Assembly (NCBI GenBank): GCA_052386675.1
Contig: JBQTJX010000004.1
Location: 71,330 to 135,329 of the forward strand
Reading direction: 5' to 3'
DNA from: Betaproteobacteria bacterium
GTDB taxonomy: Bacteria > Pseudomonadota > Gammaproteobacteria > Burkholderiales > SG8-39
DNA length: 64,000 nt
Shown here piece after piece: positions 1 through 64,000 of this stretch (the first letter of the stretch is position 1; every line of letters begins with the position of its first letter). The notes beneath the pieces are model-generated. The model had not been told where the DNA came from, made no database searches, and saw only the letters and a list, made by a program, of their open reading frames with translations. The position numbers were made by a program, and so were the translations under genes.

Positions 1-2
1 TT

Positions 3-212
3 GCCACCATCGTGCGCGGCGCGGACACCGGGCGGCTGGACCTCGCGCCCCAGTCCGCCGGCCTGGCGGCCATTTCGCTCGGCTTGTCGCGCAATTTCGT
101 CGACGATCACGAAATGCTGGCGCAGGGCATGGTGCTGTACGACGCGCTCTACCGCTGGTGCAGGGAGGGCAAGCAGGAACTGCACACCTGGAATCCGGAA
201 GCGTACCGATGA
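3..212 (+). CDS. chrB: ChrB-like chromate resistance protein, C-terminal fragment (gene begins upstream of window)
   Basis: Frame is open from the window edge to TGA 210-212, which overlaps the chrA ATG (ATGA). It sits directly upstream of chrA. The C-terminal sequence ...MVLYDALYRWCREGK... is recalled as ChrB-like, from memory only. Confidence 0.45.
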   Translation, partial: ATIVRGADTGRLDLAPQSAGLAAISLGLSRNFVDDHEMLAQGMVLYDALYRWCREGKQELHTWNPEAYR

Positions 213-1534
213 GCGTTACCGCCGCGATCCCGTTCCGGGAAGCACTCCTGTTCTGGCTCAAGCTCGGCTTCATCAGCTTCGGCGGCCCCACCGGGCAGAT
301 CGCGATCATGCACCAGGAACTGGTGGAGCGACGGCGCTGGATCTCGGAGAAGCGTTTCCTCCACGCGCTCAATTTCTGCATGGTGCTGCCCGGGCCGGAG
401 GCGACGCAGCTCGCAACCTACATAGGCTGGCTGATGCACCGGACCTGGGGCGGCATCGTGGCGGGCGGCCTGTTCGTGCTGCCCTCGGTGTTCATCCTGG
501 GCGCGCTGACCTGGATCTACCTCGTCTGGGGAAACGTGCCGCTGGTGGCGGGAATCTTCTACGGCATCAAGCCCGCGGTGGTGGCGATCGTGCTGGCGGC
601 GGCGTGGCGCATCGGCCAGCGGGCATTGAAGCATCCAGCGTTGTGGGCAATGTCAGCGGCCGCGTTCGTCGCCATCTTCGCCTTCGATGTCCCGTTCCCG
701 GCGATCGTGCTCGCCGCGGCGGTGCTGGGCTACTTCGGCGGCCAGCACCTGCCGCAGGTCTTCAGCGGCGGCGCGGGCCACGGCGATGCGAAAGCCGGCT
801 ACGGCCCGGCGCTGATCGACGACGACACGCCGACGCCCGCGCACGCGCGCTTCACCTGGCCCGGATTCTGGCGACACCTCGCCTACGGCATTGCCATCTG
901 GCTGGCCGCCATGGGTGCGCTGATGGCGGCATTCGGCTGGGAGGACGCGCTGACGCAGATGGGCTGGTTCTTCACCAAGGCCGCGCTGCTCACCTTCGGC
1001 GGCGCCTACGCCGTGCTTCCCTACGTCTACCAGGGCGCGGTGGAGCACTACCAGTGGCTGACGCCCCAGCAGATGATCGACGGCCTCGCGCTTGGGGAAA
1101 CCACGCCGGGGCCGCTCATCATGGTGGTCGCCTTCGTCGGCTTCGTAGGCGCCTGGACGCACGCGGTGTTCGGCGGCGAGGCGCTCGCCTGGGCGGGCTG
1201 GGCCGGCGCGCTGGTGGCGGCCTTCTTCACCTTCCTGCCCTCGTTCGTGTTCATCTTCGTCGGCGCGCCGTTCGTCGAGACCACGCACGGCAATTTGAAG
1301 TTCAGCGCGCCGCTCACCGGCATCACCGCCGCGGTGGTCGGCGTCATCGTCAACCTGGCGCTGTTCTTCGCCTGGCACGTGCTGTGGCCGAATGGCTGGG
1401 ACGGCGGGTTCGAGTGGCCCTCCGCGCTCATTGGCGCCGCGGCCTTCATCGCGCTGTTCCGCTACAAGGCCGGGATCATGCCGGTGATCGGCGCTTGCGC
1501 GCTGGCGGGCCTCGCGATTACCCTCCTTCGCTGA
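209..1534 (+). CDS. chrA: Chromate ion transporter ChrA (CHR family)
   Basis: 441-aa polytopic membrane protein. N-terminus FWLKLGFISFGGPTGQIAIMHQELVERRRWISEKRFLHALNFCMVLPGPEATQLATYIGW is a typical CHR-family signature, and the second half repeats the domain (LLTFGGAYAVLPY). Confidence 0.9.
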   Translation: MSVTAAIPFREALLFWLKLGFISFGGPTGQIAIMHQELVERRRWISEKRFLHALNFCMVLPGPEATQLATYIGWLMHRTWGGIVAGGLFVLPSVFILGALTWIYLVWGNVPLVAGIFYGIKPAVVAIVLAAAWRIGQRALKHPALWAMSAAAFVAIFAFDVPFPAIVLAAAVLGYFGGQHLPQVFSGGAGHGDAKAGYGPALIDDDTPTPAHARFTWPGFWRHLAYGIAIWLAAMGALMAAFGWEDALTQMGWFFTKAALLTFGGAYAVLPYVYQGAVEHYQWLTPQQMIDGLALGETTPGPLIMVVAFVGFVGAWTHAVFGGEALAWAGWAGALVAAFFTFLPSFVFIFVGAPFVETTHGNLKFSAPLTGITAAVVGVIVNLALFFAWHVLWPNGWDGGFEWPSALIGAAAFIALFRYKAGIMPVIGACALAGLAITLLR

Positions 1535-1553
1535 TCCCGCGAGGAGAGAATCC

Positions 1554-1841
1554 ATGGCTGGCTATGTCATCGCCGAGGTCGAAGTGCGCGACCCGGTCCT
1601 GTACGAGGAGTACCGCAAGCTCGTTCCCGCAACGATCGCGCAGTACGGCGGCAAGTACCTGGCGCGCGGCGGCGCCATAGACGTGAAGGAAGGCGGCTGG
1701 CAACCGAAGCGAATGGTGGTGCTGGAGTTCGCCTCCGCAGACCAGGCGCGCAAGTGGTATCACTCGCCCGAATACACGGTCGCCGCGGCCATCCGCCACA
1801 AGGCCGCGACCTCGAACGTGGTGATCGTCGAGGGCGCCTGA
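1554..1841 (+). CDS. DUF1330 domain protein
   Basis: 95 aa, MAGYVIAEVEVRDPVLYEEYRKLVPATIAQYGGKYLARGG... matches the DUF1330 pattern as I recall it. SD-like GGAGAG lies upstream. Confidence 0.75.
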   Translation: MAGYVIAEVEVRDPVLYEEYRKLVPATIAQYGGKYLARGGAIDVKEGGWQPKRMVVLEFASADQARKWYHSPEYTVAAAIRHKAATSNVVIVEGA

Positions 1842-1842
1842 C

Positions 1843-2358
1843 CTAGCGCACCCGGCGGATCACCGCACAGGCGATCCGCGCGCCGCTGTTGCCGGTGGGC
1901 TGCGTGCGGTAGTCGTCCGGATCGGCGTGCACGATCAGGCCGCGGCCGACGATGCTGGCCGGCCCCGGCGCCACCGTCATCAGGTCCAGGTCCACCTGCA
2001 GGCCGCTGGCGCCGGTGGCGTCCCCCTTCAGCGCCGGCAGGTCGCCGGCGTGGCGTTCGGCCTCGCTGAAATGCCCGTGCGGCATCCGGCCCGGATTGAA
2101 ATGGCCCTTGGCGCTCATGCCATCGCCCGAACTGCAGTCGCCCGCTTCATGGACATGAAAGCCGTGTTCGCGGCCGGGAGCGAGGCCGCTCAGCCTCGCG
2201 ACTACGCGAACCTTGTCATCCATCTGGTAGAAATGCACCGTCCCGGCGGCCTTGTTGCCGCGGGTGGGCTGGAGTTCCGCCACGGCATGCGGCGCATCCG
2301 CCGGTATGGTCTGGCAGCCCGCGAGGACTGCCGCGGCGGCCAGGAAGATCCTGCTCAC
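1843..2358 (-). CDS. sodC: Cu/Zn superoxide dismutase, lipoprotein form
   Basis: GTG start. Lipobox LAGC. Motifs HGFHVHEAGDC, GHFNP, HAGDLP and GLIVHADPDDY...GNSGARIACAVI are diagnostic of SodC. Confidence 0.9.
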   Translation of the reverse strand: MSRIFLAAAAVLAGCQTIPADAPHAVAELQPTRGNKAAGTVHFYQMDDKVRVVARLSGLAPGREHGFHVHEAGDCSSGDGMSAKGHFNPGRMPHGHFSEAERHAGDLPALKGDATGASGLQVDLDLMTVAPGPASIVGRGLIVHADPDDYRTQPTGNSGARIACAVIRRVR

Positions 2359-2366
2359 TTAGCGAG

Positions 2367-2639
2367 CTACTTCTTGGCGCCTTTCGCCGGGGCAGCCGGC
2401 TTGGCATCCATGGCGATGCCCTTGTTCTTCTTGTAGTTCGCCACCGCCTTGTCCACGGCCTTGTTGTTCAATTCGCCTTCCTTCGCCTTGGCCGCGGCGG
2501 CCTTCTCGGCGTCGGAGGCCTTCTCCGCATCGGTCTTCGCGGGCGGCGGCGGCAGCTTGGCATGCACCGCGGTGTACGACCCGATCGCGAGCCCGCCCGC
2601 GATCGCCAGCACGTATCCAAGTTTCCCGAGTTTCTTCAC
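2367..2639 (-). CDS. Small membrane-anchored Lys/Ala-rich protein, unknown function
   Basis: 90 aa. GTG start with GGGAGAG SD, 17 nt after the fdh gamma stop. One N-terminal hydrophobic helix followed by a low-complexity KA-rich tail. Confidence 0.45.
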   Translation of the reverse strand: MKKLGKLGYVLAIAGGLAIGSYTAVHAKLPPPPAKTDAEKASDAEKAAAAKAKEGELNNKAVDKAVANYKKNKGIAMDAKPAAPAKGAKK

Positions 2640-2656
2640 GTGGCTCTCCCTGTTCC

Positions 2657-3724
2657 TCAGTGCGATGCCTGTGGCGCGGCGCCGGCCTTGGCGGCGGCCC
2701 CGGACGCGGACTTGCCCGATTTAACCTCGTCGTACCAGTACTGGTGGTGCTCCCTGGCCCAGATCTCGTCCACGAAACCGGTGCGCATGGACTGGTAGGC
2801 GCCCTCGACGCCGATGGTGCCCATGTAGATGTGGCCAAGGGACGCCGCGATCACCAGCAGCGCCGAGACGCCGTGGATGATGTTCATCTGCTGCATGGTG
2901 CTGCGCAGCTGCTCGAAGTTCGGGAACAGCATCACCAGGCCCGAGGCGCTGACGATCAGGCACAGCACCACCACGCCGCCCCAGAACCAGGCTTTCTCCC
3001 CGGCGTTGAAGCGCCCGGAGGCGATGTGCTCGCCGCGGAAGAAGAATCCCCAGACCTTGCCGAACCAGGCGAAGTCGTAGGCCCTGGGCAGGTTGTCCTT
3101 GATGTACATGACGATGAACACGAGCAGGCTCACCATGAACAGCGGCGCGACGAAATTGTGCAGGTTCTTGGCGAGCGCGGTGAGCCAGGCAAACAGCGTG
3201 TAGCCGATCACCGGCAGCAGCACGTACTTGCCGAACAGGATGATCAGTCCCGAGATGCCCAGCACCACGAACGAGATCCCCATGGTCCAGTGCGCCCAGC
3301 GCTCTGCACTGGAGAAACGCTCGATCAGGCGCCCGCTGGGCTTGTCGTGCAGCTTGATCGGGCCGCGCCCGAAATACAGCGCCGCGATGACCAGCGCCAC
3401 CAGCACCACAAGCCAGCCGCCGTAGAAAGTGACCGGGCCGTTTCGGTATTGCCGCCAGGCCTCGCCGGCGGTGGTGAACTTGTCCTGGCCGAGGAAGCGC
3501 GCCTGCCCCTGCACCAGCACGCCCATCTCGCGGCCGGGCAGGCTGGTGTAGTTCGGCTGTCCGGATTTCACCTCGGACCAGACTTCCTTGTTGTTGCCCG
3601 GCTGGTCGACCGTGCGCTTCTGCATGGCAGCGTCGGAAGAACCGGCAGGTACAGGGGCAGGCGCCTGCGCCATGGCGACGGACGCGATACAGAAAGCCGC
3701 GACAAATGCGGACGTCTTCAGCAT
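2657..3724 (-). CDS. Formate dehydrogenase gamma subunit (FdnI-like cytochrome b) with N-terminal periplasmic extension
   Basis: Start chosen at ATG 3724 (MLKTSAFVAAFCIASVAMAQA signal). Four TM helices with conserved His (ERWAHWT, NLHNFV, IIHGV, GHIYMG). Last structural gene after the alpha and beta subunits. Confidence 0.85.
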   Translation of the reverse strand: MLKTSAFVAAFCIASVAMAQAPAPVPAGSSDAAMQKRTVDQPGNNKEVWSEVKSGQPNYTSLPGREMGVLVQGQARFLGQDKFTTAGEAWRQYRNGPVTFYGGWLVVLVALVIAALYFGRGPIKLHDKPSGRLIERFSSAERWAHWTMGISFVVLGISGLIILFGKYVLLPVIGYTLFAWLTALAKNLHNFVAPLFMVSLLVFIVMYIKDNLPRAYDFAWFGKVWGFFFRGEHIASGRFNAGEKAWFWGGVVVLCLIVSASGLVMLFPNFEQLRSTMQQMNIIHGVSALLVIAASLGHIYMGTIGVEGAYQSMRTGFVDEIWAREHHQYWYDEVKSGKSASGAAAKAGAAPQASH

Positions 3725-3737
3725 TCTTGCCCCCGCT

Positions 3738-3986
3738 CTATTGGTAAATGCGCTTGTGCTCGTGCTGCGCCAGCTGGCGGTTCTTGATCTGCGTCTCCCA
3801 GCTCGTGCGGTCGCCCTTGGCCCATTTGGCGGATTCATGCTCGGTCGGCGCATTGGCCCAGGGCTGCGTGTCCGGCTTGCCCTGGTACTTGCCCGCCTTC
3901 GGGCCGGCGCCGGTCTGCTCGACTTCCATGCAGCCGGCCAGCGCAAGCGCCGCGCAGGCCGCTAGCGCAGTGAATCCGGCCCTCAC
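3738..3986 (-). CDS. Small lipoprotein encoded between fdh beta and gamma
   Basis: GTG 3986 overlaps the fdh beta TGA (GTGA). Lipobox ALALAGC. 82 aa. Function unknown. Confidence 0.45.
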   Translation of the reverse strand: MRAGFTALAACAALALAGCMEVEQTGAGPKAGKYQGKPDTQPWANAPTEHESAKWAKGDRTSWETQIKNRQLAQHEHKRIYQ

Positions 3987-4627
3987 GACTTGCCCGCCGG
4001 CGCGGGCGCCGCGGGAGCCGCAGCGGGCTTGCCGCCGGGCTGGCCGTAGGCTGTTCCCCAACCCCAGGCCTCGGCACCCTTGGTGCCGCGGCGCGCCACG
4101 CGCTCACGGTAGATATCGGCGACGACGTCGCCGTCACCACCCAGCAGCGCCTTGGTGGAGCACATTTCCGCGCAGGCTGGCAACTTGCCTTCGGCCAGCC
4201 GGTTGCGGCCGTACTTGCGGAACTCGCTGTCGGACCGGTCGGCCTCGGGGCCGCCGGCGCAGAACGTGCACTTGTCCATCTTGCCGCGCAGGCCGAAGGC
4301 GCCCGCCTGCGGGAACTGCGGCGCGCCGAAGGGGCAGGCGTAGAAACAGTAGCCGCAGCCGATGCACAGGTCCTTGTCGTGCAGCACCACCCCGTCATCC
4401 GTCCGGTAGAAGCAGTCCACCGGGCACACCGCCATGCAGGGCGCGTCCGAGCAGTGCATGCAGGCGACCGAGATGGATTTCTCGGCGCCGATGACGCCGT
4501 CGTTGATGGTGACTACGCGGCGCCGGTTGACGCCCCAGGGCACCTCGTTCTCGTTCTTGCAGGCCGTGACGCAACCGTTGCATTCGATGCAGCGTTCGGC
4601 GTCGCAGAGGAATTTCATTCTGGCCAT
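3983..4627 (-). CDS. Formate dehydrogenase iron-sulfur (beta) subunit, 4Fe-4S dicluster family
   Basis: CIECNGCVTAC, CMHCSDAPCMAVCP, CIGCGYCFYACP and CTFC...CAEMC cluster motifs. Immediately downstream of the alpha subunit. Confidence 0.9.
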   Translation of the reverse strand: MARMKFLCDAERCIECNGCVTACKNENEVPWGVNRRRVVTINDGVIGAEKSISVACMHCSDAPCMAVCPVDCFYRTDDGVVLHDKDLCIGCGYCFYACPFGAPQFPQAGAFGLRGKMDKCTFCAGGPEADRSDSEFRKYGRNRLAEGKLPACAEMCSTKALLGGDGDVVADIYRERVARRGTKGAEAWGWGTAYGQPGGKPAAAPAAPAPAGKS

Positions 4628-4654
4628 GGCTGTCTCCTTGTTCTCGTCGCCGGG

Positions 4655-7645
4655 TTAAGCCGTGAACTTCTCGACCTGGCAGAGCGTCGTCTTGGTTTCC
4701 TGCATCATCGTCACGCGGTCGTAGCCGTAGGTGGTGGCGGTGTTCACCGCCTCGCCGCGCACGATCGGCGCCGCGCCTTCCGGGTAGTAGGCCAGCATGT
4801 CCTGGCCCTGCCACCAACCCGAGAAGTGGAACGGGATGAAGCAGGTGTCCGCGCCCACGCGCTCGGTCACCAGAGCCTTGACCTTCAGGCGCACATGCTT
4901 GCCGTCGGCGTTGCGCCCCGGGGTGCTGACCCAGACGTATTCACCGTTGCGAATGCCGCGGTCGGCCGCGGTCTTCGGATTGACCTCGACGAAGTTGTCC
5001 TGCATCAGTTCGGCGAGCCACGGGTTGGAGCGCGTCTCCTCGCCGCCGCCCTCGTACTCCACCAGGCGGCCGCTGGTGAGCACCAGCGGGAACTTCTTGT
5101 GCATGTCCTCCTTGACGGCCTTCTGCTGCACGGTCTTGAAGAGGGTCGGCAGGCGCCACAGCGTCTTGACGTCGTCGTGGGTCGGGTACTTCTCGACCAT
5201 GTCCGGACGCGGGCTGAACAGCGGCTCGCGGTGCTGCGGGATGCCGTCCGGGAAGTTCCAGACGATGGCCCGCGCCTTGGCATTGCCGAACGGGTGGTTG
5301 CCGTGCTTCATCGCGACGCGCTGGATGCCGCCGGAGAGATCGTTGGCCCATGTCTTGCCCTCGGCCTCCTTTTTCTCCTCGTCCGTGAGTTCGTCCCACC
5401 AGCCCAGCTTCTTCAGCAGACCGTGGTCGAACTGCGGGTGGCCGGTGGTGATGTCGGCGCCCTTGGGGTGCACGCCGTCCTCGGCGAGCAGGTTGACGCC
5501 GTCGCGCTCCACCCCGAACAGGGCGCGGAAGTTGCCGCCGCCGTCCATCATGTGCTTGGAGGTGTCGTACAGGTTGGGCGAGCCCGGGTGCTTGATCGCA
5601 GCGGTGCCATAGCAGGGCCATGGCAGGCCATAGTAGTCGCCAGTCATGTCATAGCCGGTCTTGGCGTCCTTGCCGCCCTTGCACTTGAGCGTCTTGACAT
5701 CGAACAGGTGCATGTTGCGCATGTGGGCCTGGATGCGCTCCGGCGACTGGCCGGTATAGCCGATTGTCCAGGCGCCCCGGTTGACTTCGCGCAGCGTGTC
5801 TTCCATTGACGGCTCCTCGCCGCCCTTTCCCTTGACCAGCTTGATGTTCTGCTTGCCGTCCCTCTTGCCGACCAGCTGGTCGGCGAAGCCCAGCTTTGCG
5901 GCAAGCTGGTACATGATCATGTGGTCGGTGCGCGACTCGAACACCGGGTCGATCACCTTCTCGCGCCACTGGATGGAGCGGTTCGACGCCGTCGCCGAGC
6001 CCTCCGTCTCCAACTGCGTCGCAACCGGCAGCAGGTAGGCGCCGTCCTTCCTCACCATGGCGAACATCGCCGCCGAGGCGGAAGGGTACGGATCCAGCAC
6101 CACCATCAGGTCGAGCTTCTTCATCGCCTCGACCATCTCCGAGCCTCGGGATTGGCTGTTTGGCGCATGGCCCCAGAAGAAAATGGCGCGCAGGTTCGGA
6201 TCCTGGTCCACCGCGTCGTTCTTCTCGGTGACGCCGTCGATCCAGCGCGACACCGTCATGCCCGGCTTGGCCATCATGGCCGGCGAGGCGTATTGGCCCT
6301 GCAGCCACTTCAGGTCCACGTTCCACACCCGCGACCAGTGCGCCCAGGAACCAGGCACCGCGACCGGGTAATAGCCCGGCAGCGTGTCCGGGTTGGGACC
6401 GATGTCGGTCGCGCCCTGCACGTTGTCATGGCCGCGGTAGATGTTGCAGCCGCCGCCGGAGCGGCCGACGTTGCCCAGCGCGAGCATCAGGATATTGGAG
6501 GCTCGCACCACCGCGTTGGCGTTGGTGTGCTGCGTCTGGCCCATGGCCCAGATGATGAAGCCCGGGCGGTTCTCCGCCAGCGTCTTGGCGACCAGGTGGA
6601 TCTCGGCCTCGCTGCAGCCGGTGGCCTCGGTCACCTTGTCCGGGGTCCACTTCGCCAGCACTTCTTCCTTCACCTTGTCCATGCCGTAGACGCGGGTGCG
6701 GATGTACTCCTTGTCCTCCCAGCCGTTCTTGAAGACGTGGTGCAGGACGCCGAACAGGAACGGCACGTCCGTTCCCGAGCGGAAGCGCACGTACTGATCG
6801 GCCTTGGCGGCGGTGCGCGTGTAGCGCGGATCAGCGACGATTACCTTGCAGCCATTCTCCTTGGCGTGCAGCGTGTGCAGCATGGATACCGGATGCGCCT
6901 CTGCGGCGTTCGAGCCCAGGAACAGCAGGCTCTTGGAATTCTGCTCGTCGTTGTACGAATTGGTCATCGCGCCGTAGCCCCAGGTCTGGGCGACGCCGGC
7001 GACGGTGGTGGAGTGGCAGATGCGCGCCTGGTGGTCGGTGTTGTTGGTGCCCCAGAGCGACACCCACTTGCGCAGCAGGTATGCCTGCTCGTTGTTGTGC
7101 TTGGAGGAGCCGACCACGAACAGGGCGTCGGGCCCGGATTCCTTGCGTATCGCGAGCAGCTTCTTCGAGATCTCGTCGTAGGCGACGTCCCAGGAGATCT
7201 TCTTCCACTTGCCGCCTTCGAGCTTCATCGGGTGCTTCAGGCGGTGCGAATCGTGGGTGATGCCGTGCTCGCGGATCGAGGCGCCCTTGGCGCAGTGCGC
7301 GCCGAGATTGATGGGCGAGTCGAACACCGGCTCCTGGCGTATCCAGACGCCGTTCTGCACATGGGCGTCGATCGCGCAACCCACCGAACAGTGCGTGCAC
7401 ACGGTGCGCTTGACCTCGATCTTGCCGCCCTCGCCTTCCTTGGCGGCCTCGGCCTGGCCGATGACGCTGAAGGGCAGCTGCGAGGCGACGGCGCCGGCGC
7501 CGACGGTGAAGCCGGAGCGCTTGAGGAACGCGCGCCGGTCGAGCGTCTTGCCCATCACGGCGGACAGGCCGCGCGAGAGGCGATTCTGGACGGCACTCGT
7601 GCCGTGGGAAGCGGCGGGAGTGGACGACTTCTTCGTGAGCAGCAT
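4655..7645 (-). CDS. Periplasmic formate dehydrogenase alpha subunit (molybdopterin), Cys-type
   Basis: 996 aa. GAGGAGG SD 7 nt before ATG 7645. Twin-arginine signal DRRAFLKRSG. N-terminal CTHCSVGC Fe-S motif. HQARICHSTTV has Cys (TGC 7016-7018) where FdnG-type enzymes carry Sec. Confidence 0.95.
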   Translation of the reverse strand: MLLTKKSSTPAASHGTSAVQNRLSRGLSAVMGKTLDRRAFLKRSGFTVGAGAVASQLPFSVIGQAEAAKEGEGGKIEVKRTVCTHCSVGCAIDAHVQNGVWIRQEPVFDSPINLGAHCAKGASIREHGITHDSHRLKHPMKLEGGKWKKISWDVAYDEISKKLLAIRKESGPDALFVVGSSKHNNEQAYLLRKWVSLWGTNNTDHQARICHSTTVAGVAQTWGYGAMTNSYNDEQNSKSLLFLGSNAAEAHPVSMLHTLHAKENGCKVIVADPRYTRTAAKADQYVRFRSGTDVPFLFGVLHHVFKNGWEDKEYIRTRVYGMDKVKEEVLAKWTPDKVTEATGCSEAEIHLVAKTLAENRPGFIIWAMGQTQHTNANAVVRASNILMLALGNVGRSGGGCNIYRGHDNVQGATDIGPNPDTLPGYYPVAVPGSWAHWSRVWNVDLKWLQGQYASPAMMAKPGMTVSRWIDGVTEKNDAVDQDPNLRAIFFWGHAPNSQSRGSEMVEAMKKLDLMVVLDPYPSASAAMFAMVRKDGAYLLPVATQLETEGSATASNRSIQWREKVIDPVFESRTDHMIMYQLAAKLGFADQLVGKRDGKQNIKLVKGKGGEEPSMEDTLREVNRGAWTIGYTGQSPERIQAHMRNMHLFDVKTLKCKGGKDAKTGYDMTGDYYGLPWPCYGTAAIKHPGSPNLYDTSKHMMDGGGNFRALFGVERDGVNLLAEDGVHPKGADITTGHPQFDHGLLKKLGWWDELTDEEKKEAEGKTWANDLSGGIQRVAMKHGNHPFGNAKARAIVWNFPDGIPQHREPLFSPRPDMVEKYPTHDDVKTLWRLPTLFKTVQQKAVKEDMHKKFPLVLTSGRLVEYEGGGEETRSNPWLAELMQDNFVEVNPKTAADRGIRNGEYVWVSTPGRNADGKHVRLKVKALVTERVGADTCFIPFHFSGWWQGQDMLAYYPEGAAPIVRGEAVNTATTYGYDRVTMMQETKTTLCQVEKFTA

Positions 7646-7656
7646 GGCGCGCCTCC

Positions 7657-7854
7657 TCAGACTTTCGCCGAGCGGTAGTAGTTGTTGACGTGCTCCGTGA
7701 CGTGGTAGCCCTGCGTCGAGCGCTTGTCCCCGTCCTTTGCAACCGTTTCGGGCGCGGGCCTGGTCGCGACCGCGGCCGCAGCGGCAGCGGCGCCGCCTGC
7801 GCCGAGCGTCACGAGAAAAGTCCTGCGGGAAAGCCTGGTTTTTTTGTCGCTCAT
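7657..7854 (-). CDS. Formate-dehydrogenase-region Tat-target small protein
   Basis: 65 aa with SRRTFLVTLGAGGAAAA twin-arginine signal, directly upstream of the alpha subunit. AGGAGA SD. Family recalled from memory. Confidence 0.7.
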   Translation of the reverse strand: MSDKKTRLSRRTFLVTLGAGGAAAAAAAVATRPAPETVAKDGDKRSTQGYHVTEHVNNYYRSAKV

Positions 7855-7936
7855 CGGTCGTCTCCTCTTGTGCCGTCCACGTTCCTGCTCAGCCCTCGCA
7901 CCAATTCGGGGCCCGGCTTATGAAAACCTGTGCAAA

Positions 7937-7955
7937 ATTACCTGTCTATTACCTG
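7937..7955 (-). promoter_or_regulatory. Two direct ATTACCTG repeats spaced 11 bp apart (CAGGTAAT in gene sense) in the AT-rich fdh upstream region
   Basis: ATTACCTG at 7937-7944 and 7948-7955, plus a third ACCTG at 7926-7930. They lie 83-100 nt upstream of the first fdh-operon start codon. Confidence 0.3.
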
Positions 7956-7973
7956 AACCACAAGAGAAAGTTG

Positions 7974-8006
7974 GCGCGAAGTCGGGATGCGTTCTTGACT
8001 TCGCGC
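7974..8006 (-). terminator. Candidate terminator hairpin between the accessory operon and the fdh structural operon
   Basis: Perfect 10-bp stem GCGCGAAGTC/GACTTCGCGC with a 13-nt loop, 32 nt after the TorD-like stop. Followed in gene sense by CAACTTTCTCTT, a weak T tract. Confidence 0.35.
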
Positions 8007-8037
8007 TCGCAGTTGAGAGGCGTTCTCGACTGAGCGC

Positions 8038-8655
8038 TCAACCGATGTCGAATGCTTCGTTCTCAAGTTCGAAGAAGGCGCGCGCGAACCGGGCAGCAGA
8101 TCGGTAAAAACGCGCTTTCGGCGAAGCGCTTACCGCAGTGCAGAAGGCGGTTGCGCCGCGGTACACGAAGCGCTTGAAGAAAACCCTCTGTTCCTCAAGG
8201 CCTCTCTGCTGCACCGCAATAGCCATTCGCATCACTTCGCACATCGCCGCGATGTGGTCTTCCGGTTCATGCGCGGATTCGCGCCGCGCCAGTCCCCAGC
8301 GCTCGAGTTGCTGCTTCACGTCGACCAATGGCGTGTCGTTGGCGTGCGCCAGCACGTAATGCGAGAGGTACGGCGTGACCTCGGCCTTGCCGGTACCGAT
8401 GAACAGTTCGGTGTGCTCGTCCTCCAGCTGCACCGGGAATGCCTTGCGGCAGGCGTCCATCATCTCGCGCCAGGCGTCGGCGATCTCCGATGGCGAGGTG
8501 TCGAATGGCTCTGCATTGAGCAGCTCGCCCAGCAGCTGCGCATCCGGCGCCTGGTAGAACAGCCGCGCGATGAGGCCGTAGAAATTGGCGCGCGCCCGGT
8601 CCTCTTCGTCCAGGGACACCTGGCCTGCGGCAATAAGCGTCGAATCCTGGCTCAT
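8038..8655 (-). CDS. TorD/DmsD-family redox-enzyme maturation chaperone-like protein
   Basis: 205 aa. ATG 8655 overlaps the upstream stop (ATGA). Sequence ...ANFYGLIARLFYQAPDAQLL...EHTELFIGTG...PYLSHY... matches the TorD-like pattern. Confidence 0.7.
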   Translation of the reverse strand: MSQDSTLIAAGQVSLDEEDRARANFYGLIARLFYQAPDAQLLGELLNAEPFDTSPSEIADAWREMMDACRKAFPVQLEDEHTELFIGTGKAEVTPYLSHYVLAHANDTPLVDVKQQLERWGLARRESAHEPEDHIAAMCEVMRMAIAVQQRGLEEQRVFFKRFVYRGATAFCTAVSASPKARFYRSAARFARAFFELENEAFDIG

Positions 8656-10757
8656 GACCCCTTCGGATAATCCATGATCGAGGGCTCGTCCTTGGCGTTC
8701 ATCATGTCCACCACCCGGCAATCGGCACACATCTGCAGGCGCTTGAGCGCGCCGCCGCCCGCAAACATGGAATGCGCGCCCAGCTTGCCGGACATGTTTT
8801 CGATCATCCTGCGTGTGCCGAAGGGCGTGCCGCAGCGCACGCAGTTGAACGGCTCGGCCTCGTTCAGCGTCACCGCTTCCTTCGCCTGCGCGCCGAGCAG
8901 CAGTCGCGGCACCAGCCTGATGGCGTCCTCCGGGCAGGTTTCCGCGCACAGGCCGCACTGCACGCAGTTGCGCTCGATGAAGCGCAGCGCCGGTGCCTCC
9001 TGCGCGTCCAGCAGCGCGGATTCCGGGCAGGCGCCGATGCAGGCCTTGCACAGCGTGCAGCTGTCCTTGTTGATCGCCAGCGTGCCGTAGGGCGCCCCGG
9101 CGGGCAGCGGGATCTCGTCCTTCGGCGCGGGCGCGTGCTTCGCGAGATGCTCGAAGGCGAAATCCAGGGTGCCGCGCTTCTCGGCCGCGAGGTTGAAGGT
9201 CGCGGGGATCTTCACCGAGGGCGCTGGCGCGAGGCTCCACAGCGCCTGCTCCAGCGCCGCCGCATCTTCCGCCTCGATCACCGAAAACCGGCTGCCCGGG
9301 TAGCCCAGCGCCGACACGATGGCCTGCGCGAACTCCATCTGCTTTCGCATCGCGGCGACATAGGCCGTCTCGCCCAGCCGAGGGGCGACCACGCAGACCT
9401 GGCTGGCGCCGTAGGCGAGCGCGCCCAAAAGGAAGTCCATCCCCACCGAGGCGGCATGGAAGGCCTCGAACGGAATCGCCCTCGCCGGCAGCCCCCGACC
9501 TGCGCCTTTCCCGCCCTGACCGCGCGAGCCGTGGCCCGCGCGCCGGCCGACTTCATGCAGCAGCTTGCGGCCCGCCTGCAGGTCGTGGACGAGCACGCAT
9601 GCGTCGCGCCCGCCCGCCTGCGCGTAGGTCGAGAGCATGGTCTTCAGCCGCGCCCCGATCTGCGCCATGCCCGGCACGACATGGGTCAGCGCGCCGGAAG
9701 GACAGACTGTCGCGCAGCCGCCGCAGCCCGCGCACAAGTGGGGCTCGACGCGCACGTGATCGCCATCGGGGCGGATGGCCCCGGTGGAACAGACGTCGAG
9801 GCATTTCGTGCAGCCGGTCTTGCCCGAGCGGCCATGAGCACAGATGCGCTCTCGGTAGTGCGTGAAGCGCGGCTTGGAGAACTCGCCCACCAGCGCGGCG
9901 AGCTTCTGCGCCGCGAGCGCCTGCTCAAGCGGATCGGCGCCCGGCGCGGCATATCCCTGCGGCAGGTCCGGCATCCGCAGCAGCGGCACGCGCGACAGGT
10001 CAAGGACGAGATCGAAGGTTTCCCGGTGCCGGGCCTCGGGCCGCGAGAAGTCGATCGCGCCAACCGCCCCGCAGGCCTTGACGCAGGCGCGATGCGACCT
10101 GCAGCGAGACAGGTCCACCTGGTAGGTGAAATCGATCGCGCCCTCGGGACAGGCGTTTACGCAGGCATTGCACCGCGTGCACAGCTCGAGGTCGACGGGG
10201 TTCTCCTGGCGCCATTCGATGTCGAATGCGCCGAGCCAGCCCGACAGGGCCAGCGGCTTGCCCGACCAGACCGGGTAGCGGCGCTCAGCCGGAAGCTCTC
10301 CTGCGCCTGCTTCGGTCAGCAGCACGCTGACCTGCAGCGACTGGCACAGACGCTCGGCCCAGTCGAGCGCGGCGCCCGCGGGGCCGACGATCAGCATCTG
10401 GCCCGAGGACTGGTAGTCCACCTGCGCCACCGGCTCGGGCTCGGGCAGCGCGGCGGTGGCGATCAGCGCCGCGATCTTGGGCTGCGCCGAGCGTCCTTCG
10501 GCGGACCATCCGGCCAACTCGCGGATGTTGACGAAGGAAATGCGCGCCTGCGAGTTCGCGCCCTCCGCCAGTTCTGCGAACAGCGGCGCTTCCTGGGTGC
10601 AGGCGACGATCAGGTCGGAATCCGACAGCGCCGCCTGGAACGCGCCCGCCTCCTTGCGGCAGAGCTCGGTGTGCAGCGCCACGCCGAGCGCTTTCGCGTC
10701 CACCGGGATGGTGCCGTTGCAGGAGCAGAGCTTAAGCGTCTTGTTTTGCAGCGCCAT
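8652..10757 (-). CDS. Large multi-cluster 4Fe-4S ferredoxin-domain protein (fdh-associated)
   Basis: 701 aa. N-terminal LCSCNGT motif. At least six CxxCxxCxxxC(P)-type motifs (CTRCNACVNACP, CTKCLDVCS, CAGCGGCATVCP, CTLCKACIGACP, CVQCGLCAETCP, CVRCG...CADC). Confidence 0.8.
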   Translation of the reverse strand: MALQNKTLKLCSCNGTIPVDAKALGVALHTELCRKEAGAFQAALSDSDLIVACTQEAPLFAELAEGANSQARISFVNIRELAGWSAEGRSAQPKIAALIATAALPEPEPVAQVDYQSSGQMLIVGPAGAALDWAERLCQSLQVSVLLTEAGAGELPAERRYPVWSGKPLALSGWLGAFDIEWRQENPVDLELCTRCNACVNACPEGAIDFTYQVDLSRCRSHRACVKACGAVGAIDFSRPEARHRETFDLVLDLSRVPLLRMPDLPQGYAAPGADPLEQALAAQKLAALVGEFSKPRFTHYRERICAHGRSGKTGCTKCLDVCSTGAIRPDGDHVRVEPHLCAGCGGCATVCPSGALTHVVPGMAQIGARLKTMLSTYAQAGGRDACVLVHDLQAGRKLLHEVGRRAGHGSRGQGGKGAGRGLPARAIPFEAFHAASVGMDFLLGALAYGASQVCVVAPRLGETAYVAAMRKQMEFAQAIVSALGYPGSRFSVIEAEDAAALEQALWSLAPAPSVKIPATFNLAAEKRGTLDFAFEHLAKHAPAPKDEIPLPAGAPYGTLAINKDSCTLCKACIGACPESALLDAQEAPALRFIERNCVQCGLCAETCPEDAIRLVPRLLLGAQAKEAVTLNEAEPFNCVRCGTPFGTRRMIENMSGKLGAHSMFAGGGALKRLQMCADCRVVDMMNAKDEPSIMDYPKGS

Positions 10758-11211
10758 CCAGTGGATCCATTTTTGAGTCCAACTGCGGGTCGGAATGCGG
10801 GGCGGCGGCTTCAGCCTGTGCTTGCGTCGCCGCGGCCTGCGGCTTCGGCTCCTCGAACAGCACGCTGCGTGCGTGGTCGAGGCGCTTGAGCATTTCCAGC
10901 GGGATCGGATCCTCCTTCGTATAGTCCTCCATGTAGGCCTCGAACGGATCGTGCACGTTGTAGCGCGCGTCCGCGAACAGCTTCTTCAGCGCGGCCCGGC
11001 GCGTTTCCGGAGCAACCTCGGCGGCCATGAACGGCTTGAAATCAGACTCGGTCGTCAGGCTCTCGACCGGAGGCAGCGGCGCCGGCGGTTCCTGTGCAAC
11101 TGCAGGCACCGGCGCCGCTTCGGGCTCCCGCTGCGGTGGCGCAACTTCCTCGCGCGCCTCGACCTTGCGCCGCGACCAGCGCGACAGGAACGGCTCCCGA
11201 TCCTCGTTCAT
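10732..11211 (-). CDS. DUF3306 domain protein
   Basis: 159 aa, FLSRWSRRK... N-terminus, Pro/Glu-rich middle, conserved ...[23 protein letters not shown]... Assignment from memory. ATGA-coupled to the upstream gene. Confidence 0.65.
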
Positions 11212-11687
11212 CGCTGCGGGCGGTCCTTCGGGTGCAGGAAGGAGCGGGGCTTGATGCGCTTCTTCGGTTCCGGGCGGTAGTTGGCTTCGACGTATTCGCC
11301 CACCCAGGCGAACAATTCCGGAGACATGGACACGCTGTCCACCGAGTTGCCGCCGTCGAGCCAGCGCCCGCCTTCGTAATAGCTCGCCGTGACCTGCAGC
11401 GGCAGCGCGGTTCCGCTATCCTCGTCCATGCGCCAGAGCACGAAGATGCGCGGCGATCCGGAAGACACGTTCAGGTAATAGCCCTCGGCCTCGTCGCGAT
11501 GCAGCTCCAGCGGGAACCCCGGGTGCAGCCATTGCGCAAAGGCCGGCTCCTGCACGAGCAGGCGCGGCGCTCCCGCCGGTTCCTCCGATTCGATCACCGA
11601 CCAGGGTTCCCACTGCACGCTCTCCCACCGGTTGCTGGTGGTGCGGCGCTGCATGATTACTGCGAGCGTTCTCCTCGGTATTTCCAT
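11208..11687 (-). CDS. DUF3305 domain protein
   Basis: Start placed at ATG 11687 (MEIPRRT...); ATG 11762 is possible but would overlap the moaA start region. ...[12 protein letters not shown]...[11 protein letters not shown]... pattern recalled as DUF3305. Confidence 0.65.
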
Positions 11688-11733
11688 TCGCGCGACTATA
11701 CCCTCTGCTATGATTTTGCGGCGAAAAGCACCA

Positions 11734-12803
<1,070 letters not shown>

Positions 12804-12813
12804 GCGCAAGCTG

Positions 12814-13668
12814 GTGGCAGCGGCATCCCGTCCGGTCCTCACTGACGCCGCGCGCCCGGCCACCTTCGAGGTCGAGGCGATCAACGAGCGCGGCGAGTCG
12901 GTGCCGACCTCCATCGCGGGCGAACACCCGCTTACCCTGTACCTGGACAAGCGCGAGCTGGTGACGCTGATGACGCTGGGCCACGCGCCCGAGGCGCTGG
13001 TGATCGGCTACCTGCGCAATCAGCGCCTGGTCGATTCCATCGCCGACATCAAGGCGGTGCAGGTGGACTGGGAAACCGATTCGGCCGCGGTCACCACCTC
13101 CGGCAAGGTGAAGGACGTGCTGAAGAAGACCCGCAAGCGCACCGTCACCACCGGCTGCGGCCAGGGCACGGTGTTCGGCGACCTGATGGACGAGATCGAC
13201 AAGCTGAGCCTGCGCGACGACGTGCGCCTCGCCGACAGCCAGCTGTTCGACCTGGTGGAGAAAGTGCGCAAGTACGAAACCATCTACAAGCAGGCGGGCG
13301 CGGTGCACGGCTGCGCCCTCGCCGCGGTCGCGGGACCCGCATCGATCAAGATCCTGATGTTCGTCGAGGATGTCGGCCGCCACAACGCGGTGGATGCCAT
13401 CGCCGGCAGGATGTGGCTGGATGGCATCGATGGCTCGGACAAGATCTTCTACACCACCGGTCGGCTCACCTCGGAGATGGTGATCAAGTGCGCGCAGATG
13501 GGCATTCCGTTCCTGGTCTCGCGCTCGGGCCTGACCCAGATGGGCCACGACATCGCGCGCCGCGTCGGACTCACCATGCTCGGGCGCGCGAGCGGCCGGC
13601 ACTACCTCGCCTTCACCGGCCAGCACCGGCTGCTGCGCACTGCGCCGCAGGCCACCGCGCTGGCCTGA
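12814..13668 (+). CDS. fdhD: Formate dehydrogenase accessory sulfurtransferase FdhD
   Basis: TTGCGQGTVFG, GAVHGCALA, EDVGRHNAVDAI and SRSGLTQMG motifs. No ATG after the moaA stop, so GTG 12814 was chosen and the start is uncertain. Confidence 0.8.
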   Translation: MAAASRPVLTDAARPATFEVEAINERGESVPTSIAGEHPLTLYLDKRELVTLMTLGHAPEALVIGYLRNQRLVDSIADIKAVQVDWETDSAAVTTSGKVKDVLKKTRKRTVTTGCGQGTVFGDLMDEIDKLSLRDDVRLADSQLFDLVEKVRKYETIYKQAGAVHGCALAAVAGPASIKILMFVEDVGRHNAVDAIAGRMWLDGIDGSDKIFYTTGRLTSEMVIKCAQMGIPFLVSRSGLTQMGHDIARRVGLTMLGRASGRHYLAFTGQHRLLRTAPQATALA

Positions 13669-13678
13669 TTCCGCCTCC

Positions 13679-14620
13679 ATGCTGCCGCAGCTGCCAGCCG
13701 CCCAGGCCGCCGCCTTGGCCTGCGAAACAGTCGCCGACTGGTGGCCGCGCCACCGCGCCATTGCCGCGGAGCACCCGGACCCGATCCACCAGGCGATCGT
13801 CGGCGGTTTCGTCGCCGACCGCGTCGGCTGGGCATTCGCCTCCGGATACCAGGCCGCGCTGCGCGCGCTGGTGCCCGACCTGCCGGCGGACCGCATCTGC
13901 GCGCTGTGCGTCACCGAGGAGGATGGCAACTCGCCCAAGGCAATCAAGTCCACGCTCCGGCGCAACGGCTCGGGCCTGATCCTCGACGGCGCCAAGCGCT
14001 GGACCACGCTCGGGCCGGACGGAGGGCTGTTCCTTGTGGCGGCACGCGATGCCGATGCTCAGGGCGAGCGCCCGTCGCTGAAGGTTGCGCGAGTCGCGTC
14101 CGGAGCGGCAGGCGTCACTGTCGAGAAGATGCCCCCGACCCGCTTCGTGCCCGAGGTTCCGCATGCGCGCCTGAAGTTCGAAGGCGTGCGCGTGGAGGAA
14201 TCGGCGCTCCTGCCCGGGGACGGCTACGACCAGTATGTGAAGCGCTTCCGCACTGTGGAGGACATCCACGTCCAGGCCGCGGTGCTGTCCTACCTGATGC
14301 GCGAGGCGCAGCGGCTGTCCTGGCCGGAAGGCTGGATCGAGCGTCTGTCGGCGCTGCTGGCGGCGCTGGGCAAGATCGCGGACATGCCTGCGGAGAACGC
14401 CGAGACGCATATATCGCTCGCGGGCGCGCTCGCCATCGGCAGCGACCTGATCGGGGAAGCGGAGGCGTTCTGGATGAAGTCGGCCGCCGACCCGGCGGCG
14501 CTCAGGTGGGGGCGCGACCGGGAATTGCTCAAGGTCGCGAGCGGCGCGCGGGCGCAGCGCACCAGGCGCGCCTGGGAGCGCCTGCGCGGCTTACGTCGGG
14601 CAAATGTTACCGATCGGTAA
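13679..14620 (+). CDS. Acyl-CoA dehydrogenase-like family protein (short form)
   Basis: 313 aa. ...LILDGAKRWTTLGPDGGLFLVAAR... and ...LLPGDGY... resemble the ACAD middle and C-terminal domains. The final codons and TAA stop lie inside the 26-bp palindrome. Confidence 0.55.
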   Translation: MLPQLPAAQAAALACETVADWWPRHRAIAAEHPDPIHQAIVGGFVADRVGWAFASGYQAALRALVPDLPADRICALCVTEEDGNSPKAIKSTLRRNGSGLILDGAKRWTTLGPDGGLFLVAARDADAQGERPSLKVARVASGAAGVTVEKMPPTRFVPEVPHARLKFEGVRVEESALLPGDGYDQYVKRFRTVEDIHVQAAVLSYLMREAQRLSWPEGWIERLSALLAALGKIADMPAENAETHISLAGALAIGSDLIGEAEAFWMKSAADPAALRWGRDRELLKVASGARAQRTRRAWERLRGLRRANVTDR

Positions 14621-14626
14621 CATTTG
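14601..14626. repeat. 26-bp perfect palindrome CAAATGTTACCGATCGGTAACATTTG (family copy 1)
   Basis: It is its own reverse complement, checked base by base. Low GC relative to its surroundings. Supplies ...NVTDR-TAA to the upstream CDS and lies 100 nt upstream of ATG 14726. Confidence 0.9.
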
Positions 14627-14725
14627 GGCGCCCAGGGCGGCGCGGGCGTGGCCCTCGCAGCGAAAGTGGACGCGTTCGCAGTTCAGGGTTGTTCAGGCGC
14701 CATCACTCGTGGCAAGGTTCGCCGC

Positions 14726-16156
14726 ATGGCCGCCGAATTCCTGGTCCTCGTCAAACGCGAATGCGAGACCTGCCAGATGGTCGGGCCGGTGCTCGCCGGC
14801 CTGAAAGCACGCGCCCCCCTCACGCTCTTCTCGCAGGACGACCCCGCGTTCCCCGAAGAAACCGGCGGCGCGCTGGACGACCGGTCCCTGGCGCAGTCGT
14901 GGAAGCACAAGGTGGAGATCGTCCCGACGCTCATCCGACTCGAGGGCGGCCGCGAGGTCGCCCGCACCGAGGGCTGGAACCGCGCCGATTGGGCAAGGCT
15001 CACCGGCATCGCCGACATCGGCAAGGCGTTGCCGCCTTCGCGCCCCGGTTGCGGCTCCCTCACCATGGACCCGGGCATGCCGGAGCGCCTCGCCCTGAAA
15101 TTCGGCGACCTCAAGCTCGCCTCGCGCCCGATCGAAGTGGCCGAGCTGGACGACCCGCACGAGGTCGCCTACGACCGCGGCTGGTCGGACGGCCTGCCCG
15201 TCATCCCGCCCACCGACCTGCGCATCGCGAGGATGCTGGCAGGCACCACGCGCAAGCCGGACGAGGTCATCGGCCTGATCCCGCCCAACCTGGTCGAGTG
15301 CACCATCGAGAAAGCAGCCATCAATGCGGTGATGGCCGGCTGCCGGCCGGAGTACTTCCCGGTGGTGCTGGCGGCAATCGAGGCCGCGCTCAAGCCGGAG
15401 TTCTCGATGCACGGCCTGCTGGCGACGCTGTGGTTCTCCGGCCCGGTGGTGATCGTCAACGGACCGGTGACGAAGCGCATCGGCATGAACTGGGCGGGCA
15501 ACGCGCTCGGCCAGGGCAACCGCGCCAATGCCACCATCGGCAGAGCGCTGCAACTCGTGATCCGCAACGTGGGCGGCGGCCGGCCGCAGGAAATTGATCG
15601 ATCCATACTGGGAAACCCGGGCAAGTACACCTTCTGCTTCGCCGAGGACGAGACCGATCCGGAGTGGATGCCGCTCAACGTCGCGCGCGGCCATCGGCGC
15701 GGTTCATCCACCGTGACGCTGTTCCACGGCGACGGCGTGCACGCGGTCTGCGACCAGCGCTCGCGCGACCCGGAAAGCCTGTCGGGCTCGCTGGCGCTGA
15801 CGCTGTGGTCGGTGTGCCACCCCAAGCTCGCGCAGTGGTCGCATGCGATCCTCGTGCTTTCGCCCGACCATTACGACATCTTCAAGCAGGCCGGCTGGGG
15901 CAGGAAGGAAATCGAGGCCGGGCTGTGGCAGGCGCTCAAGCGCCCGGCGAAGGACCTGGTGCAGGGCGCCGGCGGCGTCGCCGAGGGCCTCGATCCGTCG
16001 CGCGCGGACGAGATCGTGGACAAGTTCCATCCCGGCGGACTGCTTGTGGTGCGCGCCGGGGCGAGCGGCGGGCTCTTTTCCGCCGTCATCGGTGGCTGGT
16101 CCGCCCAGCGCCGCCATACCGAAGTTCAAGTCGTATCAAAGGAGATCGGGACATGA
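14726..16156 (+). CDS. Thioredoxin-like (CxxC) domain fused to a ~370-aa domain of unknown function
   Basis: MAAEFLVLVKRECETCQMVGPVL...VEIVPTLI is Trx-fold-like with a CETC motif. The remainder (…GWSDGLPVIPPT…AINAVMAGC…) I cannot assign. The stop overlaps the next ATG (ATGA). Confidence 0.65.
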   Translation: MAAEFLVLVKRECETCQMVGPVLAGLKARAPLTLFSQDDPAFPEETGGALDDRSLAQSWKHKVEIVPTLIRLEGGREVARTEGWNRADWARLTGIADIGKALPPSRPGCGSLTMDPGMPERLALKFGDLKLASRPIEVAELDDPHEVAYDRGWSDGLPVIPPTDLRIARMLAGTTRKPDEVIGLIPPNLVECTIEKAAINAVMAGCRPEYFPVVLAAIEAALKPEFSMHGLLATLWFSGPVVIVNGPVTKRIGMNWAGNALGQGNRANATIGRALQLVIRNVGGGRPQEIDRSILGNPGKYTFCFAEDETDPEWMPLNVARGHRRGSSTVTLFHGDGVHAVCDQRSRDPESLSGSLALTLWSVCHPKLAQWSHAILVLSPDHYDIFKQAGWGRKEIEAGLWQALKRPAKDLVQGAGGVAEGLDPSRADEIVDKFHPGGLLVVRAGASGGLFSAVIGGWSAQRRHTEVQVVSKEIGT

Positions 16157-16686
16157 CGCAGGACGGCTACGTAATGCGCGACCCGACCGCGGAAACCGCG
16201 GCGGCGCAGCGCGAAAGGCTGGCGCCACCGCCGGACCTCTCCAAGGCCGCCATCGGGCTGCTCTGCATCTCGAAGGAGCGCAGCGAGGAGTTCCTCGACA
16301 CGCTCGCCGAGCGGCTGGGCGCGCGCGGACTCGAGGTGCTGCGCTTCGCCAAGCCCACGCACACCAAGCCCGCGCCGGAAGCGGTGCTCGCGGACATCGT
16401 CGAGCGCTGTGACGTGGTGGTGGAAGGGCTCGCCGACTGAGGTTCCTGTACGTCGTGCAGTTTGCATGACCTGCAGAATCTCGACCGGCGCGGCATCCCG
16501 GGATGCGGCGTGGCCACCGAGGCCTTCCGCCAGGCGGCGGACGCGCAGATGAAGTCGCTCGGCTTCGCCGCCGGGCTGGTGTGGGTGCCGCATCCGGTGC
16601 AGAACCGGACGCGCGCCGAACTGGTGGCGCTGGCGGACGAAGCGCTGCCGAAAATCCTCGCCCTGATCGAGCGCAAGGCGGCCTGA
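16153..16686 (+). CDS. Candidate UGSC-family selenoprotein (177 aa, Sec at codon 96 encoded by TGA 16438-16440)
   Basis: AAGGAGA SD 8 nt before ATG 16153. ...VVVEGLAD-TGA-GSCTSCSLHDLQNL... continues in the same frame to TGA 16684-16686. The downstream half has no SD of its own. Confidence 0.65.
16438..16440 (+). other. In-frame UGA, proposed selenocysteine codon
   Basis: This single TGA separates two same-frame ORFs (15664..16440 and 16462..16686 in the ORF track). It is followed by GGT TCC TGT, giving U-G-S-C. Confidence 0.6.
16452..16485 (+). promoter_or_regulatory. Candidate bacterial SECIS hairpin
   Basis: GTCG-TGCAG-(TTTGCATGAC loop)-CTGCA-(GAATCT bulge)-CGAC, starting 12 nt after the UGA. 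Folded by eye only. Confidence 0.3.
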
Positions 16687-16696
16687 GCCGACCGGA

Positions 16697-17920
16697 TCAG
16701 ATCGCGCCGGTCCGCCTCAGATCCTCGATCTCGCCCGGCGCGAGCCCGATCCAGTCGCGCAGGATTTCCCCGGTGTGCGCGCCCAGCGCCGGGCCAGCCG
16801 AGTCGATGCGACCCGGCGTGGCCTCCAGCCGCGGCACGACGTTGGGCAGCGCCAGGTCGCGTTCGCCAGGCAATCTGGGCTCCGGGATGAACGCGATGTT
16901 CTGTCTCGCCGCGTACTGCGGATCCGAGAATATTTCGTCGATGGCGTAGACCGGCCCGCAGGGCACTTCGCCGCGGCTGCACAGGTCCAGCAGCGCTTCG
17001 CGGTCGTGCCGACCCGTCCACTCCGTCACCGCGGCATCCACGGTTGCGCGTTCGGCTTCGCGCTGCGCGAGCGTGCCCCAGCGGCCCTCGCCTGCCCATT
17101 CCGGATGGCCCATGGCCGCGGCCAGGCGCGCGAAGATCTTGTCGCTGGTGCAGGCGATCGCGATCCAGCGCCCGTCCTTCGTCGGGTAATGGCTGTGCGG
17201 CACCACGTTGACCGTGCCCGCGCCCATGCGCTGGCGGACGGTGCCGCTGTGCTGGAACGCGGGCGCCAGCTCATCGAGGATCCGGAACACCGATTCGTAG
17301 AGCCCTATGTCCACCACCTGTCCGGCGCCGCTGCGGTCGCGCTCGCGCAAGGCCATCAGCGCGCCCATCGCGCCATACATGCCCGAAAGGTAGTCGGGCA
17401 GCGTCGCCGAGCCGGGCGTCACTGGTGGCCGGTCCGGATCGCCGGCGAGGAAGGAAATGCCGCCGAAGGCATTGGCGATGCGGCCGAACCCGGGCCGCGG
17501 GCTGTAGGGCCCGGTCTGTCCGTAGGCGGAGATCCGGACCATGACCAGGCGCGGGTTGCGCGCCTTCATCGCCTCCCAGCCGAGGCCCCACTTTTCCAGC
17601 GTCCCGGGCTGGAAGTTCTCCACCAGCACATCTGCCTTCGCAGCCAGGCGCAGGAGCAGTTCCGCGCCCGCCGGATTCTTCAGGTCGATGGTGACCGATT
17701 TCTTGTTGCGCGCTTCCGACAACCACACCAGCGAATCGCCGCAGTTCGTGGGCGTGCCGAAATGGCGCGTCGGATCGCCGGTGCCCGGCATCTCGACCTT
17801 GACCACCTCGGCGCCGAACTCGGCGAGGAACGTGGCGCAGTACGGCGCGGCGATGAAGGTGCCGCAATCGAGCACCCGCACCCCGTCCAGCGGCCGCGGC
17901 GCTCCGCTCGCGCGCGGCAC
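16697..17920 (-). CDS. Family III CoA-transferase (CaiB/BaiF-like)
   Basis: GTG 17920 start. PLDGVRVLDCGTFIAAPYCATFLAEFGAEVVKVE...DVLVENFQPGTLEKWGLGW...VRISAYGQTGPY... are classic family III motifs. Confidence 0.9.
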   Translation of the reverse strand: MPRASGAPRPLDGVRVLDCGTFIAAPYCATFLAEFGAEVVKVEMPGTGDPTRHFGTPTNCGDSLVWLSEARNKKSVTIDLKNPAGAELLLRLAAKADVLVENFQPGTLEKWGLGWEAMKARNPRLVMVRISAYGQTGPYSPRPGFGRIANAFGGISFLAGDPDRPPVTPGSATLPDYLSGMYGAMGALMALRERDRSGAGQVVDIGLYESVFRILDELAPAFQHSGTVRQRMGAGTVNVVPHSHYPTKDGRWIAIACTSDKIFARLAAAMGHPEWAGEGRWGTLAQREAERATVDAAVTEWTGRHDREALLDLCSRGEVPCGPVYAIDEIFSDPQYAARQNIAFIPEPRLPGERDLALPNVVPRLEATPGRIDSAGPALGAHTGEILRDWIGLAPGEIEDLRRTGAI

Positions 17921-17922
17921 GC

Positions 17923-19128
17923 TCAGGCGGCCTGCGCTTCGCCTGCGGAGCGCGCCTTCTCGGCCGTCAGCTCGGCGCGCGTCGGGAAGAAGAACGCGGC
18001 CACGAAGATTCCCGAAGCCAGCACCGACAGCACCATGAACACATTGGCGAAACCGCCCTCGGTCTTGTGCAGGGCGGCGATCAGCGGCACCGCGACCGCC
18101 GCCACGCCCAGCGAAACCACGTAGCGCACGCCCAGCACGCGGGCGCGGAACTCGTCGGCGACGTACTTGCCGACGATGGCGTCGTTCAGCGGGATCTGCC
18201 CGAACACCGCCAGCATCATGAGCAGCGCCGCGCCGAGCATCCACCAGCCTTCCAGGTTCGCGGCAAGGAACAGCATCGGGATCTGGACCAGGCCGACCGC
18301 GATCATGAGCCGGCGCATTTCCATGCGGTCGATGAGCGCGCCCATCAGCACCTGCGCAAACGCGGCCATGGTGTAGACAATCGCCACCAGCGCGCCGACG
18401 CCGAAGCTGGTCTGGGTCAGCGACTGCAGGCGCTCGTCGAACACCTTGGGCATGGAGATGGTGGTCGAATTGAAGATGATGCCGCCGCAAGCGGTGGCGA
18501 CCAGCATGATGGCCATGATGCGCGCCAGCATGCGGGTGTCCATGTGCAGGCCGAGCGATTTGGAAGTCTTCTTCACCTTGCCCGGATCCTGGACCAGCAG
18601 CAGGAACGCCACGCCTGCGGCCACGCACAGCACCCCCGGGACGAAGAACGCGGCGCGCCAGCCGAAGCTGTCCACCAGAGCGCCGGTGAGCAAAGCCGCG
18701 AAGGCGAGGCCCATGTTTCCCCAGAGCCCGTTCCAGCCCAGCATCTTGCCCATTTTCTCCGGCGAGACGACCAGCATGGCGATGCCCACCGGGTGGTAGA
18801 TGGCGGCGAAGGCACCCACCGCAGTGAGCCCGAACGCGATCTGCCAGGGCGACTGCGCCAGGCCAGTCGCGAACAGCGCCAGCCCGATCCCGATGAAGAA
18901 CACCACCATCACCTTGTAGCGGCTCCAGTGGTCCGCCAGCCAGCCGGCGGGTATGGCGAAGGCGCCGAAGGCGATGAAGCTGCCCAGCGCGAGCGGCAGC
19001 AGTTCCGAGTACGGGCGTCCCCATTCGCGCCCGATCGCGACCACCGCGGTCGGGAACACGAGCATGGCCAGGTGGTCGAGCAGATGCCCGAGGTTGAGGA
19101 AGGGGACGAGGAAGCGGTTGTTGGGCAT
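17923..19128 (-). CDS. MFS transporter
   Basis: 401 aa, about 12 TM segments. Start at ATG 19128 (MPNNRFLVPFLNLGHLLDH...). Confidence 0.85.
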   Translation of the reverse strand: MPNNRFLVPFLNLGHLLDHLAMLVFPTAVVAIGREWGRPYSELLPLALGSFIAFGAFAIPAGWLADHWSRYKVMVVFFIGIGLALFATGLAQSPWQIAFGLTAVGAFAAIYHPVGIAMLVVSPEKMGKMLGWNGLWGNMGLAFAALLTGALVDSFGWRAAFFVPGVLCVAAGVAFLLLVQDPGKVKKTSKSLGLHMDTRMLARIMAIMLVATACGGIIFNSTTISMPKVFDERLQSLTQTSFGVGALVAIVYTMAAFAQVLMGALIDRMEMRRLMIAVGLVQIPMLFLAANLEGWWMLGAALLMMLAVFGQIPLNDAIVGKYVADEFRARVLGVRYVVSLGVAAVAVPLIAALHKTEGGFANVFMVLSVLASGIFVAAFFFPTRAELTAEKARSAGEAQAA

Positions 19129-19197
19129 AGGTGGATTGTGCCTTTCCCGCTTGCGTCCTTCTTTCGCATGTTGGACAATCATTGTCGAATATAAGAC

Positions 19198-20001
19198 ATG
19201 ACGCCCACGCGCGCGCCCATCCGCAGTACCTCGGCCGTTGACTACCAGAACGTCCCCCGGCCCGTCGCGGCCATGGCACGCGACCTGCCTTCGGACCACG
19301 AGATTGACTGGCACGCGCACCCTCGCTTCCAGGTGATTTACGCCTCCGAGGGCGTGATGACTGTGGATACCCGAGACGAAACCTGGGTCGTGCCGCCAAT
19401 GCGCGCGGTGTGGATGCCGCCCCGCGTACCCCACCGCGTGCGCGCCTCCGGCCACGTGAAGATGCGCACGCTCTACATCCAGCCCGAAGCCGCCACGCGC
19501 ATGCCGGACGCGTGCCACGTCCTCACGGTGACGCCGCTGCTGCGCGAGCTGATCCAGCGCGCGACCGAGGTCCCGGTCCAGTACGACGAGGACGGCGCCG
19601 ACGGGCGTGTCATGCGGCTGGTGCTGGACGAACTGGCGAAGCTCGCCCGCCTGCCGTACAACCTGCCCATGCCCCGCGCCGAGCCCCTTTCCCGGGTCTG
19701 CGCGGAATTGCTCGACCAGCCGGGCGCTGCGCCCACCCGCGAAGCGGTCGCCGCGCGGCACGGCATGAGCGGGCGCACGCTGGAGCGGCATTTCAAGCGC
19801 GACCTCGGCATGAACTTCGGCGATTGGTGCCGGCGCGCGGCGCTGCTGCGGGCGCTGGCGTGGTTCGCCGAAGGCCGGCCGGTCACGGCAGTGGGGCTTG
19901 ACCTCGGCTATTCCAGCCTGTCCGCGTTCTGCGCCATGTTCAAGCGCGAGACCGGGCGCACGCCGCGCGCATACAGAAGCGAACTGCGCCGGGCGGCCTA
20001 G
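19198..20001 (+). CDS. AraC-family transcriptional regulator (cupin N-domain + HTH)
   Basis: HAHPRFQVIYASEGVM cupin-like N-terminus. C-terminal ...GMSGRTLERHFKRDLGMNFGDW...LGYSSLSAFCAMFKRETGRTP HTH_AraC signature. Divergent from the MFS/CoA-transferase genes. Confidence 0.85.
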   Translation: MTPTRAPIRSTSAVDYQNVPRPVAAMARDLPSDHEIDWHAHPRFQVIYASEGVMTVDTRDETWVVPPMRAVWMPPRVPHRVRASGHVKMRTLYIQPEAATRMPDACHVLTVTPLLRELIQRATEVPVQYDEDGADGRVMRLVLDELAKLARLPYNLPMPRAEPLSRVCAELLDQPGAAPTREAVAARHGMSGRTLERHFKRDLGMNFGDWCRRAALLRALAWFAEGRPVTAVGLDLGYSSLSAFCAMFKRETGRTPRAYRSELRRAA

Positions 20002-20120
20002 CCACACACCTTCACCGGTGACGCGCTCAGGGGTATATTCCGACTGCGCTCCGGGAAGCGCTGGCCGCAAACCGGGCGCAGATCTGGAATCAAGAAGCAG
20101 AACAATTTAAGGGGGGATTC

Positions 20121-21047
20121 ATGCTGATTCGTGCAGTTCTCGCGCTCCTGTTCTTCGCCGGCCTGACCATTGGTGGCGCCATCGCCCAGCCCTTCAACGA
20201 GGGCTACCGCAAGTGCGAGAAGTGCCACGAGGCGGAGGTCGACGTCTGGAAGAAAACCAGGCATTTCAAGGGCTTCCAGGAGATCCACAAGAGCGACAAG
20301 GCGAAGAAGATCCTCGCCGCAGCGGGTGGCGCCACCAGCATGCGCGCCAACGCGAACTGCGTGATGTGCCACTTCACCGAAACCAAGGCCTCGGCCGCGG
20401 GCAAGCCCCAGGTGTCCTCCGGGCCGTCCTGCGAAAGCTGCCACGGTCCGTCCTCGGACTGGCGCGACGTCCACAATTTCTACGGCGACGGCATCGACGA
20501 CCCGAAAAAGGAACCGGCGGCGAAGCGCGACAAGCGCCATGCCGATGCCCGCAAGGCCGGGATGATCTGGTCCTTCATGACCTATGACATCGCCGCGAAT
20601 TGCATGGAGTGCCACGGCCTGGCGAATCCGAAGCTGAAGCCGGACGTGCTGGCGAAGATGCTCGATGCGGGACACCCCGGCGAGCCCGAATTCGAGCTGG
20701 TCGCCCATTCCCAGGGCTCGGTCCGCCATCGCTACTACCCGCCGAACGTCACCACCAACGCCGAGATGACCCCGGCAGAGCTGTCCCGCCTTTATGTCAT
20801 CGGCCAGGCTGCCAAGCTGGTGTCGGCAACCGCCGCCGGTGCCGGCGGCAGCGCGCCATTCACCGCGATGCAGAAGAAGCGCGCGCAGGACGCGCGCGCG
20901 GCGCTGCAGCCGGTGGCCGACGTGCCGGAAGTGAAGGCGGTGCTGGACAAGCCCAGCGCGGACGCGGGACGCAAGCTCGCCGAAGCGCTCAAGGGCAAGG
21001 ACCTGTCGGCGAAGGTGAAGCTCCCGGCCAAGAGCAGCTACAAGTAA
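20121..21047 (+). CDS. Secreted tetrahaem cytochrome c
   Basis: Signal peptide MLIRAVLALLFFAGLTIGGAIAQ. Four CxxCH motifs (CEKCH, CVMCH, CESCH, CMECH). GGGGGA SD. Confidence 0.8.
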   Translation: MLIRAVLALLFFAGLTIGGAIAQPFNEGYRKCEKCHEAEVDVWKKTRHFKGFQEIHKSDKAKKILAAAGGATSMRANANCVMCHFTETKASAAGKPQVSSGPSCESCHGPSSDWRDVHNFYGDGIDDPKKEPAAKRDKRHADARKAGMIWSFMTYDIAANCMECHGLANPKLKPDVLAKMLDAGHPGEPEFELVAHSQGSVRHRYYPPNVTTNAEMTPAELSRLYVIGQAAKLVSATAAGAGGSAPFTAMQKKRAQDARAALQPVADVPEVKAVLDKPSADAGRKLAEALKGKDLSAKVKLPAKSSYK

Positions 21048-21071
21048 TCCGGCGGCCGGGCGGGTCGCGGC

Positions 21072-22793
21072 ATGAGCGAGCTCCAGGTCCTGCAGCGCCC
21101 GAAGCGCTGGGATACGCCTTTTGACGGCGCGATGTCCGAGCAGCATGTCGACGAACTGCTCGCGCGCCCCGAGTTCGCGACCATCGACGCCAGCAAGTTC
21201 CCGGCCTCGGCGCCGTTGCGTGGCATCGTGCGCAACGACTGCCGCATCGTGCACTTCCAGCCCGGCGACATCCTGGTGCGCGACGGCGATTACGGCAATT
21301 CCGCGTTCCTTGTCCTCTCCGGCACGGTGCGGGTGGTCCTGCCCCCTGGCCTGCCGCAGCACCTGCTCGGGCGCTCGGTCGAGGCCAAGACTTCCGCGCT
21401 GGACTCCCTCCTGCAGTTGTTCCGCCAGTCGAAGACGCCCGAGACCCGTGACACGTCGCGCTACCACGCCGGCGAGTCGCGCGGGGCCAGCGAGCAGCAC
21501 CATTCGCTGCTCGATCCGGACGGCATCGGCCAGCTGTTCGGTGCCGGCGTCGATCCGCGGGCGGACAAGCGCCGCGTACCCCAGCTCGCGGCAACGTGGA
21601 AGACCGCGATCCTGCCGCCGGGCACGCTGTTCGGGGAAATCGCCGCGCTTGGCAGGGTGCAGCGATCGGCCACCGTGTATGCCGAATCGGAATGCACTGC
21701 GCTCGAGATGCGCTGGCAGGCGTTGCGCGACATCAAGAACCGCGACGAGACCTGGCGCACGAAGATCGAACAGAGCTACCGCGACAACCAGCTGCGCATC
21801 CACCTGGCCGAGCACCCGCTGCTCGCCGGGCTTGACCCGAAGTCGCTGCAAAAACTGGCCGCCGCCACGCTGTTCGAAACCTACGGCTCGTTCGAGTGGT
21901 ACCTGGAATTCAAGCGCGGCAAGGGCAGCGAGCGGCCGGCGCCTCCGATCGAACCCGCGGTCGCGCAGCAGGGCGACTACCCGGATGGCCTGCTGCTGGT
22001 GACCGGCGGCTTTGGCCGCGTCTCCATGCAGCTCGGCCAGGGCTCGCGCACCCTGACCTACCTGCGTAACGGCGATCACTACGGCCTGGACGAGCTGTAC
22101 GAGGCCTGGAAGAGCGGCCACGACTGCCCCTACGAGACCAGCCTGACGGCGCTGGGCTACCTGCACGTGCTCCGGATTCCCTACTCCGCTCTTGCGGAAC
22201 TGGTGTTCCCGAAGCTGCGCCCGCCCGCGGCGCGCCTGATTGACGCCTCGTCGCGGCCGATCGCGCAGGACGCCTTCCTCGAGTGGGCGGTCGAGGAGCG
22301 CTACATCAACGGCACGCGCACCATGGTCATCGACCTCGAGGCCTGCGTGCGCTGCGACGACTGCGTGCGCGCCTGCGCGGACACGCACGGCGGCAATCCG
22401 CGCTTCGTGCGCGCCGGCAACACCTTCGGCAAGTGGCTGGTGGCGAACGCGTGCATGCACTGCGTCGACCCGGTGTGCATGATCGGCTGCCCGACAGGCG
22501 CGATCCACCGCACCGTGCAGGGCGGCGCGGTGGTGATCAATGACCTCACCTGCATCGGCTGCGGCACCTGCGCCAACTCCTGCCCGTACGACAACATCCG
22601 CCTGGTGCCGATCCGCGAGCTGGACGGCCGCGCGCTGCTCGACCCGGCATCCCAGGAGCCGATCCTCAAGGCCACCAAGTGCGACCTGTGCTTCTCCCTG
22701 CCCACCGGCCCTTCATGCGAGCGTGCCTGCCCGCACGGGGCGCTGCGCCGCGCCGACCTTCAGTCGCTGGTGGCGCAGGCGGCGGAGCTCTAG
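21072..22793 (+). CDS. Tandem cyclic-nucleotide-binding domains fused to an NrfC/HybA-like four-cluster Fe-S domain
   Basis: cNMP phosphate-binding-cassette-like FGEIAALGRVQRSATVYA, then a second degenerate cNMP domain. This is followed by CVRCDDCVRAC, CMHCVDPVCMIGCP, CIGCGTCANSCP and CDLC...CERACP. Confidence 0.8.
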   Translation: MSELQVLQRPKRWDTPFDGAMSEQHVDELLARPEFATIDASKFPASAPLRGIVRNDCRIVHFQPGDILVRDGDYGNSAFLVLSGTVRVVLPPGLPQHLLGRSVEAKTSALDSLLQLFRQSKTPETRDTSRYHAGESRGASEQHHSLLDPDGIGQLFGAGVDPRADKRRVPQLAATWKTAILPPGTLFGEIAALGRVQRSATVYAESECTALEMRWQALRDIKNRDETWRTKIEQSYRDNQLRIHLAEHPLLAGLDPKSLQKLAAATLFETYGSFEWYLEFKRGKGSERPAPPIEPAVAQQGDYPDGLLLVTGGFGRVSMQLGQGSRTLTYLRNGDHYGLDELYEAWKSGHDCPYETSLTALGYLHVLRIPYSALAELVFPKLRPPAARLIDASSRPIAQDAFLEWAVEERYINGTRTMVIDLEACVRCDDCVRACADTHGGNPRFVRAGNTFGKWLVANACMHCVDPVCMIGCPTGAIHRTVQGGAVVINDLTCIGCGTCANSCPYDNIRLVPIRELDGRALLDPASQEPILKATKCDLCFSLPTGPSCERACPHGALRRADLQSLVAQAAEL

Positions 22794-22800
22794 GCCCGGC

Positions 22801-23673
22801 ATGCGCGAGACGCTTCGGCTGGCGTCGGAACTGTGGCGCGACGCCCTTGCCTACGCGCCGGCGCGCCCGGCCCGCGGCCTGTTGACGGCGTGGTTCGCGG
22901 CGATCGCGGCCTGGATCCTGGTCAGCCTCCTTGCCTGGCACACCGAGCGCAGCCTGGGCAACGCCTCGCTGGTGACCGGCTATGCACTGATGGCGGCGAT
23001 GCTGTTCCTGGGCAGCTTCGGCCTGCGCAAGCGCGTCCTGGTGCTGCCGCTGGGCACGGCGCGCGCCTGGATGCGGGCGCACCTGGTCGTCAGTGCGATT
23101 TGCGTGCCGCTGTACTTCCAGCACGCCGGCAGCCTCTGGCCGGGCGGCGTCTACGAGCAGGCGCTCGCCCTGGCGTTCTACGGCGTGGCGCTCACCGGGC
23201 TCGCGGGCTACGTCCTCGAGCGCCTGCTGCCCAAGCGTCTCACCGACCTCGACAGCGAGATCGTCTACGAGCGCATTCCGCACGAGATCGCCGAGCTGCG
23301 CGAGCGCGCCGAGGCGGTGGTGGTACAGGCGATGCAGCAACTGGGTTCGGACACGCTGGGCCGCTACTACCACGAGTCGCTGGACTGGTATTTCTGGAAG
23401 CCGCGTTTCCTGGTCAGCCACCTGCTGGGCGGCCGGCGCGCAGCGCGCTGGATCGGTGGCCACATCTCCGCACTCGCCCGCTACCTCAGCGAGCCGGAGC
23501 GCGCCTACCTCGACCAGATCGAGGCGCTGGCAACACGCAAAAGCCACCTGGACGCCCACTTGGTCATGCAGGGCGCGCTGAAGTACTGGCTGTTCCTGCA
23601 CGTCCCGCTGGCCGCTGTCCTGATCCTGCTGGTGCTCTGGCACCTGCTCCTGGTGAACATCTACGCACTGTGA
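22801..23673 (+). CDS. Integral membrane protein (4 N-terminal TM, helical soluble region, C-terminal TM), unknown function
   Basis: 290 aa. Hydrophobic segments carry His residues (AWHTE, RAHLVVSA, YFQH, FLHVP, LWHLL). 7 nt after the preceding gene. Confidence 0.55.
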   Translation: MRETLRLASELWRDALAYAPARPARGLLTAWFAAIAAWILVSLLAWHTERSLGNASLVTGYALMAAMLFLGSFGLRKRVLVLPLGTARAWMRAHLVVSAICVPLYFQHAGSLWPGGVYEQALALAFYGVALTGLAGYVLERLLPKRLTDLDSEIVYERIPHEIAELRERAEAVVVQAMQQLGSDTLGRYYHESLDWYFWKPRFLVSHLLGGRRAARWIGGHISALARYLSEPERAYLDQIEALATRKSHLDAHLVMQGALKYWLFLHVPLAAVLILLVLWHLLLVNIYAL

Positions 23674-23697
23674 CGCCATGCCGAACCTGAGAGACGC

Positions 23698-25527
23698 ATG
23701 AAGGGACCGCGCAGCTTCCGCCACGAGACCATTGCGTACGAGCGGCCGATGCTGCCGTACCGCTGCGGCCGCGGCGCGATGTGGCGCAAGCCGTGCTGGC
23801 AGGGTCCCGACGCCGGCGGCGGCTGCCAGGGGCGCTTCGAGTGCGCGCCGGTGCGCATCGGGGACCGCTGGGAATGCCGCCGGCCCAAGCTTGCCGGCGG
23901 CAAGTGCGACCGCGGGCCGCTGCCCGACGGCAGCTGCGCGCACAGCCATCCGCCATGCGTGCCGCGCCGCAGCCTGCGCTCGCTGCGCGGCCACTTTTCC
24001 GCGCTGCTGGCGATCGCGCTGGGCATTGTCCTGCTTGTCGGCCTGGATCCCACCGCGCCCTCGATGGTCAACCCCCGCGCGATCGACGCCGGCGAGCTCA
24101 CCAGCGTGCACGGCGGATTCACGCGCGAGCGCGGCTGCGCGGCCTGCCACGCGAGCCACGAGAAGGACGCGCTCGGCTGGGTCGCGGCCGCGTTCCGCGG
24201 CAACGATCCCAGCGCCCGTTGCCTGGACTGCCACGATTTCCCGGGCAGCGCGATGCGCGCGCACAATGCCGCTCCGGACAAGGGCGCGGCGTTCGGCGAA
24301 GTGCCCTGCGCGCGCTGCCACACCGAGCACAAGGGCGCGGCGGCGAAGATCGCCCAGGTTCCCGACTTCGTCTGCGCCAACTGCCACCAGAAGCGGTTCG
24401 ACAGCTTCTCCTCCGGGCACACGCCCTTCCCGGCCAACTATCCGTTCGACCGTCCCGGGGCGATCCACTTCGACCACAGCCGCCACATCGGCAAGTACTT
24501 CGGCGACCCGAAGGTCGCGCGCACCTCCAAGGCCGCGGCGGCGTTCGCCGCGGATGCGCAGAAGAAATGCACTGCCTGCCACAGCGTCGAAGGCGCGACG
24601 CGCGAGGTGAAGCCCAAGCCCTATTCCGAGATCTGCGCCACCTGCCATGAGGGCCAGGTCGGCAAGGCCGAGTTCGTGGTGCTTGAACAGGAGCGCCTGA
24701 CACCGGCTGCGTCCTTCCTGCTGGGCATGGAACTGGAGGGCGACGAGGAGGCCGCCACGCGCCGCCTGGGCAAGCTCTGGGAGGCGATGGCGCGCGGCGG
24801 CACGGAGGCGCTGGTGGAACTGGCCGCCGGCGGCGGCGATGCAACCCGGCGCAAGTCCTCCGAAGCGCTGTTCGCCGGCCTGGCCGGCCAGACCGCGCGC
24901 GAGACCGGGGCGGCCTGGGCCGCGCGCCGCGACCTGCCGGATCGTGGCGCAAAGGACGGGGTCGCTGGCTGGATCGCAGGCAACACCTCGGACGACAAAC
25001 CGGCGCTTCATTACCGCGCCGCCCACGGCGACCCGGTGCTGAAGGCCTGGATCGAGGCCCTGCGGACAGCCGCGGCGGAGGGCAAGGACAAGGACCGGCA
25101 GCAGATCGCCGCAGCCGCGCTCGACCAGGTACTCGATCCGGATGGCCCGGGCGCCTGCGGCAAGTGCCACGGCGCCTCGGTGAGGCTGGCCAAGCCCGGG
25201 GGACTGGAGGCGGCCTGGAAACGCGCCGGCAAGGCGGCCTCGCCCCATGACCGCTACTCCCACGCCCCGCACCTTGCGCTTGTGGACCCGGATGCCGGCT
25301 GCCGTGCGTGCCACGAGCTGAACCCGAGCTCGGGCTACGCGAAATACTTCGCATCCAAGGCGCCCAAACCCGAGGCCTACCAGAGCAACTTCCTTGGGAT
25401 TCGCGCCGAAGCTTGCGTAGAATGCCATCGTGAAGGACAGGTGAATGCTGGCTGCCAGGTCTGCCATGCCTATCACCTGCCGCATCGCTTCAATCTCGGT
25501 TTCCGAACAAGGGGAGCAAGCAAATGA
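23698..25527 (+). CDS. Membrane-anchored decahaem cytochrome c with N-terminal Cys-rich region
   Basis: Ten CxxCH motifs (CAACH, CLDCH, CARCH, CANCH, CTACH, CATCH, CGKCH, CRACH, CVECH, CQVCH). One TM helix (ALLAIALGIVLLVGL) preceded by about 95 aa containing 8 Cys. Confidence 0.8.
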   Translation: MKGPRSFRHETIAYERPMLPYRCGRGAMWRKPCWQGPDAGGGCQGRFECAPVRIGDRWECRRPKLAGGKCDRGPLPDGSCAHSHPPCVPRRSLRSLRGHFSALLAIALGIVLLVGLDPTAPSMVNPRAIDAGELTSVHGGFTRERGCAACHASHEKDALGWVAAAFRGNDPSARCLDCHDFPGSAMRAHNAAPDKGAAFGEVPCARCHTEHKGAAAKIAQVPDFVCANCHQKRFDSFSSGHTPFPANYPFDRPGAIHFDHSRHIGKYFGDPKVARTSKAAAAFAADAQKKCTACHSVEGATREVKPKPYSEICATCHEGQVGKAEFVVLEQERLTPAASFLLGMELEGDEEAATRRLGKLWEAMARGGTEALVELAAGGGDATRRKSSEALFAGLAGQTARETGAAWAARRDLPDRGAKDGVAGWIAGNTSDDKPALHYRAAHGDPVLKAWIEALRTAAAEGKDKDRQQIAAAALDQVLDPDGPGACGKCHGASVRLAKPGGLEAAWKRAGKAASPHDRYSHAPHLALVDPDAGCRACHELNPSSGYAKYFASKAPKPEAYQSNFLGIRAEACVECHREGQVNAGCQVCHAYHLPHRFNLGFRTRGASK

Positions 25528-27359
25528 CCGAGGAGTTCAGCCAGCAGCGGGACATGGTCCGCAACCCGTCGCGCAGGCGCCGCTGGACGGCCCTCGCGGC
25601 GATCCTGGTGGCCTGCGTGCTGTCGGCGCCGGGCGAGTCCGGCGCGCAGCGCAAGCCCCGCGGCGCGGCACCGGCGGAGGCCCCTGCCGCAGCCCCGGCC
25701 GGCGAAGCGCACGCCCGGGTCCTGAATGAAGAGCAGTACCCCAGCGCCGCGCGCTGCGGCGAGTGCCACAAGCAGATCTACGACGAATGGCGGGTCTCCA
25801 ACCACGCCTACGCCGGAATGTCGCCGATGTTCCACAAGTTCGAGCAGAAGATCACCGAGCTCGCGCCCTCGATCGGCACGTTCTGCGTGCGCTGCCACAT
25901 GGGCGTGGGCACCACGCAGGGCGAATCGCGCGACCTGCCGCTGTGGAAGCGCAGCCAGGTGTCGCGCGAAGGCGTGACCTGCATCAGCTGCCATCGCGTC
26001 CAGGACGAGTACGCCAAGGCGAACGGCGAGCGCCGCATCGTCCCGGGCTCCATCTTCGCGCCGGTCTACGGGCCGGGCGGCGGCGAGGGTGTCGCCGAGG
26101 CGGTGAAAAATCCGGGCCGCTTCAATATCGCCACCAACGACAAGGCGCGGGGCACGAAGATCCACACCGCCGGGGTCAAGTTCGAGCAGATCGACAAGGC
26201 CGAGTTCTGCGTCTCCTGCCACCAGGTCGCGGTGAACCTGGGCATCAAGCTGGAGGTGGTCTGGGACCAGTACCGTTCGTCTCCCGCGCGCAAGCAGGGC
26301 ATCACCTGCCAGGACTGCCACATGGGCAAGGTTCCCGGCAAGGCGGAGGGCTACGCCACCGGTCCCGCAGCCGACGGCATGCGCAACGGCCGCACGCTCA
26401 ATCCGACGCGCAAGCGCAGCAACCATTCGTTCTACGGGCCCGGCTACCCGATCACCCACCCCGGCATCTTCCCGCACCACAATACCGAGGGCACCGAGGA
26501 GTGGACGATCGAGCGCTGGCTCAAGTTCGACTACCGCGCGAAGTGGGGCAGCGACGACTTTGAGCAGGAAGTCGAGTCCGGCAAGCGCAAGCTGCGCTTC
26601 CCCGAGGAATGGGCCGACGCCGAGGACCGCAAGAAAGCCTGGTCGGTGGTGGAGGAGAACCTGCGCCTGCTGGAGGTCAAGCGCGAACAGCGCAAGCAGG
26701 TGATGGAGAATGGCTCGCGCATCGACGGCCCGTTCTTCACCGAGGCGCGCGCCGGCCGGCCGCTCAGCTTTGCCTACCGGGTGACCAACACCGATCCCGG
26801 CCACAACCTGCCCTCGGGGTCCCTGGGCGCGCAGCCCGAGATCTGGCTCAACGTGGCGCTGATCGGCCCCGACGGCAAGCGGCTCTGGGAGAGCGGCCAC
26901 CTCGACAGCATCGGTGACATGGCCGACCTGCATTCGACCGACGTGCGCGCCGGCAAGCTACCGCTCGACCGGCAGCTGTTCAACCTGCAGACCAAGTTCC
27001 TCACCACCAACGTGAAGGGCACCGACCGCGAGATGTACCTGCCGGTCAACTTCGACATCGACCAGTTGCCGTTCCTGCGGCCACCCGGCCAGCCGGTGTC
27101 GGTCATGAACCACCCGCCCTTCGTGCGCATGGAATCGCGCTCGCTGCCGCCGCTGGGCAGCCGCATGGCGAATTACACCGTGCCGGCCGAACTGGTCGCG
27201 AAGCCCGGCAAGTACCGCCTCGCGGTGCGCCTGCGCAGCCGCGCCGAGCCGATCTACTTCATGCGCTTCGTCGGCGCCACCAGCGACATGGAGCGCGCGA
27301 TGAACGAATGGATGCTCGACATCCATCCGTACACGGTCGAATTCCAGGTGAAGGAGTGA
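25524..27359 (+). CDS. Pentahaem cytochrome c with ~340-aa haem-free C-terminal domain
   Basis: ATGA overlap with the upstream gene. Arg-rich signal or anchor (SRRRRWTALAAILVACVLSA). CGECH, CVRCH, CISCH, CVSCH and CQDCH all lie in the first ~290 aa. Confidence 0.8.
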   Translation: MTEEFSQQRDMVRNPSRRRRWTALAAILVACVLSAPGESGAQRKPRGAAPAEAPAAAPAGEAHARVLNEEQYPSAARCGECHKQIYDEWRVSNHAYAGMSPMFHKFEQKITELAPSIGTFCVRCHMGVGTTQGESRDLPLWKRSQVSREGVTCISCHRVQDEYAKANGERRIVPGSIFAPVYGPGGGEGVAEAVKNPGRFNIATNDKARGTKIHTAGVKFEQIDKAEFCVSCHQVAVNLGIKLEVVWDQYRSSPARKQGITCQDCHMGKVPGKAEGYATGPAADGMRNGRTLNPTRKRSNHSFYGPGYPITHPGIFPHHNTEGTEEWTIERWLKFDYRAKWGSDDFEQEVESGKRKLRFPEEWADAEDRKKAWSVVEENLRLLEVKREQRKQVMENGSRIDGPFFTEARAGRPLSFAYRVTNTDPGHNLPSGSLGAQPEIWLNVALIGPDGKRLWESGHLDSIGDMADLHSTDVRAGKLPLDRQLFNLQTKFLTTNVKGTDREMYLPVNFDIDQLPFLRPPGQPVSVMNHPPFVRMESRSLPPLGSRMANYTVPAELVAKPGKYRLAVRLRSRAEPIYFMRFVGATSDMERAMNEWMLDIHPYTVEFQVKE

Positions 27360-27364
27360 CGCCG

Positions 27365-28879
27365 ATGTCTGCGACCGGAGTTCACAGGAAGGCGCGCCTC
27401 CTTGCGACGCTCGCCCTTGCGCTGGCGGCCATCCCGGCGCCGGCGCTCGCCGACGACAAGGGCGGCCCCCGGCAGATGGCCCCGGACGCAGTCGTGGTGC
27501 CGCACAAGGCGGAGACCTTCGGCCCCGACCCGTCCTACGAGCAAAAGCCCTACAGCGTCGAGGACCAGTTGCGCATCTATGGCGGCAAGTCCGCGGTGCG
27601 CAACCCTCGCCCGCTGATCGAGTTGGGCCGGCCGATCTACGACAGCGGTCCGCTGAGCGCGCCGGGCACCGGCCTGGGCCGCAAGAACCCCACCGACCAC
27701 GCGTTCTCGATTTACGGCGACTGGCGCACCGCCATCGCCCGCAACAACAATGGTGCCGTCCGCCAGAGCGTGCTCGCCACCCGGCTCAACCTGGACGTGG
27801 ACTGGAAGATCACGGGCACCGAGCGCGTGCATGCCTTCTTCCGCCCGCTGGACCACGACGGCAGGTTCACCGGCTGCGTGCGCGAGAACGGCGGCGGCCA
27901 CTGCGAGAACCGGCTCGACGTGAAGGCCGAGGCGCTGTTCTTCGAGGGCGACCTGGGCGCGCTGATGTCCGGCTGGACCGACCGCTACCAGTCCTTCGAC
28001 CTGCCCTTCACGTTCGGCAAGATCCCGCTGCTGTTCCAGAACGGCGTCTGGCTGGAGGACGCCTTCGGCGGCTTTGCGTTCACCATCCCGGCGCGCAACA
28101 GCCCGTTGCTCGACATCTCGAACATGGACGTCACGTTCTTCGCCGGCGTCGACAACGTCGACACCCCCGGCATCGTCGACCGTGCCGGGCTCGCGACCAA
28201 GGCAAACCGCCTGTTCGGCGCCACCGCGTTCATCGAAGCCAACGAGGGCTACTGGGAACTCGGCCTGGCGCGCGTCAAGCCCAAGGACGACTTCGCCAAC
28301 CAGGGCTACAACAACGCGGCGATCGCGTTCACCCGGCGCTACGGCGGCTGGCTGTCGAATTCCGTGCGCCTGATCCACAACTTCGGCCAGCGCCCCGTTG
28401 CCGGCGTGCGCCGCAACGCGAACGGCTCGCTGCTGCTCATCGAGAATTCGCTGGTGACCCACAAGCCGCTGACGCTGGTGCCCTACCTGAACCTGTTCTA
28501 CGGCAACGACCGCCCGCAGTCCGTGGCGCGCGCCGTGGACGCCGGCGGCATCCTGAAGAACACCGGCATCAACTTCGAGACCGACGGCCTGACCGGATTC
28601 CCCAAGCTGAACGACACCGCCAACAACACCTACGGCGGCGCGCTCGGCATCCAGTACCTGTTCGACCTTAGCCAGCAGGTCGTGGCCGAGATCGCGATGG
28701 TGCGTCCGCACGGGGACGCCGCCAACCGCGGCGTCCCGGGCCGCGAACTCGCGCTCGGACTGCGCTACCAGCTCAACCTTGACCGGGCGTGGATCTTCCG
28801 CGCCGACGCCATCATCGCTGACCGCGACGGCGCGCGCGACCTGAGCGGCGTGAGGTTCGAACTGCGGCGCAAGTTCTAG
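27365..28879 (+). CDS. Putative outer-membrane beta-barrel (porin-like) protein
   Basis: Signal peptide ...LALAAIPAPALADD. 504 aa, rich in alternating aromatic/Gly segments. C-terminal ...GVRFELRRKF ends in Phe, as is typical of OMPs. Confidence 0.55.
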   Translation: MSATGVHRKARLLATLALALAAIPAPALADDKGGPRQMAPDAVVVPHKAETFGPDPSYEQKPYSVEDQLRIYGGKSAVRNPRPLIELGRPIYDSGPLSAPGTGLGRKNPTDHAFSIYGDWRTAIARNNNGAVRQSVLATRLNLDVDWKITGTERVHAFFRPLDHDGRFTGCVRENGGGHCENRLDVKAEALFFEGDLGALMSGWTDRYQSFDLPFTFGKIPLLFQNGVWLEDAFGGFAFTIPARNSPLLDISNMDVTFFAGVDNVDTPGIVDRAGLATKANRLFGATAFIEANEGYWELGLARVKPKDDFANQGYNNAAIAFTRRYGGWLSNSVRLIHNFGQRPVAGVRRNANGSLLLIENSLVTHKPLTLVPYLNLFYGNDRPQSVARAVDAGGILKNTGINFETDGLTGFPKLNDTANNTYGGALGIQYLFDLSQQVVAEIAMVRPHGDAANRGVPGRELALGLRYQLNLDRAWIFRADAIIADRDGARDLSGVRFELRRKF

Positions 28880-28888
28880 CCCGGCGCG

Positions 28889-30148
28889 ATGGCCATCCTG
28901 GTCCACTCCATCGCCCTGGCCGCCGCCGCGCTCGGCGCGGCGTACCTCGCCCTGCTCGCGTACGGCGCCTTCATGCGCCAGGCGCGGCTCGCGGAACTGC
29001 ACCAGGACGAGCGCGCGGTGTTCGTGGAGCGATTGCATCAGGTCAGCGCGCCAGTCTCCCGGCTCGCGAGCCAGCAGGGTCCGGCCTGGTCCGGGTTCCG
29101 GAAATTCCGCATCGACGGCAAGGTGCTCGAGGCCGACAGCATCTGCTCCTTCTATCTGGTGCCGCACGACGGCCGGCCGCTGCCGCCGTTCTATCCGGGC
29201 CAGTACCTCACCTTCCGGGTGCCGATTCCAGGCCAGACCCGCGAAGTCACGCGCTGCTACTCGCTGTCCGACAGTCCCGACCACACCGACTACTACCGCG
29301 TGACGATCAAGCGCATCCCGCCGCCGCCGTCGCAACCCGAGGCGCCGGGCGGACTGGTATCCGGGCACTTCCACGAGCGGCTGCGGGTCGGCGACTTCCT
29401 GGACGTGAAGGCGCCAAGCGGCCACTTCCACCTCGACGTCGAACACCGCGGTCCGGTGGTGCTGATCGGCGGCGGCATCGGCATCACTCCGGTCCTCAGC
29501 ATGCTCGGGCACCTCGCCGCGACCCAGGCCGGCCGCGAAGCATGGCTGTTCTACGGCGTGCGCAACAGCAGCGAGCATGTGATGCAGGATTTGCTCAAGG
29601 AGATCGCCGCCGCGCACCGCAACCTGCACGTGGTGGTGTGCTACTCCGATCCCTTGCCGGGGGACCGCCAGGGCGAGCACTACGACGTCGCCGAGCGGGT
29701 CGGCGTGGACCTGTTCAAGCGCATGCTGAAGGTGAACAACTTCGACTTCTACATCTGCGGTCCGCCGCCGATGATGCAGTCGATCACCGAAGGGCTGGCC
29801 GCATGGGGCGTGCCCGAGGCGCGCGTGCATTTCGAGGCTTTCGGGCCGGCATCGGTCAAGAAGGGCGCGCAGGCGGCGGCACCTTCCGTGGCGGCCGGCC
29901 TGCAGGTGACCTTCACGCGCTCCAATCGCACCCTGGTGTGGCCGGGGGCGGGCTCGCTGCTGGAGTTCGCGGAAGCCAACGGCATCCAGATTGACTCCGG
30001 CTGCCGTGCGGGGAACTGCGGCACCTGCGTCACCGCCATCCGCGAAGGCCAGGTGGACTACCTCAGCCCCCCTGGCGCCGAGATCGAGAAGGGTTCCTGC
30101 CTCGCCTGCATCGCGACGCCCAAGAGCGCGCTGAGCGTGGACGCCTAG
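28889..30148 (+). CDS. Membrane-anchored ferredoxin-NAD(P)+ reductase-like flavoprotein with C-terminal plant-type 2Fe-2S domain
   Basis: N-terminal TM helix. RCYSLS FAD motif, LIGGGIGITP NAD(P) motif, and CRAGNCGTCVT...C 2Fe-2S motif. Confidence 0.85.
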   Translation: MAILVHSIALAAAALGAAYLALLAYGAFMRQARLAELHQDERAVFVERLHQVSAPVSRLASQQGPAWSGFRKFRIDGKVLEADSICSFYLVPHDGRPLPPFYPGQYLTFRVPIPGQTREVTRCYSLSDSPDHTDYYRVTIKRIPPPPSQPEAPGGLVSGHFHERLRVGDFLDVKAPSGHFHLDVEHRGPVVLIGGGIGITPVLSMLGHLAATQAGREAWLFYGVRNSSEHVMQDLLKEIAAAHRNLHVVVCYSDPLPGDRQGEHYDVAERVGVDLFKRMLKVNNFDFYICGPPPMMQSITEGLAAWGVPEARVHFEAFGPASVKKGAQAAAPSVAAGLQVTFTRSNRTLVWPGAGSLLEFAEANGIQIDSGCRAGNCGTCVTAIREGQVDYLSPPGAEIEKGSCLACIATPKSALSVDA

Positions 30149-30155
30149 GCGCGAC

Positions 30156-31208
30156 ATGGCCAGACTGAGCAACGCGCAGGGACTGCTGTTCGTCGAGATC
30201 TTCCAGGAGGAGATCGCCGCGGACGGCCCCGCCGTGACGACCCTGAAGGACTGGTTCGGCCACCAGCAGGTCGGGCAGGCAAAGGCAATGATCAGCGACG
30301 CAGTCAGCGCGAACAGGGGCGTGGTCACCCATACCGTGGGAGACGCGACTCTCAGCAGCTTCCCGGATGCACGCCACGCGGTCGCCGCTGCGATCGCGAT
30401 CCGCAACAAGCTTTTCCGTACCCGAAAGGCCTCGTCGACCGCCATCGTGCGGATGCGCGCCGGAATCTCCTACGGCGCGGTCCGCGTGATCGCCGGCAAG
30501 GTCTCCGGTGACGCGGTCACCGCGGCCGGCCTGCTCATGGAGAAGGCCGGCCCGGATGAGGTGCTTGCCGACCAGGCGCTTGCCGATGCGGCGTCCGGCG
30601 CGGAAGCGATCACCTTCGAGTCGCGCGGCGCAATCGACGGCATCCAGGCGCTCTGCGTCGTCGGCGGGGATGCGGCGCCGAAGACCGCGCCCACGATTCC
30701 AGGGGCGCTGCCCGCGACCCCGGCCGCGCTGGCGCGCGCGCCCGCCCCGCCTCCGCCTGCTGCACCTGCTGCACCTGCTGCACCTGCTGCACCTGCTGCG
30801 CCTGCCGCTCCCGCGGCGGCCGTCGCGCCCGCCGCACCTGCCGCATCCGATGCCCCTGGCGCGAAAATGACCAAAGCGGTCGTGATCATCGTGGGTGGCG
30901 CGGAGCTTCGATTCGATCCCGCGGTCGGCACCGTGTCCATCGGCCGCGGCCCGGAGAACCACATCAACGTGCCCTTGCGCCATGTGTCGCGCAAGCACGC
31001 GAGGATATTCTGGCCGGGCGGCGGCATGCCGTTCATCGCCAACCTGAGCCCGAACGGCACCTGCATGCGCCCTGCGGGCTCGAACACAGAAACACGCTTC
31101 ACCGACCAGGTGCCCCTGCTCGCCAGCGGCGATCTCGCGCTTTGCGGTTCCTTCGGCCAGGTGTCGACGCCGGACGAGATCATCCGTTTCAGTCTTGTCG
31201 ATCCCTAG
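30156..31208 (+). CDS. Class III cyclase-homology domain (probably degenerate) - Pro/Ala repeat linker - FHA domain protein
   Basis: LLFVEIF / TVGDATLSSF / RAGISYGAV...GDAVTAAG resembles a CHD with substituted catalytic positions. The C-terminal SIGRGPENHINVPLRHVSRKHARIFW...NLSPNGT is FHA-like. Confidence 0.65.
   Translation: MARLSNAQGLLFVEIFQEEIAADGPAVTTLKDWFGHQQVGQAKAMISDAVSANRGVVTHTVGDATLSSFPDARHAVAAAIAIRNKLFRTRKASSTAIVRMRAGISYGAVRVIAGKVSGDAVTAAGLLMEKAGPDEVLADQALADAASGAEAITFESRGAIDGIQALCVVGGDAAPKTAPTIPGALPATPAALARAPAPPPPAAPAAPAAPAAPAAPAAPAAAVAPAAPAASDAPGAKMTKAVVIIVGGAELRFDPAVGTVSIGRGPENHINVPLRHVSRKHARIFWPGGGMPFIANLSPNGTCMRPAGSNTETRFTDQVPLLASGDLALCGSFGQVSTPDEIIRFSLVDP
30756..30809 (+). repeat. 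9-bp in-frame tandem repeat (CCTGCTGCA)x4 perfect + 2 degenerate, encoding (PAA)n
   Basis: Units at 30756, 30765, 30774 and 30783 are identical. Units at 30792 and 30801 diverge by 1 and 3 nt. Confidence 0.9.
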
Positions 31209-31848
31209 CGGCAGCGGACAGCCAGCGGGGCTCGATGCGCGCGGGCTCGCCTGCGAGCGCGGCGAGCGGCGCCTGTTTTCGGATCTCTCGCTTGCGCTCG
31301 AGCCGGGTGGCCTGGCGCGCCTGCTTGGACCCAACGGCAGCGGCAAGACGAGCCTGCTGCGCATCCTCGCCGGCCTGACCCGCCCTGCCGAGGGCGAAGT
31401 GCGCTGGCGCGGCGAGCGCATCGGCGAACTCTCGGAGGCGTACGGCCATGAGCTTGCCTATGTCGGCCACTCGCCTGCGCTCAAGGACGAACTGACCGTG
31501 GCCGAGAACCTCGCATTCGCGGCGCACCTGGCGGGCCTGGCGACCAGCGGCGCGCAGCTCGAGGCCGCGCTCGAGCGCTTCGGCATGGCTTCGCGTGCCG
31601 CACTTCCCGCGCGCGTGCTCTCGCAGGGGCAGAAGCGCCGCGCCGCGCTGGCGCGCCTGGCGCTGGCCGGCGCGCCGGTACTGTGGCTGCTGGATGAGCC
31701 ATTCGTGGCGCTGGACAAGGAAGGCATCGCCTGCGTACGCGAACTGGCCGAGGCGCACCTCGCGCGTGGCGGCATGCTGGTGCTGACCTCGCACCAGGAG
31801 GTGCCCATAGCCGCGCGCGCAACGCAGACGGTGGTCCTGGGCGCATGA
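31195..31848 (+). CDS. ccmA: Haem exporter ATP-binding protein CcmA
   Basis: LDARGLACERGERRLF...GPNGSGKTSLLRILAGL aligns with E. coli CcmA. TTG start; no ATG or GTG is available. Confidence 0.9.
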   Translation: MSIPSGSGQPAGLDARGLACERGERRLFSDLSLALEPGGLARLLGPNGSGKTSLLRILAGLTRPAEGEVRWRGERIGELSEAYGHELAYVGHSPALKDELTVAENLAFAAHLAGLATSGAQLEAALERFGMASRAALPARVLSQGQKRRAALARLALAGAPVLWLLDEPFVALDKEGIACVRELAEAHLARGGMLVLTSHQEVPIAARATQTVVLGA

Positions 31849-31855
31849 GCCGCGC

Positions 31856-32524
31856 ATGAGCGCTGCCTTCGCCGCCGTCCTGCGCCGCGACCTGCTGGTC
31901 GCGCTGCGCCGCAGGGGCGATGCGCTCAACGTCCTCATCTTCTTCGTCATCGTCGCGAGCCTGTTTCCCCTGGGCACCGGCGCCGAACCCGGCCAGCTGC
32001 GCGCCATGGCCGCGGGCGTGATCTGGGTGGGGGCGCTGCTCGCGGCGCTGCTGTCGCTGCCGCGCCTGTTCGCGGCCGATCTCGCCGACGGCACCCTGGA
32101 GCAGATGCTGGTCTCCGCGCAGCCGCTGCCGGCGGTGGTGATGGGGAAAGTCGCCGCCCACTGGCTGACCACGGGGCTGCCGCTGGCGCTCATCGCCCCG
32201 GTACTCGGGCTGCAGTACGGGTTGCCCGGCGACGCCCAGCTGGTGCTCCTCGTGGCGGTCCTGCTCGGCACGCCGGTGCTGAGCCTCATCGGCGCGGCGG
32301 GCGCCGCCCTGACGCTGGGGGTGCGCGGCGCCGGCGTGCTCACCGGCCTGCTGGTGCTGCCGTTGTTCGTCCCGGCCCTCGTGTTCGGCGCCGGCGCGGT
32401 CACCGCCTCGCTGTCGGGCCTCGCGCCGGGTGCGCATCTTTCGCTGCTTGGCGCGCTACTTGCGGTATCCTTTTTATTCGGCCTCTGGGCAGCCTGCGCG
32501 GCGCTACGCGTCGCCCTCGATTGA
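31856..32524 (+). CDS. ccmB: Haem exporter permease CcmB
   Basis: 222-aa six-TM protein in the canonical ccm position. Confidence 0.9.
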   Translation: MSAAFAAVLRRDLLVALRRRGDALNVLIFFVIVASLFPLGTGAEPGQLRAMAAGVIWVGALLAALLSLPRLFAADLADGTLEQMLVSAQPLPAVVMGKVAAHWLTTGLPLALIAPVLGLQYGLPGDAQLVLLVAVLLGTPVLSLIGAAGAALTLGVRGAGVLTGLLVLPLFVPALVFGAGAVTASLSGLAPGAHLSLLGALLAVSFLFGLWAACAALRVALD

Positions 32525-32538
32525 GTTTCTCTTCCGCG

Positions 32539-33279
32539 ATGTTCTCTAAGCTGTATTCCCTCGCCTCTCCGCAGGCCTTCTATCCCGTTGCCGGGAGGCT
32601 GATCCCGTGGTTCGGCTGGGCCGCAGCGCTGCTCGCGGCCGCGGGACTCTGGATCGCGTTCTTCGTCGCCCCGACCGACGCCACGCAAGGCGAGTCGTAC
32701 CGCATCATCTTCATCCACGTCCCGGCGGCCTGGATGTCCATGTTCATCTACCTGGTCATGGCGGGCTGGGCGGGGCTGGGGCTGGTGCTCAATACGCGCC
32801 TGTCCGGCATGATGGCCTCGGCGCTCGCGCCGACCGGCGCGATGTTCACCTTCGTCGCCCTGTGGACCGGCGCCCTGTGGGGCCGGCCGACCTGGGGCAC
32901 CTACTGGGTGTGGGATGCACGCCTGACCTCGGAACTTATCCTGCTGTTCCTGTATCTAGGATTCATGGCCCTGAAAGAAGCGATCGACGACCCGCAGCGC
33001 GCCGACCGCGCCGGGGCGATCCTGGCGCTGGTGGGCGTGGTGAACATCCCCATCATCTACTTTTCCGTCCAGTGGTGGAACACGCTGCACCAGGGCGCCT
33101 CGGTGAGCCTGACGCGCGCCCCGTCCATGGCCGCGACCATGCTGGCCGGGATGCTGGTGATGGTGTTCGCGGCCTGGATGTATGCGATCGCCGCGTCACT
33201 GGCGCGGGCGCGGGCGATCATCCTGGAGCGCGAGCGGGGACGCGACATGGCGTGGGTGCAACGGATGGCCAAGGCATGA
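32539..33279 (+). CDS. ccmC: Haem exporter / haem lyase component CcmC
   Basis: [15 protein letters not shown]...[15 protein letters not shown]...[14 protein letters not shown] (WWD motif) aligns with E. coli CcmC from ATG 32539. Confidence 0.9.
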
Positions 33280-33419
33280 ACTGGGGCAGCGCGGCGGAAT
33301 TCCTCTCCATGGGCGGCTACGGCGCCTTCGTGTGGGGCTCCTATGGCGTGACGGCGCTGTGCGTGTGCCTGGAGGTCTGGCTGCTGGCGCGGCGCAACCG
33401 CAGGGCCGGGGCCGCATGA
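33276..33419 (+). CDS. ccmD: Haem exporter small subunit CcmD
   Basis: 47-aa single-TM peptide, ATGA-coupled on both sides, in the canonical position. Confidence 0.7.
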
Positions 33420-33910
33420 AGCCCGGCATGAAGCCCCGTCACCGCCGCCTCGTCGCCGTCGCCTGCGGCCTGGCGCTCCTCGCCGTCGCCGCGGCGCTGG
33501 TGCTGAACGCGTTCCAGTCCAACCTGGTGTTCTTCTTCAGCCCGACCCAGGTGGCGGCGAAGGAAGCGCCGCTGGACAAGACCTTCCGCCTCGGCGGCAT
33601 GGTGCTGGACGGCAGCCTCAAGCGCCGTGCCGACGGCCTCACCGTTGACTTCGTGGTCACCGACACCGCGAAGGACATCCCGGTGACCTACACCGGCATC
33701 CTTCCGGACCTGTTCAAGGAAGGCAAGGGCGTGGTGACGCAGGGGCGCCTCGGGCCCGACGGCGTGTTCCGCGCCTCCGAGGTGCTGGCCAAGCATGACG
33801 AGAACTACATGCCGCCCGAGGCGGCCGAGGCGTTGAAGAAGGCACACGACCAAGGTGCCGCCAAGGTCCGCGCCGAGCGCGCGTCGAAATCGCTGGTGAC
33901 CGGAAAGTGA
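33416..33910 (+). CDS. ccmE: Haem chaperone CcmE
   Basis: N-terminal anchor, ...FRLGGMV... OB fold, and [12 protein letters not shown] haem-binding His motif. Confidence 0.9.
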
Positions 33911-33917
33911 TCGACGC

Positions 33918-35888
33918 ATGATCCCCGAGCTCGGCCATTTCTCGCTGATCGTCGCGCTCGCCATCGCGCTGGTGCAGGGCACCCTGCCCCTGGTCGGCGC
34001 CGCCCGCGGCGTGCCCGCCTTCATGGCCCTCGCCCGGCCCGCGGCGCAGGGCCAGTTCGTGTTCGTGGCCTTCGCCTTCGCCGCGCTGGGCTGGTCGTTC
34101 TACACCAATGATTTTTCAGTGGTGAACGTCGCCACCAACTCCAATTCCGCGCTGCCGGTCGCCTATCGCATCGCCGCGACCTGGGGCAGCCATGAGGGCT
34201 CCCTCCTCCTGTGGGTGTTCATGCTGTCGTTCTGGATGCTCGCGGTGTCGGTGTTCAGCCGCACCCTTCCCGAGGCGATGCTGGCGCGCATCCTGGGCGT
34301 CATGGGCCTGATCAGCATCGGTTTCCTCACATTCATGCTGTTCACCTCCAACCCCTTCGAGCGCCTGCTGCCGGCGGCGGCCGACGGCCGCGACCTGAAT
34401 CCGCTGCTGCAGGATCCGGGCATGGTGTTCCACCCGCCGATGCTCTACATGGGCTACGTCGGCTTTTCCGTGGCCTTCGCCTTCGCCATCGCCGCGCTGC
34501 TGGACGGCAAGCTGGATGCCACTTGGGCGCGCTGGTCGCGGCCCTGGACCACCGCGGCGTGGGTGTTCCTGACCCTGGGCATCGCCCTGGGCAGCTTCTG
34601 GGCGTACTACGAACTGGGCTGGGGCGGCTGGTGGTTCTGGGACCCGGTGGAGAACGCCTCGTTCATGCCCTGGCTGGTGGGCACCGCGCTCATCCACTCG
34701 CTGGCGGTGACCGAGAAGCGCGGCCTGTTCAAGGGCTGGACGGTGCTGCTCGCCATCCTCGCGTTCTCGCTTTCCCTGCTGGGAACGTTCCTCGTGCGCT
34801 CCGGCGTGCTGACCTCGGTGCACGCCTTCGCCACGGACCCCAAGCGCGGCGTGTTCATCCTGGCGTTCCTCGTGATCGTCGTGGGCGGGTCGCTAGCCCT
34901 CTACGCCTGGCGGGCGCAGCGCATGACGGCCGGCGGCAGCTTCGAGCCGGTGTCGCGCGAGACCTTCCTGCTCGCCAACAGCGTGCTGCTGCTGGTGGCG
35001 ACCGCCGCGGTGATGCTGGGCACGCTGTACCCGTTGTTCCTCGACGCGCTCAACATGGGCAAGATCTCCGTCGGCCCGCCGTATTTCGAGGCGGTGTTCG
35101 CGCCGCTGATGGCGCCGGCGCTGCTGCTGGCCGGCATCGGACCGCTCATCAGCTGGCGCAAGGGCGACGCGGCGGGGCTGGCGGGAAAAATGCGCTGGGT
35201 CGCGGCCGCGGTGCTCTTGTTCGCGATCGCCGCGCCGTTCCTGTTCGGGCGCTGGAGCGTGCTCACCGCCGCCGGCCTGGCGCTGGCCTTCTGGTTGCTC
35301 GGCTCGGTCGCAGTCACGCTGGCGCAGCGCCTGCGCGCCCAGCGGTTCTCCACCCTTCCCGCGGCCTTCCTTGGCATGTGCCTGGCCCACGCCGGCGTCG
35401 GCGTGTTCGTGATCGGCGTCACGCTGGTGAAGAGCTACGAATCCGAGCGCGACGTGCGCCTGGAACCCGGCCAGAGCGTCTCGCTGGGCGGGTACGACTT
35501 CCGCCTGGACCACGTGCGCGAGCGCGCCGGCCCCAACTTCGACGCCTCGCGGGCGCAGATCACCGTGTTGCGCGGCGGCGAGGTGTTTCGCGTGCTGCAC
35601 CCGGAGAAGCGCGTCTACCGCGTCCAGACCATGCCCATGAGCGAGGCCGCGATCCACTATGGCGTCACGCGCCACCTGTACGTTTCGCTGGGCGAGCCCG
35701 TGGGGAAAGCGGGCGACGCCGTGGCCTGGTCCGTGCGCGTGCACGTCAAGCCCTTCGTCGGCTGGATCTGGCTGGGCTGCGTCATCATGGCGCTGGGCGG
35801 GACACTTGCCGCCAGCGACCGGCGCTATCGCGTCGGCTCGCGCGCGCGCGCCGCGGTTGCAACTCCGGCGCAGGAGGCGCGCGCGTGA
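33918..35888 (+). CDS. ccmF: Cytochrome c haem lyase subunit CcmF
   Basis: 656 aa, GWGGWWFWDPVENAS WWD motif. Confidence 0.95.
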   Translation: MIPELGHFSLIVALAIALVQGTLPLVGAARGVPAFMALARPAAQGQFVFVAFAFAALGWSFYTNDFSVVNVATNSNSALPVAYRIAATWGSHEGSLLLWVFMLSFWMLAVSVFSRTLPEAMLARILGVMGLISIGFLTFMLFTSNPFERLLPAAADGRDLNPLLQDPGMVFHPPMLYMGYVGFSVAFAFAIAALLDGKLDATWARWSRPWTTAAWVFLTLGIALGSFWAYYELGWGGWWFWDPVENASFMPWLVGTALIHSLAVTEKRGLFKGWTVLLAILAFSLSLLGTFLVRSGVLTSVHAFATDPKRGVFILAFLVIVVGGSLALYAWRAQRMTAGGSFEPVSRETFLLANSVLLLVATAAVMLGTLYPLFLDALNMGKISVGPPYFEAVFAPLMAPALLLAGIGPLISWRKGDAAGLAGKMRWVAAAVLLFAIAAPFLFGRWSVLTAAGLALAFWLLGSVAVTLAQRLRAQRFSTLPAAFLGMCLAHAGVGVFVIGVTLVKSYESERDVRLEPGQSVSLGGYDFRLDHVRERAGPNFDASRAQITVLRGGEVFRVLHPEKRVYRVQTMPMSEAAIHYGVTRHLYVSLGEPVGKAGDAVAWSVRVHVKPFVGWIWLGCVIMALGGTLAASDRRYRVGSRARAAVATPAQEARA

Positions 35889-36406
35889 AGAAGGCGCTCA
35901 TTCCGCTGGCGCTGTTCCTGGTCATCGCCGGATTCCTGTTTGCCGGCCTGGACCTGAATCCGCGCGAAGTCCCCTCGCCGCTGGTGGGCAAGGCGGCGCC
36001 CGGCTTCGAGCTGCCGGTGCTGCACCAGCCGGACAAGCGTTTCCGGCCAGCGGACATGAAAGGCAAGGCCTGGATGCTGAATGTCTGGGCTTCCTGGTGC
36101 GTGACCTGCCGGGAAGAGCACCCGCTGCTGGTCGCGCTCGCGAAGCAGGACGTGATCCCGATCCTGGGCCTCAATTACAAGGACCAGCCTGAGGACGCGA
36201 AGCGCTGGCTGAAGCAGTTCGGCGACCCATACGCGTTCTCCGTGATGGATGCCGAGGGCCGCGTCGGCATTGATTACGGCGTCTACGGCGTGCCGGAGAC
36301 CTACATCATCGACGGCGCGGGCGTGATCCGCTTCAAGCACATCGGCGCGCTGACGCCGGAAATCGTCTCCGGCAAGGTCATGCCGCTGCTGAAGGCGATG
36401 CCGTGA
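35885..36406 (+). CDS. ccmG: Thiol:disulfide interchange protein CcmG/DsbE
   Basis: GTGA overlap with ccmF. WASWCVTCREEHP CxxC motif. GVYGVPETYIIDG. Confidence 0.9.
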   Translation: MKKALIPLALFLVIAGFLFAGLDLNPREVPSPLVGKAAPGFELPVLHQPDKRFRPADMKGKAWMLNVWASWCVTCREEHPLLVALAKQDVIPILGLNYKDQPEDAKRWLKQFGDPYAFSVMDAEGRVGIDYGVYGVPETYIIDGAGVIRFKHIGALTPEIVSGKVMPLLKAMP

Positions 36407-36849
36407 TCGGGCGCGCCCTGGCCGCTCTTGCCCTCGCGCTGTGCCTGTCGGCGCTGGCCCAGGAAACGCCCGAGGAGGCCCGGCTGCGCGTCCTGTCGGA
36501 GAAGCTGCGTTGCCTGGTGTGCCAGAACCAGACCCTGGCGGATTCCAGCGCCGAGCTGGCCGGGGACCTGCGTCGCGAGCTGCGCGAGCAGGTGAAGGCC
36601 GGCCGCAGCGACGGCGAAATCCTGGATTTCATGGTCGCGCGCTATGGCGACTTCGTGCTCTACGAGCCGCGGTTCAAATCAAGCACGGTGCTGCTCTGGG
36701 TGGGCCCGTTCGCATTGCTCGCGCTCGCGCTCGTCACCGTGGCCGTGATGGCGCGACGCCGCCGCAGCGCCGTCGCGGAGTCGGACCTGGGCGCCGAGGA
36801 GCGCCGCCTGGTCGCGCAGGCGCTGGGCAGGGAAGAGGACCGCCAGTGA
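36403..36849 (+). CDS. ccmH: Cytochrome c biogenesis protein CcmH
   Basis: Signal peptide, LRCLVCQNQTLADS motif, C-terminal TM. Confidence 0.9.
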   Translation: MIGRALAALALALCLSALAQETPEEARLRVLSEKLRCLVCQNQTLADSSAELAGDLRRELREQVKAGRSDGEILDFMVARYGDFVLYEPRFKSSTVLLWVGPFALLALALVTVAVMARRRRSAVAESDLGAEERRLVAQALGREEDRQ

Positions 36850-38087
36850 CCCTGTTCGTCGCCCTTGCCGCGCTGCTCGCGGCCGTGGCGCTCGCCTTCG
36901 TCCTGCCGCCGCTCCTTCGCGGTGCAAAGCCCGCCGCCGGGGCGGTCCGGGAAGAAGTCAATTCCCTGATCTACCGCGAGCAGCTGGCGGAACTGCGCGC
37001 CGAGCGCGAGCGCGGCGCGCTGGACGAGGACCAGTTCCAGCGCGCGGTGCGCGAGCTGGAACGGCGCATCGTCGCCGAATCCGGCGCGACCGGCGCGGAG
37101 TCGCCCCGCAGCCCGCACGCGCTGGCGGCCGTCGTCGTCGCGCTCGCAGTCCCGGTCGTCGCCGGCCTGGGCTACTGGCGGCTGGGCGCGCCGGAGGCCC
37201 TGGTTCGCGGCGACGCCACGCATGCCGCCGGCTCCATGGCGCAACCCGGCGACGGCGAACTCAATGCCATGGTGGAGAAGCTCTGGGACCGCCTGCAGAA
37301 GTCCCCCGATGACCCGGACGGCTGGGCGCTGCTGGGGCGCTCGGCTTCGGCGCTGGGCAGGCACGACCGGGCTGTGCAGGCGTTCGCGCGCGCGGCGCAG
37401 CTGCTGCCCGACGATGCCAACGTGCTCGCGGACTACGCCGACGCGTTGGCGGTGACGCGCGGGCGCAGGCTGGAGGGCGAGCCGATGGTGCTCGCAAGGC
37501 GCGCACTCGCCGCCGACCCGCAGCACCTCAAGGCGCTCGCGCTGGTGGGCGCCGGCGAGTTCCAGGCTGGCAACCACGCCGCGGCGGCCGGCTACTGGAG
37601 GAAGGCGCTGGCCACGGTGCCCCCCGAATCCGAGTTCGCCCGCCAGCTCCAGGGGAGCCTGGAGGAAGCCGAAAAGCTCGCCGCAGCCGGGGGGACTCCG
37701 GCGCCGGCGGCAAAGGCGCCCGCGAAGAAACCCATGGAGACGCTCGCGGCGGTGAACGGGACGGTGAGCCTGGACCCGAAGCTCGCCGCCGCCGCCTCGC
37801 CAGGGGACATCGTGTTCGTGATTGCGCGCCCTGCCGACGGCGGGCGCATGCCGCTCGCCGTGGCGCGCACCACCGTGGCCGCGCTGCCCTACCGTTTCAC
37901 GCTGGACGACAGCATGGCGATGGCGCCCGGCATGACGCTGTCGTCGCACGCGAAAGTGGTGGTCGCCGCGCGAATCTCGAAGTCGGGCAATCCGATCGCG
38001 CAGAAGGGCGACCTGGAAGGCGCAAGCGCGCCGGTGGCCTCCACCGCGTCGGGCCTCAGCATCGTGATCTCCAGGGTCGTCGAGTGA
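36846..38087 (+). CDS. ccmI: Cytochrome c biogenesis TPR protein CcmI
   Basis: GTGA overlap with ccmH. N-terminal TM, then TPR-like repeats (…GWALLGRSASALGRHDRAVQAFARA…). Confidence 0.8.
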   Translation: MTLFVALAALLAAVALAFVLPPLLRGAKPAAGAVREEVNSLIYREQLAELRAERERGALDEDQFQRAVRELERRIVAESGATGAESPRSPHALAAVVVALAVPVVAGLGYWRLGAPEALVRGDATHAAGSMAQPGDGELNAMVEKLWDRLQKSPDDPDGWALLGRSASALGRHDRAVQAFARAAQLLPDDANVLADYADALAVTRGRRLEGEPMVLARRALAADPQHLKALALVGAGEFQAGNHAAAAGYWRKALATVPPESEFARQLQGSLEEAEKLAAAGGTPAPAAKAPAKKPMETLAAVNGTVSLDPKLAAAASPGDIVFVIARPADGGRMPLAVARTTVAALPYRFTLDDSMAMAPGMTLSSHAKVVVAARISKSGNPIAQKGDLEGASAPVASTASGLSIVISRVVE

Positions 38088-38650
38088 GCTCCGGCGTCAC
38101 GGGCATCGTGCTCGCGGGAGGCCAGGGCAGGCGCATGGGCGGTGTGGACAAGGGCCTGCAGCTCCTGCATGGGCGAGCCATGGTCGCGCACGTCATCGCG
38201 CGCCTCGCGCCGCAGGTGGACGGCATCGTGGTGAACGCCAACCAGAACCTGGAGGCCTACCGCGCCTTCGGCCACCCCGTGGTGCCGGACGCCGTCGGCG
38301 GATTCGCCGGGCCGCTGGCCGGGCTGCACGCGGGCCTGGGCGCCGCGACGCGCCCGCTCGCCGTCACGGTCCCCTGCGATTCACCATTCCTGCCCGCCGA
38401 CCTGGTCGACCGCCTGGTGGAAGCGCTCGGGGAGAACGACCTCGCGGTGGCCAGGACCGGCGAGCAGCCGCACCCGGTGTTCTCGCTGGTGCGGGTCGCG
38501 GTGCGCGGCCACCTGGAGGCCTTCCTCGCCTCCGGCGGGCGCAAGATCGACGCCTGGTACGCGACGCTGAAGGTGGCCGAGGTGCCGTTCGACGACGAAG
38601 CCGACGCCTTCCGCAACATCAATACCGTGGAAGAACTGAAGCAGGCATGA
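38084..38650 (+). CDS. mobA: Molybdenum cofactor guanylyltransferase MobA
   Basis: GIVLAGGQGRRMGGVDKGL...GPLAGLHAGL signature. GTG start overlaps the ccmI stop. Confidence 0.9.
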   Translation: MSSGVTGIVLAGGQGRRMGGVDKGLQLLHGRAMVAHVIARLAPQVDGIVVNANQNLEAYRAFGHPVVPDAVGGFAGPLAGLHAGLGAATRPLAVTVPCDSPFLPADLVDRLVEALGENDLAVARTGEQPHPVFSLVRVAVRGHLEAFLASGGRKIDAWYATLKVAEVPFDDEADAFRNINTVEELKQA

Positions 38651-39921
38651 CCAGCCTGACGAAGACAGTGAGCTGCCTGGACGGCTACGACCCGGACGCG
38701 CTGCCGGTGGACACCGCGCGAGCGGCGATCCGTGCCTGCCTGGAACCGTTGCGCGAATCCGAGCGCGTCGGTACCCGCGAGGCGCTGGGCCGCGTGCTGG
38801 CCGAGGACATCGTCTCCGCCATCGACGTCCCGGCGCACGACAACTCGGCCATGGACGGCTGGGCGCTGCGCGGCGCGGACCTGCAGCCGGACCGCGACGT
38901 GACGTTGAAGGAAATCGGCGCCGCCTTCGCCGGGCGCCCGTTCCAGGGCGAGATCGGCGCGGGCGAGTGCGTGCGCATCATGACCGGTGCGGTGATGCCG
39001 GGTGGCACGGATACCGTCGTGGTCCAGGAAGTCGTGCGGCGCGACGGCGAGCAGGTCGTGGTGCCGCCTGGACAGAAGAAGGGGCAGAACGTCCGCGCCG
39101 CCGGCGAGGACATCAGGGCCGGCGCCGCCGCGCTCAAGGCGGGCCGCTGCGTGCGCGCCGCCGACCTCGGCCTGATCGCCTCGCTCGGCATCGCGGATGT
39201 CAGCGTGAAGCGCCGCCTGCGCGTGGCCTACTTCTCCACCGGGGACGAGCTCACCTCCATCGGCAAGCCCCTGCCCGAGGGCGGCATCTACGATTCCAAC
39301 CGCTACACCCTGCACGGCATGCTGGCGAAGCTGGGCATGGATGTGACCGACATGGGCGTGGTGCGCGACGACCCAGCCAAACTAGAAGCCGCCTTCCGTA
39401 CCGCCGCGGCCAATGCCGACGCCGTCATCACCACCGGCGGCGTGTCGGTCGGCGAGGCGGATTTCGTGAAGCAGCTCATGGGCAAGCTGGGCGAGGTGCT
39501 GTTCTGGAAGGTTGCCATGCGCCCGGGGCGGCCGATGGCCTTCGGCCGCATCTCGGCCGGCCGGCGCGCGCCGTTCCTGTTCGGCCTGCCGGGCAACCCG
39601 GTGGCGGTGATGGTTACCTTCCACCAGTTCGTGCGCGAAGCGCTGCTGGTGCTCGCCGGCCGCACCGACGACTGCAGCCTGCCGCTGGTCCAGGTGCAGG
39701 CGGCGCAGGCCATCCGCAAGGTGCCCGGCCGCACCGAATACCAGCGTGGCGTGGTGTTCCGCGACGGCGGCTTCTGGAAGGCGCGCAGCACCGGCCAGCA
39801 GGGCTCCGGCGTGCTGCGCTCCATGTCCGAGGCCAACTGCTACATCGTGCTCGAGCACGAGCGCGGCGCCGTGCAGCCGGGCGAGCCGGTGCAGGTGCAG
39901 CTGTTCGAGGGGCTGGACTAG
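38647..39921 (+). CDS. moeA: Molybdopterin molybdotransferase MoeA
   Basis: ...AHDNSAMDGWAL..., IMTGAVMPGGTDTVV and GGVSVGEADFVK motifs. 424 aa. Confidence 0.9.
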   Translation: MTSLTKTVSCLDGYDPDALPVDTARAAIRACLEPLRESERVGTREALGRVLAEDIVSAIDVPAHDNSAMDGWALRGADLQPDRDVTLKEIGAAFAGRPFQGEIGAGECVRIMTGAVMPGGTDTVVVQEVVRRDGEQVVVPPGQKKGQNVRAAGEDIRAGAAALKAGRCVRAADLGLIASLGIADVSVKRRLRVAYFSTGDELTSIGKPLPEGGIYDSNRYTLHGMLAKLGMDVTDMGVVRDDPAKLEAAFRTAAANADAVITTGGVSVGEADFVKQLMGKLGEVLFWKVAMRPGRPMAFGRISAGRRAPFLFGLPGNPVAVMVTFHQFVREALLVLAGRTDDCSLPLVQVQAAQAIRKVPGRTEYQRGVVFRDGGFWKARSTGQQGSGVLRSMSEANCYIVLEHERGAVQPGEPVQVQLFEGLD

Positions 39922-39925
39922 GCGC

Positions 39926-40921
39926 GTGACCCTACAAGACCGCCGCTCGGTGGCGGCGTGGCTGTTCCTCTGCGCGGCCCTCGTCTTCATCATGATCGTG
40001 GTGGGCGGCATCACGCGCCTGACCGAATCCGGACTGTCGATCGTCGAGTGGCAACCGCTGGTGGGCGCGCTGCCGCCGCTGTCGCAGGCGGACTGGCAGG
40101 TCCTGTTCGACAAATACCGCGCCACGCCGCAGTTCATGAAGGTCTTCCCGGACATGGACGTGGAGGGCTTCAAGGCGATTTTCTGGTGGGAGTACGTCCA
40201 CCGCCTGCTGGGGCGCGTGATCGGCCTGGTGTTCCTGCTGCCCTTTCTCTGGTTCCTGCTGCGCAGGAAACTGGACACGCCGCTGGCCTGGAAGCTGGCG
40301 GGCCTGTTCGTGCTGGGCGGCCTGCAAGGCGCGATGGGCTGGTACATGGTGAAGAGCGGGCTGGTGGACGACCCGCGCGTGAGCCATTTCCGGCTGACGG
40401 CGCACCTTGGCCTCGCGCTCGCCATCCTCGCCGCCGAGCTGTGGATCGCGATCGGCCTGCTGCGGCCGGACGGCGGCAAGCCGCGCGCCTTCGCCCTCCT
40501 CGTCCTTGGCCTTGTGTTCCTGATGGCGCTCTCGGGGGGCTTCGTCGCCGGCCTGCGCGCCGGGCACGCCTACAACACCTTTCCGCTCATGAACGGTTAC
40601 TTCGTCCCGCCCGAGACCTTCATGCTGGAGCCGTGGTGGCGAAATTTCCTCTGGAATCCGGCGGCGATCCAGCTCACGCACCGGGGCTTCTTCTGGGTCC
40701 TGCTGCTGCTCGTGCCGATCCTGTGGTGGCGCCTGGTCCGCACACCCGCCAGGCTCGCGGTGAATCACCTGCTGGGGATGTACTTCGTGCAGGCCGGGCT
40801 GGGCATCGCGACCGTGACGATGAAAGTGCCGGTGCCGCTGGCCGCCGCACACCAGGCGGGGGCGGTGCTGCTGCTGGCCTGCGCGCTGTGGACGGCGCAG
40901 GCGTCGCGACGCCGCAGCTAG
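39926..40921 (+). CDS. ctaA: Haem A synthase (COX15/CtaA family)
   Basis: GTG start. GGITRLTESGLSIVEWQPLVGALPPLSQADW...FWWEYVHRLLGR is a typical COX15 N-terminus. Eight TM segments. Confidence 0.85.
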   Translation: MTLQDRRSVAAWLFLCAALVFIMIVVGGITRLTESGLSIVEWQPLVGALPPLSQADWQVLFDKYRATPQFMKVFPDMDVEGFKAIFWWEYVHRLLGRVIGLVFLLPFLWFLLRRKLDTPLAWKLAGLFVLGGLQGAMGWYMVKSGLVDDPRVSHFRLTAHLGLALAILAAELWIAIGLLRPDGGKPRAFALLVLGLVFLMALSGGFVAGLRAGHAYNTFPLMNGYFVPPETFMLEPWWRNFLWNPAAIQLTHRGFFWVLLLLVPILWWRLVRTPARLAVNHLLGMYFVQAGLGIATVTMKVPVPLAAAHQAGAVLLLACALWTAQASRRRS

Positions 40922-41550
40922 GGCTGGTACGCCGGCTGGTAAACGATCGCCCTGACCGGCGTCGGATTGAAGTCGTTCACCGGATTGTTCACCTGCGGGC
41001 AGTTGGACACCACCGCGAGCACGTCCATTTCCGCGCGCAGGTCCACGTAGTCGCCCGGCTTCGAGATGCTCGGCCCCATGTCCATGGACCCGTCCTTGCC
41101 CACCGGCACGTACATGAAGAAGTTCAGGTTCGCCACCATGTCGCGCGGCCCCATGCCGTAGCGCTTCAACTGGTCGAGGAAGTTCTGCCGGCAGCTGGGA
41201 TCGTCGGGCTTGTTATAGCGCCGCCGGTTGAGCGCAGAGGAACAGCAGCCGCCGATGGTGTCGTGGAAGCCCAGCGTGTCCTCCACCACGGTGAGGAGCG
41301 GGTTGCAGTTCACCGAATACAGTACCGTGCCCTTGCCGATGAAGATGTTGCCGTTGATCTTCATGGTGTCGGCGGCCGCATAGCGGTCCTCGTGGTCGCG
41401 CGCGTTGTAGCAGAGGAAGTCCACCGCCTGCCTGCCCTCCAGGTCCACCAGGCGCAGCACCTCGCCCTGCTTCAATTCCCGGCTCCAGCCGGCGCGCGCG
41501 GGGATGACTTCGTCGGAAATCGCTCTCCCGGGGAAAGTCTTCCAAGTCAT
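40918..41550 (-). CDS. DUF1989 (urea-carboxylase-associated) family protein
   Basis: 210 aa. ...VLRLVDLEGRQAVDFLCYNA...GFHDTIGGCC... pattern recalled as DUF1989. Its stop overlaps the ctaA stop convergently. Confidence 0.75.
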   Translation of the reverse strand: MTWKTFPGRAISDEVIPARAGWSRELKQGEVLRLVDLEGRQAVDFLCYNARDHEDRYAAADTMKINGNIFIGKGTVLYSVNCNPLLTVVEDTLGFHDTIGGCCSSALNRRRYNKPDDPSCRQNFLDQLKRYGMGPRDMVANLNFFMYVPVGKDGSMDMGPSISKPGDYVDLRAEMDVLAVVSNCPQVNNPVNDFNPTPVRAIVYQPAYQP

Positions 41551-42065
41551 TTGCAGGTTCCCTCCATTCGCAGCCGATGCTGAATCGGGGTGCGCCTTGC
41601 GGTGCCATCCTGGAACCTGTACTCCTCGGCCAGAAGCACATCGCAGCGCTTGTCCCCGCCCTTGTACTCGTAGCGGACCACGTAGCGCTGCCCCGGCGAC
41701 GGAACAAATTCGATCGAGCCGCTACAGACGATCAGGCCGGAAATCCGTCCGATCAGTTCCCGCTTGCTGGATTGGGGAAACTCGACCCTCGTCCAGAGCG
41801 CGAACGGCCTGCCGCTGGGAACGGCCACGGTGACGGGGCCGCCGGCACGAATGCCTTCGTGGATCTGGCGCGGATCGGTGCAGTTCGCAGCGTCGGCGTA
41901 GGTCCTTGCGGAGAGTGGCGCAGAGTTGGCGTTCTCAATGACCAGCGTCGCGGTCGCGGCGCCCCTGGGCGGAATATAGGGAACAGATTCGCAGGCGGAC
42001 AGGAGGCCGGCCACGGCAACGATGAGCGCGGTGCGCCGGCCCTGGGGCGAACCAGCGCCTGTCAT
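41547..42065 (-). CDS. Lipoprotein, unknown function
   Basis: ATG 42065 overlaps the upstream stop. Lipobox LLSAC. 172 aa. Confidence 0.5.
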   Translation of the reverse strand: MTGAGSPQGRRTALIVAVAGLLSACESVPYIPPRGAATATLVIENANSAPLSARTYADAANCTDPRQIHEGIRAGGPVTVAVPSGRPFALWTRVEFPQSSKRELIGRISGLIVCSGSIEFVPSPGQRYVVRYEYKGGDKRCDVLLAEEYRFQDGTARRTPIQHRLRMEGTCK

Positions 42066-42805
42066 CCGCCCTTGCCCACCATCGGATCGCCAACCAGTTC
42101 CCTCAGCCGTTCCGCCCCCATCACCTGCACGCCGTCGTCCATCGTGGCGAGCGCATCCACGGCCACCTGCGCCGCGCGCCTGACGCGCACCGGTTGCAGC
42201 GTCTTCGGCGTCATGTAGCTTCCCAGCGTGCCAGTGACCACGCCTCCCACGCGGGCGAAGAATCCGGGCGCGGCGCGCCGCCCGCCTTCCTGCGACGGGC
42301 GCAGCACCAGCATGCGCGCGAAACCGGCCCCCAGGATCGCCAGCTCGTCGGTGTCGCGGATCGCGGGGGCCATGCCCATCTGCAGGATCGCCTCCAGCGG
42401 CGTGATCACCGCGATGCGGCTCGCGCCCGCGGCGCGCAGGCGGCGCGCGATCGCGACGGCCTGCGCGCTCGTGATCGCGACGAAGGGCTTGGCGATCTTC
42501 CAGAACGACTTCGCCTCCGGCTCGATGCACAGGTAGGCATCCTCCGGTCCACGCCTCATGCCGGCGCAGGGGTTCCAGGTCGACAGATCCCCAGGCACCA
42601 CGAGCGGATGCAGCCTGGGCACATGGCTGCTCATGGCCTTGCGCACGCCGACGTAGACCGCGGCGTACTCCGGGCGCTCCAGCAGGACGTTGAGCAGTTC
42701 CTCGCCCAGCTTGCCGGTGTTGCCGATGATGAAGGCAGTGCGGGTGGCTTCCGCAGCTGCTGGGACGTGCCGGGCACCCGCGAGTACCTGCGCGATATCC
42801 GTCAC
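42062..42805 (-). CDS. NAD(P)-binding Rossmann-fold protein, unknown specificity
   Basis: FIIGNTGKLGEELL glycine-rich dinucleotide motif near the N-terminus. 247 aa. Confidence 0.5.
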   Translation of the reverse strand: MTDIAQVLAGARHVPAAAEATRTAFIIGNTGKLGEELLNVLLERPEYAAVYVGVRKAMSSHVPRLHPLVVPGDLSTWNPCAGMRRGPEDAYLCIEPEAKSFWKIAKPFVAITSAQAVAIARRLRAAGASRIAVITPLEAILQMGMAPAIRDTDELAILGAGFARMLVLRPSQEGGRRAAPGFFARVGGVVTGTLGSYMTPKTLQPVRVRRAAQVAVDALATMDDGVQVMGAERLRELVGDPMVGKGG

Positions 42806-42812
42806 GAGCCGG

Positions 42813-44174
42813 CTATCCGCCCGGAATCAAATCGTCGCCAGGGGACTCCAAAAGCTTCGATGCCACCGGCTCTGGGAGCGCCTCCACGCCCTTCAACTTG
42901 CGCGCCATCTGGCGCGTGCGCGTCTCGGCACTATCTATGGAATTGGTGACAGCTTCCAGTTGGCGCTTAGTATTTGCAAGCACCTTGCCGAAGTTCTCAA
43001 ACTCGGTCTTGACGGCACCCAGGACAGCCCAGACTTCACTAGAGCGCTTTTCAATAGCAAGCGTCCGAAATCCCATCTGCAGGCTATTCAGGAAAGCAAT
43101 GAGGTTGACGGGCCCACAGACCGTTACGCGAAAGTCCTTCTGTAGTACTTGGAACAGACCGGGACGGCGCAGGATTTCCGCATACAGCCCTTCGGTGGGA
43201 ACGAAGAGGATTGCGAAGTCAGTTGTCGCAGGCGGCTCGACATACTTGTCTCGGATGGACTTGGCTTCCAGCTTCACCCTCGCCTCTAACGCCTTCGCGG
43301 CTGCCTGCGCGCCGGCAACGTCACCTGCTTCCTGTGCTTGAAGTAACGTCTGGTAGTCGGCAATCGGGAACTTGGAATCTATCGGCAGCCAAATATGTCC
43401 TTCGACATCACGGCCCGGGAGCCGGATGGCGAACTCCACCGGATCTCGCGACCGGGGACGTGTCACAACATTGCGAGCGTACTGTTCCGGCGCAAGCGCC
43501 TGCTCAAGCAGCGCCGCAAGTTGCATTTCGCCTGCCAAGCCAAGCGTCTTGACATTCGACAGCACTTGCTTCAGCCCACCGACGTCAGCGGCAAGCGACT
43601 GCATCTCGCCTAGCCCTTTGTGAACTTGCTCAAGGCGATCCGCTACTTGCTTAAAGGACTCGCCTAGGCGTTTCTCCAAGGTCTCGTGGAGCTTCTCGTC
43701 AACCGTCGCACGCATCTTCTCCAACTTCTCGGCATTGTCTTTCTGCAGAGTATCTAAGCGCGTCTCCACCGTCTGGCGGATTTCGGCAAAGCGCTCGCCC
43801 AGCGTGTCACCGAAACGCTTGAGAGTCGCCCCGCTCTCATCGCGGCCAAGACGCGCATCCTCTTTTGCTTCTCGCAGTTTGGTGTCCACAGTTTCGCGCA
43901 AGTCCTGCAAACGGCGCTCGTTGGCAGCCACCAATTCCGCAAGTTGGCGAGAAAAACCATCAATCTGGTTGTTTTGTACCGTGGCGATCGAGGTCATTTG
44001 CGCGAGCACCGCCTGACTAGTGCGCTCCGCGCCCGCAGCGAGTTCCTCGCGCAAATCGCGTGCTGACGCCCTGACTTCGTCCGCCTGCCCTTTTCGGCCG
44101 GTCAGACCAACAATTGCGAGGACAACGCCAACAACGGACAGCGCGACGATGAGATAGAGCAAGGCTTCGTTCAC
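42813..44174 (-). CDS. rmuC: DNA recombination protein RmuC
   Basis: N-terminal TM, long coiled-coil, and C-terminal ...VEFAIRLPG...IWLPIDSKFP...DFAILFVPTEGLY... RmuC nuclease-like domain. GC is visibly lower than in the flanks. Confidence 0.9.
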   Translation of the reverse strand: MNEALLYLIVALSVVGVVLAIVGLTGRKGQADEVRASARDLREELAAGAERTSQAVLAQMTSIATVQNNQIDGFSRQLAELVAANERRLQDLRETVDTKLREAKEDARLGRDESGATLKRFGDTLGERFAEIRQTVETRLDTLQKDNAEKLEKMRATVDEKLHETLEKRLGESFKQVADRLEQVHKGLGEMQSLAADVGGLKQVLSNVKTLGLAGEMQLAALLEQALAPEQYARNVVTRPRSRDPVEFAIRLPGRDVEGHIWLPIDSKFPIADYQTLLQAQEAGDVAGAQAAAKALEARVKLEAKSIRDKYVEPPATTDFAILFVPTEGLYAEILRRPGLFQVLQKDFRVTVCGPVNLIAFLNSLQMGFRTLAIEKRSSEVWAVLGAVKTEFENFGKVLANTKRQLEAVTNSIDSAETRTRQMARKLKGVEALPEPVASKLLESPGDDLIPGG

Positions 44175-44225
44175 GATAAGATTCTAACGACCCAACCGCA
44201 CTTCATGTCCTTTTCAGGGTTTTGC

Positions 44226-45191
44226 TCAAGGCGTGACGTGCAGCCAGACGGGCTGTTCCTTCGATCCCGCGGTGCCCAGGATGGTTCGCGAGCGGAACTT
44301 TCCTGCTGCATCCTTCACTGGATCGCCCTCGATCTCGAAGAAGGCCGGGAACGGCACGCCTGCGAAAACGCCGACCTCCGCGAGGTCCACCGCCATCTCG
44401 TACTGCCGGTAACCGTCCACCCGGCTCGCGCCACGGCTGCCCGCGAAAATGTTCCAGTCGGTCTTCTGCGTGAGGCGCGTCCCCGGCGGAGGCGCTTCCT
44501 GGATCGCCTCCCGCTCCGGCGGCAGCCACACGTCGCGCAGGTTTCCGAACCAGCCCTTGCCGGCGAGGAACACGCGCTCGTTGCGGAGGTAGGGCGACAG
44601 GTCGATGTGGAACCAGAAGCGGAACTGGTCGAAGCCCTCGTCGGTCCGGTCGGGCGTGGCGTGCGCGGCAAGGTAGAGCTGCCCGCCGTGTGCGAGGAGC
44701 AGGACCGAGGTGCCGCCGGTCGCCGGCTCGAGGGCCACGCGCAGCGCGCCCTTCCATTCCTCGGCATAGATCCGCCCGTCCAGCGACGGCGCGAGCTTCG
44801 CGCGCGGGATGGTGAGCACGCGCACGCCCTCCGGCGCCTTGCGCGCGCGCGCGATTTCCGCGCGCGCCTTGCGGATCCACTGCTCCTCAGGCATCGCGGA
44901 GCTGTCCGGTATCCGGCCGCGGGAGCCGAGCGCCGCCGCATAGGCCGGGTCGTTGAACTTGTAGGCAATCATCTGCGCCAGCCAGACATGCGGCGTGTCG
45001 CGCAGGAAGCGCGGTGGCTCGCGCTTCTGGACCGGCGTCGGCGCCGGCGGGGCCGCGGCGGGCTTCGGATGTAACCGATCGGTTACATCAGGGGGCCCCA
45101 CGGGTCCATGCCAGGGCTGTTGCGCCCCCGCCCAGCCGGCGGCGAGGGAAAGGACCGGGACGAGGAACAGCGCAAGGGCGCTAGAGCGCAT
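44226..45191 (-). CDS. Secreted protein, unknown function (contains in-frame palindrome copy)
   Basis: Signal peptide MRSSALALFLVPVLSLAAGWAGAQQ. The start overlaps the ybbP-like stop by 11 nt. Codons DVTDRLH are encoded by the 22-bp palindrome. Confidence 0.6.
   Translation of the reverse strand: MRSSALALFLVPVLSLAAGWAGAQQPWHGPVGPPDVTDRLHPKPAAAPPAPTPVQKREPPRFLRDTPHVWLAQMIAYKFNDPAYAAALGSRGRIPDSSAMPEEQWIRKARAEIARARKAPEGVRVLTIPRAKLAPSLDGRIYAEEWKGALRVALEPATGGTSVLLLAHGGQLYLAAHATPDRTDEGFDQFRFWFHIDLSPYLRNERVFLAGKGWFGNLRDVWLPPEREAIQEAPPPGTRLTQKTDWNIFAGSRGASRVDGYRQYEMAVDLAEVGVFAGVPFPAFFEIEGDPVKDAAGKFRSRTILGTAGSKEQPVWLHVTP
45068..45089. repeat. 22-bp perfect palindrome GATGTAACCGATCGGTTACATC (family copy 2)
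   Basis: It is its own reverse complement. Its 18-bp core TGTAACCGATCGGTTACA is identical to the copy at 50678-50703. Confidence 0.9.
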
Positions 45192-47676
45192 CCCTCAGTG
45201 TAAGCGCGGGCGACGCCGACAGCACCTTGCGCGCCGAGAGCCACGCATTCAGCGACAGCAGCAGCACGCCGGCCACCGGGCCGGCGACGAGCAACCACTG
45301 GTTGGGCGGCAGGTCCAGCTCGAACACCCGCCGCGCCAGCAATTGGCCGATGGCGGCAGCGCCCACCGCGGCGAGCGATCCCGCCAGCAGGCCCATGGAG
45401 AGGAACTCCACGCGCTGGCTGTTGGTGACCTGCGCTCGCGAAGCGCCGTAGACGCGCATCACCGCGGCCTCGCGCCGGCGCTCGTCCTCGGTGGCCACCA
45501 GCGCCGAGTACAGCACCAGAAGCCCCGCGCCCATGGCGAACAGGAACACCACCTGCACCGCCGTGATCACCTGGTCGATCACGGTCTGCGCCTGGCGCAC
45601 CGCGGCGCCGACGTCCACCACCGTCAGGTTCGGGAAGCGCGCGGCGAGGTCGTTGACCTTCCTCTCCTCGCCCGGCTCGAGGCGGAACGCGGAGACGTAG
45701 CTGGAGGGAAACTTCCCCAGCAGGGCCGGGGGCGCGATGACGAAGAAGTTCACCTTCATGGAATCCCAGCGCAGCTTGCGCATCGAGGTAATGCGCGCGG
45801 CGAAGGATTCGGCGCCGACCGCGAAGCTGAGTTCATCGCCCATTTTCCAGCCCAGCCGGTTGGCGATGCCCTCCTCCACCGACACCTCGACCGCGTTCGG
45901 CGCGAACCACTTCCCGGACACAATCTCGTTGTGCGCGGGCGGCGCGTCCATGAACGACAGGTTGAACTCGCGCTCCACCAGCCGCCGCGCGCGTTCCTCG
46001 GTGTAGTCGTCTTCGGACACCTTGCGGCCGTTCACGCTCGTCAGCCGGCCACGCACCATGGGCTGCAGCTCCGGGGGCGCGATGCCGTTGTCGGCGAAGA
46101 AGCGCCGCACCTCGCCCAGCTGGTCGGGCTGCACGCCGATCAGGAAGCGGTTCGGGGCATCGGGCGGGGCACTCCGGCGCCAGGCGTCCACCAGGTCGTT
46201 GCGCGTGAAGGTGAGCAGCAGTACCGCGGTGAGGCCCAGCGCCAGGCTGGCGACCTGGATGGCATTGCCGCGCGAATGGCGGCGCAGGTTGGCAAGGCCG
46301 TAGCGAAGCGCGGTACTGGAGGCGCCTATCCGGCGAGCGACCGGTCCGCTCGCCATGAGGCGAAGCAGTACCCAGGCCACGATCGCGAACACCGCGACCG
46401 CGACCCCGAAGCCGCCCACGACGGTGACGCCCAGCCGGAAATCGCCGGCCTGCCAGATGAGCAACCCCGACAGCGCGGCAAGACCCGTGGCATAAACCGC
46501 GAGCGTGCCACCTCTGGTCGAACCGGATTCGCGCCGGATGACGCGTATTGCCGGCACGTTCTTCAACTGCACCAGCGGCGGCAGCGCGAAGCCCAGCAGC
46601 AGCACCAGGCCCACCAGGAAGCCCTGCACCGCGGGCAGCATGGTGGGCGCGGGCAGGTCCGCGCGCAGCATTTCCGACAACGCGGCGGCAATCGCCGCCT
46701 GCGCCCCGATCCCGATCAGGCAGCCCAGCGCGCAGGCGCCCACGCCAAGGACCGCGAATTCGATGCCATACAGGGTGATCAGGCGGCCCTGCGTCGCACC
46801 CAGGCAGCGCATCACCGCGCAGCCGTCCAGGTGGCGCTCGACGAAGCGGCGCGTGCCCAGCGCCACCGCCACGCCGGCGAGGATCGCCGCCAGCAGCGCG
46901 GTCAACCCAAGGAAGCGCTGCGCGCGCTCGATGGCGGCGCGCACCTCGGGCCGGCCGCTCTCCAGGTTGTCCACGCGCTGGCCGCGTTCCAGGTTCTGCT
47001 TCGACCAGCCTTCCAGCGCGGCGATCCGGTCCGGCGGACCGGCGGCGTACAGGTAATGCCACACCCGGCTGCCGGTCTGCACCAGCCCGGTCGCGGGCAC
47101 GTCGGCCACGTTCATGAACAGGCGCGGCGCGATGTTGAAGAAATTCGCCCCGCGCTCGGGCTCCAGCGTGATGATCGCGGCCACCTCGAATTCGGCGCTG
47201 CCCAGCCGGATCCTGCCGCCCACCGGCGTCTCCAACGCGGTGACCAGGCGCTCCTCGATCCACACAGTGCCGCGCGCAGGGCCTGCGGCGGCCTGCTCGT
47301 CGGGCGCGTTCACCGCGCGCGCGATGCGCAGCTTGCCGCGCAGCGGATAGCTGTCCGACACCGCCTTGACGCCCGCAAGCTGGGACTGTTCTCCAGCAAA
47401 CACCATGCTGATGAACGTGGTCGCCCGCGCAAAGGCAAGGCCGCGGCGCTTGATCTCCTCGCCAATCGCCTGGCGCCAGGGGTGGTCCGAGACCAGCACC
47501 AGGTCGGCTCCAAGCAACTGGTGCGCGTCCCGCACCAGGGCCCGGCTGACGCGGTCGGCGAAGAAGGCAACGCTGGTGACGCTCGCCACCGCCACCACCA
47601 GCGCGGCGGCGAGGATGCGCAACTCCCCCGCGCGCCAGTCGCGGCTGAACATGCGCAAGGCCTGGCGAACAATCAT
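45181..47676 (-). CDS. ybbP: FtsX-like ABC transporter permease (YbbP-like, duplicated 4+4 TM architecture)
   Basis: 831 aa, MIVRQALRMFSRDWRAGELRILAAALVVAV... tesA-ybbA-ybbP synteny as in E. coli. Confidence 0.85.
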   Translation of the reverse strand: MIVRQALRMFSRDWRAGELRILAAALVVAVASVTSVAFFADRVSRALVRDAHQLLGADLVLVSDHPWRQAIGEEIKRRGLAFARATTFISMVFAGEQSQLAGVKAVSDSYPLRGKLRIARAVNAPDEQAAAGPARGTVWIEERLVTALETPVGGRIRLGSAEFEVAAIITLEPERGANFFNIAPRLFMNVADVPATGLVQTGSRVWHYLYAAGPPDRIAALEGWSKQNLERGQRVDNLESGRPEVRAAIERAQRFLGLTALLAAILAGVAVALGTRRFVERHLDGCAVMRCLGATQGRLITLYGIEFAVLGVGACALGCLIGIGAQAAIAAALSEMLRADLPAPTMLPAVQGFLVGLVLLLGFALPPLVQLKNVPAIRVIRRESGSTRGGTLAVYATGLAALSGLLIWQAGDFRLGVTVVGGFGVAVAVFAIVAWVLLRLMASGPVARRIGASSTALRYGLANLRRHSRGNAIQVASLALGLTAVLLLTFTRNDLVDAWRRSAPPDAPNRFLIGVQPDQLGEVRRFFADNGIAPPELQPMVRGRLTSVNGRKVSEDDYTEERARRLVEREFNLSFMDAPPAHNEIVSGKWFAPNAVEVSVEEGIANRLGWKMGDELSFAVGAESFAARITSMRKLRWDSMKVNFFVIAPPALLGKFPSSYVSAFRLEPGEERKVNDLAARFPNLTVVDVGAAVRQAQTVIDQVITAVQVVFLFAMGAGLLVLYSALVATEDERRREAAVMRVYGASRAQVTNSQRVEFLSMGLLAGSLAAVGAAAIGQLLARRVFELDLPPNQWLLVAGPVAGVLLLSLNAWLSARKVLSASPALTLRDAL

Positions 47677-48374
47677 GGCGCTACCCTGCCCGCGACCAGG
47701 CGCACGATCCGCCCGCAGCGCTTCGCCAGGCCCTCGTCATGGGTCACCATGATGAGCGTGGTGCCGAAGCTGCGGTTGAGTTCAAACACCAGGTCGATCA
47801 CCGCGGTGCCGGAGTCCGAATCCAGGCTCCCGGTGGGCTCGTCGGCCAGCAGGAGCTTGGGGCGCACCACGAAGGCGCGCGCCAGCGCCACGCGCTGCTG
47901 TTCGCCGCCGGAGAGGTGCTTGGGGTAGTGACCCAGGCGCTCGCCCAGGCCGACCTGCTTCAGGATCGCGCGCGCCTCGGACTCCGCGTCGTCGCGCCCG
48001 GCCAGTTCCAGGGGCAGCATCACGTTCTCCAGCGCCGAGAGCGCCGGCAGCAGCTGGAAGGACTGGAACACGAATCCGACCGAACGGCCACGCAACTCCG
48101 CGCGCGAATCCTCGTCCAAGCTGAATATGTCGACCCCGTCCAACTCCACCGTGCCCGTGCTGGGCGTGTCCAGGCCCGCCAGGATCGCGAGCAGCGTGGA
48201 CTTGCCCGAGCCCGAGGCGCCCACGATGGCCACCGCCTCGCCCGGGGCGACGTCGAAGCCGATTTCGCGCAGAATGACGAGATCGTCCTCGCCGCTCTTC
48301 ACCGTCTTGCCGATGCCACGCGCACTCAGAACCGTCGTCGTCTTCATGCTCGCCTGGGTTGCTTCCATGTTCAT
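47673..48374 (-). CDS. ybbA: ABC transporter ATP-binding protein (YbbA-like)
   Basis: Walker A GASGSGKST, signature LSGGEQQRVALARA, Walker B LLLADEPTG. ATG 48347 is an alternative start that avoids overlap with tesA. Confidence 0.9.
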   Translation of the reverse strand: MNMEATQASMKTTTVLSARGIGKTVKSGEDDLVILREIGFDVAPGEAVAIVGASGSGKSTLLAILAGLDTPSTGTVELDGVDIFSLDEDSRAELRGRSVGFVFQSFQLLPALSALENVMLPLELAGRDDAESEARAILKQVGLGERLGHYPKHLSGGEQQRVALARAFVVRPKLLLADEPTGSLDSDSGTAVIDLVFELNRSFGTTLIMVTHDEGLAKRCGRIVRLVAGRVAP

Positions 48375-48951
48375 GGGGGGCTTGGCGCGGGCCTCAACGC
48401 CGGTGGTCCTGGTGTTCGGCGACAGCCTGTCGGCCGCCTATGGCATCGCCGCGAACCGCGGCTGGGTGACGCTCCTCGGGGAACGCCTGAAGCGAGAGCG
48501 GCTGGATTATAGCGTCGTCAATGCGAGCATCTCCGGGGAAACCACCGCCGGCGGCGTCGCGCGCCTGCCGAAAATGCTCGAGGCTCACCGCCCCGCCGTG
48601 GTGCTGCTGGAACTGGGCGCCAACGACGGCCTGCGCGGCCTGCCCGTGGCGGCCATGAAGAAGAATCTCGCCGCCATGGTCGCCATGGGACACAAGGCGG
48701 GCGCAAAAGTTCTGCTGGTGGGCATGCGCCTGCCGCCCAACTACGGCCCGGAGTACACGAATGCCTTCGATGGCGCCTTCGCCGACCTCGCGAAAGCGCA
48801 CAAGGCGTCCCTGGTGCCGTTCCTGTTCGAGGGCTTCGGCGAGAAGCGCGAGTTGTTCCTGGAGGACCGCATCCACCCCAACGAGAAGGCGCAGCCGCTC
48901 CTGCTGGAGAACGTCTGGAAGGGGCTCAGGCCGCTGCTCGCGAAGCGCTAG
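48367..48951 (+). CDS. tesA: GDSL arylesterase / acyl-CoA thioesterase I (TesA-like)
   Basis: VLVFGDSLSAAYG (GDSL), ISGETT, LGANDGLRG and DRIHPN blocks. Divergent from ybbA. Confidence 0.85.
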   Translation: MFMGGLARASTPVVLVFGDSLSAAYGIAANRGWVTLLGERLKRERLDYSVVNASISGETTAGGVARLPKMLEAHRPAVVLLELGANDGLRGLPVAAMKKNLAAMVAMGHKAGAKVLLVGMRLPPNYGPEYTNAFDGAFADLAKAHKASLVPFLFEGFGEKRELFLEDRIHPNEKAQPLLLENVWKGLRPLLAKR

Positions 48952-48977
48952 CGCGCCGGGGCGTAGAATCCCGCCCG

Positions 48978-50057
48978 ATGAACCCGCGGGAAAAACCTTC
49001 GGTCGCGATCGGGCCAGCCGCGCTTGCCGGCTTCGACGCGATCATCGACACCCGCTCGCCCGCGGAGTACGCCGAAGACCATGTTCCCGGCGCGGTGAAC
49101 TACCCGGTGCTGGACAACGAGGAGCGCGCGCGCGTCGGAACCGACTACAAGCAGCGCTCTCCCTTCGAGGCGAAGAAGCTGGGCGCAGCGCTGGTGGCGC
49201 GCAACATCGCGCGCCATATCGAGCAGTCCCTCATGGACCAGCCGCGCGGCTGGCGCCCGCTGGTCTATTGCTGGCGCGGCGGCAAGCGCTCCGGGGCCAT
49301 GGCCCACATCCTGCGCGAGATCGGCTGGGAGGCGAAGACGCTGGAGGGCGGCTATCGCGCCTACCGGCGCTACGTGGTCGAGCGCCTCGCTACCCTGCCC
49401 GGTTCGTTCGACTTCCGCGTCGTGCATGGGGTGACGGGCAGCGGCAAGAGCCGGCTGCTGCAATCGCTGCGCGGCGCCGGGGCGCAGGTGCTGGACCTGG
49501 AGGACCTCGCGGCCCATCGCGGCTCGGTGCTGGGCAACCTGCCCGAGCGGCCGCAACCGTCGCAGAAGATGTTCGAGAGCCTGCTGCTCGCGGAACTGGA
49601 AAAGCTGGACGCCTCGAAGCCGGTCTACGTCGAAGGCGAGAGCCGCAAAATTGGCCAGGTGCAAGTGCCCGAGGCGCTCATCACCCGCATGCGCGCCAGC
49701 GAGTGCGTCCTGCTGGAAACCGCACGCGAGGCTCGCGTGGCCCTGCTGCTGGACGAATACCGCCATTTCTTTGCCGACCTGCCGGCGCTCAACCTGCAAC
49801 TGGATTGCTTGGTCACCCTGCACGGGCGCGAGCGCATCGGTGAATGGAAGGCGATGGCGGCGAACGGCGAGTGGCCTGCGCTGGTGGCGCGGCTGCTGGA
49901 GGAGCACTACGACCCGGCCTACAAGCGCTCGGCGCCGAACAATTTCCCCCGGCTCGCGCAGGCGCGGCGCGTCTCCGTCGCCTCGCCCGAGCCTTCGGCT
50001 TTCGATGCTGCGGCGCGCGCGGTTCTCGCCTCCGCCAACGAGGCGGTCGCCGCCTGA
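48978..50057 (+). CDS. mnmH: tRNA 2-selenouridine synthase (MnmH/SelU)
   Basis: Rhodanese domain with active-site CWRGGKRS, P-loop GVTGSGKS, 359 aa. Confidence 0.9.
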   Translation: MNPREKPSVAIGPAALAGFDAIIDTRSPAEYAEDHVPGAVNYPVLDNEERARVGTDYKQRSPFEAKKLGAALVARNIARHIEQSLMDQPRGWRPLVYCWRGGKRSGAMAHILREIGWEAKTLEGGYRAYRRYVVERLATLPGSFDFRVVHGVTGSGKSRLLQSLRGAGAQVLDLEDLAAHRGSVLGNLPERPQPSQKMFESLLLAELEKLDASKPVYVEGESRKIGQVQVPEALITRMRASECVLLETAREARVALLLDEYRHFFADLPALNLQLDCLVTLHGRERIGEWKAMAANGEWPALVARLLEEHYDPAYKRSAPNNFPRLAQARRVSVASPEPSAFDAAARAVLASANEAVAA

Positions 50058-50686
50058 GCCGGCTCGATCCGGCCGAACTCGCGCGGATCTCCGCCGCTAC
50101 GCTCGAGCACTACGAGCGGCGCGCGGAGGACTTCCGTTCCGGGACCAAGGACCACGACGTCAGCCAGAACATCGCCGCGCTGCTGCGCCATATCGAGGGC
50201 GTGCCGCCGTTCACCATCCTCGATTTCGGCTGCGGGCCGGGGCGGGACCTGAAGGCTTTGACTGCCCTGGGCCATGTCGCCGTGGGGCTGGATGGGTCGG
50301 AGAGCTTTGCGTCGATGGCGCGTGCGGACAGCGGGTGCGAGGTGCTGCGGCAGGATTTCCTTGCGCTGGATCTGCCGGCTGGACGCTTCGATGGGATTTT
50401 CGCCAATGCTTCGCTGTTTCATGTTCCTTCGCAGGAACTGACGCGGGTGTTGCGGGAACTGAGCGCTGCGCTAAAGCCGCGCGGCGTGCTGTTCAGCTCC
50501 ATTCCGCGCGGGGAGAACCAGGAAGGCTGGAACCGCGGACGCTACGGGGTGTATCACGACCTGGAACAGTGGCGCCGCTTCATGACCGGGGCGGGATTCG
50601 AGGAACTGGAGCACTACTACCGGCCGGCGGGGTTGCCGTGGGAGGAGCAGCCGTGGTTGGCGAGCGTGTGGCGGCGTCAAATGTAA
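50054..50686 (+). CDS. Class I SAM-dependent methyltransferase (start codon unresolved)
   Basis: ILDFGCGPGRD motif I and FANASLFHV. No ATG, GTG or TTG lies between the mnmH stop and motif I, so CTG 50054 (overlapping the mnmH TGA) is only a placeholder. The TAA stop lies inside the palindrome. Confidence 0.6.
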   Translation: MSRLDPAELARISAATLEHYERRAEDFRSGTKDHDVSQNIAALLRHIEGVPPFTILDFGCGPGRDLKALTALGHVAVGLDGSESFASMARADSGCEVLRQDFLALDLPAGRFDGIFANASLFHVPSQELTRVLRELSAALKPRGVLFSSIPRGENQEGWNRGRYGVYHDLEQWRRFMTGAGFEELEHYYRPAGLPWEEQPWLASVWRRQM

Positions 50687-50703
50687 CCGATCGGTTACAT
50701 TTG
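50678..50703. repeat. 26-bp perfect palindrome CAAATGTAACCGATCGGTTACATTTG (family copy 3)
   Basis: It is its own reverse complement. It differs from copy 1 only by a symmetric T/A swap in both arms. It marks the left edge of the low-GC islet. Confidence 0.9.
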
Positions 50704-50720
50704 CTGCTTCGCCGCCCCCC

Positions 50721-50939
50721 CTAGGTCGCCGTACCTTTCCTGGCGGTGTAATCACGCAGGGCGCGATTCACCGCTTCGGAGTCCGGATACAGCTTCTGGA
50801 GGTCGGGGTCGATCAGCACTAGGTTCGTGCCTTCCCGATGGCTCGCAGCGTACTTGCCGCGCACTCCGGACCTGATGAGGTTCTCGGGGTACTCGTCCCT
50901 CAGGGTGTCTTTGTCATTGCTCATAGGCTCTTCGCTCAC
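50721..50939 (-). CDS. brnA: BrnA-like antitoxin
   Basis: ...LRDEYPENLIRSGVRGKY...NLVLIDPDLQKLYPDSEAVNRALRDY resembles antitoxins found downstream of BrnT. Overlaps the brnT stop. ATG 50924 is an alternative start. Confidence 0.65.
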   Translation of the reverse strand: MSEEPMSNDKDTLRDEYPENLIRSGVRGKYAASHREGTNLVLIDPDLQKLYPDSEAVNRALRDYTARKGTAT

Positions 50940-51186
50940 GTGGCGTCATCTGCCGTGCGGAAATCAGCCGGATTCGACCTTCGCGCTCAGTATAGGACAC
51001 AACGAGGGCCCTGCCCTGCTTGGTCGTACCGAAGATAATGTACCGCTCTTCGTCGGTCGAATGGTCCGGGTCGGGCACGGAGGAGGAATGGTCGTCACCG
51101 AATACCTCTGTGGCCTCCGCGAACGCCACGCCATGCTTCTGCTCGTTCTCTAGGGCTTTCTCCGGATTCCATTCAAACGTAAGCAT
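50914..51186 (-). CDS. brnT: BrnT-family (DUF497) ribonuclease toxin
   Basis: MLTFEWNPEKALENEQKHGVAFAEATEVFGDD...RIRLISARQMTPRERRAY is a near-textbook BrnT pattern. Confidence 0.85.
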   Translation of the reverse strand: MLTFEWNPEKALENEQKHGVAFAEATEVFGDDHSSSVPDPDHSTDEERYIIFGTTKQGRALVVSYTEREGRIRLISARQMTPRERRAYEQ

Positions 51187-51319
51187 GGCGGGTCGTTACG
51201 GCAACTTAGCGATACAGATGAGCAATGACTAGGAGCGCGCCGACGGCATTTACAGCCGAGATCAACGTGAACGCGCTTCCCGTCACTGGCTCAATCCGTA
51301 GGTTCCGTGATCTGTCCGG

Positions 51320-52102
51320 TCAGATATTGTCGTAATCGATTTTCTGGAACTTATTCAGTTGTGTCTTCAGGTTACTCCAGTCGAAATCGTACTTCTCATC
51401 ATCACTCCAATCATTGGGAAACACGATATGAAAGAAATCGCCTAGTGCCGGTTCCGTCGAATAGTAGCGGTCGGTACTTACAGCAAGCGATTCGCTTCCG
51501 GGCGCAAAGTCTTGCGTGCCAAACTGTGATGAAAGCAGTACCAATAGACCTGAAATAGAAGACAGAAGATTGCGGAAACTTGCCTCCTTGAATTGCAGTT
51601 GCCTATCGTGCTTGCTCTTGTTGTAGGCCTGGTACCACGAAAGGTCGTTTGCAGTCATCCACTCCTTGAACGGCGCGAATGCAGAATTGCTTCCACTCCA
51701 AATGGGAATATGAACTCTGTAGGAAGACAAATGGTGCGTCTTATTGATCTTTCGATAGTCGTGAATGTTCCAATTCTTCTCCGGCCTGGGATCTCCGGCG
51801 CGATCCTTCGGATTGAAAATGTTTTCCTTTAGGATTGCTTTGAAATTGGCTTCGATTTCGATGCAAGTGCGCATGAAAAGTTCGTGAATTCGGTATGAAT
51901 ATGCGTCAAGATTTGCATCTGACGGTTCGATGAATTCGAAGATCCGTTGGAGGTCTTTCTGGATCAGAAGAAATGCACGAACGTAGTGTTCAGGTGACTG
52001 CGAATACGCGCGGTCAACAATATATGCCCAGCTGCTGAAGCCGGAATTGCTGCTCGGCACGAATCCCCGATAGTTTCGATGAAAAGGCTTTGAGTGGCTC
52101 AC
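51320..52102 (-). CDS. Hypothetical protein in low-GC islet (orphan, 260 aa)
   Basis: The only long ORF in a stretch of roughly 40-45% GC. No family recognised. Confidence 0.55.
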   Translation of the reverse strand: MSHSKPFHRNYRGFVPSSNSGFSSWAYIVDRAYSQSPEHYVRAFLLIQKDLQRIFEFIEPSDANLDAYSYRIHELFMRTCIEIEANFKAILKENIFNPKDRAGDPRPEKNWNIHDYRKINKTHHLSSYRVHIPIWSGSNSAFAPFKEWMTANDLSWYQAYNKSKHDRQLQFKEASFRNLLSSISGLLVLLSSQFGTQDFAPGSESLAVSTDRYYSTEPALGDFFHIVFPNDWSDDEKYDFDWSNLKTQLNKFQKIDYDNI

Positions 52103-52327
52103 AGTGTCAGTTCTTGATTCGCTAAACGTAGAAGTGTGCAGCGGGCGAAAAAGTCCTTGATTGTGTCTCGGCGCTTCCGCCCGTTCGCACCACTGCCTGG
52201 CTATGTGCCACGGCGTGGGACGACCTCAATCCGGAAACCGACCGTGTACCCGGGGCAAGTCCAATCTTCTGCGCCGGGGTCGCGCGCTTCAAGGCCTCCA
52301 ACTGCGCCGGATGGATGGGCTCATCCA

Positions 52328-53254
52328 TCAATCCAACTCCGCCAACACCTTCACATGCCTCACCACGCATCGCCCGAGCGCCGACAACGCATAACCACCC
52401 TCCAGCATGGAAACAATCCGCCCCTTCGCATGCCGGTCCGCCACCGCCTTCACCTGCGCCGTGACCCAGGCGTAGTCGTCGTCCCTAAGCTGCAGCATCG
52501 CCATGTCGTCCTCGACGTGGGCGTCGAATCCCGCCGAAAACACGACTAACTCAGGCTTGAACGCGTCCAGCGCCGGAATCCAGTGTTGTTCCACCGCCGT
52601 CCGAAACTGCCTCGACCCGGCGCCGGCGGCCAAAGGCACGTTGACCATGTTCGAAGCCGGTTCCTCGGTGCCGCTGTACGGGTAGAACGGATGCTGGAAC
52701 GTGGAGGCCATCAGCACCGAAGGATCGCCAGCAAAGATGTCCTCGGTGCCGTTGCCATGGTGGACGTCGAAATCGATGATCGCGACGCGCTTCACGCCAT
52801 AGGCCGCCTGCGCGTGCTTCGCCGCCACCGCGACGTTGTTGAAAATGCAGAACCCCATCGGCCGCACGCGGCAGGCGTGATGCCCCGGCGGGCGCACGCT
52901 GCAGAATGCGGCACGCGCCTCGCCCTTCATCACCAGGTCCGTCGCCAAGACTGCGGCACCCGCCGCACGCAGCGCGGCACCCAATGAGTGCGGATTCATC
53001 GCCGTGTCCGGGTCCAGGTGCACCGTGCCCGATTGCGGCGCCGCCTCGCGGACGGCCAGCACGTATTCCATCGGATGCACCAGCGCCACCTGTTCGTCGG
53101 TCGCCAGGGGCGCGTCGTAGCGCTTCAGGTGCGCCTCCAGCCCCGAGGCGATCAACTGGTCCTCGATCGCCGTCAGGCGCGCCGGCTGCTCCGGATGCCC
53201 ACGGCCCATATCGTGCTTCAGGCAGTCAGGATGTGTAATGAAGGCAGTAGGCAT
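52328..53254 (-). CDS. Histone deacetylase-family (acetylpolyamine/acetoin-utilisation-like) amidohydrolase
   Basis: [18 protein letters not shown] and SAGFDAH...D motifs. 308 aa. Confidence 0.9.
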
Positions 53255-53292
53255 AAGTGCATGAATATTAACGCAGCAGGTAGAATCCGCCC

Positions 53293-54234
53293 ATGCTCAT
53301 GACCAAGAAGCTCCAGCCCCTGCCGCAAACGCCGCTCTCGCGCGTGTTCGACGCGGCCAACCGCATCATCCTCGGCAAGGAGGCGCAAATCCGGATGTCG
53401 CTTGCTTGCATCCTGGCACGCGGCCACCTGCTGATCGAGGACCTGCCCGGCGTGGGCAAGACCACGCTAGCCCACGTGCTCGCGCGGTCGCTTGGCCTGC
53501 AGTTCCAGCGCATCCAGTTCACCAGCGACATGCTGCCCGCGGATATCCTCGGCGTGTCGGTCTACGAGCGCGACAGCGGCACGTTCAAGTTCCACCCCGG
53601 CCCGATTTTCGCGCAGGTGATCCTCGCCGACGAGGTGAACCGCGCCACGCCCAAGACGCAGTCGGCGCTGCTGGAGGCGATGGAGGAGCACCAGGTCACC
53701 GCCGAGGGCGAGACGCGCAAGCTGCCCGAGCCCTTCTTCGTCATCGCGACGCAGAACCCCACCGAGCAGGTCGGCACTTTCCCGCTGCCCGAATCGCAGC
53801 TGGACCGCTTCCTGATGCGCATCGAGCTGGGCTACCCGGGGCACGAGGCCGAGCGCGCGCTGCTGGCGGGCGTGGACCGCCGCGACCTGCTGGCGACGCT
53901 GGATCCCTGCCTTTCGCCCGCCGAGCTGATGGAGCTGCAGGCGAACGTGCAGTCGGTGCATGTCGCGCCCGCGCTGCTGGACTACGTGCAGGCGCTGGTG
54001 GAATTCACGCGCCGCTCACCCGAGTTCCAGGCCGGCCTGTCGCCGCGCGCCGCGCTCGCGCTGCTGCATTCGGCGCGCGCCTGGGCGCTGATCGAGGGCC
54101 GCGACAAGGTGATCCCCGAGGACGTGCAGGCGGTGCTGCCCGGTGTCGCCGGCCATCGCCTGCGGCCGGCCAACGATACCGCGCGGCGCGTGGACGTCGG
54201 CGCCACGCTGCTCGCGGCGGTTCCGATCCCGTGA
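53293..54234 (+). CDS. MoxR-family AAA+ ATPase
   Basis: [17 protein letters not shown] Walker [24 protein letters not shown] Walker B/sensor, [15 protein letters not shown] -10-like box upstream. Confidence 0.9.
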
Positions 54235-54248
54235 TCCCGTGATCCCCT
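54225..54248. repeat. Three tandem 8-mers GATCCCGT/GATCCCGT/GATCCCCT placing TGA in all three frames
   Basis: TGA at 54232, 54240 and 54248, falling in frames 1, 0 and 2. The first is the moxR stop. Confidence 0.85.
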
Positions 54249-54366
54249 GAATTCGCAGCCCACCACCGTCCACCCCGCCGGCTCGGTCCTGCCGCGCCGG
54301 ACCGGGCGCGCGGGCTGGTTCTCGCCCGCGGGCATCGCCCTGGTCCTGTCGGCCTCGGCGCTGCTG

Positions 54367-56208
54367 ATGGCGCTGGGCTGGTGGACCTACCGCGCGGTGG
54401 AAGGCTCGCTGCAGGAGATCCGCGCCGTCACCATGCGCAGCCTGCTCGATGCGCAGGTGAACGCGCTGCGGGTCTGGGTGAAGGAGGAAACCGGCGATGC
54501 CGAGCGCGTCGCGCGCGAGCCGGGCGTGCGCGAGGCCGTCCGCGCCCTGCTCGCGGCCGCCGGAGGCGACGGCGCGCACCCGTCCGGGTACTGCGCCGGA
54601 AGCACGCGCGAGCGGCTGGAAGAGGTGCTGCGCCCGCTGCTGCGCGACATCGGCGATTCCACCTTCAACGTCGTGCTGCCTTCGGGCCGGCTGGTGGCGA
54701 CGCGCTTCCCGGAGTACTGCGGGCTGAACGTCACGGCCGACCGCTTCCTGCCGCAGCTCGTGGCGGTGTTCCGCGGCGAATCGCGCTTCATCCGGCCGTT
54801 TCGCGACGCCGACCGCGTCGCCGCGCCGCGGCAATTGCGCGAAGGCGCGGCATTCGGCTGGATCGCGACGCCGGTTCGCGACGACTCCGGCAATGTGCTC
54901 GCCGCGCTCGGCATCGCCGAACCGGCCGACGGCACCTGGAGCGCGATCCTCGCCGCCGCCCGCCCGGGCGACACCGGGGACGTGTTCGCGTTCGACGAAC
55001 GCGGCGAGCGCCTGTCGCAGGGCCGCTTCGGCGGCGATAGCCGCCTGGTCATCCCCGGCTTCGCCCCCTCCTCGCCCGAACGGGGCCAGGGCGAATCCAT
55101 GTCGCCGTTCCTGAACGCACGCGGCGCGCAGGTGATCGGCGCCTGGCGCTGGCTGCCCGACCTTGGCCTGGGCATCGCCATCGAGATCGAGGCCGCGGAA
55201 GCCTACGCGCCGCTGCAGTACCTGCGCATCGCCTTCGGCGTGGTATTCGGCGCGCTGGTGATCGCCGCCGCGGCCGCGCTTGCCTCCTGGCTCTCGGTGC
55301 TGCGCCTGCGCGGCGAGCTGGGCGGGCAGCGCAAGATCGGCGCCTATCGCCTGGAGAAGTCCATCGGCGAGGGCGGCATGGCGAACGTGTACCTCGCGCG
55401 CCACGACCTGTTGAAGCGCCCCTGCGCGGTGAAGCTGTTGAAGCCCTCGCGCGCCTCCGACGAGATGATCGCGCGCTTCGAGCGCGAAGTGCAGATGGCG
55501 AGCGCGCTCGCGCACCCGAACATCGTCGAGGTCTACGACTACGGCCGCAGCTCCGAAGGCCTGTTCTACTACGCGATGGAGTACCTCGATGGCATCAACC
55601 TGGGCGAGCTGGTGGCGAAGGACGGCGCGGTCCCGGTCGAGCGCGCGCTGCCCATCCTGCGCCAGGTCTGCGCCGGCCTGGCGGTGGCGCACCGCGCGGG
55701 CCTGGTGCACCGGGACATCAAGCCCGAGAACATCATGGTCTGCCGCCGCGGCGACGCCGAGGACGTGGTCAAGATCCTCGACTTCGGCCTGGCCAAGAAC
55801 ACCGTCGCGGAGCACAGCCGGGACCTGACCCGCGGCCTGCGCATCCTGGGCACCCCGCTCTACATGGCGCCGGAGCGCCTGCGCGACCCGGCCGACGTCG
55901 ATGCGCGCGCCGACATCTACGCCTTCGGCGCGGTGGCCTTCTTCATGCTCGCGGGCAAGCGCATGTTCGACAGCGCCGACGACCTCGGCCTCACCAGCAA
56001 GGTGCTCAACGAAGAACCGCCGCTCCTGTCCTCGGTCGCGCCGCAGCCCATTCCCCAGGCGCTCGACCTGATGGTGCAGGCTTGCCTGGAGAAAAAGCGC
56101 GAGAACCGTCCGCAGCGGATCTCGGATGTCGCCGAGGCGCTGGAGGCGATGATGGAGGAATCGCGGGAGGAACTGCGCGCCGCTAGTTCGGCGCCAGAAG
56201 CACCCTGA
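54367..56208 (+). CDS. Ser/Thr protein kinase with N-terminal extracytoplasmic-type sensor region (true start probably upstream of 54367)
   Basis: Kinase motifs GEGGMANVYLA, AVKLL, HRDIKPEN, DFGLA and GTPLYMAPE. One TM before the kinase domain. The frame is open upstream to 54235 and encodes the rest of a first TM helix. Confidence 0.85.
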   Translation: MALGWWTYRAVEGSLQEIRAVTMRSLLDAQVNALRVWVKEETGDAERVAREPGVREAVRALLAAAGGDGAHPSGYCAGSTRERLEEVLRPLLRDIGDSTFNVVLPSGRLVATRFPEYCGLNVTADRFLPQLVAVFRGESRFIRPFRDADRVAAPRQLREGAAFGWIATPVRDDSGNVLAALGIAEPADGTWSAILAAARPGDTGDVFAFDERGERLSQGRFGGDSRLVIPGFAPSSPERGQGESMSPFLNARGAQVIGAWRWLPDLGLGIAIEIEAAEAYAPLQYLRIAFGVVFGALVIAAAAALASWLSVLRLRGELGGQRKIGAYRLEKSIGEGGMANVYLARHDLLKRPCAVKLLKPSRASDEMIARFEREVQMASALAHPNIVEVYDYGRSSEGLFYYAMEYLDGINLGELVAKDGAVPVERALPILRQVCAGLAVAHRAGLVHRDIKPENIMVCRRGDAEDVVKILDFGLAKNTVAEHSRDLTRGLRILGTPLYMAPERLRDPADVDARADIYAFGAVAFFMLAGKRMFDSADDLGLTSKVLNEEPPLLSSVAPQPIPQALDLMVQACLEKKRENRPQRISDVAEALEAMMEESREELRAASSAPEAP

Positions 56209-56902
56209 CGATGCCCGCGACGAGCGCTGCCGAGCCCTTGTGGTTGGCGGGTTCGCGCGCGCTGCGCGGAAACTCGAAATGGATCGCGCGCCGCGCGATG
56301 GGATCGCCCAGGATCCCCAGCTTCTTGGAACAGCCGGCCCCGAAGTAGATGCGATCCGCGGGCTCCATCAGCAGCTCCAGCGCGGGATAGCCGGGCGTCT
56401 CCTCGCGCACCGCGGCGAGCATCGCGCCGTAGGCCGCCTTTGCCGCGCGGGCCTCTCCCGCGGAGAAGCCGACGGCGCCGACCTCGAGGTGGTTCGCGCT
56501 GCGCGGCTCGGCGTTACCGTGGATCTCGACGTACAGGCGCAGCGGCGCGCCGCCGGCGGCCTTCTTCGCGAGGTCCAGGTACCCGGCGTACACCTCCTGC
56601 GCCCGGTCGGTCTGCTGCTCCTGGGCACATGGCAACTGCGCGCCTTCGGTCGGGCGATTGACGTTGATGCGGCGCTTGTCGGCCTGGAAGTGTCGCGCGA
56701 TCAGGTAACCCGAACCGAGATCTCCTGCCGCCCGGTAGAGGATTCCGGGAGTGTAGGTGTCATGGGAACCGTGGGGAGCGGCGAGCAGGATGCCGTTGGC
56801 GGTCGCCTTGTGCTCGAATTCGCCAAGCGGGTGCTTGAGACGCGCCTGGGCGGAGACGGTCAGCGCCGGAATGGCCAGCGCCAGCAGCAACCAGCGCCTC
56901 AT
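56183..56902 (-). CDS. Secreted protein, possible FGase/DUF867-like zinc-hydrolase fold (tentative)
   Basis: Signal MRRWLLLALAIPALTVSAQA. AAPHGSHD..., ...INVNR... and ...YVEIHGN resemble N-formylglutamate-amidohydrolase-type motifs. The functional call is weak. Confidence 0.4.
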   Translation of the reverse strand: MRRWLLLALAIPALTVSAQARLKHPLGEFEHKATANGILLAAPHGSHDTYTPGILYRAAGDLGSGYLIARHFQADKRRINVNRPTEGAQLPCAQEQQTDRAQEVYAGYLDLAKKAAGGAPLRLYVEIHGNAEPRSANHLEVGAVGFSAGEARAAKAAYGAMLAAVREETPGYPALELLMEPADRIYFGAGCSKKLGILGDPIARRAIHFEFPRSAREPANHKGSAALVAGIVRVLLAPN

Positions 56903-57486
56903 CGCCGCGCCCACGCCAGCGCCGCCTCCAGCCGATCATTGCCCCAGAACAGTTCCTCGCCAACCACGAACGAGGGCGCGCCGAAGATGCCGAGCGCCTG
57001 CGCGCGGGCGGTCTGCTCGCGCAGCTTCGCCTTGGCTTCCGGAGATTCCGCGGCGGCGAGCGCGCCCGTGGGCGCGCCGACCGACTGCAGGACGGCGCCG
57101 ATCACCGCCGGGTCCGAGATCTCCCGGTCCTCGGCGAAGTTGGCGCGATAGACCTGGTGCACGAACTCCGGCAGCCAGTCCTCCCCGTCGAAACGGCAGG
57201 CAATGCGCGCCGCGAGCAGGCCGTTGCGCGGGAAGCGCGACGGCCGGCGCAGCGGCAGGCCCTGCGCCTCGCAGATGCGCTCCAGGTCGCGCCACATGTA
57301 GCGACCCTTGTCGGGAAACAGGTTGAACGGCGAGTCGTTCCAGCCCTGCGCATTGAAGATGGGACCGAGCAGGAATGGCCGCCATCGGATGTCGATGCCG
57401 GCCGCCTTGGCCGCACCGGTGATGCGCATGGCCGCCGGATAGGAATAGGTGCTCGCGAATTCAAACCAGAACTCGATGCGGTTCAT
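56899..57486 (-). CDS. 2-hydroxychromene-2-carboxylate isomerase / DsbA-like thioredoxin-fold protein
   Basis: MNRIEFWFEFASTYSY...GIFGAPSFVVGEELFWGNDRLE is characteristic of the HCCA isomerase family. Confidence 0.85.
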   Translation of the reverse strand: MNRIEFWFEFASTYSYPAAMRITGAAKAAGIDIRWRPFLLGPIFNAQGWNDSPFNLFPDKGRYMWRDLERICEAQGLPLRRPSRFPRNGLLAARIACRFDGEDWLPEFVHQVYRANFAEDREISDPAVIGAVLQSVGAPTGALAAAESPEAKAKLREQTARAQALGIFGAPSFVVGEELFWGNDRLEAALAWARR

Positions 57487-57502
57487 CCAACCCTCCTTCT
57501 GC

Positions 57503-57871
57503 CTAGGCCTTCCACGCCGCCCAGGCGAGGCACAGCCAACCCGCAAGGAACGCGGCGCCGCCGATCGGCGTGATCGCGCCCAGCCAGCGCACGCCGGTCA
57601 GGCTCAGGATGTAGAGGCTGCCGGAAAAGATCACGGTTCCGGCGACGAACAGCCAGCCGCTGGCGTTCACCGCGGTGCCGGGCCAGCGCGTGCAGGCCCA
57701 GCCGACGGCCAGCAGCGCGAGCGCGTGGTACATCTGGTAGCGCACGCCGGTTTCGAATGTGGCAAGCAGTTCGGGCGACAGGCGCGCCTTGAGCGCGTGC
57801 GCGCCGAACGCTCCCAGGCCCACCGCGAGGAAGCCGGAAACGCAGCCGAGCGCGAAGAAGAGGCGCTCCAT
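57503..57871 (-). CDS. DUF423 (YgdD-like) membrane protein
   Basis: 122 aa, four TM, GAFGAHAL...YQMYHALALL... pattern. Confidence 0.85.
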   Translation of the reverse strand: MERLFFALGCVSGFLAVGLGAFGAHALKARLSPELLATFETGVRYQMYHALALLAVGWACTRWPGTAVNASGWLFVAGTVIFSGSLYILSLTGVRWLGAITPIGGAAFLAGWLCLAWAAWKA

Positions 57872-57877
57872 GCTCGC

Positions 57878-58372
57878 TCAAAACTCGATCGCGTCGGCAA
57901 TCGCCTTGATCCCCGCCGCCGCGCAAGAGTCGTCGGCATCGCCGCCGGGAGCGCCGGAGACGCCGATCGCGCCCAGCGACGAGCCGCTCGCCTCGATCAA
58001 CTGGCCGCCGCCCACGGCAACGAAGCGCGGTGTGTTGCGAATGCCGCTCATCGGGCGTCCGGCCTGCGTCTCGGCGGCCAGATCACGCGTCGAGGTGCGG
58101 AAGCTCGCCGCGGTCCAGGCCTTGTTGATGGACACGCGCACGGTATGCGGGCCGGCGAAGCGGTCGCGCAACATCACCTGCACGATGCCGGAGCGGTCCA
58201 CCACCGCGACCGCGGCCTGCCAGCCCTGCCTGCGGCAATGCTCGAGGGCTGCCTGCGCGGCCTTCAGCGCAGTCTCGGGGGTGAGGGAACGGGTTGGGAA
58301 GGTGGCGTTCTGCGCGGTGGCGGCGCCGGCGGTGAGCGCGAGGACGAGTCCAAGGGTTGCGATGCGGATCAT
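57878..58372 (-). CDS. GlcG/HbpS-like (DUF336) haem-binding protein, secreted
   Basis: Start at ATG 58372 (MIRIATLGLVLALTAGAATAQ). ...VAVVDRSG..., ...SINKAWTAASF... and ...GAIGVSGAPGGDADDSCAAAG motifs. Confidence 0.8.
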   Translation of the reverse strand: MIRIATLGLVLALTAGAATAQNATFPTRSLTPETALKAAQAALEHCRRQGWQAAVAVVDRSGIVQVMLRDRFAGPHTVRVSINKAWTAASFRTSTRDLAAETQAGRPMSGIRNTPRFVAVGGGQLIEASGSSLGAIGVSGAPGGDADDSCAAAGIKAIADAIEF

Positions 58373-58430
58373 GGCTTGCTCCCGGTCAGTAAACGGATGT
58401 GGCAACTATACTGCGGCAGCAGGGCGGCCC

Positions 58431-58454
58431 AAATGTGCACGATCGGTAACATTT
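58431..58454. repeat. Degenerate copy of the palindrome family (AAATGTGCACGATCGGTAACATTT)
   Basis: The right arm GGTAACATTT and central GATC match copy 1. The left arm has 3 mismatches. Intergenic. Confidence 0.6.
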
Positions 58455-58460
58455 TTTCGG

Positions 58461-58718
58461 TCACAGGGCGTCCACCTGTCCCGCGATGCCCTTGAATGTC
58501 CCCAGCGCGAACAGCAGCACGGTCACGCCGTCGGCGACCAGCCCGGCGATGGACATCGCCTGCTTGTCCAGGATCCGGCCCAGGACCAGGAGCGCGAGTT
58601 GCAGGCCGACGCCGGCGCCCAGCATGACCAGCGACCACCCGGGCGGCAGGGCCCGCGACTGGAAGAACAGGAAGGCCCCGACGCCGTAGCTGATCAGGAC
58701 GCCGCGCAACGCGTTCAT
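58461..58718 (-). CDS. Small membrane protein (3 TM), unknown function
   Basis: 85 aa, hydrophobic. Its start overlaps the GNAT stop (ATGA-type coupling). Confidence 0.45.
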   Translation of the reverse strand: MNALRGVLISYGVGAFLFFQSRALPPGWSLVMLGAGVGLQLALLVLGRILDKQAMSIAGLVADGVTVLLFALGTFKGIAGQVDAL

Positions 58719-59176
58719 GGCAGGCGCTTTCGCATGAACACCCGCGCCAATCCGTCGTCGACGCGCCGGTCGTACTCGACGTAGCCGATCCTCGCGTACA
58801 GCGCCTGGTTCTCGGTCATCTTCTCGTGGGTGTAGAGGTAGATGGAATCGTGGCCCCGCCGCCGTGCCGCGGACTCCGCCAGTTCCAGCAGCACCCGCCC
58901 CAGCCCCCTGCCCTTCTGCGACGGCACGACTGCGACGTTGTCGAGCAGGAAGCCACCGGGTCCCGGGCCAAGGACGAGGACGCCCACGACCTCATCACCC
59001 AGGCAGGCGACGGTGACGTCTCTCGTCGCGATGACCTCGGCGTAGTCATCGCGCATCGGGCCGGGCAGCGTCCCGATGCGTTCGACGTAGTGCCGGTAGG
59101 CGGCGTGCACGCAAGCGGCCACCGCCGGCGCATCCGCCGCGACAGCTGATCGCAACTCCCAAAGTCTTTCCGCCAC
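58715..59176 (-). CDS. GNAT-family N-acetyltransferase
   Basis: ...VAVVPSQKGRGLGRVLLELAE... acetyl-CoA binding motif (Q/RxxGxG). 153 aa. Confidence 0.85.
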   Translation of the reverse strand: MAERLWELRSAVAADAPAVAACVHAAYRHYVERIGTLPGPMRDDYAEVIATRDVTVACLGDEVVGVLVLGPGPGGFLLDNVAVVPSQKGRGLGRVLLELAESAARRRGHDSIYLYTHEKMTENQALYARIGYVEYDRRVDDGLARVFMRKRLP

Positions 59177-59251
59177 GCTCGAATCACACCTCGGTCAACG
59201 GGATCGCTTCCGGATCGTTCTCCGGAACAGTACTAGGATAGGACGACCCGA

Positions 59252-59782
59252 ATGCCGCGCGCCAGATCGGACTCGACCCGAATCGACACCTGCATTGTTG
59301 TGCTGCGGGGGCATCGGGTCATCCTCTCCAGTGACCTTGCCGCCCTGTATGGCGTCCCTCACAAGAGGTTGAACGAACAGGTTCGGCGCAATCGGGAACG
59401 GTTTCCGCCGGATTTCCTGTTTAGCCCTACTAATCAAGAGCTTGGAATCTTGAAGTCGCAATCTGCGACTTCAAGTTGGGGCGGGCGGCGCAAGCCGCCC
59501 CTCGCATTCACGGAGCACGGCGCGGTCATGGCGGCCAACGTGGTGAACACGCGGAAGGCCATCGAGATGTCGATCTTTGTCGTGCGCGCGTTCGTGCAGT
59601 TGCGGGAGTCCCTGGAATCCCACAAGGACCTCTCGCGCCGAATCGATGATCTTGAGCGGAAGATGAGCAGTGGACTGGCCGAGCATGATGCCGCCATCCG
59701 CGAAGTGCTGGAGGCCGTTCGCCGCCTGATGCTTCCTGTCGATCCGGCGCCGCGCCGTCGGATCGGATTCATCCAGAGCTAG
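59252..59782 (+). CDS. ORF6N (KilA-N-related) domain protein
   Basis: IVVLRGHRVILSSDLAALYGVPHKRLNEQVRRNRERFPPDFLF...LAFTEHGAVMAANVVN matches the ORF6N pattern. C-terminal coiled coil. Confidence 0.8.
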   Translation: MPRARSDSTRIDTCIVVLRGHRVILSSDLAALYGVPHKRLNEQVRRNRERFPPDFLFSPTNQELGILKSQSATSSWGGRRKPPLAFTEHGAVMAANVVNTRKAIEMSIFVVRAFVQLRESLESHKDLSRRIDDLERKMSSGLAEHDAAIREVLEAVRRLMLPVDPAPRRRIGFIQS

Positions 59783-60987
59783 GCAACCAGCCCCACCATC
59801 GCCGCCACCAGGCAAGTCGCCAGCGTTCCCGCCGCGATGGACTTCATCCCCAGCGCCACGATCTCGCCGCGCCGCTCCGGGCACATCGTGCCCATGCCGC
59901 CGATCATGATCCCCAGCGAGCCGAAGTTGGCGAAGCCGCACAGCGCGTAGGTGAGGACCAGCCGGCTGCGCTCGGACAGTTCGGTGTTTTTCGCCAGCTC
60001 GATGTAGGCGACCAGTTCGTTGAGGACGGTCTTGGTCCCGAGCAGCGCGCCGCCGGCCTGCGCCTCCGCCCAGGGCACGCCGGCGAGCCACGCCAGCGGC
60101 GCAAGCACCCAGCCGAGGATCCCTTGCATGGAATACGGCGCGATCACCAGGTTGACCAGGGTCACCAGCGCGACGAAGACGAGCAGCATGGCGACAATGT
60201 TCACCAGCAGCTGCGCGCCTTCCAGCGTGCCGCGCGTGAGTGCATCCATCGCGCCGGAGTCGGTCGAGCGCAGGTCAATGTCGCCACCGGTCGGCGTGCC
60301 CTCGGGCGGCACCATGAGGAAGGCGATCACCAGCGCCGCCGGCGCCGAAAGCACCGAGGCGATGAGCAGGTGCGCAATCGCGTCGGGCATCACGCCCTTC
60401 AGGATGCCGGCGTAGAGGAACAGCACCGTGCCCGCGATGGAGGCCATGCCGCACACCATGATGGCGAACAGCTCCCCGCGCGAAACGCGCGCGAGCCACG
60501 GCTTGATGAAAAGGGGCGCCTCCACCATCCCGACGAACACATTGGCCGCGGTGGACAAGCCCACCACGCCGCCGACCTTCATGGTCCGCTCCAGCAGCCA
60601 GGACAGCGCGCGCACGATTGCCGGCAGCACGCGCCAGTGGAACAACAATGCCGAAATTGCGCTCATCACCAGCACGATGGGCAAGGCGCGGAAGGCGAGC
60701 ACGAAGCTGGAATTCGGATCGGTGATGGCGAAAGGCACCGCGCCGCCGCCGAGGTAGCCGAAGACGAACGCGGTGCCCGCCTGCGTCGCCTTCTCCAGCC
60801 CGAGGAGGACGTCGTTCAGCCACAGGAATGCGGCCTTGGCGCCGGGCAGCTTGAGCAGCAGGAGCGTGAGCACGAACTGCAGCGCGAGCCCCGCGCCCAC
60901 CGCCCGCCAGGGAATGGCCCGCCGCTTCTCGCTCGCGATCCAGGCCAGCGCCAGCAGCCCCGCAATACCGGCGAGCGCCTGCATCAC
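59779..60987 (-). CDS. nupC: NupC/CNT-family nucleoside transporter
   Basis: 402 aa, ...GTAFVFGYLGGG... and C-terminal ...LCGFANFGSLGIMIGG... motifs. Confidence 0.85.
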   Translation of the reverse strand: MMQALAGIAGLLALAWIASEKRRAIPWRAVGAGLALQFVLTLLLLKLPGAKAAFLWLNDVLLGLEKATQAGTAFVFGYLGGGAVPFAITDPNSSFVLAFRALPIVLVMSAISALLFHWRVLPAIVRALSWLLERTMKVGGVVGLSTAANVFVGMVEAPLFIKPWLARVSRGELFAIMVCGMASIAGTVLFLYAGILKGVMPDAIAHLLIASVLSAPAALVIAFLMVPPEGTPTGGDIDLRSTDSGAMDALTRGTLEGAQLLVNIVAMLLVFVALVTLVNLVIAPYSMQGILGWVLAPLAWLAGVPWAEAQAGGALLGTKTVLNELVAYIELAKNTELSERSRLVLTYALCGFANFGSLGIMIGGMGTMCPERRGEIVALGMKSIAAGTLATCLVAAMVGLVA

Positions 60988-61706
60988 GCCGGGAAGATCC
61001 CCGCGATGGTCTGCTGGATGGCGAGCGCGGCCGCACGCGGATCCGGCGCGTCGCGGATCGGCCGGCCGACGACGATGTAGTCGGAGCCCCCGCGGAAGGC
61101 CTGCGCCGTGTCCACGGCGCGCTTCTGGTCGTCCGAAGGTCTATCCCGTGCAGGATCGCCTTCGGCGATGGGCCGGATCCCCGGCGTCACCACCAGCAGC
61201 TTCGAGCCGAACTCGGCCTTCAGCTTCGGCGACTCCATGCCGGAGGCAATCACCCCGTCGCAGCCGCATTCCACCGCGCCGCGCGCCCGCGCCATCACCA
61301 GTTCGTCCACCGTGGCCGTGGAGCGCATCTCGGCGAGGTCCTTCGCATCGAAGCTGGTGAGCACGGTGACGGCGAGGATCTTCAGCGCGCCCTTTTCCTG
61401 CGCCGCCGCCGCCATCACCGAGCGATGGCCGTGCACGGTAAGAAACGTGGCTCCGCTGCCCGAGAGGTTGGCGGTGGCGCGCTTCACGGTCTCCGGGATG
61501 TCGTAGAGCTTCAGGTCGGCGAACACCTTGTTGCCGCGTTTCGCCAGCCACTCGATCAGCTCGAAGTAGCCGCCAGCCGAGAACAGCTCCAGCCCGACCT
61601 TGTAGAACGAGGCCGCGTCACCCAGCTTCTCCACCAGGGCGCGCGCCCCGGCGGCCGTGGGGACGTCCAGCGCGACGATCAGCCTTTCCCTGCGGGCAAT
61701 GCTCAT
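60984..61706 (-). CDS. pyrF: Orotidine 5'-phosphate decarboxylase
   Basis: LIVALDV, KVGLELF, FADLKLYDIPETV and IVVGRPI motifs. 240 aa. Confidence 0.9.
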   Translation of the reverse strand: MSIARRERLIVALDVPTAAGARALVEKLGDAASFYKVGLELFSAGGYFELIEWLAKRGNKVFADLKLYDIPETVKRATANLSGSGATFLTVHGHRSVMAAAAQEKGALKILAVTVLTSFDAKDLAEMRSTATVDELVMARARGAVECGCDGVIASGMESPKLKAEFGSKLLVVTPGIRPIAEGDPARDRPSDDQKRAVDTAQAFRGGSDYIVVGRPIRDAPDPRAAALAIQQTIAGIFPA

Positions 61707-62923
61707 GTTTTCTCCATCTCCGCGAAAAGTTCGCTCAACCGGACCTGCATGCGCCTGCCGACATCCTCCTGGTGCGCGGCGATCATGGCCTCGAGCGACT
61801 CGTCGCCGGCGCGCGCATCGAGGACGAACAGCCGGTAGACGTCCGCCACGCTGAGCGAACCGGCGTCGCGGACGAGCACCCAGGCGTCGCCGCCCGCGGC
61901 AGCCGCCCAGCCCGCCCCCGCCAGCCGGTCGAGCAGGCGCTCGCATTGCTCGGGCAGCAGGCGCAGGTCGTGCGCGAGTCTCGCCAACGGCCGCACCTCG
62001 CCGGCGCGCTGCGCCTTGACCAGTTCCCCCAGCAGCGCGAGGACATCGTAGAAGTGCTGCCCGGCGCCCAGGCCGCGCCTGCGGTCGCCGAAGCGGTAGC
62101 CGGGCACGAGCGCGGTCACCGTCCCGCCCAGCAGCACCACAACCCAGGACAGGTACATCCAGAGCAGGAACATGGGCACGGCCGCGAAGGCGCCGTAGAT
62201 TGCGGTATAGGTCGGGAAGCGCGAAATGTAGAAACCGAAGCCGCGCGTCATCAGCTCGAACAGCACGCCTGCGACGATGCCGCCCACCAGCGCGTGGCGC
62301 GCGCGCACGCGCCGGTTCGGCACCCAGATGTAGAGCAGCGTGAAGGCCACGCTCGTGAGCAGCACAGGCACCACGCCGAGCAGCAGGCGGCCGGCCCCCG
62401 GCACGCCCTTGGCGAAGCCGAGCGACGCCGACACCAGGTAGGAGGTGATGCTGACGCTCAAGCCGATGAGGATCGGGCCCAGTGTCAGCACCGCCCAGTA
62501 GGTGAGCAGGCGTTGCGCCACCGGACGCTCGCGGCCGACGCGGAAAATCTGGTTGAACGCGCGGTCGATGGTCAGCATCGTCATCAGCGCGGTGAAGGCG
62601 AGGAACACGATGCCCACCGCGGTCAGGCGCGCGGCGGCGCCGGAGAACTCCGCGAGGTAGCGGGTGACCGCGGTCGCGATCTGCTCGGGCAGCACGTTCT
62701 CCGCGAGCCACTCGTCCACGCCATTGGTGAACGCGCCGAACACCGGGAACGCAGTCACCAGCGCCAGCGCCACGGTGACCAGCGGCACCAGCGCGAGCAG
62801 CGTGGTGAAGGTAAGGCTGCCCGCGACCTGAAGGCAATGGTCCTCGAGCATGCGGTTGTAGGCGGCGACCAGGAAGCGGGACAGCTCGCCCAGGCTGCGC
62901 GGCGTGGCGTCGGGGAGTTGCAT
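61703..62923 (-). CDS. YihY/BrkB-family membrane protein with C-terminal soluble domain
   Basis: ...CLQVAGSLTFTTLLALVPL... and ...YGAFAAVPMFLLWMYLSW... motifs. 406 aa. ATGA-coupled to pyrF. Confidence 0.85.
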   Translation of the reverse strand: MQLPDATPRSLGELSRFLVAAYNRMLEDHCLQVAGSLTFTTLLALVPLVTVALALVTAFPVFGAFTNGVDEWLAENVLPEQIATAVTRYLAEFSGAAARLTAVGIVFLAFTALMTMLTIDRAFNQIFRVGRERPVAQRLLTYWAVLTLGPILIGLSVSITSYLVSASLGFAKGVPGAGRLLLGVVPVLLTSVAFTLLYIWVPNRRVRARHALVGGIVAGVLFELMTRGFGFYISRFPTYTAIYGAFAAVPMFLLWMYLSWVVVLLGGTVTALVPGYRFGDRRRGLGAGQHFYDVLALLGELVKAQRAGEVRPLARLAHDLRLLPEQCERLLDRLAGAGWAAAAGGDAWVLVRDAGSLSVADVYRLFVLDARAGDESLEAMIAAHQEDVGRRMQVRLSELFAEMEKT

Positions 62924-62950
62924 CGCGCCGCTATGATACCTTCGGCCGCG

Positions 62951-63544
62951 ATGGCCGACATTCTCGTCCTCTACTACAGTGCCGGCGGTTCGGTACGCCG
63001 CATGGCGGAGCTGGTCGCCGAAGGCATCGAGCGCGTCGCCGGCGCGCAGGCGCGGCTGCGCACGGTGCCGAAGGTGGCGCCGGTGACGCAGCTTGCCGAG
63101 CCCGAGGTGCCGCCTGCCGGATCGCCCTACTGCGAATTGCAGGACCTCCAGGATTGCGCCGGCCTGGCGCTTGGAAGCCCGGCGCGCTTCGGCAATGTCG
63201 CCGCGCCAATGAAGCACTTCCTCGAGGGCAGCACCACGCTCTGGCTGAAGGGCGCGCTGTCCGGCAAGCCCGCAAGCGTGTTCACCTCATCGGGCAGCCT
63301 GCACGGCGGGCAGGAGAGCACGCTGTTGTCCATGATGCTGCCCCTGCTCCACCACGGCATGGTGATCGTCGGCCTGCCTTACACGAACGCGGAGCTGAAC
63401 GCGACGCGGTCGGGAGGAACGCCCTATGGCGCGAGCCACTTCGCCGGCATGGCGGACGACCTGCCCGTGACCGACGCCGAGCGCGCGCTGTGCGTGGCGC
63501 AGGGACGGCGCCTCGCTGAAATGGCGCTGAAACTCCTGAAGTGA
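62951..63544 (+). CDS. wrbA: NAD(P)H:quinone oxidoreductase WrbA (flavodoxin-like)
   Basis: ILVLYYSAGGSVRRMAE..., GSPARFGNVAAPMKHFLE and SLHGGQESTLLSM motifs. Confidence 0.9.
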   Translation: MADILVLYYSAGGSVRRMAELVAEGIERVAGAQARLRTVPKVAPVTQLAEPEVPPAGSPYCELQDLQDCAGLALGSPARFGNVAAPMKHFLEGSTTLWLKGALSGKPASVFTSSGSLHGGQESTLLSMMLPLLHHGMVIVGLPYTNAELNATRSGGTPYGASHFAGMADDLPVTDAERALCVAQGRRLAEMALKLLK

Positions 63545-63897
63545 TCGCTGCGCTGCGGCTTGCCGCTTCGGCGAGCCTGATCCTGATGATCGCCCTCTGC
63601 GTCGCCTGGGAACTCTGGCTGGCGCCGCTGCGGCCCGGCGGTTCATGGCTGGTGCTCAAGGCGCTGCCGCTGCTGGCGCCCTTGTTCGGGGTCCTGCGCG
63701 GCAAGCGCTACACCTACCAGTGGGCCGCGATGTTCATCCTGGCGTACTTCTGCGAGGGCGTGATGCGCGCCTGGGGCGACAAGGGCCTGTCGCAGCAGCT
63801 GGCGCTGCTGGAGGTGGTGCTCAGCCTCGCGTTTTTCGTCTCGACGGTGGCGTATGCGCGACTGACTCGAGCAAGCGCCTTGCCGCAGAGTAAATAG
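63541..63897 (+). CDS. DUF2069 membrane protein
   Basis: GTGA overlap with wrbA. ...WELWLAPLRPGGSWLVLKALPLL...RYTYQW... pattern. The wrbA-DUF2069 pairing is common. Confidence 0.8.
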   Translation: MIAALRLAASASLILMIALCVAWELWLAPLRPGGSWLVLKALPLLAPLFGVLRGKRYTYQWAAMFILAYFCEGVMRAWGDKGLSQQLALLEVVLSLAFFVSTVAYARLTRASALPQSK

Positions 63898-64000
63898 GCA
63901 TCTCGACCAGCTTTCCGTCCACCTTCGCGCGCTCGATCCCCGAGGCACGCGCTTTCTCGAACGCCGCCACCAATCGACGGGCCTTCGCGATCTCCGCCGC
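63821..64000 (-). CDS. C-terminal fragment of an HpcH/HpaI aldolase / citrate-lyase-beta (CitE)-like protein (gene continues beyond window)
   Basis: Open frame from the window edge: AAEIAKARRLVAAFEKARASGIERAKVDGKLVEMPIYSAARRLLE...-TGA(63821-63823). This resembles CitE-family C-termini. It is not in the ORF track because it has no start in the window. Confidence 0.4.
   Translation of the reverse strand, partial: AAEIAKARRLVAAFEKARASGIERAKVDGKLVEMPIYSAARRLLESVAHTPPSRRKTRG

Follow-up and report, generated by a model that had tools for sequence, protein, structure and literature searches.

The open reading frame at positions 21072-22793 (+ strand) of the window, that is, of the whole 64,000-nucleotide stretch of betaproteobacterial DNA analyzed here, is a real gene encoding 573 amino acids, and it is identified from its sequence as ptdE, the gene for the cytoplasmic Fe-S subunit of the seven-gene Ptd porin-cytochrome system. 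This identification is based on the description of ptdABCDEFG, named in a 2023-24 preprint on marine ODZ Alphaproteobacteria, and on its Table S7, which lists 20 organisms (bioRxiv 10.1101/2023.11.21.568154). The best explanation as a whole, to which we would give an even chance, is that PtdE serves as the Fe-S wire of Ptd and that the export of electrons from NAD(P)H to the outside is gated via its first cyclic nucleotide-binding domain (CNB-A). All seven ptd genes are present in the window in the order D-E-F-G-A-B-C, separated by intergenic distances of -4 to 24 nt and followed by an eighth gene:

20011-20039, + strand: weak sigma-70-like promoter candidate from a consensus scan (9/12 match)
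20121-21047, + strand: ptdD, periplasmic tetraheme cytochrome c, 308 aa, 4 CxxCH
21072-22793, + strand: ptdE, cytoplasmic protein of 573 aa, tandem CNB joined to a four-cluster ferredoxin
22801-23673, + strand: ptdF, 5-TM inner-membrane protein with a helical cytoplasmic domain, 290 aa
23698-25527, + strand: ptdG, membrane-anchored decaheme cytochrome c, 609 aa, 10 CxxCH
23698-23979, + strand: 8-Cys cytoplasmic N-terminal domain of PtdG, residues 1-94, with a YERP motif
25524-27359, + strand: ptdA, pentaheme cytochrome c, 611 aa, 5 CxxCH, ending in a non-heme domain
27365-28879, + strand: ptdB, putative porin of the outer membrane, 504 aa when started at the M at 27365
28889-30148, + strand: ptdC, membrane-anchored FNR-type FAD/NAD(P)H reductase, 419 aa
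30156-31208, + strand: eighth gene of the operon, 350 aa, class III cyclase-homology domain (degenerate) connected by a Pro/Ala linker to an FHA domain

The promoter candidate sits between the stop codon of an AraC gene (20001) and the start of ptdD (20121). No terminator-like site was found on the + strand through 32000; the sites detected were at chance level and on the minus strand in every case. Ccm heme-maturation genes lie directly downstream of the operon, in which the hemes counted by CxxCH number four in PtdD, ten in PtdG and five in PtdA. PtdD begins with a signal-like helix (hydrophobic segment at residues 1-25) and matches Cytochrome_C554 (E 1.2e-13), and PtdG has a TM segment at residues 95-124 and matches multiheme families of Pfam. 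The 8-Cys N-terminal domain of PtdG has no match in a Pfam search and is kept across phyla in nearly all PtdG orthologues. The ptdA gene, whose product has a Pfam match, overlaps the ptdG stop by 4 nt. The ptdB reading frame is open from 27308, and the start at 27365 is backed by a 504-aa gene call in a 93%-identical locus (L082); the putative porin has a signal-like N-terminus and ends in ...RRKF, it has no match in Pfam or NCBIfam, and its gene is syntenic in 44/80 loci. PtdC is composed of an N-terminal TM segment (residues 1-29), FAD_binding_6 and NAD_binding_1 domains, with a further match to NAD_binding_6 ("ferric reductase NAD binding domain"), and a C-terminal plant-type [2Fe-2S] domain (Fer2); in NCBIfam, it matches the Hmp reductase domain (E 2.1e-74).

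The fusion that the original prediction had read in this frame, cyclic nucleotide-binding domains joined to an Fe-S subunit, is confirmed. Pfam matches cNMP_binding in three stretches of PtdE (E 2.2e-23) and the dicluster domains Fer4_7 and Fer4_11 in the same polypeptide, and a GC3 of 0.91 supports the + strand frame; a minus-strand ORF of 836 aa (19998-22508) that overlaps ptdE was dismissed as a high-GC artefact. The start codon agrees with those of homologues, which fall 1-8 residues ahead of a conserved RPxRWDxPF motif. At E<=1, the Pfam search returned no HTH family, the C-terminus being the ferredoxin domain, and the reading of PtdE as a transcription factor was dropped for want of an HTH. 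CRP/FNR proteins share the CNB-fold sensor domain with PtdE; unlike them, PtdE has no HTH, contains a tandem of CNB domains, and carries Fe-S in a separate ferredoxin domain rather than in an FNR-type N-terminal cluster. In the JGI annotation, PtdE is labeled "CRP-like cAMP-binding protein." RNA sequencing runs shared only 5-8% of words with ptdE and were not used as expression evidence. The parts of PtdE are arranged as follows:

21129-21812, + strand: CNB-A domain, about residues 20-247, including the phosphate-binding cassette (PBC)
21339-21602, + strand: insertion in CNB-A, residues 90-177 (about 88 residues), within the beta4-beta5 loop
21630-21683, + strand: canonical PBC of CNB-A, FGEIAALGRVQRSATVYA, residues 187-204
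21819-22301, + strand: CNB-B domain, about residues 250-410, its PBC degenerate
22311-22769, + strand: four-cluster [4Fe-4S] ferredoxin domain, residues 414-566

The ferredoxin domain contains four groups of cysteines, namely C425-x2-C-x2-C-x3-C, C461-x2-C-x4-C-x3-CP, C494-x2-C-x2-C-x3-CP and C537-x2-C-x8-C-x3-CP. These 16 residues are conserved at 98-100% in 81 sequences from many phyla, as the three other cysteines are not, and they predict four [4Fe-4S] clusters. The C-terminus of PtdE is accordingly classed by its sequence features as a four-cluster ferredoxin of the DmsB/NrfC/HybA/HycB superfamily. Thus, the original assignment to a DmsB/NrfC/HybA type holds at the level of the superfamily, whereas the closest solved relatives are the cytoplasmic HycB3, HycB4 and HycB rather than the periplasmic NrfC and HybA: the top matches of the domain among PDB sequences are HycB3 (7qv7_A, E 1.2e-16), in an alignment that spans all four Cys groups, HycB4, and HycB of FHL (7z0s_B). 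Against the NCBIfam equivalogs (DmsB, HydN, HybA, NrfC, and others), PtdE scores far below every cut-off, the best being DmsB with 56.6 vs. 214.1 bits.

HycB/HydN-type wires (HycB3/HycB4 of the T. kivui HDCR, 7qv7; HycB of E. coli FHL, 7z0s) share with PtdE the spacing of the four Cys groups, the KCDLC...GP.C...CP pattern, a cytoplasmic location without a Tat signal, and, as proposed for PtdE, a role as a wire between modules. PtdE differs from them in that its gene neighborhood encodes neither a hydrogenase or Mo/W-bisPGD partner nor an anchor of the NrfD/DmsC type, and in that about 410 residues of tandem CNB are joined at its N-terminus. The periplasmic subunits NrfC, HybA and DmsB are exported by Tat and adjoin a catalytic subunit and an NrfD/DmsC anchor, whereas PtdE lacks Tat export, its partners are Sec/Ccm-dependent cytochromes, and its neighbors are cytochromes, PtdF and an FNR-type reductase. 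No signal peptide, hydrophobic segment, RR or Tat motif was found in the PtdE sequence. The interpretation of PtdE as a periplasmic NrfC/HybA-like subunit was therefore dropped because of the missing Tat signal, the missing NrfD-type partner and the sub-threshold equivalog scores. PtdE is instead placed in the cytoplasm, as had been proposed, on the lack of a Tat or Sec signal and on the fact that some organisms join it to the cytoplasmic N-terminus of PtdF.

The position of PtdE within the complex is indicated by gene order and by natural fusions. Across 80 loci, ptdE is adjacent to ptdF in 78, and ptdD, ptdG and ptdC are syntenic in 71, 70 and 64, respectively; PtdE is almost always encoded directly upstream of PtdF, and in the window the ptdF start lies 7 nt past the ptdE stop. 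PtdE is fused to PtdF in P0247, P0272 and P0243, and to PtdC in P0383; these fusion proteins are metagenome gene calls and may include mis-joined ORFs, the PtdE-PtdF type being seen in three independent examples. FHA domains are also joined to PtdE, as identified by Pfam in P0248, P0245, P0283 and P0343, and from the sequence together with a split PtdE alignment in P0316. The natural fusions fix the order of the Ptd subunits.

PtdF of the window has no match in Pfam, including none to NrfD, and searches of the PDB with Foldseek and with a sequence profile gave nothing significant and nothing, respectively. Weak Pfam matches occur among 47 homologues, namely DUF4405 in 12 (best E 2.2e-4), Ni_hydr_CYTB in two (1.9e-6) and Ferric_reduct in two (0.033). 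The AF2 model of PtdF has a pLDDT of 88.7. Four histidines in the TM region, paired as H94/H108 and H267/H281 with both pairs spaced i/i+14, are present without exception in 55/55 sequences. Dihaem cytochromes b of the Ferric_reduct, cytochrome b561 or DUF4405 type have a pattern of this kind, with a His pair on each of two TM helices at a spacing of about 13-14 residues, and this suggests that PtdF holds two b hemes and may be such a cytochrome.

These features allow a path for the electrons to be proposed. PtdC would oxidize NAD(P)H via FAD and [2Fe-2S] and deliver electrons to the four-cluster wire of PtdE, which would dock at the cytoplasmic face of PtdF; the bis-His b hemes of PtdF (H94/H267 at the inner side and H108/H281 at the outer side) would then pass them across the inner membrane to the c hemes of PtdD (4), PtdG (10) and PtdA (5) and on to the PtdB porin in the outer membrane. 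We infer the direction of electron flow, the donor and the acceptor alike. Such a route would be independent of the quinone pool and would work like a split-subunit NADPH oxidase or ferric reductase. By inference, it resembles the NOX/FRE/STEAP exporters, which carry electrons from cytoplasmic NAD(P)H through flavin and two stacked bis-His b hemes to the outside, and in which the His pairs likewise lie on two TM helices, 13-14 residues apart. On the other hand, Ptd would consist of separate subunits with a [2Fe-2S] and four [4Fe-4S] clusters between the flavin and the hemes, and PtdF has 5 TM helices instead of 6, no PDB fold match, and only the marginal Ferric_reduct similarity in 2/47 homologues. 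Export of this kind would spend reducing power and membrane potential, and would therefore be expected to be gated.

The candidate for the gate is the N-terminal module. An AF2 model of the tandem CNB fold (pLDDT 80.9, pTM 0.73) gives CNB-A a beta-barrel with alphaB and alphaC helices and includes a confident CNB-B fold (pLDDT about 90), and Foldseek matches the module to the tandem CNB domains of PKG and PKA-R (E about 5e-15). PKA-R/PKG and PtdE have in common two consecutive CNB folds and the CNB-A PBC pattern FGE..A.....R[TS]A[TS]V.A; they differ in that their identity is only 12-16%, CNB-B of PtdE lacks the phosphate-binding Arg, CNB-A contains the 88-residue beta4-beta5 insertion, and the module is followed by an Fe-S domain as its output where PKA-R/PKG have a kinase or inhibitor sequence. 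The insertion varies in length with G100, R101, E124 and R126 invariant, and the pLDDT is low in blocks 101-150 within it; in the homologue P0245, an FHA domain occupies the same loop. In a functional CNB site, the Gly-Glu of the PBC contacts the ribose 2′-OH and the Arg-[ST]-A-[ST] contacts the cyclic phosphate. CNB-A possesses these residues (F187 G188 E189 ... R198 S199 A200 T201), and in 81 sequences spanning at least 8 phyla G188 is conserved in 81/81, E189 in 79/81, R195 in 81/81, R198 in 80/81 and T/S201 in 81/81, so that the canonical cassette noted originally is borne out by ligand residues kept in 79-81 of the 81 aligned sequences. The second domain was rightly called degenerate: CNB-B lacks the functional set, its cassette (G338-L-x-E341) has a loop lengthened to 12-13 residues, and the position equivalent to the Arg (355) is Q37/E17/R14.

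In more divergent members, the conservation of CNB-A is looser. By an alignment-based count, 94/127 divergent cluster representatives retain the Gly-Glu/Arg triad, which amounts to 74% of the clusters formed at 50% identity (a strict regex had given a misleading 54/126), and 33/127 (about 26%) lack the Glu or the Arg. Nucleotide control is therefore not universal in the family, and the core function cannot depend on nucleotide binding. Allosteric control by cAMP or cGMP, as suggested in the original prediction, is plausible, and for the same reason it is weakened for the family as a whole. The losses also favor the notion that PtdE is the Ptd wire with CNB domains that are purely a structural docking element or scaffold from a sensor ancestor, without any nucleotide regulation, as do the clear degeneracy of CNB-B and the state of the eighth gene. 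The protein encoded by this gene has an FHA domain (E 7.4e-8), and its residues 40-157 match the cyclase Ma1120 (E 9e-6), with the catalytic Asn, Arg and Lys and the first metal Asp replaced; it follows ptdC in L001, L002, L004, L005, L009, L024 and L082. It was judged an unlikely source of cNMP because of the replaced catalytic Asn/Arg/Lys and the unconserved first metal-binding acidic residue, and the search of the 64-kb window turned up no active cyclase. However, a scaffold would not account for CNB-A ligand contacts that are nearly invariant over 81 sequences and at least 8 phyla and have no structural need beyond contact with the ribose-phosphate, nor for a triad that persists in three-quarters of the clusters, and we regard a purely structural role as unlikely.

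The preferred reading, the gated wire, assigns the switch to CNB-A, where binding of a cyclic nucleotide at the intact cassette would alter the docking or alignment of PtdE with its partners, CNB-B acting as a non-binding structural relay. Phospho-threonine/FHA signalling, through the FHA protein of the operon and the FHA domains joined to PtdE elsewhere, may be a second input. It is tempting to speculate that Ptd is a quinone-independent exporter with 19 c hemes that is switched at the Fe-S subunit by both a CNB-A nucleotide and phospho-threonine/FHA signalling; this fuller version is proposed tentatively, as a possibility that we think somewhat improbable when taken as a whole.

Electrons might also run inward, taken from a donor outside the cell or in the periplasm (Fe(II), hydroxylamine or NO-related nitrogen species, or a reduced mineral) and led through PtdF to PtdE as the entry wire and then to PtdC and NAD(P)+ or another cytoplasmic acceptor. 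The close relatives of the window PtdE come from groundwater, biofilter, drinking-water and freshwater metagenomes, and homologues are found in MAGs of Nitrosomonadales/Burkholderiales and Nitrospinota, which is consistent with uptake, as is the possible nitrogen-cycling role mentioned for ptd (bioRxiv 10.1101/2023.11.21.568154). Furthermore, a similar core, in which a [4Fe-4S] protein and a 5-TM protein accompany a nonaheme cytochrome anchored in the membrane, is discussed as an electron-uptake candidate in the Fe(II) oxidizer Ferrigenium straubiae (bioRxiv 10.64898/2026.01.22.701106, section 6.3.2). Compared by description, this core and Ptd have the same three-part arrangement, the absence of signal peptides, and an FHA domain on the cytoplasmic side; the Ferrigenium core differs in having nine hemes, an FHA domain on the cytochrome, and no mention of CNB. 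Against inward flow, established bioenergetics dictates that electron movement from the positive to the negative side opposes the membrane potential and that reduction of NAD(P)+ by donors at the level of Fe(II) is strongly uphill, while the operon contains no ion-translocating or bifurcating module in Pfam or NCBIfam; in addition, reductases that combine FNR and 2Fe-2S domains (NqrF, PaaE, MmoC) are normally NAD(P)H-oxidizing entry points. Flow in this direction is distinctly improbable in our view.

The regulator bound by CNB-A may be something other than cAMP or cGMP, such as a nucleoside, as in kinetoplastid PKA-R, a 2′,3′-cNMP or a small metabolite. The Foldseek matches include the cAMP-independent, nucleoside-binding PKA-R proteins of Trypanosoma; the conserved 88-residue insertion lies next to the base-binding side and could reshape specificity; and the R[TS]A[TS] motif does not tell nucleotides apart. 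Yet in the kinetoplastid proteins that bind nucleosides, the PBC Arg has given way to another residue, as the titles of 6h4g mutants point to, whereas PtdE retains the two residues, Arg and Glu, in contact with the cyclic phosphate and the 2′-OH, so a different ligand appears to have only a slender chance. Least probable is a PtdE that acts mainly as a redox or second-messenger sensor of the state of the complex and not as an obligatory conduit, for although it combines two sensor-type modules and FHA signalling domains recur in its family, it has no output domain (HTH, kinase or GGDEF), a set of four clusters whose ligands are all conserved is typical of a wire rather than a sensor, and the fusions to the reductase and to the predicted membrane cytochrome put it in line between the two.

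The expectation that the fusion would be rare was not borne out: a survey at E<=1e-30 returned 933 clusters (50% identity) of CNB plus four-cluster ferredoxin proteins, and the PtdE-type fusion is present in 371 species genomes of at least 8 phyla. Neither is the fusion new, since it has already been described as PtdE of the ptd operon. The original prediction had allowed that the architecture might prove common and have a function assigned; it is common and named, with no function assigned. A literature search under other names for the fusion returned the ptd and Ferrigenium preprints only, and a preprint on EET in peat was checked and is unrelated to Ptd. The ptd set of the preprint and that of the window share a PtdE with the same domain composition (cNMP-binding and 4Fe-4S), the pentaheme PtdA, PtdB (a porin in the preprint and a putative one here), the FAD/NAD reductase PtdC, the tetraheme PtdD, the membrane protein PtdF and the decaheme PtdG, and homologues occur in the same phyla. 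The window differs in its gene order and in the cyclase-like/FHA gene that follows, and its PtdE has ligands for four clusters where the preprint describes two 4Fe-4S clusters. Its host is a high-GC betaproteobacterium with freshwater-type relatives, whereas the preprint covers only saline habitats and no Betaproteobacteria. The window thus holds a new betaproteobacterial, freshwater-type case of an already named system; what is new here is the histidines of PtdF, the natural fusions, the 8-Cys N-domain of PtdG, and the degenerate cyclase-like/FHA gene after ptdC.

The ptd genes form a large, transcribed cluster of broad phylogenetic spread, in habitats that range from marine oxygen-deficient zones to groundwater and biofilters for drinking water. 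Should the model hold, Ptd would represent a new route, free of the quinone pool, by which cytoplasmic reducing power crosses both membranes, and a rare bacterial instance in which a cyclic nucleotide acts on an electron-transfer protein itself and not via a transcription factor. In the fuller version with both switches, no earlier respiratory or extracellular electron conduit would be known to be under post-translational gating by second messengers, and Ptd would be the first, in hundreds of species of at least 8 phyla. Cultured carriers of ptd, such as Roseibium aggregatum and Tistlia consotensis, are listed in Table S7 (bioRxiv 10.1101/2023.11.21.568154). The ptd loci retrieved here include those of Hwanghaeella grinnelliae and Planctomycetales ZRK34, and homologues also come from MAGs that share taxa and sampling sites with the Table S7 organisms (e.g., accession MBT5131324).

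The ORF at 21072-22793 (+) is translated without interruption into a protein of 573 aa, PtdE, which matches the Pfam family cNMP_binding (E 2.2e-23, in three stretches) and the 4Fe-4S dicluster families Fer4_7 (4e-11) and Fer4_11 (1e-9). The window DNA has a GC content of 68% and many long spurious ORFs overlap ptdE (e.g., 19998-22508 (-)); the + frame was chosen because of its GC3 of 0.91 and homology. The cassette quoted in the original prediction, FGEIAALGRVQRSATVYA, is present at residues 187-204. With the 573-aa ORF, the cassette and both domain types all recovered, that account of the sequence was accurate, including the claim that no signal or Tat motif is present, since a sequence scan of PtdE found neither a hydrophobic segment nor a twin-arginine motif. 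The ptdE gene lies in a cluster on a single strand, with intergenic gaps of -4 to 24 nt, whose components and immediate neighbors are as follows.

19198-20001 (+), AraC/cupin regulator, upstream of ptdD
20011-20039 (+), promoter-like site between the AraC-type regulator and ptdD
20121-21047 (+), ptdD, cytochrome with 4 CxxCH
21072-22793 (+), ptdE, cyclic-nucleotide-binding (CNB) and four-cluster Fe-S protein
22801-23673 (+), ptdF, membrane protein of 290 aa without a Pfam match
23698-25527 (+), ptdG, cytochrome with 10 CxxCH
23698-23979 (+), N-terminal domain of PtdG, ~94 residues, cytoplasmic, preceding the decaheme's TM anchor; contains eight spaced Cys and a YERP motif
25524-27359 (+), ptdA, cytochrome with 5 CxxCH
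27365-28879 (+), ptdB, signal-bearing, with a C-terminal Phe and no Pfam match; a putative porin by correspondence with the ptd preprint (see below)
28889-30148 (+), ptdC, FAD/NAD(P)H reductase anchored in the membrane and ending in a 2Fe-2S domain
30156-31208 (+), FHA gene, 350 aa, starting 7 nt past ptdC; cyclase-homology domain, Pro/Ala-rich linker and FHA domain
31811-35888 (+), CcmB, CcmE and CcmF (cytochrome c maturation), directly 3′ of the ptd cluster

A full-text literature search located a single paper with precisely this gene set (bioRxiv 10.1101/2023.11.21.568154; the ptd preprint), which describes the ptdABCDEFG operon of Alphaproteobacteria from marine ODZ, with PtdA as a pentaheme with a beta-sandwich, PtdB as a porin and PtdC as an FAD/NAD(P) oxidoreductase. 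The window contains the same seven genes, but in the rotated order D-E-F-G-A-B-C. PtdE and its cluster match the published description in the joint cNMP-binding and 4Fe-4S domains, the neighboring ptdF, the penta-, tetra- and decaheme cytochromes and the reductase. Because of this agreement, and because assignments to the CRP/FNR regulators and to the NrfC/HybA/DmsB subunits both failed, the ptdE of the window is regarded as a freshwater-type betaproteobacterial addition to the known, uncharacterised Ptd system. The 20 carriers in Table S7 of the ptd preprint, among them the cultured Roseibium aggregatum and Tistlia consotensis, all come from saline habitats and include zero Betaproteobacteria. 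By contrast, a scan with one genome per species placed the window's closest relatives in Burkholderiales/Nitrosomonadales MAGs, and a word-match survey of window 20100-24100, covering 20 sequencing runs (X1-X20), found near-identical DNA (0.32-0.96 of sampled words) in three runs without an organism label and weaker matches (0.10-0.14) in metagenomes from groundwater, biofilters, drinking water, freshwater, lakes and rivers. Thus, the window extends the known range of ptd.

Both domain types are present in all of the best 120 database matches to PtdE (53-93% identity), which JGI labels [quoted passage not shown] The one-genome-per-species scan confirmed the fusion in 371 species, and when 1.84 billion cluster representatives were searched exhaustively with the PtdE profile, 933 clusters passed the threshold of E<=1e-30. 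Represented among the 80 retained loci are Beta-, Gamma- and Alphaproteobacteria, Omnitrophota, Verrucomicrobiota, Planctomycetota, Nitrospinota, Acidobacteriota and Kiritimatiellae; one locus is from the cultured Hwanghaeella grinnelliae. In 78 of the loci ptdF directly follows ptdE, the other two contigs ending too early; ptdD is syntenic in 71, ptdG in 70 and ptdC in 64, and ptdA and ptdB were found in 47 and 44, respectively, both counts being limited by flank length. The suggestion that the fusion is rare is therefore contradicted. The architecture is common and already named, but its function, which according to the authors of the ptd preprint “remains completely unknown,” has not been assigned.

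The last 150 residues of PtdE contain four Cys groups, C425xxCxxCxxxC, C461xxCxxxxCxxxCP, C494xxCxxCxxxCP and C537xxCx8CxxxCP, whose 16 Cys are all 98-100% conserved; the three remaining Cys of the protein are not. PtdE is thus predicted to hold four clusters, as opposed to the two 4Fe-4S clusters stated in the ptd preprint. Among solved sequences, this domain comes closest to three cytoplasmic wires: HycB3 (E 1.2e-16) and HycB4 from the HDCR filament, and the HycB subunit of formate hydrogenlyase. The NrfC/HybA/DmsB-type C-terminus that had been proposed holds insofar as the four-cluster fold is shared with those periplasmic subunits, but membership among them was rejected: PtdE has no Tat signal and no catalytic or NrfD partner, and the NCBIfam equivalogs DmsB, HydN, HybA and NrfC match it solely far below their cut-offs. 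Likewise, PtdE failed as a CRP/FNR regulator, as Pfam detected no HTH. A nearly invariant motif near the N-terminus, RPxRWDxPF (residues 9-17, window 21096-21122 (+), 81 sequences), was ruled out as a Tat signal and may be a docking peptide.

The AlphaFold2 model of PtdE, built with 72 homologues (pLDDT 80.9, pTM 0.73), has as its top Foldseek matches the tandem CNB-A/B modules of PKG and PKA regulatory subunits (E ~5e-15). The module is arranged as follows.

~residues 20-247, CNB-A, with a canonical phosphate-binding cassette
residues 90-177, insertion of ~88 residues and variable length in the beta4-beta5 loop of CNB-A, at low pLDDT
~residues 250-410, CNB-B, a confident fold with a degenerate cassette

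Among 81 sequences from many phyla, the CNB-A cassette is conserved at F187 (76), G188 (81), E189 (79), R195 (81), R198 (80) and T/S201 (81), and G100, R101, E124 and R126 are invariant within the insertion. In CNB-B, the Arg position is occupied by Q (37), E (17) or R (14) and the cassette loop is longer, in agreement with the canonical and degenerate domains of the original prediction. It is unlikely that the CNB domains are a mere scaffold, given the near-invariant contacts G188, E189 and R198; in favor of a scaffold are the degeneracy of CNB-B and the retention of the Gly-Glu/Arg triad of CNB-A in only 94 of 127 (74%) divergent full-length cluster representatives, the losses being Glu to V/L/I/M, or Arg to H and others. 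As judged from these residues, the CNB-A site is intact in the window PtdE and its close relatives, yet lost in about a quarter of clusters, and hence not universal.

PtdF is modeled with five predicted TM helices and a helical cytoplasmic domain (pLDDT 88.7). Its invariant His in 55/55 sequences, H94/H108 on one helix and H267/H281 on another, form i/i+14 pairs of the kind that hold two stacked b hemes by bis-His ligation, and heme binding is predicted. Fold and profile searches of the PDB yielded no match to PtdF, and some homologues weakly match Pfam DUF4405, Ni_hydr_CYTB or Ferric_reduct. PtdC resembles the flavohaemoglobin reductase domain (NCBIfam, E 2.1e-74), with RxYS and GGGIGITP motifs and a 2Fe-2S domain of the plant type; basic residues after its N-terminal TM helix indicate that the catalytic domain lies in the cytoplasm. 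The N-terminal domain of PtdG is conserved across phyla, belongs to no Pfam family, is absent from the account in the ptd preprint and may bind Zn or Fe-S.

Natural fusions join these partners to PtdE. PtdF is C-terminal to PtdE in three homologues (P0247, P0272 and P0243; PtdF aligned at E 7.6e-35, 2.1e-33 and 4.1e-41), and in P0383 (Fer2-FAD-NAD-CNB-Fer4) a PtdC-like module is N-terminal. Together, the two kinds of fusion locate PtdE on the cytoplasmic side, at a position between reductase and membrane protein. From the domain content, conserved ligands, synteny and fusions we infer, with roughly even confidence, that PtdE is the gated Fe-S wire of an NAD(P)H-fed electron exporter. PtdC would oxidise NAD(P)H, and electrons would pass from its 2Fe-2S center through the four PtdE clusters to the two PtdF b hemes, cross the inner membrane and enter PtdD, PtdG and PtdA, which together carry 19 c hemes, and then the PtdB porin. 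Such a path would amount to an NADPH oxidase or ferric reductase in separate subunits, bypassing the quinone pool. The membrane potential assists outward electron movement, which dissipates it; this would provide a rationale for tight post-translational control of Ptd. Inward electron flow is quite improbable. Gating would come from a cyclic nucleotide bound to CNB-A, relayed by CNB-B, and from pThr/FHA inputs, both of which would alter the docking of PtdE. The allosteric control raised in the original prediction is plausible. That the CNB-A ligand is other than cAMP or cGMP is similarly improbable to inward flow, and a sensing instead of an electron-conducting role for PtdE is very unlikely.

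FHA domains recur around PtdE. P0248 has two N-terminal to PtdE, P0245 has one within the CNB-A insertion, and P0283 and P0343 have one between the CNB domains, as does P0316 according to its sequence and split PtdE alignment, not Pfam; in five other homologues (P0297, P0302, P0303, P0330 and P0331) PtdE is extended N-terminally by ~350 aa that match no Pfam family. The FHA gene is syntenic after ptdC in all sufficiently long betaproteobacterial and some gammaproteobacterial loci. The N-terminal half of its product is similar to class III cyclases (Ma1120, E 9e-6). With the catalytic Asn, Arg and Lys and the first metal Asp all substituted, however, the product probably represents a pseudo-cyclase, and cNMP synthesis by it is unlikely. 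An equally uncharacterised core described in Ferrigenium straubiae (bioRxiv 10.64898/2026.01.22.701106) combines a 4Fe-4S and a 5-TM protein with a multiheme cytochrome whose FHA domain is cytosolic, and by description resembles PtdE/F/G. Window 53284-56208 (+), ~24 kb from ptd, encodes a MoxR-type AAA ATPase and, after it, a Ser/Thr protein kinase that has a Cache-like sensor domain and could be a source of pThr marks for FHA domains. What this analysis adds is the count of four clusters, the CNB-A conservation statistics, the invariant PtdF His, the PtdE fusions and the FHA links, along with the Cys-rich PtdG domain and the habitat extension.

No terminator-like site was detected on the + strand of the cluster through 32000. 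The adjacent Ccm genes fit the 19 c hemes of Ptd, and locus L082, which is 93% identical, has the gene order FHA gene, CcmA-like ABC protein, CcmB, CcmC. Just upstream of ptdD (17923-20001), an MFS transporter (-) is divergent from the AraC/cupin regulator (+); as this arrangement recurs in three homologous loci (L082, L083 and L001), either ptd or the transporter may be under control of the AraC protein. Farther upstream, 2657-13668 holds a formate-dehydrogenase-like set on the (-) strand, itself preceded by SodC and a chromate transporter.

2657-3961 (-), cytochrome b561 of the set
3983-4654 (-), canonical four-cluster beta subunit of the set
4655-7888 (-), molybdopterin subunit of the set
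8652-10985 (-), polyferredoxin of 777 aa, near the set
12562-13668 (+), FdhD, near the set

The entire 64-kb window contains no tRNAs, and its GC content dips to 0.57 at 50001-52000, compared with ~0.68 elsewhere.
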